A stretch of 64,000 nt of DNA, taken from assembly GCF_006345805.1 (NCBI RefSeq), contig NC_043000.1, positions 80,166,001-80,230,000 of the forward strand, read 5' to 3'. The DNA comes from Octopus sinensis. Lineage: Eukaryota. The position numbers were made by a program, and so were the translations under genes. Under the pieces are notes generated by a model, which ran no database searches, was not told the origin of the DNA, and worked only from the letters and a program-made list of their open reading frames with translations. This document shows, one piece after another, positions 1-64,000 of the stretch; position 1 is the first letter of the stretch, and the number at the start of each line of letters is the position of its first letter.

Positions 1-196
1 AGTCAATGGTTAATATATAAATCTAATAATAGGTCTCATAAAATAAGAATTTAGAGATATATTCCATCAGATAATTCTAAATATATTACCTTAACCATAT
101 AGGTTTCCTGGGGCATATAATATCAATCATAATAATGATTATTATGAAGTGGCATAGCATTACCTTTAATTCCTTTTTATTTATACAGCTTTACAT

Positions 197-282
197 AGAC
201 CTACACATGTTTCAACCGCATCAATTAGTAACAGTTGCAATTACAACCCTACTATAATATTGGTGCAGTTTCTTCAGGGCCT
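197..282 (-). ncRNA. Type I hammerhead ribozyme (minimal, PLE type)
   Basis: Minus strand: AGGCC-CTGAAGA-long stem II-GAAAC-ATGT-GTA^GGTCT. Mirror of 884-969 with pairing-compatible changes. Confidence 0.75.
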
Positions 283-883
283 TCACTTTAATATCCTTTG
301 ATTTAATTGTTTAAAGTTTTTCATTTATCAACTCTGCTTTAAATGATGCAGAGCTGTTTGTTAATTTAGACACAACTATCTTCAATACGAGTTTTGATTG
401 GATAATCACATATAGCCCATTATTTCAAAACACCTTGTTGTTTAAAGGTTTATTAAGTTCATTTAGAGATTCCAGTAAGTCTAAGTAAATTAATCTGGTC
501 AATTAAAGACAGAAACAAAGATTATACTATCAATTGGGAATTAATTAGTATTGCAAAACCATACAGATCTGGAACTAATAAATGTTACCTATGTTTAGAA
601 GGATTTTAACAAATTTTTACATCTAAGGGTAATATAATAAATTCTAGACAGGAACAAGCTTTAAGATACTTGCACTTAAAAAAATTCACCTTTGCTCCAT
701 ATAAATGAGTAATAAACATTTAAACAACATAACATTTTAAAATAACAGGCTATACGTGATTATCCAATGAAAACTTGAATCAAAGATAGTTTGCATCTAA
801 ATTAATGAACAACTCTACATAATACAGTGCAGAGTTGATAAATGGAAAACTTTAAACAGTTAAATCAAAGGATATTAAAGTGA

Positions 884-969
884 AGGCCCTGAAGAAACTG
901 CACCAATATTATAGTAGGGTTGCAATTGCAACAGTTACTAATTGATGCAGTCGAAACATGTGTAGGTCT
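884..969 (+). ncRNA. Type I hammerhead ribozyme (minimal, PLE type)
   Basis: Stem I AGGCC/GGTCT; core CTGAAGA (889-895); stem II ACTGCACCAAT/ATTGATGCAGT; GAAA 953-956; palindromic ACATGT; GTA cleavage triplet. Confidence 0.8.
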
Positions 970-2946
970 ATGTAAAGCTGTATAAATAAAAAGGAATTAA
1001 AGGTAATGCTAATGCCACTTCGTAATAAACTTTATTATTATTATTGATATATATATATTTAGAGGAAGATAGTTATGACCAGTTCATAGGGTTACCCAGC
1101 ATTTTGCATCCATAAAGCGCTGAGGCTACTGGCCATTAGGGAGAGACATATATAACGCTAAGTGCTTTACGGATGCAAAGCCCTGGGTAACCCTATGAAT
1201 TTCTCTAAATACACTACTGCTCCATAACTAAGAGTGTGCTTCTCCTTCAAATTTATGATTAATTTATATATATATATATACAACGGTGTTTCGCTGGATG
1301 TTTGACCTAATTCTGATCTTTGTTTGTTGTGGTTTTCTGTCAATAAATAATAAATACTATAGGACCCAGTGCACTTATTTTCTCAGGAAGCAATAATACT
1401 GTTAAGAGTGTCCTCTGTGTGGGTATTGTATATGTACACACACACACACACACACACAAATGAACTTCTGAAAAGTATTAGTCAACAGAAGGCAACTGTA
1501 GAAGACATTTGTTTTACACCTAAGACACTGTGCAGTAGATTAGAATCTGGAATTATGTTATTGTGAAACAAACTACTTTACCACACAGCCAGACCTATGC
1601 ATCCATGAAAATTTCTAGTATATAATTCAGTTCATTACAACAAGCAGTACACCTACCATCACTTGCTATTTGTAACTTATATTTAGAACTCTAAATCATC
1701 GTCTCTATTCTTCATGACCAGTAATTGATTGCTTCTAGTAAACACACCATTTGCTAATCACAATATTAATTCATTGAGGATAATAACAAAATCAGACAGC
1801 TAGTCTCAAAGTAATAAAACAAACAGAACAGCAGCAATTACTTGAGCTATTAATGTTGATGCTTTTACAGCTTTTATTGGTGCAACAGGGATGTCAGCAG
1901 TTGAGATGAGTTAATAGCAGAGTGAGAAAAGCAAGGAAATCATTGGTGTGGTTTCATTGGTCACTAAGGAATTAATCCTTATTGACTTAACCAATCCACT
2001 TTCATAAGAGTATTTTGCTATAAAAACACTTGACTAAATCAATTATCTCAGGTATAAGCAGAATCAGAAACTTCATTGTAGGAAAGATTTGTTCTGATCA
2101 CTAAGTTGATAGAAATGGAGGACAAGGGGTATAAAATGGGTTTCTTCTTTTCATAGTGGTATTCAATGAAGACATACAAATACTTTTACTATATAATATC
2201 TCCTTATAATCCCCTGCCATTAGCAAATTTTTGTGGGACAAACTGGAGAAGTCATTTTACCTGCTGTTATATTGCAATATTGCTAAACGTTCAATTGATA
2301 AACAACCAAGAGATGTTCACTGAATGGACTGTGACAGCATTGGGATTGGAACTGCTGATTAAGAAATAAATGTTTTGAGTTCAAAATACAGCCTGAATAA
2401 ATATCTATATCATCTTCACCATTTTCCATATATTTTACTTCAATGATTTGAATAGACAATGTTTTAACTCATATGATTCTTCCTCACATGGTACATACAT
2501 CAATAAGAGTAGATCCTTAATTTTTATTGTTGTATGTTATGATTTTAATATGGGTATCTTTCTTATACCAACCTCTTTACATCTCAATACATTCTCCATC
2601 ATTAATATTTTAAAATGTTATATACATTACATATCCTTTTACACTGTAAAAGGATGTGTAATGTATATAAGAATATGTAATGTAACGACTAATGCATATA
2701 AGGTTATGTAATGTAATGACTAATAGTTGAAAATTATTTCATTTGAAAAACCTTAAGAAGTTTGCTTCCCAACCACATGATTCCAAGTTCCATTCCACTG
2801 TGTGGCACCTTGGGCAAGTGTCTTCTAAAGCCTCAGGCTGACCAAACCATTGTAAGTGGATTTGGTAGATGGAAACTGAATGAAACCTGTTGTGTGTGTG
2901 TGTGTATACATTATATACTACACACACACACACACACATACAAATA

Positions 2947-3350
2947 TTCTTTTACTTGTTTCAGTCATTTGACTGCAGCAATGCTGGAACACTGCCTTTA
3001 GTTGAACAAATCAACCCCAGGACATATTCTTTGTATGCCTAGTATTTATTCTATTGGTCTCTTTTGCCAAGCTGCTAAGTTACAGGGACGTAAACACACC
3101 AACATCGATTGTCAAGCAATGGTGGTGGGGACAAAGACAGACACACAAATATATATATACAACGAGCTTCTTTCAGTTTCTGTCATCCAAATCCACGCAC
3201 AAGGCTTTGGTTAGCTCAAGGCTATAGTAGAAGACACTTGCTGAAGGTTCCATACAGTGCCATGGTTCTAGGTTCCGAACCACATGGTTCTGGGTTCAGA
3301 ACCATGTGGTTGAGAAGTAAGCTTCTTACCACACAGCCACATCTGCACCT
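2947..3350 (-). mobile_element. tRNA-derived SINE family A (internal microsatellite), diverged copy
   Basis: Reverse-complement similarity to the young copy at 26593-27005. Confidence 0.8.
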
Positions 3351-3459
3351 ATGTATATAAATATATAATGTACTGTTCCATGATGGTAAAAACAACAAAA
3401 AAAGTACTCCATCTGGTGAGAGATAAATATTATTTAATAGACACAATATATGTTTTTAT

Positions 3460-3540
3460 GTGCTACTAATAGTTTATTGTGCTGAGAACATGCTAAATAA
3501 TGAATTATAACATGTGTAACATCACACAGTCATCAGGCAC
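3460..3540 (-). ncRNA. Hammerhead ribozyme copy with GAAA->TAAA (G12U), probably inactive
   Basis: Mirror of 3719-3799; reads CACAA-TAAAC-TATTA-GTA-GCAC. Confidence 0.6.
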
Positions 3541-3718
3541 AAACCACATAGTATAACAAACTAAAGATTGAATGAGAGAAGAAACACAAAAAGTTGAGAA
3601 GGAAGCATATAGAAAACATGGAAGGTTAAAAAGCAGAAAACATTTTCTTTCTGCTTCCTTCTCAAATTTTTGCGTTTCTTCTCTCATTCAATTTTTAGTA
3701 CATTATGCTATGTGGTTT

Positions 3719-3799
3719 GTGCCTGATGACTGTGTGATGTTACACATGTTATAATTCATCATTTGGCATGTTCTTAGCACAAGAAACTATTAGTAGCAC
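3719..3799 (+). ncRNA. Type I hammerhead ribozyme
   Basis: GTGC-CTGATGA-C-TGTG...CACA-A-GAAAC-TATTA-GTA^GCAC; stem I GTGC/GCAC. Confidence 0.75.
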
Positions 3800-4902
3800 A
3801 TAAAAACATGTATGGTGTCTATTAAATAATATACAAATATGTATGTGTGTGTGTGTTTGTCCCCCACTGCCACTTGACAACCGGTGTCAGTGTGTTTACA
3901 TCCCTACAACTAAGTGGTTTGGCAAAAAAGACTGATAGAATAAGTACTGGTGTCAATAAATTTGACTAAAATTCTGCAAGGTGGTGCCTCAGCATGGCCA
4001 CAGTCTAATGACTGAGACAAGTAAAAAGGTAAAAAATATATAAAGATACTTTAAAGAAATGTAAAACTTATGTTTCAATTAATTTTCAAGAATTTAGAGA
4101 AATTTAGCACATTAATTTTTGTCATTATTAGAAAAAGTTAATTTCATATTTCAGGGTGGTGGTTTGGTAGAAGTTTTAGAGTGTTGGACAAAATGCTTTG
4201 CAATATTTAGTTAAAGCACTTTAAGCTCCATGTTGACACCTGGGTCAACTTTGACTTTCATCCTTCTAAGGATAGTATAATGCTATAACAGATGTAACTC
4301 ACTTCCCTCATAACTGCTGGCATTGTGCCTAAATTAGAAATAAATTAAATTATTATTAATTTGGTGTTTGAAGCTTAAATCAACAAAGACTACTTACATA
4401 TTATAATGGAAGGTTTTAATTTAAACATGAATATCTAATGATAGGTTTTCATGCCAACATGCCTGATTTGAAAACAGTTAAACAGACCAGAAACATTTTT
4501 GATAATAGTTGTGAAGACAATGAAACTGGGGAAGAAGATAGACATTATAGCAGAGTCAAAGTAAGAAAAACAAGTGGTGAGGTTAGGTGCTATTCTTTGA
4601 CATTTGATGCCTCACACATGAAAACTATTGAAGATTTACACGAATGGCAACATGCCATGTTGCAGATATCTTCCATTTTTGTATGAGAGGACACATAATC
4701 ATCAAAATGAAGATAACAACAACGAGAAGGCTAATACTTAATGTGCTGGAAATAGCAGCCAAATCTCCTTTAAAGTCATCCCTTTTTAATTGGATATATT
4801 GAAAAAAAATGCAGTCCTATGACACATTGTTTGGAAAAGAAAAAAAATAAGTGGTCATGATTATGATGTCTTTGGATTAAAGAAGAGCATTAATAATAAT
4901 AG

Positions 4903-5113
4903 TTTCCAATTTTGGTACAAGGCCAATAATTTCGGGGAGCAGGTAAGCCAATTACATCGACTACAGTCTTCAATTGGTACTTATTTTATCAACCCCAAAA
5001 GGATGGAAGGCAAAGTTGACCCTGGTGGCATTTGAACTCAGAACTTATGGTCAGAAGAAATGCTGCTAAGCATTTTGCTCAGTGCAGTAATGATTCTGCC
5101 AGCTCACTGCCTT
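4903..5113 (-). mobile_element. tRNA-derived SINE family B, diverged copy
   Basis: Similar to 6088-6318 (GAACTCAG B-box region, CCTTTCATCC core on the minus strand). Confidence 0.7.
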
Positions 5114-6087
5114 AGGAACAATAATAATAATACTAACAACAGTAGCATAAATGATTCTCTGAACAAGCTTTTACGTATTCATTCATTCTGTTTAATATAG
5201 CGGCAAATTTTCATCTAATCGCATCTTAGTGAGTATAGGCATGGTTATGTGGTTTAACAGTCTGCTTCATGTCTATGGTGTCCTGGATTCACACATATCA
5301 CTATATAGAACTTTCACCAAATATCTTCTGACAATGCTCTGGGTTGATCAAAGCATTGTAAGTGGAATTTGGCTGACAGAAACTATACGGAAGCCTGTCA
5401 GAGAGCTCCTAACATTAGGTGGTAAATTTAACCCATTTGATATCAAACCACCCAAAACTGCCTATGAATCTAGGATACAAACTTCTTATTTCATAGTGAA
5501 CTCAATTAAAACCTTCCAAAAAAGTTTCATGTTAATTTATGTTTCAAACTCCAGTTTGATAATGATAAAGTTATTTTACTAAATTCTTTATTATTACTAA
5601 AATTAATTAAAACAAAGGCAGTTTATTTTAACAGGAATTTGGTAAAGAGGGTGCCAGGTTTAACATGACCATCTGGCACTTGGGTACCTTTAGTGAAGGC
5701 TAGTCTGTTGCAAGAATTTGTACCAGGCCTGAGAATAACTTTCTACCTCCTACCTGTCATGGAGGTCCTGGAAAAGATCATGGCATGATCCTTCCTCTTC
5801 TGAGAAAACCATTAAAGAATGAGAAGACATTGCATTATTACTTTTTGCTTTTGGGTTTTTACTTATTTCAGTCATTAGACTCCTCATGCTGGGGTACCAC
5901 CTTGAAAAATTTTAGTTGAAAGAACCAACCCCAATACTTAGTTATTTTAAGCCTAGTTCTTATCCTATTAGTTTCTTTTGCTGGACCACTAGGCTACAGG
6001 GAGGTAAACACACCAACACCAATTGTCAAGTGATGGAGGAAGTCAGACACACACACACACACACACAATAGACTTTATTCAGTTTCT

Positions 6088-6318
6088 TATTTCTTTACTG
6101 CTCACAAGGGGCTACACACAGAGGGGACTAACAAGGACAGACAAACAGATTAAGTCGATTATATCGACCCCAGTGCATAACTAGTACTTATTTAATTGAC
6201 CCTGAAAAGATGAAAGGCAAAGTCGACCTCGGCAGAATTTGAACTCAGAATGTAGCGGCAGACAAAATACCGCTAAGCATTTCGCCCGGCGTGCTAACGT
6301 TTCTGCCAGCTCGCCGCC
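6088..6318 (-). mobile_element. tRNA-derived SINE family B, full-length, inserted into a family A SINE (about 5855-6450)
   Basis: Minus strand starts AAGGCGGCGAGCTGGCAGAA, has a B-box-like GAGTTCAAAT, and is flanked by the direct repeat CTTTATTCAGTTTCT (6073-6087 / 6318-6332). Confidence 0.85.
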
Positions 6319-6700
6319 TTTATTCAGTTTCTGTCTACTTAATTCATTTACAAGGCATTGGTTGGCACGAAGCTATAGTTGAAGACATTTGCCCAAGGTG
6401 CCATTCATTGAGACTGAACCTGGAACCATGGGGTTGGGAAGCTGCCTTGAAGAGGGCATAAAGTAATGGAACAAAATGGAATATACGTAGTTGAATAAAG
6501 ATATGTATAAATATCTAAATATTGATTTTGAATTTTACATGAAAAAATGGTAAGCACTTTTGTTCTAACCCATTATATAAACATATTTATATACTGTTTT
6601 TTTTAGAAAATTTGAACTGGTCCGTTGTTGAGATTTTCTTTTAAATTAAACAAGCTTTTCCTAAAAAATTTTTATCTGTGCATGTCTCCTGTTTCCTGTT

Positions 6701-6783
6701 TATCCTGACGAGGAGGGTCATTGCCATGTTGCACTTTAGTGTAAATACATTCCGGTGGTGAGTTCCTGAAATGGTCATAGATA
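6701..6783 (+). ncRNA. Type I hammerhead ribozyme with extended stem II
   Basis: TATC-CTGACGA-GGAG..TCATTGCC/GGTGGTGA..TTCC-T-GAAA-T-GGTC-A-TA^GATA; stem I TATC/GATA. Confidence 0.75.
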
Positions 6784-7418
6784 TATGTGACTGTTGAATT
6801 TGACTTGTGAAGTCTGCTCATTATGAACTTTTGGACATACTTGTGTGGAGGAGTAAAAGACTTTTTTCAAGATGTATGTGAATTTGACCTGTGGAAGTCT
6901 GTTTACTTATGAACTTTGGATGTATTTGTATGAGGGAAGTAAAAGGACATTTTTTTCAAATATTTTTTCAAATATTAAAAAAAAATTTTTTTAAATTTAA
7001 AAAAAATATTTTAATCGTCTCTAAAACTTTTTTAGTCGGTAGATATTTATTTTATTTTTTTTTTACCTTTACTTATTTCATATTTGTCTATTAAGTTTTT
7101 CGGTAGTTTTTGAATTTTTAGCCGTATGTATTTAATATTTTTGATAGGGTGTTCTATTTGTATTTTATTCGATTATATACTTTTATCTTCTGTGATTTTA
7201 TGTATTTGTATTATTTTTTATGTGTTTGTGAACCAATGTGATTTTATATATTATTAAATGTTTGAGGGGTGGTGTTGTATGTAAAGTTATTGACCCATAC
7301 TTAATGTTTGTTCTATAACCAATGCTTCTTTATCTTCGTCTCATTTATATTTGAGCCCTTATTTAAGTCCAATAAACCCTTTTGTTTCTATTAGAAGAGA
7401 CAAATATTATTTATTGTT

Positions 7419-7463
<45 letters not shown>

Positions 7464-8349
7464 CACTCACACAAACGCATGCACACAGACACACACGCAC
7501 ACACATGCACATATGATTATATGATGATGATGATCATCATCACTATCATCCATGCTGGCACAAATTGGATGGTTTGATAAGATTTGATGAGCCTAAGAAC
7601 TGCATTGTATGTCAGCATCTGCTTTAGCATAGTTTGTACAGCTGGATGCCCTTCCTAATATCAATCACTTTATTGCTATTTCTGGGTGCTATTTTAATGC
7701 CATGAACACTAGTGAAGTTACCATGCAGCTCACAAGACTATGGACCCTGAAAGGGCTGCTTTATTCTTGGAGATGAATGGTTAATATAAGAGAGAAGTAG
7801 CCAAAGTAGAAAAGGTTTTTTTGGTGTAAAGAAGCTACATAACTACTCATATTTTAGAATGTGAGAGTGATTGGATAGAGCATGTACCATGCTTTTGCTC
7901 ATTGTTTTAGGCGTTTTAAGTAGTCACAAGCAGACATAGACACCATCTTAGCCTCCCACTCTTCATTCAGTGAAACATCCAGGGATCAAATCATGATTGT
8001 GAGTCAAACACACTAACCACATGTATGTATTGATGAATGTATGTATGTTCTTCTCCTTCACTTTTTAATTTAGTTTCAAATTTTGGCACAAGGGGAGAAA
8101 ATTTGGGGGAGGGGCTAAGTCAATTACATTGATCCAGCATTCAACTGGTACTTTTTTTTTTCTACCAGAAAAGATAAAAGGCAAAGTGAACCTTGGTGGA
8201 ATTTGAACTCAGAATGAAGAGACGGATAAAATCCATCAAGCATTTTACCCATCGCATTCTCTTTTTAATTTAGAGTAACTTTTGACCAGCCACTAACTTG
8301 GTAGCAAGGGTGTAAAGGAAAGTATCTTGTTTTTAGCATCATCCTTAAA

Positions 8350-8530
8350 ATCTTTAATATTTAAAGGTGTTGCAGATTTTCACAATCCCAGATATTGTGA
8401 TTAAGGATTTGCATTTTGTTCCCATGATCTCAAGTTCAGTCATTCTTTGCTCTGGATGGGTTGGCATGAATCCTGTTGCTCCAATAACGATAGGTATGAA
8501 GTTGAAAGTGTATCTTGGGTACTAGATTTG
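8350..8530 (-). pseudogene. R4/Dong-like non-LTR retrotransposon C-terminal (restriction-like endonuclease tail) remnant
   Basis: Translates to LQI*YPRYTFNFIPIVIGATGFMP...ITISGIVKICNTFK, resembling the IPIVIGALG...GTVKI tail of RLE-clade elements (from memory). Confidence 0.55.
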
Positions 8531-8534
8531 CAAA

Positions 8535-8664
8535 TGTATGTATGTATGTACGTATGTATGTACGTATGTATGTATGTATGTATGTATGTATGTATGTATG
8601 TATGTATGTATGTATGTATGTATGTATGTATGTATGTATGTATGTATGTATGTATGTATGTATG
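8535..8664. repeat. (TATG)n microsatellite
   Basis: Directly visible; source of the MYVC/HTYI ORFs. Confidence 0.95.
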
Positions 8665-10717
8665 CATGCATGTACATATGTATGTATGTCAGGTCACTTG
8701 TGAAATCTTTCATGAGTGCTGATGGTAACATGAAATCTAGTACAACTTATTTCATGGCTAAGTCATTGGTGACTAAAGTGGCACACCCACTGGGCTAACC
8801 AGTTGAGAAGGGTTGCTAGAAACCATGCAGGACTAAAATCAAGATCTGTCAGAAGGATGGATGAGCAAAGCGTAGGTTTAACAGCTATCTATCAATAGCA
8901 TGGGCGCTCAGAAATTCTGGGTTGATATCCAGCATGCTGGAAGGCTGCTAGGAGTGGAGCGTCCCTCATCTCAAGAAGTAACACTCATATGAAACCAGAT
9001 ATGCAGGAAATGACATTGCTCATTCTTGGGGATCTTTTGCTTGTACCTGATATCCCACATTTCTGAGTTTGTGACCTATATTGGCACCAGACATCTTGTG
9101 ATAACTTATCTCTGGATCATGTCAATAGTGTGGAAAGTGTCTATGAGATGTTGTACAAGCTTTATTGAACCTAAAATTTTACACAGGCATTGCTTTGTTA
9201 GTGATGGTTTTACTTGTCTACAAGTTTACTGCTATCATGTATGCATACATGCATACAAACATGTATACATATGTGCCATTCAAGCATGCACAGATGGATG
9301 TATATGTGCATATTTTGGGAATGTATATTGGTAAAAACCATTGGTAAAAACCATTGGTAAAAAAAAACCCAACACAAAAATGATAAAAATCCCTTGCGAG
9401 ATATATATTCTATCTGATTTGCAATTGAGCATTATTCATACGAATTTAGTTCTTTGAGATTGTAAAAGAGAACAACACCTTATATCATAGTTTGTTACAA
9501 CTCTATCTGTTTCTATCAAAGTTATTTCAACTGCCACTATCTCCACCTGTCTCTGCTTCTGCCTGTCTCTAATTATCTCTGTCTACTTCTCTGAAAATCA
9601 CTTGATCTGGCTCTACCTGTCTCTATCAACCTCTTTCTACCTCAACTGAAATCACTCTGCCTCTAACTGCCTCTAACTGTCTCTGTCAACATCTGTCTAC
9701 TCCTCACAAAGCCACCCTATATGCCTCTACATGCCTCTATCTGCCTCTTTCTACTTCTATCTGCTCTTGTTGGCCTCTATTAAAAACATTTTCTTCTCAT
9801 ACTTCCCTGTTAACCATAAATTTTCATTTCTGCTTCATCTTTTTAACGTTAATTATATTTGATGTTCATCCTTAATTAGCAAACATTAAATTGAGCAGAC
9901 ATTAAGTGGCAAGTCTCTAATGACAGAGCAGGTCTCTTGGTCTTTACTGAGTGGAAACGGTGGGAGTAGACTGAGGCAATTTATGAGCAATTGTTGATTA
10001 AAAAACAACAGCTTACAAAATTGTATTGAGACAGGAAATTTATGAAGCCTACTGAGTGTTTGTGCATGTGTGCGCACGTGTGTGAGTGAGTATGTGTGTG
10101 TTTCAGAGTGTGTGTAGGGGGATAGGTGTACAAGGAAAAATGTAATAAAATCATTTAATATTTTGACTCTAAGAGAAGTATTTCAAATGAGGAATAATCT
10201 AGAAGTGACACGGAAACTGTTAAGACGTACAGTGCAGAGACATACAAGCAACAAGGCAAGGATATGATGTTAGTTTGAGGAGTGTGATTCTAAAATCATG
10301 CATTAGACTATTGACAGTTAAGAATTTCTTAGTAGTTTTTTGTTTTCTATTTCATCTGTTGTATGGTTCTTTAATATGTATATTAATAATGTTTCCATCA
10401 AAAAGCCCCAATACTGTATTATGTATTGTGGCAGCTGTCGTGATTCATTTCAACAGATGAGACTGACATATTCCTCAAATCCCTAATGTCTTTATGTAGT
10501 ATAAAGAGATGGTACTTCTTTCATAAATTTTGCTATATTTCATGCATCAGCAATGAAATAAGCATAAACATATATATATATAAACACACATAAATGCACA
10601 TACACACTCACACACACATATACATACAATTGTTTTATTATCTAATATATATATATATGTGTGTGTATGCATACATATCCATAAACATATATACACACAA
10701 ATCTCTATCTATCTATT

Positions 10718-10718
10718 C

Positions 10719-10813
<95 letters not shown>
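10718..10813. repeat. (TCTA)n microsatellite
   Basis: Directly visible. Confidence 0.95.
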
Positions 10814-10816
<3 letters not shown>

Positions 10817-11334
10817 GTCTGTGTGTATGTGAGTGTGTATTAATATGTATATATTTTTGATACATACTTATACACACACACACACATAGATGTGAGTGTA
10901 TATAACTTTATATATATGCACACACACACTCAGTGCATGCACATACACACACATGCACATAGTTGTCATAAGGGTATATGTGCTATTTTCCCCCCTTAGT
11001 TCTCATTCAAATTTCACTGTTCAAAATATAGGCTTCTAAAAGCTAGAAGACAGAATAAATTTACTTTTTTCCAAATTTGCATTGTTAAGTGGTTGTTCCC
11101 ATTCCATATGTGTTTCTGTTCTTAAATGAACAATACTACATAATACATGACATATATATGACAATACTACATCAGAAATGACATATATGCATGACAAGAC
11201 TGCATCAAGTTAACTTTTGATTCCACAGTTATAATAGCTTCTTCATACAATACTATTTCTGCTGAAGCAGTATTGTGTGTGATAAGCATTATAATAAGCA
11301 TTTTCAATTTTTTTAATAAAATGTCAAATGGTTA

Positions 11335-11570
11335 AACCTCTTTGTTTGTTACCATATCTCTGCTAAAATACACTGTTTTTGTTTCAGTTAATTTTGAAAG
11401 TAATGAAAGATGCAATAAAATGACTTTGTACTGATTTAGCTTGTATTGTTTGGGACATAGATTAACTAGAAATTTTAATGAAAGCTTTTATTTAATATAG
11501 ACCCCTTTAGAACAATAAATTTGTATCATCTAGAGGTGGTCTCAAGTGGGTTGGTATCAAATAGGTTGAA
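11335..11570. mobile_element. MITE-like repeat with a TTAA/CCC-type end (piggyBac-like); related inverted copy at about 5428-5640
   Basis: Reverse-complement similarity between the two loci; TTAACCCATTTGATATC end at 5428. Confidence 0.45.
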
Positions 11571-11853
11571 TTAATTGTTTTTTTATGTGACAAATATCAA
11601 CATCCCTATTGACATCTCCCCACCAAAAAATATTTGAGAAAATTTTTGTCCCCTTCCCATCACTTTATTAAATAAAAAGTCAAAATAGAGTTTGCATCTA
11701 AAGAATTCTTCTTTATTCTCAATAGTAGTGTATGAGCTTTAAATGTTTAAAACCTTCTGAATTTTACTAAACATGTCAATTTGTCAGTCACCACCCCATT
11801 CCAGTCCTCACAAAGATGGGCAGCACCAACTCCTATGATGAACACTGGCTTAA

Positions 11854-12070
11854 CCTTTTAACATTCAGATTACTCAGGCAAATGTAATGCTTATTTATTC
11901 AAACTGTTTTGAAATGATCCTGCATTATCTCATAGCTTCAAGACTTTGATGATGTGATTGTTTGTATTTAGAGCATTGTAGGGTAGGCGTGAAATGCTAG
12001 ATCTGGCCAGTTTGAACATAAAACAGGTGGAATATATGGGTCAGATATTGCTGGTTTAAATGTTAAAGAG
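11854..12070. mobile_element. piggyBac-type MITE
   Basis: TTAA on both sides (11850-11853, 12071-12074); TIRs CCTTTTAACATT / AATGTTAAAGAG. Confidence 0.65.
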
Positions 12071-12345
12071 TTAAATGATTGTCTCTGTTGTTGTTATGCA
12101 GCTTCTGATCAACCCTGGCTGAGTACACTTATGATCAAAAATTTTCCATCCTGACATATGTAGGACAATATTTCCTAATGTATCCTTCATTATGTAATTT
12201 TGAGGGAAATTTGGTTGATGTTTTTAGCTGGACAAGTGACTATACAGATGCTTTCCCATTGATTTGTTATGCATAATGTTTATAAACGGTGTAGAAAGTA
12301 GGAGAAAAATGTGTAGATCTGTATTACTTAAGTATTCTGGGTATA

Positions 12346-12551
12346 CAGGGTATCCATACATGACCTTTACAATTTGAAAAATTCAGTAAAAAATAAAAAA
12401 TAAGAATAACTCAGCAGAGTTTATTGGAAAACAAATAAAGTTTTATAAGAAGCAACAGAACACTTCCACGTGGGCTTCAGTAGTTGCACACAGCATATAC
12501 AATGTGATACAATTAGTTGTGGAAATTGTAAGGATAATTTATGAACACTTG
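12346..12551. mobile_element. Tc1/mariner-type MITE
   Basis: TA-flanked imperfect TIRs CAGGGTATCCATA / TATGAACACTTG. Confidence 0.5.
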
Positions 12552-12785
12552 TATGATGTTGTTATGTACACATGCCTATTGTTCTTGCTTTTGCTGTTGT
12601 TAAACCTCCCAGGTCAGCCCTGATATACCTAAGATTTTCCAGTCTTGACCATCCAACTTCATGGTTACAAAGCAAAAGTTTTCAACCACTTGGCTATACT
12701 AGTGGATATGTGTACATGTTTATCATGAGGTTATGTATATCAAGAGGGCCATCAGTATACAAATATCATCACCATTGTCACTATC

Positions 12786-12892
12786 ATCACCACCACCACC
12801 ACCACCACCACTACCTTCTTCTTCTTCTTCTTCTTCTTCTTCTTCTTCTTCTTCTTCTTCTTCTTCTTCTTCTCCATCATCATCATCATCAT
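12786..12892. repeat. Compound (CAC)n-(TTC)n-(CAT)n microsatellite
   Basis: Directly visible; explains the poly-H/L/E/S ORFs. Confidence 0.95.
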
Positions 12893-13622
12893 TGAATGTC
12901 TGCTTTCCATGCTGGCATGGGTTGTACATTTTGACAGGAGTTGGCAAACCAGAAATCAGCACTAGGCCAGTACACAACTCTCTTTCCCTCCAGATGTCAC
13001 AACCTTCATATTCCACCACACCAAGAGTGGGAGAGCCATGAAGGTGTCTATGTTTGCTTAAGACACCATAGACAATTAGTAAAACTATGGTACAGGATAC
13101 CAAGTTATACATACTTGCAAGTGATTGCTATGGCTTTTAGTTTTTCATTTTGCCCATATAAACACAGACTAGTTTTAGTTCACTACCTTATTAGTTGGTT
13201 TGTCAAAGATTTTCATTACCATCAGTAATATTCTTAACAGGTTCTCCCAAACTGTTTCTGTTTGGATGTTTGGTCTTTATGAATTAGTGGTGGTAAGTCT
13301 ATGTGCATAAGGATGGGTATGGATGTATTTCTGATTGTGTTCAGGTGTGGTGTTATGCATAATGCATAGGTTCTGTGGCGATGTGGCTGTGTGTGTGTGG
13401 GGGGGGTAGCTTTATATTTCATTTTTCCTTTACTTGGATTATGATAGTAATAAGTGACATAACAGTTGATGTTGTCTAAATTCCAATTAAAGTGTCTTGT
13501 TTATGGGTTGGAGGTAGATTCTTTATGGGAGGGAAATGGGAAAAATTGAGCCAGAAGATACATAAGATACATAGAAATGTACATACAAACATACATGCAT
13601 ACACACACATGCATACGTGCAC

Positions 13623-13653
<31 letters not shown>

Positions 13654-13748
13654 CGCATGCATAAATACTTTCATAATACATTTATATTTACATAGATTCT
13701 TACACACACACACACGTGCACACACACACGTGTACACACACACACACA

Positions 13749-13788
<40 letters not shown>

Positions 13789-14135
13789 CATAGATGCAAA
13801 CATTACATGCACTTATGCTTGCAAATGTTACACACAAACATACATACATATATATACACAAGCCTAAGGTTCATAAGGAAATGGGAAATACGATTGCATG
13901 ATACACATGTTTTTCCCAAATCCATTACTAATCTAAGTGAACGGAAATATTTACACCTGGGAATCAAATCCAGGCTGCAGAGTTGCTTTGCCTGAAGCCA
14001 ACCTCTTTCTCTGTGGTGTTTAGGCTGGATAAATAAAATATAATACATACACACATGCACACACATACACAAATATAGACCCATGCATAAACAGACAGAC
14101 AAACATGCACACACACATATATATACATGTATATA

Positions 14136-14188
<53 letters not shown>

Positions 14189-14975
14189 AGTATATATGTT
14201 TTTACATATGTATATAATACATATATATATATACACACACACACACATGTATATATTTGTATGTATATACATATGTATATAATACACACACATAGACTTA
14301 AAGTTTTGCAGGCTTCAAACAGAAACCTGGCTCGTTTAGGCTTAGATTACCATAATCTAAGTCACATGGAGCCGAATAAATAACATTTTAAATAATAATG
14401 ATAGTAATAATGTATACATATATATATATATATAAATATATATATATCAACCACATACATATCAACCACATACACACACACAATGAGAACAATATCAACA
14501 ACAATGGACATACACATGCATGCTTTGCATACTTGTGTGACTTTAGCTCTGTTTATAGCTATATCATCATAAATATATAATTGGACTCACTTAAAAACCT
14601 GTCTCTCTTCTCATTATCAACTCACACATACTCACATATGCACAAGCACACACACATACCCTGTCCCCATGTAATATACTCAGGAGATCACATAAAAGAA
14701 CCTCGAGATCAATACATGACCAGCTAGAAATAGCAGCCAAATTTTCCTCTAATCATATTTCCAGCGTCTTTAAGCAAAGTCAATAGATCTGTTAGGTTGT
14801 TTTTCAGTTTTCTCAAACAATTGAAATATCTATGCACAAAATTATATACAATTAACTGACATACATATGTACTCTTAATGTAATTCTGAAACAGACTTAC
14901 AGGTACAATACATGTGTGTGTTTGTGTGCATAAATGTGTATGTATGTATATGTATACATACATACATATGTCTGC

Positions 14976-15019
<44 letters not shown>

Positions 15020-15092
15020 ACCTGCCTTAACTTGCTTATCCTTATATTTATTTCTCTACCCACTCAAGTTTAAACCTCTTGAGCACTACTAA

Positions 15093-16260
15093 GTGTGTTC
15101 TATACAGAGAACATCTGATTCTCATCTGGAGATAGAAATGATGTTTGGAGACAGCAGAAAGAGGACACTCACTTGGAAACTGATTACCCTAAAGCAGGAA
15201 CTAAAAGCTGTCAGTGAAAAACTCAGTCATCAGAAGAGAATAACGAAGAGAAGAACAATAAACAAAAAATTTAACTGCGACCAGGCAGCAGTATACAGAG
15301 ACATGAGGGGAGGGGTAATAAATATCATGGAAGCTCCTTCATGAGAAGACAGACTCCTTCTGGAGGAAAATCTGGAGTGAAGAGAAGGAATTTAACCAAG
15401 ATGCTCTGTGGCTGGAAGAAATCTGTAAAAGTTATTGCTCCTGCGTTACACCCAAGACATACAACATTGATGGTGAAACTCTTGCAAGTGTGATCCAGGA
15501 TGGAAAAGCACCTGGAAGAGACTTGATTGTTGGATATTGGTAGAAGAAGCTAACATTCTACTGACCATATCTTATCAATCTGTACCAGCAAGCTTTCATT
15601 GGAAACAGTAGCATACCACACTGGCTAGCTCTGGCAGAGATAAAATTGATCCCCAAATGCAGAACCACCCACATGGTAAAAAAACTACCAGCCAATTGCA
15701 TGTGGGAACTTTATGTTCAAACCTCTTCCTCCAAGACCATTGTGAAACCAATAACATTATCACAACAGAACAAGCAGCTGGGAAGAAGGGAGTCTGGAGA
15801 TGTGCTGCACAATTCCTAATCAACAAAACAGTGATGTCAGAGGTGTGGAAGTATAGGAGGAACCTAGTTTCAATGTGGCTAGATTACAAGAAAGCCTTTG
15901 ATTCTTTCCCACTCATGGATGCTAGAAGCCGTTCAACTTGTTAAAGGTCCAGTGAGAATAGTCAAAGCCATAGCTGACCTGACTTCATCGTGGGCCACCA
16001 TCTTGAAATCAAACACAATGAGTGACTGTATTATCACCGATAGAATACAATATTGCAAAGGCCTATTCCAAGGAAAACACCTCTCTGTGATGTTGATTAT
16101 ACTTTCTGTAAATCCCTTGTCATTCATGTTAGGAAGTCTGAAGGATATCTCACTGGTTCACAAGGAAACAGAAATACCAGAATTACACACTGATTCTTTG
16201 TGGATGACTTACAACTTTATGCAAAAAATATGCACAAGAGGAAAAAGAACCTTGATCTAG
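15093..16260 (+). pseudogene. R4/Dong-like (RLE-clade) non-LTR reverse transcriptase fragment, frameshifted
   Basis: EQAAGKKG...RRNLVSMWLDYKKAFDS, HSW, KGLFQGKHLS...NPLS, and a downstream FVDDL-like motif. Confidence 0.8.
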
Positions 16261-16289
16261 TTACAACATTTATTTATATCTAGTTACAA

Positions 16290-17130
16290 CATTTATTTAT
16301 ATCTGAAATTATACATTCAAATTATTTATTAATTATTATAATGTGAATATTTAATATTTAGTAGACATGCTCTTTGCATTTTTCAATGCCAGGACCCTTT
16401 TAGGCATGTTACTGACCAGATGATGAATATTCTCTTGTGGAATTTCTTGCCAAGTTTTATGCAATAATCTCAAAAGATCTGGCTTTGAAGATGCTTTCTT
16501 GATCGTTTTATGAAATGTCCTGTCCATTATGTCCCAGAGGTGTTCAATAGGATTCATATCATTAAGCTAGTGTTAGGAACATAAATTGTGACTAAGGTTT
16601 GGTGGGAGATTTTAATTCAGAACTTATGAAAACAAGACATTTGTACTCAGTGCCAGAGCCGGTTTCAGTTGGGTTGGTAACGAAAGGGTTAATACTATTC
16701 TCATCCAACAAATCTTGAGTCATTTTAGCCATGTGACAAGGAGCTCCATCTTCCATGAATAAAGAGTCTTCTTTTATCATTTCACCACTGGAGAAGATTG
16801 GAAGGAGTCCTTTCTGCAATATGGACACATAGTTATCTGAGATTATGTTTCTCTCACACTGCAGCAGCCCTGATCAACAATTTCTCTGAATTGTTCTCCA
16901 GACCAGAATAGCTACCATGTTTCATTGTTGGCTGCAATATTTTCACAGAGCTTCCAGACCCACACTTAACCACTGTCAGGAAAAACAGCAAATCTGAACT
17001 CATCAGATAATATGACAGTGGCCCAAAATGCTAGTGGCCTCTCAGCCATCTCATGGGCCCAATCTTTTCTCTGTTAGATGTTGGCTGCTCAAGGAAGTGG
17101 CTTCCTTCTTGCTGCTCCACCATAGTAACC
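16290..17130 (-). mobile_element. Tc1-like transposase remnant
   Basis: Fragments WATVILSDE, FMEDGAPCH, NPIEHLWDIM...SNMPKRVLALKNAKSMSTKY. Confidence 0.8.
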
Positions 17131-17501
17131 AAGTCAATTATATGCCTCTTGTTTATATGTCCCAATTTTTTCAAAATCTACTGCACAGATGCAGCTCTTC
17201 ATCAGCAATAAAATGCCAACTTTTAAAATTCGAAAATTATCCAAAAACTTACAATACTTAAATCATATCAAAGAGAAAAGGATATTAATAGAAATTTTCA
17301 CTTCCAGTGGCCTAGTGTGTAAAAATTTAGTCCAAAGACTATGTATTACTCATAAAATACAGTGTACATTTAAACACATAAGGAATCTACTCATGGGATT
17401 CATTATGCTAGAAAGAACAGCTAGGTTCCATAACCACAAAATTAGGGATAAAATCCCGAAAGGAACAAAATGAAAAAATAAAAACTTTTACCATCTAGTT
17501 T

Positions 17502-17575
17502 CCTGGACCAATTGGTTTCTGATTTTAGTTTAGCAAATAAAATAATATTCGCTAGGTGAAATCATCATCAACAGG
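17502..17575 (-). ncRNA. Type I hammerhead ribozyme, C3U core variant
   Basis: Minus strand: CCTG-TTGATGA-TGATTT...AAATCA-GAAA-CCAATTG-GTC^CAGG; perfect palindrome ACCAATTGGT. Confidence 0.7.
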
Positions 17576-17769
17576 TACACCTTAGATTAAATATATAAAA
17601 CACGAGGCAATCAATTATATACCTCTTGTTTATACATCCTAATTTTTACAAAATCTACTGTGCTGACGCAGCTACTCATCAGCAATAATTTTTTTATTGC
17701 TGACGAGAAGCTGTGTCTGCACAATACCCTTCGATATGATTATGTACATATAGATAGGTATATATATGT

Positions 17770-17852
<83 letters not shown>

Positions 17853-17886
17853 CCTATCTATATATCTATATATATATATATATATT

Positions 17887-18130
17887 GTTCAAAGAACACC
17901 TGGACAACTACATTGAAAGGAAGCCAAACTCCATCTTCTACCAACATGCTGTAGACTGCCACAAAGGATCCTTAGGGAAACTTAAGTTGAACATCCTATC
18001 AACACATCCCACCGATGCAATGTTGAGACAGGTCACAGAAGCTGTTTGTATACAAGAATACAAACCTACTCTCAACCGAAAATCTGAATGGAGTAACATC
18101 CAGATCCCATTCAGAAGGACTATTCTATAA
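17887..18130 (+). pseudogene. PLE GIY-YIG endonuclease C-terminal fragment
   Basis: LFKEHLDNY...FYQHAVDCHKG...ILSTHPTDAMLRQVTEAVCIQEYKPTLNRKSEW. Confidence 0.7.
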
Positions 18131-18519
18131 CCACCCCTCTCTCCCTCTCTCGTTTACTTGTAGTCCTTACATACAGGTTGCAATGTGTATGTGCAGTTAT
18201 ATATAACCGTATGAGCGTACGTTGTTTGATACGTACAGTTGCACTTAGGCGTTGTATCCATTCACAGTTAGACGATGATGAGAGGAACAAACACACACCC
18301 ACACATATATATATATGTGTATGCGTCTATACAAACATATATGTGAATATGTATACAACCTTCAACAAAGTAATAGTCATGTACACAACTTGGACGGACA
18401 CATGCCAGTACACGGACATACGTTCACATACACATGTACACACTCTCAGACACATCTGCCCATTCTCCTAGACACTCACATACATACGTAGCACATGAGT
18501 AGAAACATACATACCTACG

Positions 18520-18725
18520 TATGGGCATACACACGTACATACGCACGTACATGTACGCACACACATACATGGGCACATGCATACGTGCGCGTATACATAC
18601 ATACGCACGTATGTACATACATACATACATACATACATACATACATACATACATACATACATACATACATACATACATACATACATACATGCATACATAT
18701 GTGTATGAATACATACACACATACA
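18520..18725. repeat. (TACA)n-rich microsatellite
   Basis: Directly visible. Confidence 0.9.
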
Positions 18726-18779
18726 TACGTACATATATATGACGAACTAACTGTTACTTTCTCAGATGCAGCACGGATT

Positions 18780-18829
18780 TTTGTCAGTGAACAGGTCGCG
18801 GATTTTAGCGACGAAAATATTTTGACAAA
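18780..18829 (+). ncRNA. Hammerhead ribozyme with G3:C8 swapped core
   Basis: TTTGTCA-GTGAACA-G-GTCGC-GGATTTTA-GCGAC-GAAA-ATAT-TT^TGACAAA; perfect 7-bp stem I, perfect 5-bp stem II, palindromic AATATT. Confidence 0.7.
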
Positions 18830-18920
18830 TTAAACTTAAATGTTGAAGTGAATCGAACGGCTTTTGTGTTTCTTAAATGGCTTACAAACACCTTCCACGC
18901 TGCAATATATATTGTTGTTT

Positions 18921-18965
<45 letters not shown>

Positions 18966-19019
18966 ATGCGTGTGTATATGTGCATGTGTATAGAAAAGAG
19001 AACTGAAGAATATTAAAAA

Positions 19020-19865
19020 GGCTAAATTAAGACAGACACTGCTGGAAATTGAAAACAAAATTCAACTCTCTCATGAAATAGAAAGAGCAGAGAAGGTAAA
19101 GAGAGTTGTAGAAAGCATAAAAACAAACGTCATATCTTTCTATAAATTTGCAAAGGATACCGCAACAGTGCAGTACAAAATAGGACACCTGCTTCAATTA
19201 AATGGCACACTCACGGCAGACCCCAAAAGGATAAGTGAAGTGCTCAGTGTACAATTTAAAAGTGTCTTCACCTCTCCACTGGCTCACATGCAGATAAAAA
19301 AAACCCAGCTGATTTCTTTGATTATGCAATCCTGCAGTGTCCCTCAGGGAAATGTCTTAGAGCCATTACTGTTTATAGGAGCCCTCTTAGACATGCCCAC
19401 AGTCACTCAGACAGGCCCTGTCACTAGCTATGCCGATGATACAAAATTATCCCAGGCAATAAAGTATCCTAATGATGTCGTAAATCTGCAGAATGACCTA
19501 AATGCAATAGACAAGTGGGCAGAGCAAAACAATATGCAATTTACTGCTGAAAAATTTGAAGCATTGCACCATAAGATCACAAATGCTCCACAACTGACAT
19601 TTACAGGACCTGGAGGTACTGCTATGCCACTGCATAGTTCCGAAGGTACCGTATAATGCATCTAATATAAGAATCAGGTACTGCAATAGCCTAGGGTTCT
19701 TCAATGCTCTGCCAAAACAATTGAGAAACTTACATGATACAGATGTGAAAGTCTTCAAAAAGAAACTGGACACTCTTTTATCCACTATATCAGATGAACC
19801 AATAGCTTGACATGAGACTCAGTTGAGGGCAGCAGTGACAAATTCCCTCATACACCATACGTGCT
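19020..19865 (+). pseudogene. CR1/L2-like LINE ORF2 remnant, internally deleted
   Basis: SVPQGNVLEPLLF, YADDTK, LQNDLNAIDKWAEQNNMQF motifs. Confidence 0.85.
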
Positions 19866-20049
19866 ATCGACAATTTTGATGAGATCACATTAGTTGGAGG
19901 AGAGGAACAATGGAAGGATTGTGGTGAGGGTACAAAAATAAAGAGTGAAAAAAATCATGGTGGTACTCCACATGACTACAGCCACCTAGCTGAAACACAT
20001 AAAAGAATAAAAGAATATAAATATATATGTATGTATGTGTATATGTATG

Positions 20050-20121
<72 letters not shown>

Positions 20122-20227
20122 GTATACATACGTATATATGTATGTATATATATATATATATGTGTGTGTGTGCATATATGTATATGTATGTGTATATATA
20201 TTTATATATATATATGTATATATATAT

Positions 20228-20462
20228 ATCATCATCATCATCATCGTCGTTTAACGTCCGTTCTCCATGCTAGCATGGGTTGGACGGTTCGACCGGGGTT
20301 CTGGGAAGCCAGAAGGCTGCACCAGGCTCCAGTCTAATTTGGCAATGTTTCTACAGCTGGATGCCCTTCCTAACGCCAACCACTTCGTGAGTGTAGTGGG
20401 TGCTTTTTACGTGCCACCTGCACAGGTGCCAGGCGGGGCTGGCAACGGCCACGGTCAGACTG
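20228..20462 (-). mobile_element. SINE family C ((GAT)n tail, RTE-like 3' end)
   Basis: Plus strand CATCATCATCGTTTAACGTCCG...CTGGATGCCCTTCCTAACGCCAACCAC. Further copies near 7530, 12880, 23530(+), 24290, 24826, 31675, 34020, 44662 and 58560(+). Confidence 0.8.
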
Positions 20463-20527
20463 GTGTATTATACATATATATATACATATATACATACATA
20501 TATATATATACATATATACATATATAT

Positions 20528-20565
<38 letters not shown>

Positions 20566-20581
20566 GTATATATATATATGT

Positions 20582-20610
<29 letters not shown>

Positions 20611-20612
<2 letters not shown>

Positions 20613-21387
20613 AATATAGATATAAATATAATTAATGGTTTAGCAACAACTTGCTTCACCAACATACCGAAAATTTAGAAATAGCAGTCAAAAGCAGCTA
20701 ATTCTTTCAACTACAAATATAACTCCACAGACAGCAATACTTGTAACTCACATAGGCAAAAAGAAGAAAAAATAAGGAAATCAAACAGTCTACGATTAAT
20801 CAAATACGCGTTTTGGGATTAGAATTATAAAATTCATTTCCTTCTTCAGCATGATATTCCAAGAATTATAAATTTGAAAATGCTAAAACTTACCCATTGA
20901 AACATAACATAAGGTAATCAGCAATTCCAAACTTATATAGAAGTGTAATTCCATATATAGACGAGTAATTCCAGATAAGAGATATATATACATATATATT
21001 TGTATATATATATGTATATATATCTCTTATCTGGAATTACTCGTCTATATATGGAATTACACTTCTATATAAGTTTGGAATTGCTGATTACCTTATGTTA
21101 TGTTTCAATGGGTAAGTTTTAGCATTTTCAAATTTATAATTCTTGGAATATCATGCTGAAGAAGGAAATGAATTTTATAATTCTAATCCCAAAACGCGTA
21201 TTTGATTAATCGTAGACTGTTTGATTTCCTTATTTTTTCTTCTTTTTGCCTATGTGAGTTACAAGTATTGCTGTCTGTGGAGTTATATTTGTAGTTGAAA
21301 GAATTAGCTGCTTTTGACTGCTATTCTAAATTTTCGGTATGTTGGTGAAGCAAGTTGTTGCTAAACCATTAATTATATTTATATCTA

Positions 21388-21393
<6 letters not shown>
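20611..21393. repeat. Near-perfect palindrome (arms about 388 bp, centre about 21002) of a PLE-type repeat
   Basis: 20611-20998 is the reverse complement of 21007-21393. The mirror extends into the flanking microsatellites (about 20470-21530). Confidence 0.9.
21150..21206 (+). ncRNA. Hammerhead motif with G12A (AAAA); mirror copy at 20799-20855 (-)
   Basis: ATCATG-CTGAAGA-A-GGA..GAATT/AATTC..TCC-C-AAAA-C-GC-GTA^TTTGAT; palindromic ACGCGT. Confidence 0.55.
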
Positions 21394-21428
<35 letters not shown>

Positions 21429-21454
21429 TGTGTACATATATATATATACATATA

Positions 21455-21485
<31 letters not shown>

Positions 21486-21566
21486 ATATATGTATATATG
21501 TATATATATATGTATGTATATATGTATATAATATGTATATATGTATATATGTATATATGTATATAA

Positions 21567-21616
<50 letters not shown>

Positions 21617-21620
21617 ATAT

Positions 21621-21651
<31 letters not shown>

Positions 21652-21780
21652 TATGTATATATATATATGTATATATGTATATAATATATATATATATGTA
21701 TATATGTATATATATATGTATATATGTATACATATATGTATATATGTATACATATATACAAACTTATATATGTATACATA

Positions 21781-21811
<31 letters not shown>

Positions 21812-21819
21812 GTTGTTGT

Positions 21820-22640
21820 TGCTGTTTGTAAGAAAGATGATAAAGCTCTCTTTCAGTCAGGTAAATGGGCCTGCTCAATATGTAGGAAAGGAGTTGGAAG
21901 AAATTCCATTCTCTGCACTCAGTATAAACTATGGACACATAAAAGGTGCAGTGGAATCCTAGGTAGATTAACAGATAAAGTCGTCTTCGTATGTGGCAGA
22001 TGTGCAGGAACAATAAGCACTAAGAGAACACGTGACTTACATTCTCTCAAATGTTCAGGAGGCTCTCATGAGCTTCTAGATAGTTTCTGTTATGTAGGTG
22101 ACCAAATTAGCAATGGAGGAGGATGTTCTGAAAGTATTGTTTCTAAAACAAGAATTGGTTGGAGGAAACTCAGAGAGATATTACCTCAGAATGAAAGGTA
22201 GACTATATGGTACTTATGTGCAAACGGCTTTACTCCATGGTAATGAGACATGAGCTCTGAATGCAGAAGACATGTATAAACTTGAGAGAAATGTAGGTAG
22301 TATGCTCTGCTGGATGTGCAACATCAGTGTTCATGTACAAGAAAGTGCAAATGTGTTGAGAGAAAAGTTGGGCATAAGAGGAATCAAATGTAACATGCAA
22401 GAGAGCAGATTATGTTGGTTTGGACATGTCATGTGTATGAATGAAGACAGCGGCATAAAGAAATGCCAACCATGGAAAGTAGATGGTACCTACAGAAGAG
22501 GGAGACCCAGGAAGACGTGGGATGAAGTGGTAAGGACCAATCTCAGGATGTTAAGCTTCATGGAGGAAATGACAATAGACCGAGATGTCTGGTGATATGA
22601 AGTTTTTGAGAAGACCTGCCCAAGTCAGTGAAACTGAGTT
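21820..22640 (+). pseudogene. RTE-clade LINE 3' fragment with Cys/His finger insertion
   Basis: [50 protein letters not shown] motifs. Confidence 0.85.
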
Positions 22641-23856
22641 CTAGAAGAGCTGTGTGTCCCACCCACACTTAACAAGAAAATTTACCTCACACTCTTCCAC
22701 AACAAACCAAACTACATCTCTACACCTCTTCTCTTCCTCACATTTCCACTTCATGCACTATGCTTACCTCCCACTCCCCAATCCTGTCCTCTTGGCCCTG
22801 TGTCACTGTATCATTACTCTCTCCACTTGCTTCTGACCTGTGTGTTTCACCCACGTCCTGTTCCAATGTATCACTGCAATCTGCTAGCTACTGACCTGTG
22901 TGTTCCACACACCCTATCCCAACAAACCAACCTATATCTCTGCCTCATATTTCCTCATTCATACACTATGTCAATGCTCTCATTCCCCAATCCTGTCCTC
23001 GCATCCCTGTTTCTCTGTATCATTGCTATCCAGTAGTCCCCACCACCGGCTCTATACATACCCAGGCTTTCACCACTGACTACCCCCTCTGCACTCTTTA
23101 ATCACACTTCCTTCACAATATCCTGCTACTTATATTATGGATTTTGAACCTCAAGAGTATGCCCTGGCACTTGCCACAATTGGTATCTCTCTCTTCCTTT
23201 ACTCAGCCATCCCATTTATATTCTTATCCCTGTTCCTTATGAGTATGTCCGGCAGTTTGGCACCATCACTGTCCTTCTGTCTCCCACTCTCTCTGTGCCT
23301 TCCTCCTGCACTTCCCTCAGTGCACCTGTTTCTGTCTTCATTCTTGATCTCTCTCTCTCTTTCTCTCAGGCCTGATAACCTTGTACCTGCTCTATAGCAA
23401 GACACCTGTTTTTGTCTCTGCCTCACTATAACCTTTCATTGTCTGGCACAAGATCACCTCCTCCAATAGACCCTGCCCTCTCAAAAGAGTTTTTTTTTTG
23501 TCTTACAAGTACTTGATGACCCTGTCAATGCAGGTGCCACTTAAAAGCACTCAGTCCACACTGCAACGTGGTTGGCATGTAGAAGGGCGTCCATCTGTAA
23601 AAACCTTGCCTGTGCTTGTGCCCTGTAAAAAGGACTAAGTCCACTCTGCTGAGTGGGTTGGTGGTAGGAAGGTCATCCAACTGTAAAAATCCTGCCAAAA
23701 TAGTTACAAAAGACTGATACAGGTTTCTGCCTGGCTGGCTCTTGTCAAACCATTCCACCCATGCCAGCATGGAAGGCAGATGTTAAGTGATGATGATGAT
23801 GATGATGATGTTGATGATAATATATATGCATACATATATATAAATATATATATATT

Positions 23857-23887
<31 letters not shown>

Positions 23888-24127
23888 CATCATCATCATC
23901 ATCATCATCATACTTTGTTTTCTGACTTTATAATCATCTCATAATAATGACTTTTATGACTTTTATTACTACCTCAGTCCATCTAAATGTATGTATTTGT
24001 CGTTACCTTTCATAAAAAGCCTTTTTTTTATTTACAATGTGCATTTTCGTTAGTTTTTCATATTTTACTCTTACATTTCCATGTGTATTTTATATTTTCT
24101 TTTTATAACATATTTCTATCATATATA

Positions 24128-24173
<46 letters not shown>

Positions 24174-24236
24174 GTATATATATATATATGTATATGTATA
24201 TATATATATGTATGTATGTATATATATATATGTATG

Positions 24237-24280
<44 letters not shown>

Positions 24281-24283
<3 letters not shown>

Positions 24284-24696
24284 TCATCCTCATCATCATC
24301 ATTAACCTCCATTGTCCATGCTAGCATGGGTTGGATTGTTTGACCAGGACTGGAAAGCTCAGAGGTTTCACCAGACTCCCGTCTGATTTGGCACGGCTTC
24401 TACAGCTGGATGCTCTTTCTAATGCCGATATATATATATATATAGAGTTTTGGCCAGCTAACCCATTGTGCATAATAAATTTGTACTCTATAAATGTATG
24501 TAGAGTAACCCATCAAAGTAATGTAAAATTGTTAAGTTCCTTTTATTATTACAGAACATAAACACAAATATCAATAAATAGATAAATAAATATTTATATA
24601 TATAAATACATACATATATATAACGATATATATATATATAGATATATATATATATATATATATATATATCTATATATATATATATATATATAATAT

Positions 24697-24728
<32 letters not shown>

Positions 24729-24751
24729 GTATATGTATATATATATATATT

Positions 24752-24820
<69 letters not shown>

Positions 24821-25185
24821 TATATATCATCATCCTAATCATCATCATTTAACCTCCATTGTCCATGCTAGCATGGGTTGGATTGTTTGACCAGGACTGG
24901 AAAGCTCAGAGGTTTCACCAGACTCCCGTCTGATTGGCACGGCTTCTACAGCTGGATGCTCTTTCTAATGCCGATATATATATATATATAGAGTTTTGGC
25001 CAGCTAACCCATTGTGCATAATAAATTTGTACTCTATAAATGTATGTAGAGTAACCATCAAAGTAATGTAAAATTGTTAAGTTCCTTTTATTATTACAGA
25101 ACATAAACACAAATATCAATAAATAGATAAATAAATATTTATATATATAAATAATACATATATATAACGATATATATATATATAT

Positions 25186-25221
<36 letters not shown>

Positions 25222-25245
25222 ATATATATATATATATATATATAT
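24281..25245. repeat. Direct duplication (about 24281-24690 / 24826-25245)
   Basis: The copies differ mainly by single-base homopolymer indels and (TA)n length. Confidence 0.85.
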
Positions 25246-25246
25246 A

Positions 25247-25287
<41 letters not shown>

Positions 25288-26079
25288 TATTGATAGTCTT
25301 CCTACAGACACCTGCTTCTTTAACGTAAATTTCATACAGAATTAAGGTAACACTACATAATAAAACTGATATTTTGAAATGCAGGTACAGTCAATCCAAT
25401 GGGATTCCACATAGTTTCCATCTCCACAATTTCATTGACAAAGCTTAGCTATGGCAAAAGACAATTGATCAAACAAGATTGAACCTGGGACCTTGCAATT
25501 GTAATGTGAATGTTTTAACTACATGTTGTATTAATGTTGTATTATTATATATCATATACCCTTAAAAAGGGATGGATGGTCACAGCTGGAATGTCTTTGA
25601 TCAGTGGTTTGCTATATTAGGGTTGACCTAGAATTAAAACAATAACACCACGACGCCCACCACCAATAATACAACAATAATAACATATTGACACATGGCC
25701 TGTTTATCCTGCATTGAAAGTAATATTTTCAATTTAAGAACCATTCCATCAATTAGTTACCATTTATGGCTTGAAGTAACAATAAGACTCTAAGACTGTA
25801 ATTTTCCTGGTATTTGAAGCATGCCTCATAAAAATGTTGATCATGCAGTTAGAGTGTGAACAATTCATTTAATCATTAGAACTTCTATTAGACTACTTTA
25901 GTATCAAATCATTGGCAAGGAATTTCTACAGAATGCAATATAATCACACATTTACCAGTTCCATGAAAATATTTATGTGGCAGATCAGTTTTTCTATTGA
26001 ACCATTTAATGGTGCGGTACCGTAGCACCATAGCATCCCACTCAATGCCAGTGTTTCCAATACATTTACTAAATCTAAG

Positions 26080-26167
<88 letters not shown>

Positions 26168-26169
26168 GC

Positions 26170-26206
<37 letters not shown>

Positions 26207-26251
26207 GTCTATCTATCTATCTCTATCTATCTATCTATCTATCTATCTATC

Positions 26252-26341
<90 letters not shown>
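26080..26341. repeat. Compound (TCTA)/(TCTG)/(TC)/(TA) microsatellite
   Basis: Directly visible. Confidence 0.95.
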
Positions 26342-26344
<3 letters not shown>

Positions 26345-26575
26345 GAGGCGCAATGGCCTAGTGGTTAGGGCAGGCGGACTCGCGGTCGCAGGATCGCGTT
26401 TCGATTCTCAGACCGGGCGTTTGTGTGTGTTTATTGAGCGAAAACACCTAAAAGCTCTACGAGGCTCCGGCAGGGGGTGGTGATCCCTGCTGTACTCTTT
26501 CACCACAATGGCGGTGCCCCAGCATGGCCACAGCTCAAGAGCTGAAACTGGAAAAACAAAAACAAAAACAAAAAA
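26342..26575 (+). mobile_element. tRNA-derived SINE family D head with a short tail
   Basis: A-box TGGCCTAGTGG, B-box-like GTTTCGATTCT, tail GGCGGTGCCCCAGCATGGCCACAG and an A-rich end. Confidence 0.7.
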
Positions 26576-26592
26576 ATATATATATATATATA

Positions 26593-27005
26593 GGCGCAGG
26601 AGTGGCTGTGTGGTAAGTAGCTTGTTTACCAGCCACATGGTTCCGGGTTCAGTCCCACTGCGTGGCACCTTGGGCAAATGTTTTCTACTATAGCCTCGGG
26701 CCGACCAAAGCCTTGTGAGTGGATTTGGTAGACGGAAACTGAAAGAAGCCCGTCGTATATATGTATATATATATATGTGTATGTGCGTGTATGTTTGTGT
26801 GTCTGTGTTTGTTCCCCTAGCATTGCTTGACAACCGATGCTGGTGTGTTTATGTTCCCGTCACTTAGCGGTTCGGCAAAAGAGACCGATAGAATAAGTAC
26901 TGGACTTACAAAGAATAAGTCCTGGGATCGAGTTGCTCGATTAAAGGCGGTGCTCCAGCATGGCCACAGTCAAATGACTGAAACAAGTAAAAGAGTAAAA
27001 GAGTA
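26593..27005 (+). mobile_element. tRNA-derived SINE family A, young full-length copy
   Basis: GGCGCAGGAGTGGCTGTGTGG head, GGGTTCAGTCCC B-box, internal (TA/TG)n, (AAAAGAGT)n tail. Other copies at about 29683-30075(-), 34438-34660(+), 49710-50110(-), 54470-54790(+), 54945-55100(-) and 57097-57240(+). Confidence 0.9.
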
Positions 27006-27209
27006 ATATGTTAATAAAATAGAACATATGCATATATATAAACATATATGTACGTACCTACCTCTACATGTACATATACACGCATATATGTGTACAGGAC
27101 ACCAAAAAGACGTCGAACACATAGAGAGACGAAAAACATAGACACAAACCAAGGAACAGGACAAGCAAAAAAGAAAAAAAGAGATACAGGACAATAAGCA
27201 CAACGAAAA

Positions 27210-27273
27210 ATCCCCTTCTTCAGTCGCTAAGGTTTCATCTACTCTACGTTTCGAAGGATAAAAGCGAGACGTA
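27210..27273 (-). ncRNA. Non-circularly permuted (pseudoknotted) hammerhead ribozyme candidate
   Basis: Minus strand: TACG-TC^TCGCT-TTT-ATCCTTC-GAAA-CGTA-16 nt-AGCGA-CTGAAGA-AGGGGAT; all three helices pair. Confidence 0.7.
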
Positions 27274-28081
27274 TACTTTGAAGAAACTTCCTTCCTGCGA
27301 AAAGCAAATCAATTAAAATTCTGAGATCTTTTCGCAGAGGGGTAAAAAATGGTAAAAAAAGCAAGACGGTAACGACAGTACAAACATATAAACAGTAAAA
27401 AAAAAAATTTATATAAACAGTTGAAAAATAAATATATAACAGTGAGAGACAGGACAAGGAGAACAAGATAAGAAGGGCTGTTTACGCCAGACGAAAAAAG
27501 TAATGCAAACGCTGGATTATAGTGGACGACGAGAGAGAAAGAATGTCGACCAGTGGCCTTAGAAGGCAGGCGAGAAAAGACAGGATAGCAGTTACGACGG
27601 AAGTATCGTCGCAGATGGACGACGGGAATGGGGGAGGAGGAGCAAGAGGAAGAGAAAGATGAAGGGGAATGGTGTGAGGAGACCATGAAGAATGGTGAGG
27701 GGGAGAGAGAGAAAGAAGAATGAGAGAGAGAGGAAGAGACAAGTTAAGTGAGGGAAAAAGGACGAAAAAGGGAATGGGAGAGAAAGAAAGAAAGATGCGA
27801 GTCGCGTGAGAGTTAATATCAAGGCTAACTTGATAAACAGAACAATCTTACTAATAGTGTGCGTGCGTTTAGTCGTATAATGTTAATAAAATAGAACATA
27901 TGCATATATATAAACATATATGTACGTACCTACCTCTACATGTACATATACACGCATATATGTGTACAGGACACCAAAAAGACGTCGAACACATAGAGAG
28001 ACGAAAAACATAGACACAAACCAAGGAACAGGACAAGCAAAAAAGAAAAAAAGAGATACAGGACAATAAGCACAACGAAAA

Positions 28082-28144
28082 ATCCCCTTCTTCATCGCTA
28101 AGGTTTCATCTACTCTACGTTTCGAAGGATAAAAGCGAGACGTA
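28082..28144 (-). ncRNA. Second copy of the rearranged hammerhead, lacking C3
   Basis: Identical except AGCGA-TGAAGA (one base missing). Confidence 0.55.
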
Positions 28145-28400
28145 TACTTCGAAGAAACTTCCTTCCTGCGAAAAGCAAATCAATTAAAATTCTGAGATCT
28201 TTTCGCAGAGGGGTAAAAAATGGTAAAAAAAGCAAGACGGTAACGACAGTACAAACATATAAACAGTAAAAAAAAATTATATATAAACAGTTGAAAAATA
28301 AATATATAACAGTGAGAGACAGGACAAGGAGAACAAGATAAGAAGGGCTGTTTACGCCAGACGAAAAAAGTAATGCAAACGCTGGATTATAGTGGACGAC

Positions 28401-28433
<33 letters not shown>

Positions 28434-30329
28434 TGTGTGTATATCTGCATATGTATATGTGTGTGCATATTGTCATGCACATGCACACACTCATACACAG
28501 AGACACAATCACACTAAATGTCTAGAAAGGCTTGGAATATGAAATTACAGTTGAGGCAGGTACAATTATGGAAGGGTTAATATATTTAAAATATATATTT
28601 ACCAGATAATTATATAGTTAAGTTTCTTATAACCAGATTTTGGAAGTATAAAGAAAGAGGGAGAGAGACAGACAGATGTATAGACAGAAAAATAGAGAGT
28701 GAGAAAGAAAGAGAGAGAGAGACAAACAAACACAAAGAGGGAGAGAGAAAAGGAGAAACATCACATATTTTCTAGCTCTATAATAATGTTATCCTTACAA
28801 AACAATGTATAGAAAGGTTGGGAGATATATGCCATGGCACCGCCAATATTTAGCAGAATCAGTAAATAAAAAGAAGGCAAGCAAAAAATAAATAAAAATG
28901 TTTCTCTACTGCAGAAAGAAACAAAAAAGAAAAAGGAACATTTTTCAGAAGTGAATTATCTAAAGTAAAAGTTTAAAAAAAATAAAAATATATAAATAAA
29001 ATGACAACATAAAAACATCACTGAAACAAAAAAAATTCCAGATCAATCAATGTGTGGAAACAGTTGTAAATCTTCCAAATTAAATTACATATTGTAGAGA
29101 GTGGTGGAATGAAGTCCACCCCAACCACCATCTCCTTCAGCTATGTTCTGTCAATAAACCATTTGTCTGTCGATGTCAACAATAATCTGTGAAACACAGA
29201 TACTAACACATACATGGGATAATGCTGTAATTACATTCCCACATCTTCTGAATGAGGAGGTGGGACTGGGGTAGAGGCTGGGGACAAATTTCTTTAGAGT
29301 TGGTTCCTATATTTGCAACTGCAACATTGCAGGCTTCTCTTACTCTCCCTCTTGTTCCATGAGTTTTGGATTTCTTTCTGTTTGCTTCACAGGCATTCAA
29401 ACATATAGATGTCTGAACTAAACATCAGCTACATTAATCTCAGCAAGCTACTAGAAGGACAGTAACTATTTTGAGTACTAGCCCTGATTCTTTTGAATAC
29501 TATCCCTATTTATAACTGTCTGTACAATGATTTCATCTTTTGCATCCTTTCCAGATAACCGGTCTATCATGGTTTGTATGTATATGTATATGTGTGTGAA
29601 TGTGGCAGCATATATACCCCATCACTACCTGCCATACATACATAAATACATACATACATACATACATTCATATATATTCTTTCATTCTTTTACTTGTTTC
29701 AGTCATTTGACTGTAGCCATGCTGGAGCACTGCCTTTAAGGGTATCTTTTTAGTTGAAGAAATCAACCTCAGGGCTTATTCTTTGTAAGCCTAGTACTTA
29801 TTCTACCAGTCTCTGTTGCTGAACTGCTAAGTTACAGGGATGTAAGCACACCAACATCGATCGTCAAGTGATGGTGAGGGTACAAACACACACACACACA
29901 CACACACAAATATACATGACGTGCTTCTTTCAGCTTACATCTACCAAATTCACTCACAAGGCTTTGGTCAGCCTGAAGCTATAGTAGAAGACACTTGTCC
30001 ATGGTGCCATGTAGAGGAATTGAACCTGGAACCATGCAGTGTGGAAGCAAGCTTCTTGCCACACAGCCATGTGCCTATGTAAATGCATATACTTTACTTT
30101 GTATATTTTTTTTATTTGTTTTGCAAAATTTTTGATGTGAATTCATGTTTTGAAGTAAAACTTCCTGTATCTAGTGAGGGTCACTATACCAATAAAAATT
30201 AAGATAAATTCACACGCTGGCTCATTATCACTTCTTCATTTTACCAACTAACCAACCAATGGTTTGTTTAATATGTTGACTGAATAATCCTTTGGTTGTT
30301 AGTTTTCTCTGTCAGTTTCATCAATGAGG

Positions 30330-31645
30330 TTACTCTTAAATGTATGTATGTGCCACCCACCCTGCCGTCACCTGTCTCCCATTTCCCTCACCTACCACCA
30401 CACCACCCTACCTCTCCAATGCACCATTCTCTGAGTCTTTCGGTGACTGCAGTCCGACCCCTCCTCTTCACACATCTTCCCTAACCGACCCCTCCTTCCT
30501 TCAAATGAGCCCACAACCTACAAGACCTCCTGGTCCACAGTTTCTTCCCTAACCCAACCTCCCAACCCAGCTTGCTCCCCTGCTCCTGCCCATGCTACCA
30601 CCCTTGCCCGTACCTTTCCAACACAACCCTCCTCACAGGCACCCATAATCGACTATATCATATCATTGACTCCTTCACCTGTACCTCTAACAATGTCATC
30701 TACTGCATCTCCTGCTCTCTCTGTCCTTCTCTATACATCAGTCGCTGTCCTCTATACATTGGGATGCTGCTTGGCTGACCAGTTCATGGAACACCTCTGA
30801 GACATCAGACTTGGCAACAACACCCTGGTTTCGCGCAATTTCCACTCTACCGGTCATTCTTTACAACACCTATCTGTGTTCAGATTGTTCTTGCACAGGG
30901 GCCATCCGGACTCCCATCTTCGCTGTGAACAGGGATTTATCTGCTCTCTTTGCTCCTTTGAACCACATGGGCTCAACTCTCCTCCCCTCTTCATCTAACC
31001 CTCCTCCTCTCTCACCTACTTCCTCCCACCCACCTCTCCTCTCTTGCTCCGATACCTATTTCCTCTCTTCACTCCTACCCACCTTCTCCCTTCATCGTCA
31101 CCCCCTCCCTCGTTACCCCACCCCTACATCTTCCAACCACACCATTCCTATACATCTCATCCCATCCCACCCCATCCATGCCTCCCCCACACATACACCA
31201 CAACACCACATCACCACACCACACCACACACCATGACACCACACACTACCACACACACACCACACCGCACACACTAGCACTGACCACTTCCCAGCACCCA
31301 CACCATCATCCACACACCTACACATGCACACATGCACATGTCAAGGTTACCAGCCCCCTTTCACATGCACATACACACTCCCATATTCACGAGCACCTTC
31401 ATTTTGGGATCACCACTACTTTATTATCTCCCCTTCTTCCTAGCTCTCCTGTGTGATCCCTCTGTCTGGCATTCACCATGATAGATTGCTAGCCACTAAA
31501 CCTTTTTTATTTTCTCTCCCTGTATATTTCTGTGTTCCTTTCTGTCGAAGAGCATAGGCTCGAAACGTAAAAGACTTTCTCACTTCCTGAGTGCTAAACT
31601 AATACATCTGTTTGTTGTTTACACACCTGTCTTTGTCTTTTGTTT
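30330..31645 (+). mobile_element. PLE 3' remnant (GIY-YIG plus pyrimidine-rich pseudo-LTR)
   Basis: IIDSFTCTSNNVIYCISCSLCPSLYI motif; homologous to 40611-41555. Confidence 0.85.
31538..31573 (+). ncRNA. Hammerhead-like motif with atypical CTGTCGA core
   Basis: CTTT-CTGTCGA-A-GAGC-ATAG-GCTC-GAAA-CG-TA^AAAG; located in the PLE pseudo-LTR. Confidence 0.5.
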
Positions 31646-33093
31646 TTTGGTAAATTCTCACTATATATATATATCATCATCACCATCATCATTTAACATC
31701 CACTTTCCATGCAGGCATAGGTTACTCGGTTTGGCTCAAACTGGTAAGCCAAAGAGTTGCACCAGGTTCCAGTCTTATTTGGCATGGTTTCTACGAATGG
31801 ATGCACTTCCAAATGCCAACCACTCTGAGAGTGCTGTTACATGCTACAAGCATAGGTGCCATTTACATGACATCGGTAATGGCCACAACTACCATTTCAT
31901 AGGTGTCATTTATATGAAACTGGCATGACAAGCACAGCATATTACCAAGGTCTCAGTGACTTGTCATTACCTATGTGAGGCCCAACATTCGAAGATCATG
32001 CTCCACCATCTTTTCCATGCTTGCATGTGTGAAACAAAATTTGTTGAGGTGAATTTTTTACAGCTGGATGACTAATCCTCATGTTTCCAAGACATAAATA
32101 TATATATACATTTAAGAGTGTTTCCATAGAAGATTGGAAATGAACACCACTTGCATAATGGTTACACAACTATTGTGTGATGTAAGACAGTAGTAGACAC
32201 ATACACGTGTGTGTGAGAGTACACATACATATGCACGCACATACACACACACACACACACATACATATATGATGGCTCTCTTTCAGTTTTCATCAATGAA
32301 ATCCACTCACAAGGCTTTCATTGACCCATGTCTGCAGTAGAAAACATTTGGCAAAACTTGCCACACCGTGGGACTGAACCTGAAACTGTGCAGTTGGGAA
32401 GTAAACTTGCTACTATACTGCTATACACACATACACACATGAAAAACCCATGCATAAAAAAACTCACTCACACATGTGCACGAAAAGCTCACATTCATAT
32501 ATATTTATCAATTATCGGATTTTAAATTGCTTTGTTTTCTTCCTTTCTTTTATTACAGCAAACGTACAGAAGTAGACTGTCACTTCTAGCCTTTCACTGT
32601 GATTCAAATCACAAGTTTGTAAATATCTTTTTTTGGTAAATTCATTTCCATATATATATATATATGTATATATCTGAAAATTACAATTGCATTTCTATCA
32701 CATCAATATTTCATTCCTTACAATTGCATCAATACTTCTTTCCTGTATTTATGTTCCTTTGATTATCAGTCTCTTTCTTTCATTATATTTTTCCTTCTTC
32801 AGTCATTCTTGTTCTCAATATGTTTTTCTATTACTTCCATCATTAATTTCTTCTTCCATTTTTCATCTCTACTTCACTCATGTCTTTAAATTCTTCACCT
32901 TTTGAAATAAAATATTTATCAATTCCTCTTCCCCTTCTCCCTCTCTCTCTAGTATACATATCTATATGTGTGTGTGTATGCATGTATGTATGTGTGTGTG
33001 TATATATATATATACATATATATATATATTTCGTTTTTGGATTAAATTATAAGGCACAAAAGAAAATGACTCTCCCCAGACACAACTATATAT

Positions 33094-33136
<43 letters not shown>

Positions 33137-33141
33137 ACATA

Positions 33142-34001
33142 CAGGGTGCGATGGGTAAATTGTTGCTATTTTATATTTTTTATTTTGCGCTTGCACATTG
33201 TTTGGTTTTGATTCTGTTGACTACACAGTATAGTAGAGTCAGTTGGGCACCGTCTGTAAGAAAAACTGCACCATGTCAAATCACTCTGCCAGAAATTTGG
33301 AAATTATATGCTTTACTGCTTGGTATTCACCCTCGAAGTTCCAATATGAACATTTCAGAGTGTTTAGGTCTCAATCTGAGGTCATGTACCAAGAATGATA
33401 AGAAATCAGACATCCAGTCAACATCATGGTGTTTGTAGTGATCACTATTGATGGCGACGTAATGCCTTCATTCATCTTCCAACATGGCCTGATAATCAAA
33501 ACGAAGGCCTACATCAAGTGCTTGGAGGAGGTAGTGCTGCCCTGGGTCAAGAGGGTGGCTGCTGGAAGGCTTTATGTCTGGCAACAGGACTCTGCACCAT
33601 GCCACACAAGCAAGAGAACCCAGTCATGGCTGTCAGACAATTTCTTTGAGCACATCACCCCTAACATCTGGCCACCTAATTCCCCAGACTGCAACTCCTT
33701 TGATTATTATGTGTGGGGTGCAGTTGAGTGGGAAACCAACAAAACACTTTGTAACACCAAAAGTGAAGTGAAAGCAGCATTCACCAACTTAAACAAGGAG
33801 ACAGTCCAGAAGAGTTGTAGGAGATTCTGAAGTTGTCTGGAGACTGTGATTGAAGCCAAAGGCGATTTTATTGAATAAATATACTTTTTAGTATTTCAAG
33901 ATATTTTTATGCAATTTTTGTAAATATATCTATTAAAATGAGATGTCAGTGTTATTTTCCTTTTTGCATTATTCATAGAACAATATATTGACCGCACCTT
34001 G
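33142..34001 (+). mobile_element. maT-family (DD37D) transposon, internally deleted
   Basis: WQQDSAPCH...WPPNSPDCNSFDY has 37 residues between the catalytic Ds (counted). TA-flanked imperfect TIRs CAGGGTGCG / CGCACCTTG. Confidence 0.85.
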
Positions 34002-34659
34002 TACACACACACACACCATTATCATCATCATCATTTAAGATCCATTTTCCATGCTGGCATAGGTTGGATGGTTTGACTGAAGACTGTTAAGCAAATAAGC
34101 AGGACCAGGTTTCAGTCTGATTTGGCATGGTTTCTACAGCTAGATGCCTTTCCTGACACCAACCACACCAAGAGTGTAGTGGGTGCTTTTTACATGCCGC
34201 CAGCACAGGTGCCGGTAAACACATACACACACAACAAACACTCCCTGATCCAAAACCATTTAGACCAGAGGGTTGCCAGATAACTGAATTTTCTGGATAT
34301 CTGATCATCAGTTTTTAAATTACCATAACATCATACAAAAGCCATCAAAACTCTGTGTATGCATCAGCATAATTGTTATCATTTCCGGACACAGTAGATA
34401 TAATAGAAATAGAAAGAAATCAAAGTATAATTTAAGAAGTGTGGCTGTGCGGTAAGAAGTGTACATCCCAACCACATGGTTCCAGGTTCAGTGCCACTGT
34501 GTGGCACCATGGACAAGTTTCTTCTATTATAGCCTCAGGCTGCCCAAAGCCTTGTGAGTGGGTTTAGTAGAGGGAAACACACACACACACACATACACAC
34601 ATTAAGGTGATACTCCAGCATGGCCAACAGTCAAATGACTGAAACAAATAAAAGAATAT

Positions 34660-35120
34660 ATGGCCGTTTGCCAGCTCTGTCTGGCCCCGTGTCGGTGGCA
34701 CTTAAAAGCACCATCCGTTCGTGTCCGTTGCCAGCCTTGCCTGGCCCCCGTGCCAGTGACACGTAAAAGCACCGTCCGTTCATGGCCGTTTGCCAGCTCT
34801 GTCTGGCCCCGTGTCAGTGGCACATAAAAGCACCATCCGTTCGTGTCCGTTGCCAGCATCGCCTGGCCCCGTGCCGGTGACACGTAAAAGCACCATCCGT
34901 TCGTGGCCGTTTGCCAGCTCTGTCTGGCACCTGTGCAGGTGGCACGTAAAAAATACCCACTACACTCATGGAGTGGTTGGTGTTAGGAAGGGCATCCAGC
35001 CGTAGAAACACTGCCAGATCTGACTGGGCCTGACAAAGCCTTCCAGCTTCACAGACCCCAGTTGAATCATCCAACCCATGCTAGCATGGAAAGCGGATGC
35101 TAAATGATGATGATGATGAT
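34660..35120 (+). mobile_element. SINE family C with internal 60-62-bp tandem repeats
   Basis: Five units in alternating order A-B-A-B-A, then the conserved body and a (GAT)n tail. Confidence 0.85.
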
Positions 35121-35221
35121 ATGTATATAATAATAATAATATTAGGGAGTATAACTCCAAACTTACAGGGAAAAATTCAATTTAGTATTAAATCAAATTT
35201 CACAATATAAATATATATGTG

Positions 35222-35489
35222 TAAATTAGAGGAAAACCACTATTATGTAATTCAAACAATGATAGACGTAAACCAAATCATAAAGAAAAAATAAAATATA
35301 TTATAAAACATATAACTAGATCACAAAAAGTACAAAATAATGAATAAACATTACATTACTTATTATATAATCTCTATTCATTATTTTGTACTTTTTGTGA
35401 TCTAGATATGTGTTTTGTAATATATTATATTTTTTCTATATGATATGGTTTATTCATTGTTTGAATTACATGTTAGTGGTTTTTCTCTA

Positions 35490-35494
<5 letters not shown>
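35222..35494. repeat. Diverged inverted repeat (35222-35346 / 35375-35494)
   Basis: Arms are reverse-complementary (e.g. GATCACAAAAAGTACAAAATAATGAATA / TATTCATTATTTTGTACTTTTTGTGATC). Confidence 0.8.
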
Positions 35495-35525
<31 letters not shown>

Positions 35526-35527
<2 letters not shown>

Positions 35528-35932
35528 TTTTCTTTTTCTCTCTTTTTACTTGTTTCAGTCATTTTGACTGTGGCCATACTGGAGTACCGCCTTTAGTCGA
35601 GCAAATCGACCCCGGGACTTATTCTTTGTAAGCCCAGTACTTATTCTATCGGTCCCTTTTGCCGAACCGCTAAGTGACGGAGACATAAACACACCAGCAT
35701 CGGTTGTCAAGCAATGCTAGGGGGACAAACACACACACAAACATACACGCACATACATATATATACATATATACAACGGGCTTCTTTCAGTTTCTGTCTA
35801 CCAAATCCACTCACAAGGCTTTGGTCGGCCCGAGACTATAGTAGAAGACACTTGCCCAAGGTGCCACGCAGTGGGACTGAACCCGGAACCATGTGGTTGG
35901 TAAACAAGCTACTTACCACATGGCCACTCCTG
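35526..35932 (-). mobile_element. SINE family A, young full-length copy
   Basis: High reverse-complement identity to 26593-27005. Confidence 0.9.
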
Positions 35933-35972
<40 letters not shown>

Positions 35973-36262
35973 TGCATTCACATACACTCACGCACAGAGT
36001 TATGTGTGTAGTGTGTTTGTGACTGAGAGTTTTCTTGTTTTGACATCACAGGATATTTGCAAGCAAGTGCCACTGACACACAGGCAGTGTTATCTGTTTC
36101 TAGCTTTTCATGGAAACATATCCAGTCAACGAAAATATTACATTATTTTGGAAACAGGAGATGATTGGTACAGGAAGGGCATCCAACCACAGAAAACCAA
36201 CATCAACAGAATTTAACAGCATGGAAAATGCATGGTAAAATAATGCAGCTGCTGCTGGTTTC

Positions 36263-36331
<69 letters not shown>

Positions 36332-36361
36332 TATATATATATGTGTGTGTATATATATATA

Positions 36362-37245
36362 TATAATATGTTACATTACTCGATAGTCAAGATAAAACTC
36401 TGAGTTTCAGATGCCAAAGTGGGAATCCACGACATCTCTTCGGTTATCTGGCTATGAAAAAATACCGTTATACAAACGGAAATTACTGTGTTATAACTCT
36501 GCTTGCCTGCGTACTTATACATCGCTCGCATTTTTCGCCATAAAAATTATATAAAAATACATAAAAAATATATAAAATCTTCTTGGGACATAACATAGAA
36601 AGCATGTTCTATCTGTTTTCTTTAGGGGACCAAAAACGGAACAGAAATTTAGTCACATGTGGGCATGATCCGAAAAGTTCTGTCCTTGTGTTTAGACATG
36701 TAGTAGGGTCTAAGCTGCTTTTCCAGATAAGCCATCTCTCCATGTCGCATAGACCGCACCTTCCGCTGCCGTTGGTATAGGGCTTACATCTGGCCAAAAT
36801 CTTCCAATGTATGTTATAATCGACACCTTTGTCTCTTAAAGACCAAATATGATTAGATAATTGTGTCGCTTTTCTTTTGTTCCAATGCCTAAAGCTCAAA
36901 GTGTGGTTATTGAATCTGGCCTTGAAGTTACCCTCTGTAAGGCCCACATATTTCTTCGTTGAAACGGTGTCTTTAGTGGTTATAGAGTTTATGGTAGCTT
37001 CATGTATGATGGTCTTGGACATGCAAGCTCCATTTAGCAGGCACAATTCTTTATTCCTGCATGAACAGCTGTTTTCTTGTTGTGCTTTTTGTATGTTATG
37101 TTTGATTATGTTTTTAAAATTGGTAGTGGAACTAAAACTAATTTTTAAATTAGTAATGTAACATATTATTGTATAGATAAATTTCCTCTATTTACATAAT
37201 ATTGAGGTCTCTTTCTTTCTTTTGTTATCTTACCGTTTTACCAAT
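36362..37245 (-). mobile_element. Penelope-like element 3' fragment (GIY-YIG ORF 36609-37046 plus pseudo-LTR) inserted in (TA)n
   Basis: KYVGLTEGNFKARFNNH...WKILARCKPY...RCGLC...CLNTRTELFGSCPH; hammerhead downstream. Confidence 0.9.
36390..36449 (-). ncRNA. Type I hammerhead, U4C core (CCGAAGA)
   Basis: AGATAA-CCGAAGA-GATGTC..GGCATC-T-GAAA-CTCAGAG-TT^TTATCT; perfect 6-bp stem I. Confidence 0.65.
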
Positions 37246-37442
37246 ATATATATATATATATATATTATATAAAAGGGCTTAGTAAAATAAATTACTTTGC
37301 CGCATACTGAACTCGTTAGAAATAGCAGCTAAAAAAACTATTTCTAACACTTAAAGAAAACCTCTCTCATATAGTGTTTGTTCAATTCAACTCAAGAAAG
37401 TATGAGGGTAGAGACATTAAAAAATCAAATGCAAAGGTTATT

Positions 37443-37493
37443 TGAGTACGTACGTTCAAGATTAGCCAAAATCGACCTTCTCTCATCAGCTCA
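37443..37493 (-). ncRNA. Hammerhead copy missing one A of GAAA
   Basis: Reads GAAC-GTACGTA; otherwise as 38384-38436 apart from minor stem II differences. Confidence 0.55.
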
Positions 37494-37992
37494 GAATGCC
37501 CTTGTTTGAATTTGAAAACACTGAAAATGGGAGCATACCCTTTCGGCTTGTTATCGCTTCTGAAGATCTGTTCCAAACTAACAGTGCCAACAAACTCAAA
37601 TATGCAAGACAAAAATTTCTGCTCTCCCCTTTCCACCAGCGTGGGTTAAAATCAGCAAACACTATGCTTTTTTCGGTAAAATCCGAGACAATTAAGTAGA
37701 GAGAGATGAATTATAATTTCAACAATTGAGGGTAAAATTAATTAATTAATTAATCAATTTCACCAAGTATTCAGTATACAAAGGGACCATTTAAGGCAAA
37801 TTCAAATTATTACATTATATAAAAGGGCTTAGTAAAATAAATTACTTTGCTGCATACTGAACTCGTTAGAAATAGCAGCTAAAAAAACTATTTCTAACAC
37901 TTAAAGAAAACCTCTCTCATATAGTGTTTGTTCAATTCAACTCAAGAAAGTATGAGGGTAGAGACATTAAAAAATCAAATGCAAAGGTTATT

Positions 37993-38045
37993 TGAGTACG
38001 TACGTTTCAAGATTAGCCAAAATCGACCCTTCTCTCATCAGCTCA
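37993..38045 (-). ncRNA. Type I hammerhead, intact
   Basis: TGAG-CTGATGA-GAGA..TCTT-GAAA-CGTACG-TA^CTCA. Confidence 0.8.
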
Positions 38046-38383
38046 GAATGCCCTTTTATATAATGTAATAATTTGAATTTGCCTTAAATGGTCCCTTTGT
38101 ATACTGAATACTTGGTGAAATTGATTAATTAATTAATTAATTTTACCCTCAATTGTTGAAATTATAATTCATCTCTCTCTACTTAATTGTCTCGGATTTT
38201 ACCGAAAAAAGCATAGTGTTTGCTGATTTTAACCCACGCTGGTGGAAAGGGGAGAGCAGAAATTTTTGTCTTGCATATTGAGTTTGTTGGCACTGTTAGT
38301 TTGGAACAGATCTTCAGAAGCGATAACAAGCCGAAAGGGTATGCTCCCATTTTCAGTGTTTTCAAATTCAAACAAGGGCATTC

Positions 38384-38436
38384 TGAGCTGATGAGAGAAG
38401 GGTCAATTTTGGCTAATCTTGAAACGTACGTACTCA
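38384..38436 (+). ncRNA. Type I hammerhead, intact
   Basis: TGAG-CTGATGA-GAGA-AGG-GTCAA-TT-TTGGC-TAA-TCTT-GAAA-C-GTAC-G-TA^CTCA; perfect palindrome ACGTACGT. Confidence 0.85.
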
Positions 38437-38709
38437 AATAACCTTTGCATTTGATTTTTTAATGTCTCTACCCTCATACTTTCTTGAGTTGAATTGAACA
38501 AACACTATATGAGAGAGGTTTTCTTTAAGTGTTAGAAATAGTTTTTTTAGCTGCTATTTCTAACGAGTTCAGTATGCGGCAAAGTAATTTATTTTACTAA
38601 GCCCTTTTATATAATGTAATAATTTGAATTTGCCTTAAATGGTCCCTTTGTATACTGAATACTTGGTGAAATTGATTAATTAATTAATTAATTTTACCCT
38701 CAATTGTTG

Positions 38710-38783
<74 letters not shown>

Positions 38784-38816
38784 TAGATAGATAGATAGAC
38801 TGACAGACAGACAGAC

Positions 38817-38872
<56 letters not shown>

Positions 38873-38873
<1 letters not shown>

Positions 38874-39570
38874 CTGTGTCTGTCAAAAAAATGTATACAA
38901 ATCTCAAGATAGAAAAATATTTAGAAACATTTTAATACTAATTTTATTCAGACAACATGGGATTAATACAAGTTACCTTTAATTTCTACAGTTACAAAAG
39001 GTGCACAAACTGGTGGCTGCTAGTTACCAGACACTTAGTATGGTGAACTGCTGCTTGGGCAACGTTAGTCAAAGTGTTCAGTGGGATTGTTGCACATGCT
39101 GTGTCAGTTTCTTCCTGAAGGGCTGTCAGTGTAGCTGGTTTTCTGCAATGCATGACATCCTTTAGGGTATCCCTTAAGTAAAATTCTGCAGTTTTTAAAT
39201 CATATCTTAGCCAATGTTCTTGCAAATTCTCATCCAGGTAAGCTTATACATCTCAGCAGTAGTGTGATTGTGCACCACCTTGTTGAAAGAAAAATTCCTC
39301 GTATCCAAAATGCAAATGTAAGATGGACATGCATAGCATGTCTATGTATATTTCATCAGTAACAGAACGTTCAAGGAAAAATGATCCTATTAAACCTCTC
39401 ACTAACACTCTACATCAGACATTGACTCCTGGTCAATTGACTACTTTATCTACATAGCAAAAAAAAAAGAAAAGGGCAAAATAGAGATGACTGAATAAAA
39501 TTTGTTGTGGAATATTTCTACAGATTTTTCTGTCCCTGAAGTGTATATGCATTTTATTGCTGGACTCTGT
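38873..39570 (-). mobile_element. Tc1/mariner-superfamily transposase C-terminal remnant (rosa/DD41D-like)
   Basis: FFQQGGAQSHY..AYLDE..., LKDVMHCRKPATL..., FVHLL; degenerate. Confidence 0.55.
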
Positions 39571-40468
39571 ATATATATATATTTCAATATGTATTCAAAG
39601 ACCTTATTATAGATTCATTTCAGCTAATTTTATAAATTTTTTTTTTTTTTAATGAGAGCTTGACAATGGCTTTTCCACTGGAAGTCAAGAAGTGTCAGTT
39701 CTGATTTCTGGGCGTTCTGAAAAATAAACATCTCACAGGAAAAGCCCAGAGAGGAATTTTTTGTTATTTATGCTCTTTGGAAAGGATCATATTCTGCCAT
39801 TACAGTGTAAGGGATAAATGTCTGAAGAATAGGGCTGAGGATAGAGTGTAAATGAGAAGGGCTTGATAAGTATGAAGGAGGCAGAAAGTGGGGGTGGGGA
39901 GGGTGGTCAACCGTAAAATTCTATGTGGACTTGTAGATACATGTGTATCTCTGCTTACTGACAGGGATCCTTTGACATCACCTCCACTTTATATACAACT
40001 GTTTCTGCGTTGTAGAAAATTGTAGTGGGTAGGCCATTACCTGAAACAGAAACAATATGCTCATGCAGCAGCAACACTTAATTGCCAACGCGACACAGAG
40101 ACCATCATATACTATTAGCAAGAAATTTAGGAAAGACAGTATGTCACATCTTCACATTTTCATAATTATTCTAAGATGAGTGGATGATAATAATATTTTG
40201 AGGAATATGATCTCCAACTGAAATGTAGTTTAGATGTGTTATTCTTAAATGCTTTCTTTTACTTTGCAAGCTGCAAGGCTACCCCAAGAGCATTAGTTCT
40301 ATGAAAAGCACCCTATATACACTAAGTGACTTTATTTGACTTTATCTCTCTCTCTTTCTCTCTTCTCTCTCTCTCTTTTTCTCTCTCTTTCTCCATATAT
40401 GCTGCCTTCTCAACTTTTATGCATTTCTTCTCTTATTTAATTTTTTAGTTCATGATGATTTGTGGTTT

Positions 40469-40523
40469 GTGCCTGATGAATATGTTTGAGATAATTTTCA
40501 ACATAGGAAACTATTAGTAGCAC
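40469..40523 (+). ncRNA. Type I hammerhead, intact (same family as 3719-3799)
   Basis: GTGC-CTGATGA-A-TATGTT...AACATA-G-GAAAC-TATTA-GTA^GCAC. Confidence 0.8.
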
Positions 40524-40610
40524 TTAAAACATGTATTGTGCTCTCATCAGATGGAGTACCTCTTTTGTTGATCTTTCTATCACCGAACAATGCATTATAT
40601 ATATATATAT

Positions 40611-41555
40611 ATATGTCATATCACCGACTCCTTCACCTGCACTTCTACCAATATCGTCTACTGCATCTCCTGCTCTCTCTGCTCTTCTCTATACATTGGG
40701 CAAACAGGATGCCATTTGGCTGACCGGTTCATGGAGCACCTCCGAGACATCCGACTAAACAATGACACCTTGGTCTCACGCCATTTCTGCTCTACCGGTC
40801 ACTCTTTGCAACAACTGTCTGTGTTCGGATTGTCTTTGCACAAGGGTCAGCTGGACTCCCATTTGCGCCGTGAACAGGGATTAAACTTCTCTCTTTGCTC
40901 CTTTGCGCCACATGGGCTCAACTCTCCTCCTCTCTTCATCTAACCCTTCTCCCCTCTCCTCTCTCCCTCTCACACCTACTTCCTCTCACCCACCTCTCCT
41001 CTCTTGCTCTGACTCCTACTTCTACTCTTCACTCCTACCCACCTTCTCCCCTCGCCCTCTCCCTTCATTGTAACTCCACCTTCCCTATCCATTCCATCCC
41101 ACCCCACCACATACCACTACACCATACACCACCATACCACACAATACCACATCACATCACACCACCAAGCACATACTAGCACTGACCACTCCCCAGCCCC
41201 ACAACATCATCCACACACCTACACATACACACACACGTCAAGGTCACCAGCCCTCTTCCACATGTACATACATGCTCTCTTATACACATGCTCACACACC
41301 TTTGTTTTGGGATCACTTTATTATCTCCCCTTCTTCCTAGCTCTCCTGTGTGACCCCTCTGTCTGGCATTCGCCATGATAGATTGCTAGCCACTACACGT
41401 TCTTTATTTTCTCTCCTTATTTCTTTTTGTGTTCCTCTCTGTGGAAGACCGTAGGCTCGAAACGTTAAAGACTTTTTCACTTTCCGAGCATTAGACAAAT
41501 ACATTTGTTTGTTGTCTAAACCACCTGTCATCGTTTACTGTTTTTTTTGTGAATT
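40611..41555 (+). mobile_element. PLE 3' fragment with GIY-YIG ORF (40611-40943) and pseudo-LTR
   Basis: NIVYCISCSLCSSLYIGQTGCHLADRFMEH...HFCSTGHS...APHGLN; (TA)n flanks. Confidence 0.9.
41435..41470 (+). ncRNA. Hammerhead-like motif with atypical CTGTGGA core
   Basis: CTCT-CTGTGGA-A-GACC-GTAG-GCTC-GAAA-CG-TT^AAAG; equivalent position to 31538-31573. Confidence 0.4.
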
Positions 41556-41613
41556 CTCTTTCTCTATATATATACATACATACATACATATATATATATA
41601 TATACATACATAT

Positions 41614-41664
<51 letters not shown>

Positions 41665-42834
41665 TATATATATATTATATATATATATATATTCGTATGT
41701 GTGTATGCAAGTGTATGCTTGTGTCAGCTTACATTTGGGCTTGCTTTCACATGTGTAAACAAAAGACTCATTCAAAGATTGTTGTTTGTTTCCAGTTTTC
41801 CACATAACCAAATCCAGGTTGTTTATTGCTCTATAAACTGGGAAATTATTACTTTGTTTGGAAACAAATGACAGTTGGTAGGAGGAAGGATACCAGGCAT
41901 CTGACTGTGGAAAAATCTGCCTCATCATATTCTTATCTGACCCATGACATAATGGAAATGTGATGATGATGATGGTATTCATCGCTAAATTTGAGATCAA
42001 TGATCAGAGAATTGATGTTCCTATTCTCAAATATCTTCTCCATTAAAGCATAGAACCTTTGAGTTGAATTAAAGAACACCATTGTCATTATCTACACTGT
42101 GCCAAGACATTATTTGTATCCAATGCATATTCTATTCATATCCAGCTATGACTCAGTCAGATTCACCATTGTATTTTTATGGCCAGAAGTGAGATAATCG
42201 ATGATTGATTGCTTCATTTAGGAACTGTCAAGTTGAGTTGAGCACACACACACACACACACTCATGTACGTATATACAAGACAATGATTACTGTGATGAT
42301 GGAAGTCCTCAGTGAATTGAGTCTTGCTGGAAAAGATTAAGGAAACTAGTTGAGACATTAGGTTTTAGATCAATCAAATAATTCAGAAATCGCCTTCACA
42401 TTTATAAATTACACTGTCCTGGCAATTCAGAATGGCAGAATACAGAAAATACTGGAAGAATGTCTTTCAGAATTTAGTTCATCTCCCACTACATTCTCAG
42501 GTCAAATGCCATCTGGACTAATAATATTATATACCAGTCATATACGAGACAAGACAATAAAATTTATTAGCTACACTCCCACTCTAACACTGATGGTTGT
42601 GCTAATGTGAAAAACTATTATTTTACTATCTAACAATACAGAACTCATTGATTTAGATGAAATCCTAATGATATTGCTTTTGTGTTTGGCTAACTTGGCT
42701 TAATGTAAAAAAACACCTGTAATACTATAATGAGCCATAGCTGGGGCCTCAACATTATTGTTGACCTAATATGTAACATATATGTGTGTGTGTCTATGTA
42801 TGTATCTATATGTGTGTATGTGTGTGTATGTATG

Positions 42835-42871
<37 letters not shown>

Positions 42872-42895
42872 GTGTGTGTGATTGTGTATAGAAGA

Positions 42896-43338
42896 ATATA
42901 TTAATAAAAGGAATTCCAACCTTGTCTGATTTTCACGTTTTATTTACAATCTTATAATGATATATTATAAGATAATATATTATAATTGAATAAAATAAAA
43001 TGAAATAGTAGAATGTTAAATGTTCATTCTGATTGAACTAGTACTTTCATGCATTGAATTCTGCAATCTTCGGGTTCATGTAGTAGTGGTGACAGTCATG
43101 CTTCACAATTTTTGACTGTCAAAAATTGTGAAGCATGACTGTCACCACTACTACATGAACCCGAAGATTGCAGAATTCAATGCATGAAAGTACTAGTTCA
43201 ATCAGAATGAACATTTAACATTCTACTATTTCAATTTATTTTATTCAATTATAATATATTATCTTATAATATATCATTATAAGATTGTAAATAAAACGTG
43301 AAAATCAGACAAGGTTGGAATTCCTTTTATTAATATAT
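42896..43338. repeat. Near-perfect palindrome, 221-bp arms, single-base centre at 43117
   Basis: Directly visible; one arm mismatch noticed; (TA)n-rich flanks. Confidence 0.95.
43156..43200 (+). ncRNA. Type I hammerhead, U4C core; mirror copy at 43034-43078 (-)
   Basis: TGAAC-CCGAAGA-T-TGCA-GAATTCAA-TGCA-T-GAAA-GTAC-TA^GTTCA; palindromic AGTACT. Confidence 0.7.
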
Positions 43339-45009
43339 ATATATATATATATATAATTTAGTTGTGAGGATTCATTAGGACCTAGGCTCGTATATGATTG
43401 TATATCTAGTGAACAATTCTGCAGTTGTGTGGCTCTCTATAGTTTGTTCATGTTAAGTCGGATATACAAAATGCTATTTTGAACTGATACTGATTCTATT
43501 TGTGATCCTAGTGTTTTGTTAATCACTGCTTTTCAGTATCAACAGCAGCTAAATTAATCTAAGCATGCAGTTACTAAGTGGATACTTGCTACTAATGATG
43601 CTCACAGAGGTTAAAATCTAGATCCAGCAATTCCGCCACTGCTATAAACTGTTTTCTTTTGCTATTGGTATATTTCTGTGCTTTTTAGCACTATACATCT
43701 AGATTAGAAGCTACCTTGAGGTGAATTCTGCAGTTGTGTGGTTTTCTACAGTACATCTAAGTCAAGTAGGATATGCCAAATGCTATCTTGACTAATACTG
43801 CTTTATAGAAGAAAACAATACCCAAATGTGTTGCACAGTCGGATCAAATCTTGAGTACAGGGTTGTGAAGTAAACTTCTTAATCACACAATCATCTCTGC
43901 ACCAATGGAAGAATAGTTACAGTACTCTCTCTCAATGTCTTCATCTCCATACCCAATTGATTATCTGATACTTTATCACTGTAGTTATCCGTACTACTTT
44001 TGGCAACAACAATCCTTGAAATAACACTTCTTATTACTAAATGTCTTTTCTTGTTTTTTCTCCCTATGCTGAGACAGCAAAAAATATCTTCAAATATCTG
44101 ATCAGATTTCAGTTATTCATGATAAAACATGAAGAACATCTTAAAAAAAAAGAAGAAAGCAAATATTGTAAAGAGGAAAGTAACGAGATATTGTGAGAAA
44201 GAACATCAGGAACAAGTTGAATATTGGCAAAGAATAAAGTCTTGCAGTAAAAAATACACATGAAAAAAGGCAAGATTTGTTACTATGCAGACAGCCATTT
44301 GTGACTGCTATTTTACATTATGTCATAATTAGAAAAAGGATGTCACTTTAATGTATTTCATATATATTGGATCAGCTTTAATTGAATCATCTCACACACT
44401 TTTATGCAATGGCAGCTGTCTGACAAGATTATTACACATTCCTCTTCTTGCCTACTTACTGGTTTCAATCAATGGGCTGTGGCCATGCTGGAGCACTGCC
44501 TACAACTGTTTTAGTTTATCATATCGACCCAGTACTTTGTCTGGTGGTTATTTTATCAAGCTCGTTACAATCCAAAAGCACACAAACATATATCTATCTG
44601 TCTGGCTTTCTGTTTGCCTATCTACTTAGTTAACTTTATATCTACATACATTTCTCTCTATATCATCATCATCATCATCGTTTAACATCCGCTTTCCATG
44701 CTGGTATGGGTTGGATGGTTTGACTGAGAGCTGGTGAGCCAGAATGCTGCATCAGGCTCCAATCTGATCAGGCAAAGTTGCTACAGCTAGATGCCCTTCC
44801 TAATGCCAACCACTCTGAGAGTGTAGTGGGTGCTTTTACATGCCACTGGCACAGCAGCCAGTCAGGTGATGCTGGCAACAATCATGCTCGAATGATGCTT
44901 TTTACATGCTGTGCTGAGTTTTTTTTTTTGTTATCTGTTCTATACACTTATGGTTCTGTTAATCATTAAGGTTTACATAGGTTAGGGCCTTATTATCATC
45001 ATACAATAA

Positions 45010-46030
45010 ACCCTGAATATTATATGTATCGAATTCTTGAAATCCCATTGCTTCTGCCATTTGTACAAGGTAACTCTTTATGGAAACTGTTTCATCCACT
45101 ACCATATGGTCTTCCTTAATTGGGACTCAAGTTTTACCAAAAACCAATGAGTCATTGCATGGTGTAATTTTCCAGAATTATTTGACAGATTAATGTTTAT
45201 CATCAATTACTGTAAACAACTGATTTTAAGTTTTCTTATAGACCTTGAAAACAGACCTAACTCCCTATAGTAGTGAAGCTGTGTTTGATATGCACATTTA
45301 AACTGAAACAAGATCTGAAGTGTGACAGATGTGATGGCCCAGAATAAAACTACTCTTGGGCACAAAATTATTCTTTTCATCATAATGTTTGACAGCAGGT
45401 AAAGATATTTAACAAATAACTCAGTAAACAAGTGTAATCTGAGCGTTTTTGTTAGATTTTCATTTAATCTTTTGGAGATTGAGCTTCATTTGGAGTTTCA
45501 GGACCAAGGAGACAGAGCCCTTGTCACAAGCCCTACAGAGGGCATGCACTTATTATTCAAAAGAAATTGTAAAAAATAAAGTAATTACTTTGCATATATA
45601 AAACTATACATATTCTTGTAGGAAACTGAATGAACTAATACAATCTTCTTTGTCATTCAACTTTTTGCCCGATAGATTGGCCCTGTTGTCTCCTAAGGGT
45701 TAAATTTCAAGACAATATTCATTCCACATAGGGTATCAAAATAATAATCAAATAATAGCTAAAGTTTCCTCTTTCTTTTCAATTGCATTAGAAATTCTGA
45801 TGCATCCAAGATATCATCACTCCTTCTTTTACTCAAATGTTATGGCTACTAAATCTTTCAAACCATTCGTGAGATGTAACAAACATCTGAGTAACTTTCC
45901 TAGCTTTATTTTTCAATTTGCTAAAATAATATAATGCTTTTGTTGGATAATGGTTTGATCGGGTGGCAAGTGATACTATGACATACCATCCATCCATCCA
46001 AAAACTTAACAGCTCCTGCCAAACCATCCA
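45010..46030 (-). mobile_element. pogo/Tigger-like transposase remnant
   Basis: KALYYFSKLK...FVTSHEWFERFSSHNI resembles the CENP-B-type HTH; MAEAMGFQEFD resembles the Tigger C-terminus. Confidence 0.55.
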
Positions 46031-47390
46031 ACCTATGCTAACATAGAAAATAAATGCTAAATGGTGGTGGTCGTCATGATGATGATGAAGGCATGCTGCA
46101 TCACACCCTTCAATTTTTGTGACTCTGAATAATCAGTAATACATTATTACAAGCTACTATAGCTTTGCTAAGCTATGCATGGAAATAATAGGAACAAGAA
46201 TGTGTTGGTGTTGTGTTTATTAGGTTTCAATCAGCTACACTAATAAAGGCAAGTACAATCAGCCATTTAAATACCTAGACTCCTTTTTCACCTAGTCAGA
46301 AGTCCCTGCTCTGTGGACCAGCTCACTAGCTAGCCCACAGTGAAGTCTCTGTCTACAGCTCATCTGTTACGAGTTTATGGCCAGTGCCCTACACTACCAC
46401 TGTCTAACATTTGCATGACAAGTTCCTCTTACGAGTCCTCTCCATTTATTGGTGATAACCTGGAATGACACTTCCTGATATCTCTGGTGTAGCATTCATG
46501 CAACCTCAGAATGACATCTAAAGGCAGCATAGACCTACTATATTATTGCTCCACCTCTTAAGGCTTTCTATTATCCATCTATCTAAGAATTAAGATGTTC
46601 TATGAGAGTAATGAAAGGTGCAATGACAACAAAACTTCCATTACAATCTTACTGGAACTACAAGACCCAGAGCATCATTAGATGTACTAGATCATGTGTG
46701 TGTGTTTGTGTGTGTATGTGTGTGTGAGTGTGTGCATGTGAGTGTGTATACCTACACACATATATATGTATATATATGCATGTGTGAGCACGTGTGTGTG
46801 CATGTATGTTATACATTTCAATTAAAGACAGAGAGAGATGAGTGGATAGGTGAGTAGTTAAGTAGAAAGAGAGACAGACATACAGACAGAGAGGAAGCAA
46901 AAGTGTGATAAATAAGATTTATGATACAAGGCAGGGTGGTAGTTGCGTGGGGTCATGACATAATAGAAAAGAGATCAATTCCAGATGACTATTCTACTAT
47001 GTTAAGGTGAAGTGGGGGTAACTAGAACAAAAGTTCCATAAAATTGTCTACAGTTTCAAAATAATTATCTCATAAATATTGGTGATTTTGTCTATAGTTG
47101 TTATTGTTGTTGTTATTATATTTGCTACTGTAAATATTGCTTAGCTCGTTAATGCAAAGAGAATTAATATGGAGCAGATTAGAAATAATTAGAAGCAATA
47201 ATATAAAGACATTTATATATCTTTAGCAAGATTGATAATGTTCTTCTTTGATTAATATTTAATCTTTATTTGGTTTATGGCTTTAGTTCCATTATTTTTC
47301 TGTGATTGCTTGGAAATATATTATTTAATATATTATTAATAATAAGCTACATCAGTCTTTAGAATTTCTCTTCCCCTCTCTCTAATTACA

Positions 47391-47391
<1 letters not shown>

Positions 47392-47475
<84 letters not shown>

Positions 47476-47478
47476 ACA
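47392..47478. repeat. (CA)n microsatellite
   Basis: Directly visible. Confidence 0.95.
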
Positions 47479-47524
47479 AACAGACCACATTGTCAGTGAC
47501 AGAAGTAACTGTCAAGACTATTTG

Positions 47525-47770
47525 ATTATGTCAGCTGAAAAGTTCATAGTCTGACCAAGATACTCTCATGGAATGTGAACAAATGATGTTTATTTTTCAA
47601 TATAATCCCCCTTGTGATTCCCACACTTCTTCCATCGGTATTGCAGTGCTTGGATCCTTTTGATGAAAAAGCTTTCATTCTGTTGGCCAAAAAATCACCA
47701 GCAGCAATTATGACATTGTCATCACTGATGTTGTTTTCATGTTGGAAATAAGATGATAGTCAGATGGGGT
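47525..47770 (-). mobile_element. mariner-like transposon 3' end remnant
   Basis: Minus strand SDDNVIIAAGDFL...SKG... followed by a TIR-like GTCAGCTGAAAAGTTC on the plus strand. Confidence 0.5.
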
Positions 47771-47833
47771 CTTGTTTGTTGTTCTCTCACCTCACCTGTC
47801 TCTGCCTTTTATTTTCCATACAATTTTGAACTA

Positions 47834-48300
47834 ATCATCATCATCATCATCATCATTGTTTAACGTCCGTTTTCCATGCTAGCATGGGTTGGACGATTTG
47901 ACTGAAGACTGGCAAACCAGATGGCTGCACCAGGCTCTAATCTTGATCTGGCAGAGTTTTTACAGCTGAATGCCCTTCCTAACGCCAACCACTCCGAGAG
48001 TATAGTGGGTGTTTTTACGTGCCACTGGTACGAGGGTCAGTCGGGCGTTACTAGTAATGGCCACGCTCAAATGGTGTTTTTTTACATGCCACCTGCACAG
48101 GAGCCAGTTAAGCAGCACTGGCAATGACCTCGCTCAAATGTTTTTTCACGTGCCAGTAAGGCGACGCTGGTAATGATCATGCTCGAATGGTGGTATTTTA
48201 CATGCCACCTGCACGGAAGCCAGATAGCCGCTCTGGCAGCGATTATGCTCAGATGGTGCTCTTAGTGCTCCACTAGCACAGATGCCAGTCATCGAATTTG
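47834..48300 (-). mobile_element. SINE family C with diverged internal tandem repeats
   Basis: Same body as 62841-63376. Confidence 0.8.
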
Positions 48301-50568
48301 ATTTTATATATATATATATATATGGACTGCAGTCATGCTGAGGCACTGCCTTGAAGGGCCTAGTTGAACAAATCTACCCTTGTACTTACGTTACTTACGT
48401 TTGTTCTTTTACGTATGGCATGCAGTGACTGGATGCCTCCAACTGATAATTTCCAGAACAATGAAATCATGTGATAGGGACGTTCTGGTGCCCATGACAA
48501 ACAATTATCATTTGCTACAATCTGTGTGTGCTTTTATGCACCAAGTGCCTATATGAGAGGATCTCTCAAGGCTAATAGTGCAGTATTAGCAAGATATTCA
48601 TGTTAAGTTGGGTAAACACACACACACACACGCACACTCACACGCACATGCATGAACACACACACACACACATGACAAACTTCTCTCAGCTTCTGTCAAC
48701 CAAATTCGCTCACAAAGTTTTGGTCAGTCTGAAGTTACAATAGAAGATAGCTGCCTAAGTTTCTATACTGTGGGACTGAACATGAAATAACATGATTATG
48801 AAGTGAACTTCTTAATCACACAGCCATGCTTGTACCTATTTATATATATATATATATATATATACTCAACATATGTTAGTAAAATACACTAACCTCAAAC
48901 ACCACACCCACATATGTAACTAATTTCTAATTCAAATACCTCCTTTATAAACTCTAATATATTCATGACATCTTCAGCTGATTAAGGTATCATCATGGTT
49001 TCAATACCTGACACAATACCATTTCATTTGATGGTATTACCTGTCTAAAAATAGTTTCAACACTGCTTGAAAATGCACAAACAGAATTGTTAAATGAAAC
49101 AAAATGAAAATATTAAAAGTTAGAAAGCATATAAAAGATAAATATGAAGCATGTGTAAAGGAAAGATATAATACATGTAAGATATATAAATCCATATATA
49201 TCTGGATCAAAATCTCAGAACTCACCTAGAAACTACTGAGCCCCAGAACACTATAGCACATTAGCTATGCATAGGAAGAAAAGTCAGAAAATATGGTTGT
49301 AACAAAAATAGAGGCAACAAAAAGGGAGGAAGACACAACCTACAAGCTGAAGTGATGAATGCAAAAAAGAAAAAGACATTTCTTAAGAACCAAAGATAAT
49401 AAGGGTAAAACAAGAGTGATAGAAGGTAGTAGAATCCAAGTCAATAATAAGATATCATATCTACAGTGTGGAGAAGTTGCACTTTTCCATGCTTGTATGA
49501 GTTGGACGGAATTTGTTATTTTCTATGACAATGATTTTCTATACCTTTCATTTTGTCAACCATCACCTATTTCCAAGTAAAGTAATATTTGCTTGGCCAG
49601 ACATTTTTCCACAGAGGATTGGGAATGAAGGATTGAACATGCATGACAGTGATACTCATTTACAACTCTTCTAAGGCAAGGAGACACCAACTCACACACA
49701 AACGCATTCTTTATTCTTTTACTTTTTTTCTAATCATTTGACTGCAGCCATGCTGGAGTACCATCTTAAAGGGTTCTTTAGTTAAAGAAATCGACCCCAG
49801 GACTTATTCTTTGTAAGCCTAGTACTTATTCTATTGATCTGTTTTGTTGAACCTTTAAATTACAGGGACATAAACACATCAACATCTATTGACAGGCTAT
49901 GGTGGGAGACAAATACAGACACAAAGACACATTCACATAAATAGATGCATATATATATATGATAGGCTTCTTTCAGTTTCCATCTACCAAATCCACTCAC
50001 AAGGCTTTGGTCAACCCAAGGCTATAGAAGAAGATACTTGCCTGAGGTGTTGTGTAGTGGGACTGAACCCAGAACATGTGGTTGAGAAACGAGCTTCTTA
50101 CCACACAACTATTCCTGCTGCTATATATACAAACAATGTGCTTATTTCAGCTTTTCCTCCCAAATGTACTTACATCTAACCAATCTCTCCACCCTAAAGA
50201 CAGAGTCTGAATTTACAGTAAGGCTTATATGCATACACTACTGGTTGCATATCTTTAACTTTTTGCACACTCCATCTGCCAACTTTACAGCTATTATATA
50301 ATTCTGAACCCTCAAAAACAGCTGTTGGATCTGAAATATCATGCCCTCTCTCCTTAGTTTTCCGTATCTTTTCTATTCCATGTAAATCTCTTCTGCAAAT
50401 ATATGAATATATACCTATATACTTATACATGAATGCTCATCTGAATCGCGCCAAAATGAAGACATTTGAAAAATACCCCCAAATATAATTTGCAGAACTT
50501 TGTACATACTCTCTTTCGGGTGAGTGTTGTGTGTATAGTTCTGGAAATTGTGTTCTGTAAGTGACAGA

Positions 50569-50634
50569 CTATGATGATGAGCTTGCAGATATTTACATTC
50601 GTAAATATTAACAAGCGAAACCATTGGTACATAG
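50569..50634 (+). ncRNA. Type I hammerhead with C3A, probably inactive
   Basis: CTATG-ATGATGA-GCTTG..ATATTTA/TAAATAT..CAAGC-GAAA-CCATTGG-TA^CATAG; perfect stems I and II. Confidence 0.65.
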
Positions 50635-52374
50635 GTAATCATTTTTTTATTTCGTATATTTTCATTTGACTTGCTCATTTTACATTCTGGTGTTTTGCTG
50701 AAATTTTTCTTGAGAACACGCTCTTCATGGTAATGTGACTTGACGTCTATCTTTAGCATATTAGGGGTCCACTTTGGTGGTCATTCCTCTTAATTTTATA
50801 TGTAATATATATATATATGTATGTATATTCTCTATATCAATTCAAAACATGTTTAGTTATTTGCATCATTATCTGTTTTTCACTATACACACACACACTC
50901 ACACACATGAGTGAGTGTGTGTGTATGTATGTAATATGAGATTGTGAATTAATGTTGACTTAATAACTCAAATAGTATAAAACAAAATAATTCAAAAATA
51001 TAAAAATTTCAATGAATATTGTTGATTGAATTTATTGAAGTTTTATCATTGTGCACTTTTAGACTCAGCATTTAGTTTCTGTGTGAAGCCACAAATATAC
51101 ATGGCAAAATTTTTTTCATTATATCTTGTCTATAAACACACTTTTAACATATCTCAGAGGAAATTCTAGAGCCAAATGACCTGGCAATGTTCAACTGACA
51201 GTTTATCTGATATCTATTTTGTAGGATGGAGAAGGGAAAAAGCTAAATGTTTGTTTGCCAAGACATGTCATCTGATGCTCAGACCTCATTATTCAGACAT
51301 AATACATACACAAAAAAAATACAAAAAAAACCCAAAAATGACAAGCTTCAGTCTTAGAATTTGCTGTTATCCATATCATTTGAATATATTAGATGAAGGA
51401 ATTGGTGGAGAGGCAGTGTTAGAATAAATGCCTTTTGTTGATATTTAGTGATGTTGCCTCATGTTTCAAGTTCAAATCTTGCTATGTTTCTCTTTGTCTT
51501 TCATTTTTGTGGGATTGAAAAAAAAAAAGTACCGGTGATATATATTCATTAATACTAGCTGGACCTGTGAAAACTTCAGGGAAAACAAAAATTGTAAGCA
51601 TCTGTAAATAGTGACTTTGTTTAATAACCAGTGAATAATTATGTATAAGCAGGACTCTGGGAAATTCTACGAAATACAAAACATGTAAGCATCTTTAAAA
51701 GTAGCATCAAATTATAGTGTAAAAAAGTAAAATATCCAATATTGGCTGAGGACCCAGTATACAGAATGCGGTAATTAATTATATTGTAGGAAAGTAAATG
51801 TAACATCCAATATTTGCTGTAGTTATGTATCTGTCTACTCTGAAAATACTGATAAACATTTAAAAACACAAAACAAACGCCACCTTCTTTTCAGTCACCA
51901 CTCACTCTCTCACTCTTTCTCTGTCTCTTTCATTCTGTCACTCATTTCAACTTTATCTCCTCTAATTAACACTTTTTATTTCTCTTTTTCTTTTTGACTC
52001 TCCCTTCGACTGCAGAAAAGTAACAGTAACATCCATAGCTATTTCCTGAGAGAGAGACAGACAAATGAAGAGAAAGAGTGTGTGCATTAGAGAGAGAAAG
52101 AGGCAAACAGACAGAATAACTGTCAGACAGATAGATAGATAAGCAACATTTCTTTTTTGCAATTTCCATATTTTCGATGGCTTTACCATATGTCGTCAAA
52201 ATTTAAAAGTTTTCCAGTGTTTTCTGTATGAGAATGGTTCCATTCTCTTTCACTATTATTTTCTATCCTCTCCCTTCCTTTACTCAATCTAACTCTCTAA
52301 ATCTCTCTCTTTTCCACTTCCTCCTCTATGTCTCCTTGCCTCCATCCTCCTGCATTTAATGCATTATATTTTTT

Positions 52375-52605
52375 ATTTCTTTATTGCCCATAAGGGGCTA
52401 AGCATAGAGGGGACGAACAAGAACAGCAAAAGGGATTGAGTCAATTACATCGACCCCAGTGTGTAATTGGTACTTAATTTATCGACCCCAAAAGGATGAA
52501 AAGTAAAGACAACCTCTGTGGAATTTGAACTCAGAATGTAATTACAGACGAAATATCGCTAAGCATTTTGCCTGGCGTGCTAATGTTTCTGCCAACTTGC
52601 CACCT
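52375..52605 (-). mobile_element. SINE family B, diverged
   Basis: Similar to 6088-6318. Confidence 0.75.
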
Positions 52606-55163
52606 TTTGCATTATATTTCTCTTACCTCTCATTGCTCTCATTCTCCTCTCTCTCTTTCTCACTCCTTGTTACTTCTTCCTCTCTGCCACTTCGCCTCTC
52701 ACTTCAACTTTATTTCCTTTGCTTCTGTCCCTCCCCTCTCTTTCGTTTTGCCACTCACTTCAACTATACCTCCTCTGCTTTACACCATTTACTTCTCTTT
52801 TACTTCTACCTCTCCCTTCAACCTTTTACCTCTTCCTTTGAAGTAAGTGTGACACACACCACAGGTACATACAAAAACAAAAAGTTAGCATATTAATATT
52901 ATTGATATTTTAAATTAAATAGTAAATAGTACTAAAATTCTTCAAGATGGTGCTCCAGTATGGCTGCAGTCTAATGAGTGAAACAACTAAAACAATTGGA
53001 AGATACAAAGTAAACAAAAGCAACTTTAGTTGTAGGTTTCCAATAAGCCAATCACTGGTTTGCTTACATTCTTGAAGACAATAGTCACAAGGAAGTATCT
53101 GTAGCTTGCTACAGAGCAAATAGCAAGAGAGACTTCATTTGAAAAGTGCTGGTCTTTCAGTTTTTACAACAATGTTTATATTCTTTGCCTATATACTCAT
53201 ATACAATTACATATAAATATACATGCAAATACACTTACAAACCAACATACATAGATACATTTGTATATACATGCATGCACACATGCATACATACATTCCA
53301 GTATGCATACATGCATACATAAATACATACATACGTTGCATACATGCATACATACTTATGTATATGAATACCAGTATGCATACATATATACATATCTTAC
53401 CTCTAAAGTAAGATTAGAAGTTTAGAGCTAATTAAAAGTGTAAACTAATCTGAGTCAAATTCTTTTGTGTAATTTTGATAAAATTAATTAACTACTTGTT
53501 AACTACAGAGTTTTTTTTTAGATTTAGGACGGGTATATTTTCTTTGATGTCTTCCAGTACTTTAAACTGTTTCTGTCTGTTCTGTTCATAGAAACATAAA
53601 ACCTGAACATTTTGTTTTCTGTTCTCAGAGATGTTACATTTGAAATGTTCTTTAAAACTATACAAATAAATTAGTAAATAATACAATAAATAAAATATAA
53701 ATATATAGATAAAAAAATGATAAAAATGTAGATGCTATCATTATTTTATATCTGTTTAATACTTTTATCCTCAAAAGAATTTTATATATCGTTTGTTAGT
53801 GATAAGGCATTTTGTTAATTTATTTTATTGATATCTACTACCTGTCTTTAGTATTTATTTGTATGTTCCTGGCAGTATGTATGTATATAAGTTTGTATGT
53901 ATGTATGTATGCATGTATGTATGCATGCATGTATGCATATATGTATGTATATATATATATGTACTTATGTATATATGTACGAATGTATGTATACACACGC
54001 ATACTCATATATATATAGTAGACAGACAGACAGACAGATAGATAGATAGATAAAGATGGACAGATGGATGGATAAACAGATAGATAGTTAGATAGGTAGA
54101 TAGGTAGATTGATAGATGTGTGTGTGTGTGTGTGTGTGTGTATTACAGTGGTGAATTAGAAGAATTATTAGCATGTCAGAACACCCCGTGGCCCTTTGCA
54201 TTCTGACAGTAACAACTGAAACTACACTGGTGCCTTTCCCGTGTGCATCATTGGTGGTGGTCATGTTAAGAAGTGATATTGGTATTCATCGCAAATGATG
54301 TTCTTCCATAAAAAAACTTTTCAGCTGCATTTCCAGATATGAAACATACAGAGACCTTGGACTTATTTATATATCTCAAACCTCTGTTGTATTTGTATAT
54401 AAAGCTTTGAGACAATATGTTTATGGATAATTTTGTATATAAATTTGATAAACATACATATAGGTACAAGTCTCAGCCGCATGATTCTGGATTCAGTCCC
54501 ACAACTATAGCCTTGGGCTGATGAGGCCTTGTGAATGGATTTTGTAGATGGAAACTGAAAGAAGCCTGTTGTATATGTGTGTGTATATGTGTGTTTGTGT
54601 ACGTGTTTGTGCATGTGTGTGCATGCATGCACGCATGTGTGTGTATGTGTGTTTGCTTGTGTCTCTGTTTTCCAACATTGCTTGACAGCTGTTTGAGTCC
54701 TCATAACTTAGAGGTTCAGCAAAAGAGACCGACAATATAAGAGCTAGCATGACCACAGTCAAATGCCTGAAACATGTAAATATTAAAGACACATTTAGCC
54801 AGAATGAATCAAAGAACAATGCAACTAGTTTTGCCTGGTTATTGCTAGCTCATCAGGAGTGTGAGAAAAGAGTTATATATGAACACTGCTTTAAACTACA
54901 AGTGCTACATTTAATTATTTGTAGTGGTGGGAGACACACACACACATGATTGGCTTCTTTCAGTTTCCATCTACCAAATCCATTCACAAGCCTTTGGTTG
55001 ACTTGAGGGTAAAATTGAAGACGCTTGCCCAATGTGCCATGCAGTGTAACTGAACCCAGAACCATGTGGTTGGAAAGCAAGCTTCTTACCACACATGCAC
55101 ATGTGTGTATATACACATGCACATATATTTGTATGCAAACATTCACACACACACCCACACACA

Positions 55164-55201
<38 letters not shown>

Positions 55202-55232
55202 ATTAGATGAAGGTAGTTATGGCTGCTCTATG

Positions 55233-55291
55233 GGGTTACACAGAGTCTCACGTCCATAAAGCACTTAGCTTTACAGCATCTCTTCAGACCC
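55233..55291 (-). ncRNA. Degenerate hammerhead (GAGA for GAAA)
   Basis: GGGT-CTGAAGA-stem II-GAGAC-TCTGT-GTA^ACCC; related relic at 1083-1199. Confidence 0.45.
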
Positions 55292-55330
55292 TAACAGAGA
55301 GGGAACTTTACTGATTTACTGACTATATAT

Positions 55331-55530
55331 ATATAGGAAAGGTAGAAGTTGACAATGCACTGAGAATAGTTAAAATATCTTTTATTAATATATTTAAAGC
55401 TTTAACCGGTTTCACAGTTTACAATGAATTTTGAAAATCAGTGTAAATTGTTAAACCATTTAAGCTTTAAATATATTAAAAAATATTTTAACTATTCTCA
55501 GTGCATTGTCAACATCTATGTTTCCTATAT
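55331..55530. repeat. Inverted repeat containing a hammerhead 3' half (GAAACCGGTTAAAGC, minus strand, 55399-55413)
   Basis: Arms are reverse-complementary with an about 20-nt spacer. Confidence 0.75.
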
Positions 55531-55560
55531 TCTACTCATGTGGGATAAAATAACTTTGTT

Positions 55561-55663
<103 letters not shown>

Positions 55664-55699
55664 TTATATATATATAAATTCGCTTCCTTCATTTTCCAG

Positions 55700-55896
55700 G
55701 CAAGTAGCATCGGTCAAATCTGTGATGTCCTGTGTAGTCCATGGTTTACGCACACGTCGGGAGAGTGCCACTCTTGTACATGAACACTCCAGTCGATCTC
55801 ACTTAGTTGTAACATTGTTGATTACTACTAACGACACCACACGTGCTTGGCATACAGATCCTGCAACATCTGATTGGTCGAGTTCAGCAATCAGCT
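55700..55896 (+). CDS. KIF25: Internal exon of a kinesin motor-domain gene, KIF25-like
   Basis: Acceptor TTCCTTCATTTTCCAG (AG at 55698-55699), donor GTAAGT at 55897. Open frame QVASVKSVMSCVVHGLRTRRESATLVHEHSSRSHLVVTLLITT contains switch I SSRSH; TLVHxxSSRSHL matches my recollection of KIF25. Kinesin identity is firm; the subfamily is less certain. Confidence 0.8.
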
Positions 55897-56389
55897 GTAA
55901 GTATACATGTAATCCAGTTTATAGTCAACACTGATTTATTGTTTCACCCCCTCTCCCCACTAACCACACGGAACGATAAAAATCCGCTTATCCTATCATA
56001 TCATCATAAAACCTAAATATTACTTCAATATGTCTTGCTTCAGTAAGTTCTTATTCAACCGGAACCAAAAATCCAATCTGTTTTGAAAAGTCTATCAGTG
56101 CTGCTAGGGAATCTTATGTATTTTGATGTTTACACAAATTCAACCTTGACCAAAAGCATTTTTGCAATAATATTTACATCATCACATGTTCCACTTAATA
56201 TAAGAGTATTTCTTTTATTAATAGCACATTGCTTGGATAACCTTGTTTGCCATTCACCAATTTACAACTATGTTTTTATGTTTATTCATCTGTCTATCTA
56301 TTGCTCTCTTTCTATTTCTCTGTGTATATATACTTATATTCTTTTATTTGTTTCAATTATTTGACTGGAGCACCACCTTTACATATACA

Positions 56390-56471
<82 letters not shown>

Positions 56472-56492
56472 AACATATATATATATATATAC

Positions 56493-56523
<31 letters not shown>

Positions 56524-56740
56524 CAAACATATATATATATATATACACATACATACATATATATATATATATATATGTATACACACATGCACACACACAG
56601 ACATATGTATATATATGTATGTACACACACACACACACACACACACACACTCATGCACACAGAGACATATATATAAATGTGTGAGTTTGTAAATAGGTAC
56701 ATACATATGCATGTCCATGTAGCAGTCTGTGAATATACAG

Positions 56741-56776
<36 letters not shown>

Positions 56777-56934
56777 AGAGAGATAAAGAGAGAGTCAGAG
56801 TGATATAGATAGTTATGGACATATGTAAACTGGTGAATACCAAACAGGATTAGCTAATCACATGACAGTTGGAATAAGTGTCTTCATTCCTAGCCCTGGG
56901 TCCAACAATTCTTATGGATAGAATGTTTGTAAGC

Positions 56935-57060
<126 letters not shown>

Positions 57061-57251
57061 ATTTATCAATCTATCCAGCCATTTCTTTATATAGGCACAG
57101 GTGTGGTTGTGTGGCAAGAAGCTTGCTTCCTAATTACATGGTTTTGGGTTCAGTCCTACTGTGTGACATGTTGGGAAAGTGTCTTCTAATATAACCTCAG
57201 GATGACCAAAGGCTTGTGAGTGAAACTGAAAAAAGTCCATCATATATATAT

Positions 57252-57316
<65 letters not shown>

Positions 57317-57326
57317 AGTATATATA

Positions 57327-57381
<55 letters not shown>

Positions 57382-57383
<2 letters not shown>

Positions 57384-57454
57384 ATATGTTACATTTACTC
57401 AATAGTCAAGATAAAACTCTGAGTTTCTTTTGTTATCTTACCGTTTTTACCAAT
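57382..57454 (-). mobile_element. 73-bp internally deleted derivative of the PLE at 36362-37245
   Basis: Joins sequence matching 36362-36408 to sequence matching 37216-37245 at a shared TTTC. Confidence 0.75.
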
Positions 57455-57487
57455 ATATATATGTATATGTATATGTATATCTATATA

Positions 57488-57639
57488 TAACATTAATCAT
57501 GATAGGGAGAATGGAGATTTTTCACATCCATAAATTTTATTTTAACAGTTATTTACAGCACATTCTCCAGAGAAAATAACTGTTAAATAAAATTTATGGA
57601 TGTGAAAAATCTCCATTCTCTTTATGATTATTAATGTTA
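57488..57639. repeat. Hairpin inverted repeat, about 65-bp arms
   Basis: GAGAATGGAGATTTTTCACATCCATAAATTTTAT / ATAAAATTTATGGATGTGAAAAATCTCCATTCTC. Confidence 0.9.
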
Positions 57640-58765
57640 TTAATTACTCTACGGAACATATGCAATCTTGAACAAGACACACAGAATTACCCTAGAGAAG
57701 TTACCAGTGCTTGACAACTCGTTGTTAGCTCATATATTATATATGAACCGATGTGGTTAGCCAGCATCTGAAACTGCGTTGAGAGAAAACATGGTACCCA
57801 CCACAATAATATATCACCTTTAACCTATTTTTGAAGTGTGTATGTGTGTGTGTGTATGTGTGCTTGACAACCAGTGTTGGTGTGTTTACTTACCCATAGC
57901 TTAGCAGTTTGGCAAAAGAGACTGATGGAATAAGTACCAGGCCTTGCAAAACATAATAAGTATTGGGGTCGATTCATTCAGCTAAAACTTCTTCAAGGCA
58001 GTGCCCCAGCATGACCACAGTCTAATGACTGAAAGAAAGAAAAAGAAATGAAAAGATAAAAAAGATGTACATACATACACATAATGTTTCTCTCTGCCCT
58101 CCCCCACCACCAGCGACTGCATCATATTTACTACTTCTGTTACTCACTGGGGAGACAGAGGGATGTGGAAGACTGCATCTCTCTATCTCCCCAGTTCATA
58201 GTTTTATATCATTCACCCTTCAATCCTACCTGTTTTTAGCAGTCAGTCTCCAACCCCTCATTCACTTTTCCAATCTTGCAAACCACTCACCCATCCACTT
58301 CTACTCACTTTGTGCCTTTTAGGGCCCACCAAGACACCTTATTTTCATTGTCTATCTCTTGCAATTTCTACTGACCTTTTTCCCTTTCTCTTTTTTTCCT
58401 CCTCCTTTTCCCTCTACTAAATGCGAGGAGCTATGCAGATCCCTCAGAAAGAACCTGTTCTTCCTCCTTCTCTCATAATTTCTTTGTCCCTAGCATGGAG
58501 ACGACCACACACCAATTCCCCCAGTGCTCACAGTCTCATGAACCACATGGTGAACTCAGTAGTGTAGGTGGCACAAAAAAAAAAAACACCTAGGCTACAC
58601 CATAAATTGGTTGCCATTAGGAAGGGTATCTAGCTATAAAAACTATGCCAAGTTAGACACTGGAACTGCATGCATTCCTTGGAGACATTCAGATTTTGTC
58701 AAACTGTCCACCAATGCCAGCAAGGAACATGGATGTTAAATGACGATCTCTATATATTACGGATG

Positions 58766-59291
58766 ATTATGGTCACTGTCAGTATGTATGCATACAATTA
58801 TGTGCTTTGACTGCAGCATTAGAGCACTTTAGCTCTTATTTCTAGCATTGTTATGTTCTGACACCCTCAGTCATATTTCATGACAATTATAGTTTTCCTT
58901 TTTGGTAACACTTTGCTAAACCCCTGCCTGCATTAGTTATTTGTATACACATTAACGATTCGTTAAATCATCCATAGATTTCTATGATGTGGTAACATAT
59001 ACTGATGACAGTTTTGTCCAAAATCAGCCAAGTTGAGCCGACCCTACTGGTGTAAAGTTGAAACTGTCTAGTTAGTATAGGGATATTTCGACTGCTGCTT
59101 TCAGGCAATTATGATCGATGTCAGTATGTATGTATACTGTTACGTGTTTTGACTGCAGCATTAGGGCACTTTAGCTCTGATTTCTGGCATTGTAGATGTT
59201 CAAACACCCTCAGTTATATTTAATGACAATTATAGTTTTCCTTTTTGGCAACATATTGCTAAACTGCTGTCTACGTTAATTATTTTTACAT
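58766..59291. repeat. Diverged direct repeat, period about 342 bp
   Basis: 58766-58949 recurs at 59108-59291. Confidence 0.8.
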
Positions 59292-59310
59292 GTGTGTGTG
59301 TGTGTGTGTA

Positions 59311-61310
59311 CACTGAACAGCAAAAAGAAACACGAGACATGTGTGACTGTGAAATATGTTTTAATTTCATGTCAGAGATAAATTTTGATAAATCTGATAA
59401 AGTCAATTTCTTGAATGCACTTTAACCACAGTTTATGGGTTGTTGCCATGTGTTCTGGTAGTGGGTGGATCCAGCACATCGAGACTGAAGGGCGTAACAT
59501 GTTCAATACTGTGTATACCCTCCCTGGGTGTTTGAAACAGCCATACACTATCGGTATACGGAGTGCATGAGGCAGTTTGCAAAAACCATTGACACTTGTG
59601 CCCACACCCTGAGGAAAGCTGCCTCCAGTTCCTCATGAGTTGTTAACCTTGGTATCACCTGGCTCAGCCATCTCTGGATTTCATCCTGCAGATGTTCAGT
59701 TGGGTTTAAATCTGGGCTGAGAGCCAGTCATGGCATGGTTCTGATGTTGTGCTGATGCAGGAAGTCCATGGTGATCCTGGACATGTGGGAGGGAGAATTG
59801 TCCTGCTGAAACATGTGGCTATCATCATCATCGTTCGACCATGGTCGAGACAATGGAATTTACCATGCTACGCCAGACTTCACGGTCCATCATGGCATTA
59901 CGGAGGTCCTGTTGCTGGATGCCTGTATCCCTGGAGATTACATCAGGGTAGGAGAGTGTGCGCCCTCTGGTATTGCGAGTAGATGGCTTCCAGAGGAGAA
60001 GAGTAGAAATTGTCTCGTTTTCAGCTCTACAACAATGTCCAGCAAACTGGACTCTCCTACCTTTCACAAGAGATGACACAGGTGGTAGTTTCCCATATAT
60101 TTGCATTTTGGTTGGATGACACTTCCACGAGAGATTTTGAGCTCCCATAAGGAGGCGAGTGTAGGTTCCATCCAACTGCCTCTCAAGCTTCTTTGATAAC
60201 GTCCAGGTTTCTGAGCCATATAGTAGAATTGGTTCGACTGTGGCTTTGAAGATTTCAAGTTTGAAGTCTCTACTTAGATTTGATGTGGCTATGGTGATGC
60301 ACAAGGAAGGGCATGATGTGAGGTCTTAGGATCTGGTCAATGTAGCACTGCACTGTGATGCCATTCCCTTTGCCTGCACCAATATTTTGGAACACATGGG
60401 ACCCAATTCTCTGATTCAGGCCTATATCACCCCAAACCATGATGCTTTGACCACCCCATGTGTCTCTCTCCATGACACATGCATCTCTGTAGTGTTCACC
60501 CCTCCTATGCCACACCCTAATTCTGCCTGCATCTGAGGTGGAAATGCAGTACTGGCTCTCGTCAGATCTGCATTGTTGATGCTGCCAATATCGGTGCTGT
60601 GTAGCCCACTGAAGTTGGGCCTGATAGTGGTGGGTGATGAGGACAGGCCTTTGAGCAGAACAATGGCAATGCAGGTTGCTAGTGGCTGGGCAACGTTGTA
60701 CTGTGTCGTTGCTGATGAGTTGCTGTCCAGTGCCTATGGTCTTGCAAGCTGTCACACTGGCTGGTCTGAAGTGATCATGGAGGTGTTGCAGGTGGATAAA
60801 GTGGTCCTACCTGGGCATGGTCACCCAGAGGGGCCCTCTGCGGGCATGGTCTGCAGTGCTGTTGGTATTGTTGTAGCACTGTTGCAAGCAATAGGTGGTG
60901 CTGATATGGACATTGTATGCTTTTGCAACAACCAGGGCACACTGCTCTGCTTGCAATCAGCCAATAGCTTGTTCTCTCTGCATTGTTGACAATTGGTTAA
61001 TACCTGAAGCATCCAAATTATGTATGCTAGGAACATGGTTCAAGTTGATTTTTATACTCATAACCTCCGTGAGATGCATGTGCATGTTGGTTTCTATGAC
61101 AATTGTTTGTGACTACCACCTACGGCATTCAACACAGCTGTATTTTGGTGTCTCAATTCAAATAAATTTTAAAGGTTACCTGCAATTTGGGTCTCGTCCA
61201 TAAACCAGCATGTCTTAGAATATTTATACTTACATACTTGAAATAACTTTTCAGAATTTACCATATAAAAATGACATTTGAAAATATTGCGTTTCTTTTG
61301 CAATTCAGAA
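59311..61310 (-). mobile_element. Full-length degenerate Tc1-like transposon interrupted by an RTE fragment
   Basis: TA-flanked imperfect TIRs; motifs SDES..GRIRVW, GGQSIMVWG, FQQDN...SPDLNPTEH. Confidence 0.9.
59823..60282 (-). mobile_element. 5'-truncated RTE LINE insertion
   Basis: PILLYGSETWTL...RRVQFAGH...DREVWR, a (TGA)n tail, and the 10-bp TSD ATGTGGCTAT (59813-59822 / 60283-60292). Confidence 0.9.
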
Positions 61311-61318
61311 TATATATA

Positions 61319-61354
<36 letters not shown>

Positions 61355-61530
61355 CAAAGTATTTATTTTTATAAATATAATTATAAAAGTAGTTTTAGAG
61401 CCATTTGGCATCTTCTAGCATGTCGCATTACTTGGTAGTTGCCCTTATAATTTTATAATTGCATTTATAAAATTAAATACTTTGTATTAATTTTTACTTC
61501 AATCGGTATTTTACATGCTAGCTACTTGAT

Positions 61531-61562
<32 letters not shown>

Positions 61563-61757
61563 TTTTTTTTGTCAAGCGTCTTATTATTTTCTATGACTTT
61601 GTTTTAATTTGCAGCAAATTTACCCCTGAGTAAAGAAAGGGGTAGAACCACCCCACCAAATGTTTCTTCACCCAACCCCAGTGTTATTAAAACTAAACTG
61701 CAGCTTGTAGATTTGGCTGGAAGTGAATGTGTTGGTGAGTAGAACAATGTATTTTTG

Positions 61758-61796
<39 letters not shown>

Positions 61797-62759
61797 GTAT
61801 TATTACTATTGTTATACTTTCAATTGGAAGGCTAGAACATAGGTGGAAGCTTGACAGGTATATCAAAACTACTGTTTTCATTGATATTATTATTTAAAAG
61901 GGAGCATAAGACTATAATCTTTGCCCCCAGAAAAAGAACTGAATAATATTTGGGCCTTGTGCCCAAATATAAGTATTTGAAATTGTTATTTGTGAAATAT
62001 TTACCCATTCGCAAGCGTGGAGAGGCATTACTTTCTAATGCAAAATAAACCAGTTTGTGATAGCAGGAAACGTCATGAAAATATAATTTTCACTGACACA
62101 AGTAACAATTATGAGGACAAAACTGATAATGAATCCAAACGAACCACAGGCTCTATGGACAGCAATAAAATTAACCACAAAGACCAAAGAAGTATTATGA
62201 CAGAGAAAAATGACACAATGGAGTACACACACTCACTCAATAGTCGTATAGACAACACACATGTAACTGCCAACTCCCCAAACAGAAATAATGTGGAAAA
62301 TACCATGATAACTGATATCAACACAGACAACATCAGCTACAGCAACATGGAGTAGGGAAGCTTAACAGAAAACAATAACCAAATGAATAACAACAAAAAC
62401 ATCGAGAATACAACCAATACCAACGTCAACACAAGCAACGGAGGGGAGGGGTGTATTTAGAAGTAACAATAGCTATGACAACGTGAATGATCCCATCACC
62501 ACCCTCAACAGTGATAGCAGAACAAGTACTTTTGCAGCAGCAGCTGTGAAATGCCAACAAAAGTACTATGAGATGTTAGCCATGGCCCACAAACTCATAA
62601 AAAGAGATAAAAACCTGGGCAAACCTTGCAATCTCAATTGAAGTGGAGGCAGAAATTGAGAAGAGGACAGTAAAGTATAAGTGCATCTAGGTGCAGTCTT
62701 GAAGAGCAGAACCCTTCCACCTTCATAAGGAGATGGCATTGAGATCAGTCTGAGAGATG

Positions 62760-63617
62760 TCGGATCTTTTCCTTTTGAACAGCACTTTGTAATATAATTT
62801 CTAGTCAACTAAACACTTTTAAACTTCGTATACTGGTAGAATCATCATCATCATCATCATCATCGTTTAACGTCCGCTTTCCATGCTAGCATGGGTTGGA
62901 CGGTTCAACTGGGGTCTGGCAAGCCCAAAGGCTGCACCAGGCCAGTCAGATCTGGCAGTGTTTCTACAGCTGGATGCCCTTCCTAACGCCAACCACTCCG
63001 AGAGTGTAGTGGGTGATTTTATGTGCCACCGACACAGGTGCCAGACAAGGCTGGCAGACGGCCACGCTCGGATGGTGTTTTTAATGTGCCACCGACACAG
63101 GTGCCAGACGAGGCTGGCAAACGGCCACGCTCGGATGGTGTTTTTTATGTGCCACCGACACAGGTGCCAGACGAGGCTGGCAGACGGCCACGATCGGATG
63201 GTGTTTTTTATGTGCCACCGACACAGGTGCCAGACGAGGATGGCGAACGGCCACGATCGGATGGTGTTTGTTACGTGCCCACAGCACGGAGGCCAGTCGA
63301 TGCGGTACTGGCTACGGCCACGTTCGGATGGCTTTCTTATGTGCCACCGGCACTGGTACCACAAGGATACAAATTCCATTGAATTTGTATTCATACAGCA
63401 CAGAATGTTGTTTACCTAAATGGACTCCAGCGATTGGTTAAAATTGCTGGAATGCTCGAAATTTCAGACGAAATATCTTACAAACTATAGAATTTTCTCG
63501 ATAAAGCCAAGAAAAAATGATGTTTTATAAACACAGTCTACCAGTATACGAAATTTAAAAGTGTTTAGTTAACTAGAAATTGTGTTGAAAGGTGCCGTTC
63601 AAAAGGAAAAGATCCGA
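62760..63617. repeat. Inverted repeat pair (62760-62840 / 63537-63617), MITE-like, enclosing a SINE
   Basis: About 80-bp reverse-complementary arms. Confidence 0.7.
62841..63376 (-). mobile_element. SINE family C with about five 61-62-bp internal tandem repeats
   Basis: ATGTGCCACCGACACAGGTGCCAGAC... repeated units; (CAT)n tail on the plus strand. Confidence 0.9.
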
Positions 63618-63821
63618 GATGTCAAATTCAGTCAAAGAGCCCAAAGTTTTGGTAATAATCTCAGTCCTTAAAACTGACCAGCTTATAATGTACCCATCCT
63701 ACATGGGAAGAGAACAATAAAAGTTTGAATCCCCGGAATAAGACCAAGTATCAACAAACAAAACAAACATGCAGAAAAAGATAAACAGACAAACACGAAT
63801 TCACTTCCACAGAGAGAGGAC

Positions 63822-64000
63822 GACTTCCAGAAATCCCTGGCCTTGCAGAGTTACCAGGGCCTCTGCCGGTTCATGATAAGCCCAACAGGCATAGGTGTGC
63901 AAGTCAGAGAGGCTTGTCTGAGATGCACATGGAGTGATGAAACCGTTCTGCATGCTCTTGTACAGTGTTCACACAGTGTCCGACTTGTGGAGCTTCGTGG
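63822..64000 (+). pseudogene. L1/Tx1-like ORF2 C-terminal zinc-knuckle fragment
   Basis: DFQKSLA...CLRCTWSDETVLHALVQC shows the C-x2-C-x7-H-x4-C pattern. Confidence 0.6.

What the first reader, a model, noticed from the sequence alone, without database searches (positions are those of the whole stretch)
27210..27273. Hammerhead ribozyme with non-circularly permuted strand order (pseudoknotted topology)
Seen: the minus strand reads TACG-TC^TCGCT-TTT-ATCCTTC-GAAA-CGTA-(16 nt)-AGCGA-CTGAAGA-AGGGGAT. Helix I TCGCT/AGCGA (5 of 5) and helix III CGTA/TACG (4 of 4, plus the A15.1-U16.1 pair) are perfect. Helix II AGGGGAT/ATCCTTC pairs 6 of 7. The core and GUC triplet are canonical. Known: types I, II and III are circular permutations of the order [UH]-[CUGANGA]-[GAAA]; here the order is [UH]-[GAAA]-[CUGANGA], which no circular permutation gives. 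Inference: the 3-nt linker joins the distal ends of helices I and II, which lie side by side in the active fold, so it could replace the loop I-loop II contact, while the 16-nt linker spans back from helix III. Alternatively the GAAA strand could come from the next tandem monomer. I recall that rearranged hammerheads have been reported, so novelty of this family must be checked.
Basis: partly seen in the sequence, partly recalled or inferred. Interest (0 to 1): 0.92.

Follow-up and report, generated by a model that had tools for sequence, protein, structure and literature searches.

The report
Rearranged (type-SGC) hammerhead ribozyme candidate
The minus strand really does carry every part of a hammerhead self-cleaving RNA in the scrambled order site-GAAA-CUGANGA, but this "type-SGC" arrangement was published and tested in 2023, so the possible news is only that an animal genome encodes one, which remains unproven because no second family member could be found.

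Summary
Minus strand 27273→27210 reads UACG-UC^UCGCU-UUU-AUCCUUC-GAAA-CGUA-(16 nt)-AGCGA-CUGAAGA-AGGGGAU. The hammerhead core and three helices are all present, in block order Site–GAAA–CUGANGA. A matching descriptor finds only this site in the window, none in 300 shuffles and none in 860 Mb of random sequence. That is about 3.5e-5 expected per window, but roughly one per 2.5-Gb genome.

The topology is not new. It is the "type-SGC" hammerhead of Eckert et al. (NAR 2023), validated by cleavage and compensatory mutations. Those authors found it only in metatranscriptomes and metagenomes, never in the genome of a known organism.

The motif lies in a 535-bp segment repeated 872 bp upstream, a partial tandem of 1.6 units starting at a (CT)n microsatellite. 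The upstream copy has lost core base C3. The window is animal DNA. It also holds seven canonical minimal type-I hammerhead motifs inside similar tandem or inverted composites, as in Penelope-like elements and retrozymes.

Weak points:
- Stem II has an A·C mismatch next to the core plus two G·U pairs.
- The extra "fourth helix" is no better than chance.
- No homologue was found, so there is no covariation.

Best reading (p≈0.6): a genuine genome-encoded type-SGC hammerhead in a retrozyme-like repeat. Main rival: a chance match (≈0.3).

The parts
27270..27273 (-). Helix III, 5' strand (UACG; G16.2 at 27270)
   Evidence: pairs 4/4 with CGUA at 27245-27248
27268..27269 (-). U16.1-C17 of the GUC cleavage triplet; predicted scissile bond between 27268 and 27267
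   Evidence: by analogy with the mapped cleavage sites of SGC-1/2/3 (PMC10085705)
27263..27267 (-). Helix I, 5' strand (UCGCU)
   Evidence: 5/5 Watson-Crick with AGCGA at 27224-27228; duplex -5.2 kcal/mol
27260..27262 (-). UUU linker joining the distal ends of helices I and II. It is 3 nt in the 7-position register and 6 nt (27257-27262) in the register with one extra base after the core.
   Evidence: the published type-SGC linker is 'typically three nucleotides'
27253..27259 (-). Helix II, 3' strand (AUCCUUC; C11.1 at 27253)
   Evidence: pairs with AGGGGAU as A.C, G.U, G.U, G-C, G-C, A-U, U-A
27249..27252 (-). Core GAAA (G12 A13 A14 A15.1)
27245..27248 (-). Helix III, 3' strand (CGUA)
27229..27244 (-). 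16-nt connector between block G and block C. It contains GAUGAAA (27233-27239), which can pair with the 3' tail.
   Evidence: the 7-bp pairing occurs in 17-35% of shuffles, so it is not evidence on its own
27224..27228 (-). Helix I, 3' strand (AGCGA)
27217..27223 (-). Core CUGAAGA (C3-A9)
   Evidence: C3 (27223) is the base deleted in the upstream copy
27210..27216 (-). Helix II, 5' strand (AGGGGAU). The first A may be an extra unpaired base, like the extra U in the validated SGC-1 and SGC-3.
27202..27208 (-). 3' tail UUUCGUU, the candidate partner of GAUGAAA. This sits where the published fourth helix links the distal ends of stems I and II.
   Evidence: present but not above chance
28082..28145 (-). 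Second copy of the motif, identical except that C3 of CUGAAGA is deleted (AGCGA-UGAAGA). Predicted inactive.
27008..27542 (-). Repeat A1 (535 bp), carrying the intact motif 202 nt from its 3' end
   Evidence: six differences from A2
27543..27879 (-). Segment B (337 bp), C/U-rich on the minus strand. B plus A1 make one full 872-nt unit.
   Evidence: no other copy in the window
27880..28412 (-). Repeat A2, the 5'-truncated upstream partial unit (a pseudo-LTR-like arrangement)
28401..28433 (.). (GA)n/(CT)n microsatellite at the upstream edge of the partial tandem
26590..27007 (+). tRNA-derived SINE copy abutting the downstream end of A1. It is context, not part of the ribozyme.

Best explanation
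This is a DNA-encoded member of the already described type-SGC class of hammerhead ribozymes, sitting in a short non-coding retroelement-like repeat of an animal genome.

Proposed mechanism (inferred, not shown). Transcription of the minus strand first makes block S (UACG-UC|UCGCU) and block G (AUCCUUC-GAAA-CGUA). These close helix III into a hairpin with a 22-nt loop. When block C (AGCGA-CUGAAGA-AGGGGAU) emerges about 16 nt later, its two arms pair with the two halves of that loop to form helices I and II. This creates a doubly pseudoknotted fold whose core is the ordinary hammerhead three-way junction. The short U-rich linker ties the distal ends of helices I and II together on one side. A connector/tail pairing may do so on the other side, replacing the loop-loop contact. 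The 2'-OH of C17 (27268) then attacks its 3' phosphate. The result is a 2',3'-cyclic phosphate end and a 5'-OH fragment starting at U27267.

Genomic context. The motif lies in an 872-nt unit present as a partial tandem: a truncated copy followed by a full copy. This is the arrangement typical of Penelope-like elements and non-LTR retrozymes. There, two active copies would release a unit-length RNA that can be circularised. Here the upstream copy has lost C3, so today at most one cut per transcript is expected.

Shown versus inferred. Shown: the sequence features, their statistical rarity, the repeat architecture, and the fit to the published class. Inferred: folding, cleavage, transcription, and the retroelement life cycle.
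For: 1. All 13 core positions and helices I-III are present in S-G-C order.
2. It is the only hit in the window, with 0/300 shuffles and 0 hits in 860 Mb of random sequence.
3. It fits the experimentally validated type-SGC architecture. It has a 5-bp stem I and a 3-nt I-to-II linker, and its connector length is within the published 0-44 nt. It also has an extra base after CUGANGA, as in SGC-1 and SGC-3 rebuilt from their primers.
4. Its helix energies are in the range of the validated examples.
5. It lies in a 1.6-unit partial tandem of 872 nt that starts at a microsatellite. Only about 4-6% of this window lies in comparable local direct duplications.
6. The same window holds 7 canonical minimal type-I hammerhead motifs, against about 0.005-0.015 expected per order. 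They sit in tandem or inverted composites flanked by (TA)n. This matches the published picture of Penelope-like elements and animal retrozymes, so the host genome demonstrably propagates hammerhead-bearing repeats.
7. Those canonical copies also often lack a Watson-Crick 10.1-11.1 pair, so the A.C here is not unusual locally.
Against: - No second, independent copy was found, so there is no covariation. The window holds none. Scans of viral, metagenome and prokaryote contig collections found none. ORF-based routes also failed.
- Eckert et al. treated descriptor hits without covariation as probable false positives, and reported no such RNA in genomes of known organisms.
- Stem II has an A.C mismatch next to the core and two G.U pairs. 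A competing GAAGG/CCUUC register would sequester G8 and A9.
- The fourth helix is not above chance.
- The only other copy carries a core deletion, and six differences in 535 bp give no sign of selection.
- There is no Rfam hit.
- The 872-nt unit is pyrimidine-rich and not rod-like.
- About one chance match of this quality is expected per large genome.
Confidence: 0.58

Rival explanations
1. It is a chance match. In a large, repeat-rich, AT-rich animal genome a 64-nt stretch happens to satisfy the type-SGC descriptor. The local 872-bp duplication is an unrelated segmental duplication. Nothing is cleaved in vivo.
For: - The analytic rate of about 0.28 per Gb of strand gives about 1-2 matches per 2.5-Gb genome.
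- No homologues and no covariation were found.
- Stem II is imperfect and the fourth helix is not significant.
- The second copy has a core deletion.
- The authors of the class expected and discarded such hits.
- Thirteen partial matches to a 23-base HRIMA-1 pattern turned up in metagenomes with no real ribozyme among them.
Against: - The per-window expectation is about 3.5e-5.
- The motif sits exactly in the kind of partial-tandem, microsatellite-bounded repeat that carries the canonical hammerheads of this same window.
- It shares fine details with validated examples: the 5-bp stem I, the short linker and the extra base after the core.
Confidence: 0.3
2. It descends from a hammerhead but does not function. 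Either it is a decayed member of a once-active type-SGC family, or it is a by-product of the tandem, inverted and truncated rearrangements typical of Penelope-like insertions. In both cases the core is still recognisable but the RNA no longer cleaves at a useful rate.
For: - The A.C at 10.1/11.1 and the weak stem II.
- The sister copy has already lost C3.
- Dead copies with core indels also occur among the canonical motifs, e.g. 37495-37440, where GAAA has become GAA.
Against: - All invariant core bases and helices I and III are perfect in copy 1.
- The stems differ from those of every canonical hammerhead family in the window. The three blocks are also packed into 64 nt with short linkers, which is hard to obtain by shuffling pieces of type-I units.
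Confidence: 0.12

Closest known systems
Type-SGC hammerhead ribozymes (HRIMA-1 motif and 'type-SGC variants'; Eckert, Friedrich, Weinberg & Weinberg, Nucleic Acids Res 2023, PMC10085705)
   Same: The block order Site-GAAA-CUGANGA is identical and all core nucleotides are present. It has a 5-bp stem I and a short (about 3 nt) linker from stem I straight into stem II. A connector of 0-44 nt precedes block C. A possible helix links that connector to the 3' tail. One extra base follows CUGANGA, as in SGC-1 and SGC-3.
   Different: - Stem I is UCGCU/AGCGA, not the invariant AUGUU/AACAU of HRIMA-1, so it is not an HRIMA-1 member.
- Stem II is weaker.
- It is encoded in animal chromosomal DNA inside a tandem repeat. 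The published 583 sequences come almost only from metatranscriptomes, probably from circular RNA replicons with hairpin ribozymes. None came from the genome of a known organism.
- It has no covariation or cleavage data.
Minimal type-I hammerheads of Penelope-like elements and animal non-LTR retrozymes (Cervera & de la Pena 2014; Lunse et al. 2017, recalled from memory; Craig et al. 2021, PMC8557442; Li et al. 2026 bioRxiv)
   Same: The genomic setting matches: a non-coding unit in partial head-to-tail tandem forming a pseudo-LTR, with its edge at a microsatellite. The ribozyme lies in the repeated part, a few hundred nt from the 3' end. Canonical examples lie in the same window.
   Different: Those ribozymes have the canonical C-G-S order, often with a near-zero helix III loop, and act as dimers. 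Here the order is S-G-C with an intramolecular 4-bp helix III. The 872-nt unit shows no sequence similarity to the canonical elements.
Type-CSG and type-GCS hammerheads (same 2023 paper)
   Same: They are also non-circular permutations with two pseudoknots in the core. They are the other two reading frames of a tandem S-G-C array.
   Different: The block order differs. CSG is known from two metagenomic DNA sequences and GCS from a single bacterial locus without covariation.

Membership tests
Type-SGC hammerhead ribozyme (structural class) | Blocks in 5'-3' order S (site), G (GAAA), C (CUGAnGA), each uninterrupted | tested here: met
   The six-order scan assigns SGC.
Type-SGC hammerhead ribozyme (structural class) | All conserved core nucleotides: C3 U4 G5 A6 N7 G8 A9, G12 A13 A14, the A15.1-U16.1 pair, and H17 not G | tested here: met
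   CUGAAGA, GAAA and GUC. In copy 2, C3 is deleted.
Type-SGC hammerhead ribozyme (structural class) | Stems I and III base-paired | tested here: met
   Stem I is 5/5 and stem III is 4/4 Watson-Crick.
Type-SGC hammerhead ribozyme (structural class) | Stem II base-paired up to the core | tested here: inconclusive
   One register gives A.C followed by 6 bp, two of them G.U. The other, with one extra A as in SGC-1/3, gives only 4 bp (G-C, G.U, G.U, G-C). A competing 5-bp register exists.
Type-SGC hammerhead ribozyme (structural class) | Short linker (typically 3 nt) from stem I directly into stem II | tested here: met
   UUU in the 7-position register, or 6 nt in the alternative register.
Type-SGC hammerhead ribozyme (structural class) | Fourth helix between the G-to-C connector and the 3' tail | tested here: inconclusive
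   GAUGAAA/UUUCGUU (7 bp, two G.U) is present and appears in the MFE fold. However, 17-35% of shuffled connector/tail pairs do as well.
Type-SGC hammerhead ribozyme (structural class) | Covariation in the stems among homologues (the criterion the authors used to accept candidates) | not testable with these tools
   No homologue was retrievable. The only other copy is a 98.9% identical local duplicate.
Type-SGC hammerhead ribozyme (structural class) | Site-specific self-cleavage after H17, abolished by mutating the conserved G in the first part of CUGAnGA | not testable with these tools
   This is a bench experiment.
HRIMA-1 motif (the original type-SGC family) | Invariant stem I sequence, and occurrence in metatranscriptome contigs associated with hairpin ribozymes | tested here: not met
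   Stem I here is UCGCU/AGCGA, against AUGUU/AACAU in SGC-1. The locus is chromosomal animal DNA, with no Rfam ribozyme on either strand.
Non-LTR retrozyme / non-autonomous Penelope-like element | Head-to-tail tandem units, each carrying a hammerhead | tested here: inconclusive
   There are 1.6 units of 872 nt with two motif copies, one of which lacks C3.
Non-LTR retrozyme / non-autonomous Penelope-like element | The ribozyme is a type-I hammerhead | tested here: not met
   The order is S-G-C.
Non-LTR retrozyme / non-autonomous Penelope-like element | Dispersed multi-copy family, circular RNA products, and similarity to an autonomous element's pseudo-LTR | not testable with these tools
   The window holds no other copy.

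The most novel reading that the evidence does not exclude
The motif is the active ribozyme of a previously unrecognised family of Penelope-like or retrozyme-type non-autonomous retroelements in an invertebrate genome (I suspect a mollusc or cephalopod). It would be the first type-SGC hammerhead encoded in the DNA of a known organism. This would mean the non-circular permutation arose, or was captured, within genomic retroelements as well as RNA replicons. It could also explain reports that some 'hammerhead-less' Penelope-like clades carry the two core halves in non-canonical arrangements (the 'HHR_half_core' cases in Craig et al. 2021).
Probability: 0.2. Interest if true: 0.75.

Novelty: new member of a known kind. 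Interest (0 to 1): 0.45.

Why it matters
The pseudoknotted, non-circularly permuted hammerhead is established (2023). It has only been seen in environmental RNA and DNA of unknown hosts. A confirmed copy in an identified animal genome, inside a tandem retroelement, would give the class a tractable host. It would link the class to the Penelope-like element and retrozyme world. It would also offer a natural system for asking how such permutations evolve and whether they support RNA circularisation. If the motif is a chance match instead, it is a useful warning. Single-locus descriptor hits for small ribozymes occur about once per large genome and need covariation or cleavage data.

Tried and rejected
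- **Rfam 15.** Nothing at gathering thresholds over the whole window, and no hammerhead at E<=10 around the site. Nothing at the canonical motifs either.
- **Exact or gapped pattern scans for relatives of this motif.** Viral contigs, metagenome contigs and genome contigs each gave 0 hits.
- **Fetching the published family as a comparison set.** The HRIMA-1 pattern gave 13 metagenome loci, all partial chance matches without the stems. The SGC-1 and SGC-3 patterns gave 0 in viral contigs. The alignments in the paper's supplement are images and are not held as text.
- **ORF-based routes to other copies.** The exact look-up of the 125-aa ORF failed. So did its homology search and an exhaustive HMMER search with the 75-aa ORF that overlaps the motif.
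- **Organism identification.** Exact look-ups of two reverse-transcriptase-like ORFs failed. The homology search gave 257 unnamed ENA metagenome proteins. One 14-kb contig lacked the window's SINE.
- **LTR-retrozyme reading.** Rejected: no TG..CA ends, primer-binding site, polypurine tract or target-site duplication.
- **Viroid-like rod.** Rejected: the unit is 68% pyrimidine and mostly unpaired.
- **Fourth helix as supporting evidence.** Rejected after shuffling.
- **GIY-YIG remnant at about 17870-18130.** Not confirmed by Pfam.
- **GAAA supplied by the next monomer.** Rejected by combinatorics.

Full report
**1. The observation.**

- Helix I (UCGCU/AGCGA) is five Watson-Crick pairs.
- Helix III (UACG/CGUA) is four, plus A15.1-U16.1.
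- The core CUGAAGA, GAAA and the GUC triplet are canonical.
- Helix II is 6 of 7 as stated, with three qualifications. The unpaired position is the core-proximal 10.1/11.1 pair (A.C). Two of the six pairs are G.U. A perfectly complementary alternative register, GAAGG/CCUUC, would tie up G8 and A9.

**2. Is it more than chance?**

I wrote an S-G-C descriptor: U-H, stem I >=5, linker 0-8, stem II >=6/7, GAAA, stem III >=4, connector <=50, CUGANGA, with G.U allowed.
- It finds only this site on either strand of the window.
- It finds none in 300 dinucleotide-preserving shuffles.
- It finds none in 860 Mb of first-order Markov sequence with the window's composition.
- An analytic product of the component frequencies gives about 0.28 matches per Gb of strand.

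That is about 3.5e-5 per window. It is also about one or two per 2.5-Gb genome. The motif is therefore very unlikely to arise by chance in a given window, but a single chance instance somewhere in a large genome is not unlikely.

A scan of all six block orders at the same stringency returns only this site, in order SGC.

**3. What the topology is.**

The order is not a circular permutation of the canonical C-G-S, and the three helices cross each other. This is exactly the 'type SGC' hammerhead of Eckert, Friedrich, Weinberg and Weinberg (Nucleic Acids Res 2023, PMC10085705).
- They defined blocks S, G and C and the six possible orders.
- They found 583 type-SGC sequences: 407 HRIMA-1 and 176 'variants'.
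- They mapped cleavage to the predicted site, and abolished it with a mutation of the conserved G in CUGAnGA.

Their description fits this locus in detail. Stem I is five pairs. [quoted passage not shown] The connector before block C can be 0-44 nt (16 here).

I rebuilt SGC-1 and SGC-3 from the primer sequences in the supplement. Both have one extra nucleotide between CUGAUGA and a 5-bp stem II. In that same register the window motif has an extra A followed by G-C, G.U, G.U, G-C. Its helix energies fall within the range of the two validated ribozymes.

The published fourth helix joins the connector to the 3' tail. Here GAUGAAA (27239-27233) can pair with UUUCGUU (27208-27202), and the MFE fold contains this pairing. 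However, 35% of shuffled connector/tail pairs give at least 7 bp, or 17% when the position is restricted. I therefore give it no weight.

A tandem of S-G-C reads only as SGC, GCS or CSG.

**4. Surroundings.**

The window is animal-type DNA. It has AT and TATG microsatellites, many copies of a tRNA-derived SINE, reverse-transcriptase fragments, a weak sub-threshold match to a Tc3-type transposase HTH domain, and no long ORFs. From memory the SINE resembles an octopus SINE. I could not verify this.

The motif lies in a 535-bp segment, A1 (27008-27542). This segment is repeated at 27880-28412 (A2) with six differences. A 337-bp segment B separates the two.

Read on the minus strand the order is A2-B-A1. 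That is a 5'-truncated partial unit followed by one full 872-nt unit. The array begins at a (CT)n microsatellite and ends against a SINE.

The upstream motif copy (28145-28082) is identical except that C3 is deleted, which should inactivate it.

There are no LTR hallmarks. The unit RNA is 68% pyrimidine and not rod-like. Neither A nor B has another copy in the window.

**5. An unexpected piece of context.**

I relaxed the six-order scan to stem I >=4, stem II >=5/7 and stem III >=3. Seven canonical type-I (C-G-S) hammerhead motifs then appear: +885-968, -281-198, +3719-3799, +6701-6783, -38045-37993, +38384-38436 and +40469-40523. In 400 shuffled windows each order gave 2-6 hits, which is 0.005-0.015 per window.
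- Several have a helix III with a zero- or one-nucleotide loop, for example GAAA-CGU|ACG-UA. This is the style of the dimeric Penelope-like-element hammerheads (the comparison is from my own knowledge of Lunse et al. 2017).
- They sit in composites of partial tandem and inverted copies flanked by (TA)n. One example is 37261-38718, with a 551-nt unit at 99% identity, including a dead copy whose GAAA has become GAA.

This is the published architecture of Penelope-like elements: partial tandems forming pseudo-LTRs, adjacent inverted truncated copies, insertion into microsatellites, and hammerheads in the pseudo-LTR (PMC8557442). It is also the architecture of animal non-LTR retrozymes, recently argued to be their non-autonomous derivatives (bioRxiv 10.64898/2026.07.22.740005).

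Several of these canonical copies also lack a Watson-Crick 10.1-11.1 pair. Rfam misses all of them.

So the host genome clearly propagates hammerhead-bearing repeats. The SGC motif sits in a repeat of the same general design. Only about 4-6% of the window lies in comparable local direct duplications.

**6. Search for relatives.**

Every route open to me failed.
- Pattern scans of viral, metagenome and prokaryotic contig collections found nothing.
- Exact and homology searches with ORFs that overlap the unit found nothing.
- The published family itself is not in the collections I could scan.

So covariation, the criterion Eckert et al. required before accepting any descriptor hit, cannot be assessed. 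They also state that no such RNA was found in genomes of known organisms apart from one type-GCS locus. A literature search found no later report of a type-SGC hammerhead in a eukaryotic genome.

**7. Most likely mechanism (inferred).**
1. Blocks S and G fold first into the helix III hairpin.
2. Block C, transcribed about 16 nt later, pairs with both halves of the 22-nt loop to make helices I and II around the normal hammerhead core.
3. The short linker holds the distal ends of I and II together.
4. C17 (27268) is cleaved, giving a 2',3'-cyclic phosphate and a 5'-OH at U27267.

In an array with two active copies, an 872-nt RNA would be released and could be circularised, as for retrozymes. With C3 missing upstream, only one cut is expected now.

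**8. Weighing.**

For a genuine ribozyme:
- the complete core and helices;
- the low per-window chance;
- the fine agreement with validated type-SGC examples;
- the retrozyme-like partial tandem;
- a hammerhead-rich genomic neighbourhood.

Against:
- a single locus with no covariation;
- a weak stem II with a competing register;
- a dead sister copy;
- no expression data;
- a whole-genome chance expectation near one.

I put a genuine type-SGC hammerhead (active or recently active) at about 0.6, a chance match at about 0.3, and inactive hammerhead-derived debris at about 0.1.

**9. Novelty.**

If real, this is a new member of a known kind in a new setting: the first in the DNA of a known organism, inside a tandem retroelement. 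Interest is moderate. It is decided by a genome-wide search for copies with covariation and by a simple in vitro cleavage assay.

Noticed in passing
window +885-968, -281-198, +3719-3799, +6701-6783, -38045-37993, +38384-38436, +40469-40523: Seven canonical type-I (C-G-S) hammerhead-like motifs, against about 0.005-0.015 expected per order per window. Several have a 0-1-nt helix III loop (e.g. GAAA CGU|ACG UA), the style of dimeric Penelope-like-element hammerheads. Rfam 15 does not detect them. Several lack a Watson-Crick 10.1-11.1 pair.
   Followed up: partly
window 37261-38718: A composite of a 551-nt unit in partial tandem plus inverted orientation at about 99% identity, flanked by (TA)n on both sides. 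It carries three hammerhead copies, one of them dead (37495-37440: GAAA has become GAA and one G is lost in stem II). The architecture resembles a Penelope-like or non-LTR-retrozyme insertion.
   Followed up: partly
window 115-465 / 702-1056 and 3427-3832: Inverted repeats at about 88% identity, each carrying type-I hammerhead motifs. The pair 885/281 shows a C-to-U change at position 11.1 (A.C versus A-U) and a U-A versus U.G change in stem II.
   Followed up: no
window 26590-27007 and at least 10 other sites (e.g. 35491-35953, 29669-30117, 49710-50129, 2945-3366): An abundant tRNA-derived SINE of about 420 bp, with an internal TATG/TG microsatellite and an AAGAGTAAA-like tail. From memory it resembles an octopus SINE, but the organism was not verified.
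   Followed up: partly
window 34660-34951 and 63017-63361: The same GC-rich 61-63-bp satellite (…GGCACGTAAAAGCACCATCCG…TGGCCGTTTGCCAGC…) in opposite orientations, about 5 copies each. It creates spurious 175-178-aa ORFs at 62867-63419.
   Followed up: no
window 24302-24510 and 24849-25056: A 100% identical direct duplication of about 209 bp, 547 bp apart, embedded in long (AT)n/(TATG)n microsatellites.
   Followed up: no
window 27024-27096 (and its copy at 27896-27968): A TATG-microsatellite palindrome inside repeat A gives weak sub-threshold Rfam hits to mir-3149, mir-297 and mir-466 (32.8 bits against a gathering score of 100). This looks like a low-complexity artefact.
   Followed up: no
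window 15500-16260, 19168-19656, 59828-60304, 60270-60755, 21800-22201: Degenerate retroelement and transposon coding fragments. 19168-19656 matches RVT_1 (Pfam). I read 15500-16260 as reverse-transcriptase-like from its motifs only, because Pfam gave no RVT hit for it. There are also a weak Tc3-type transposase HTH match and a weak PHD-finger match. The 59828-60304 ORF has 257 relatives in ENA metagenome assemblies. A suspected GIY-YIG remnant at about 17870-18130 was not confirmed by Pfam.
   Followed up: partly
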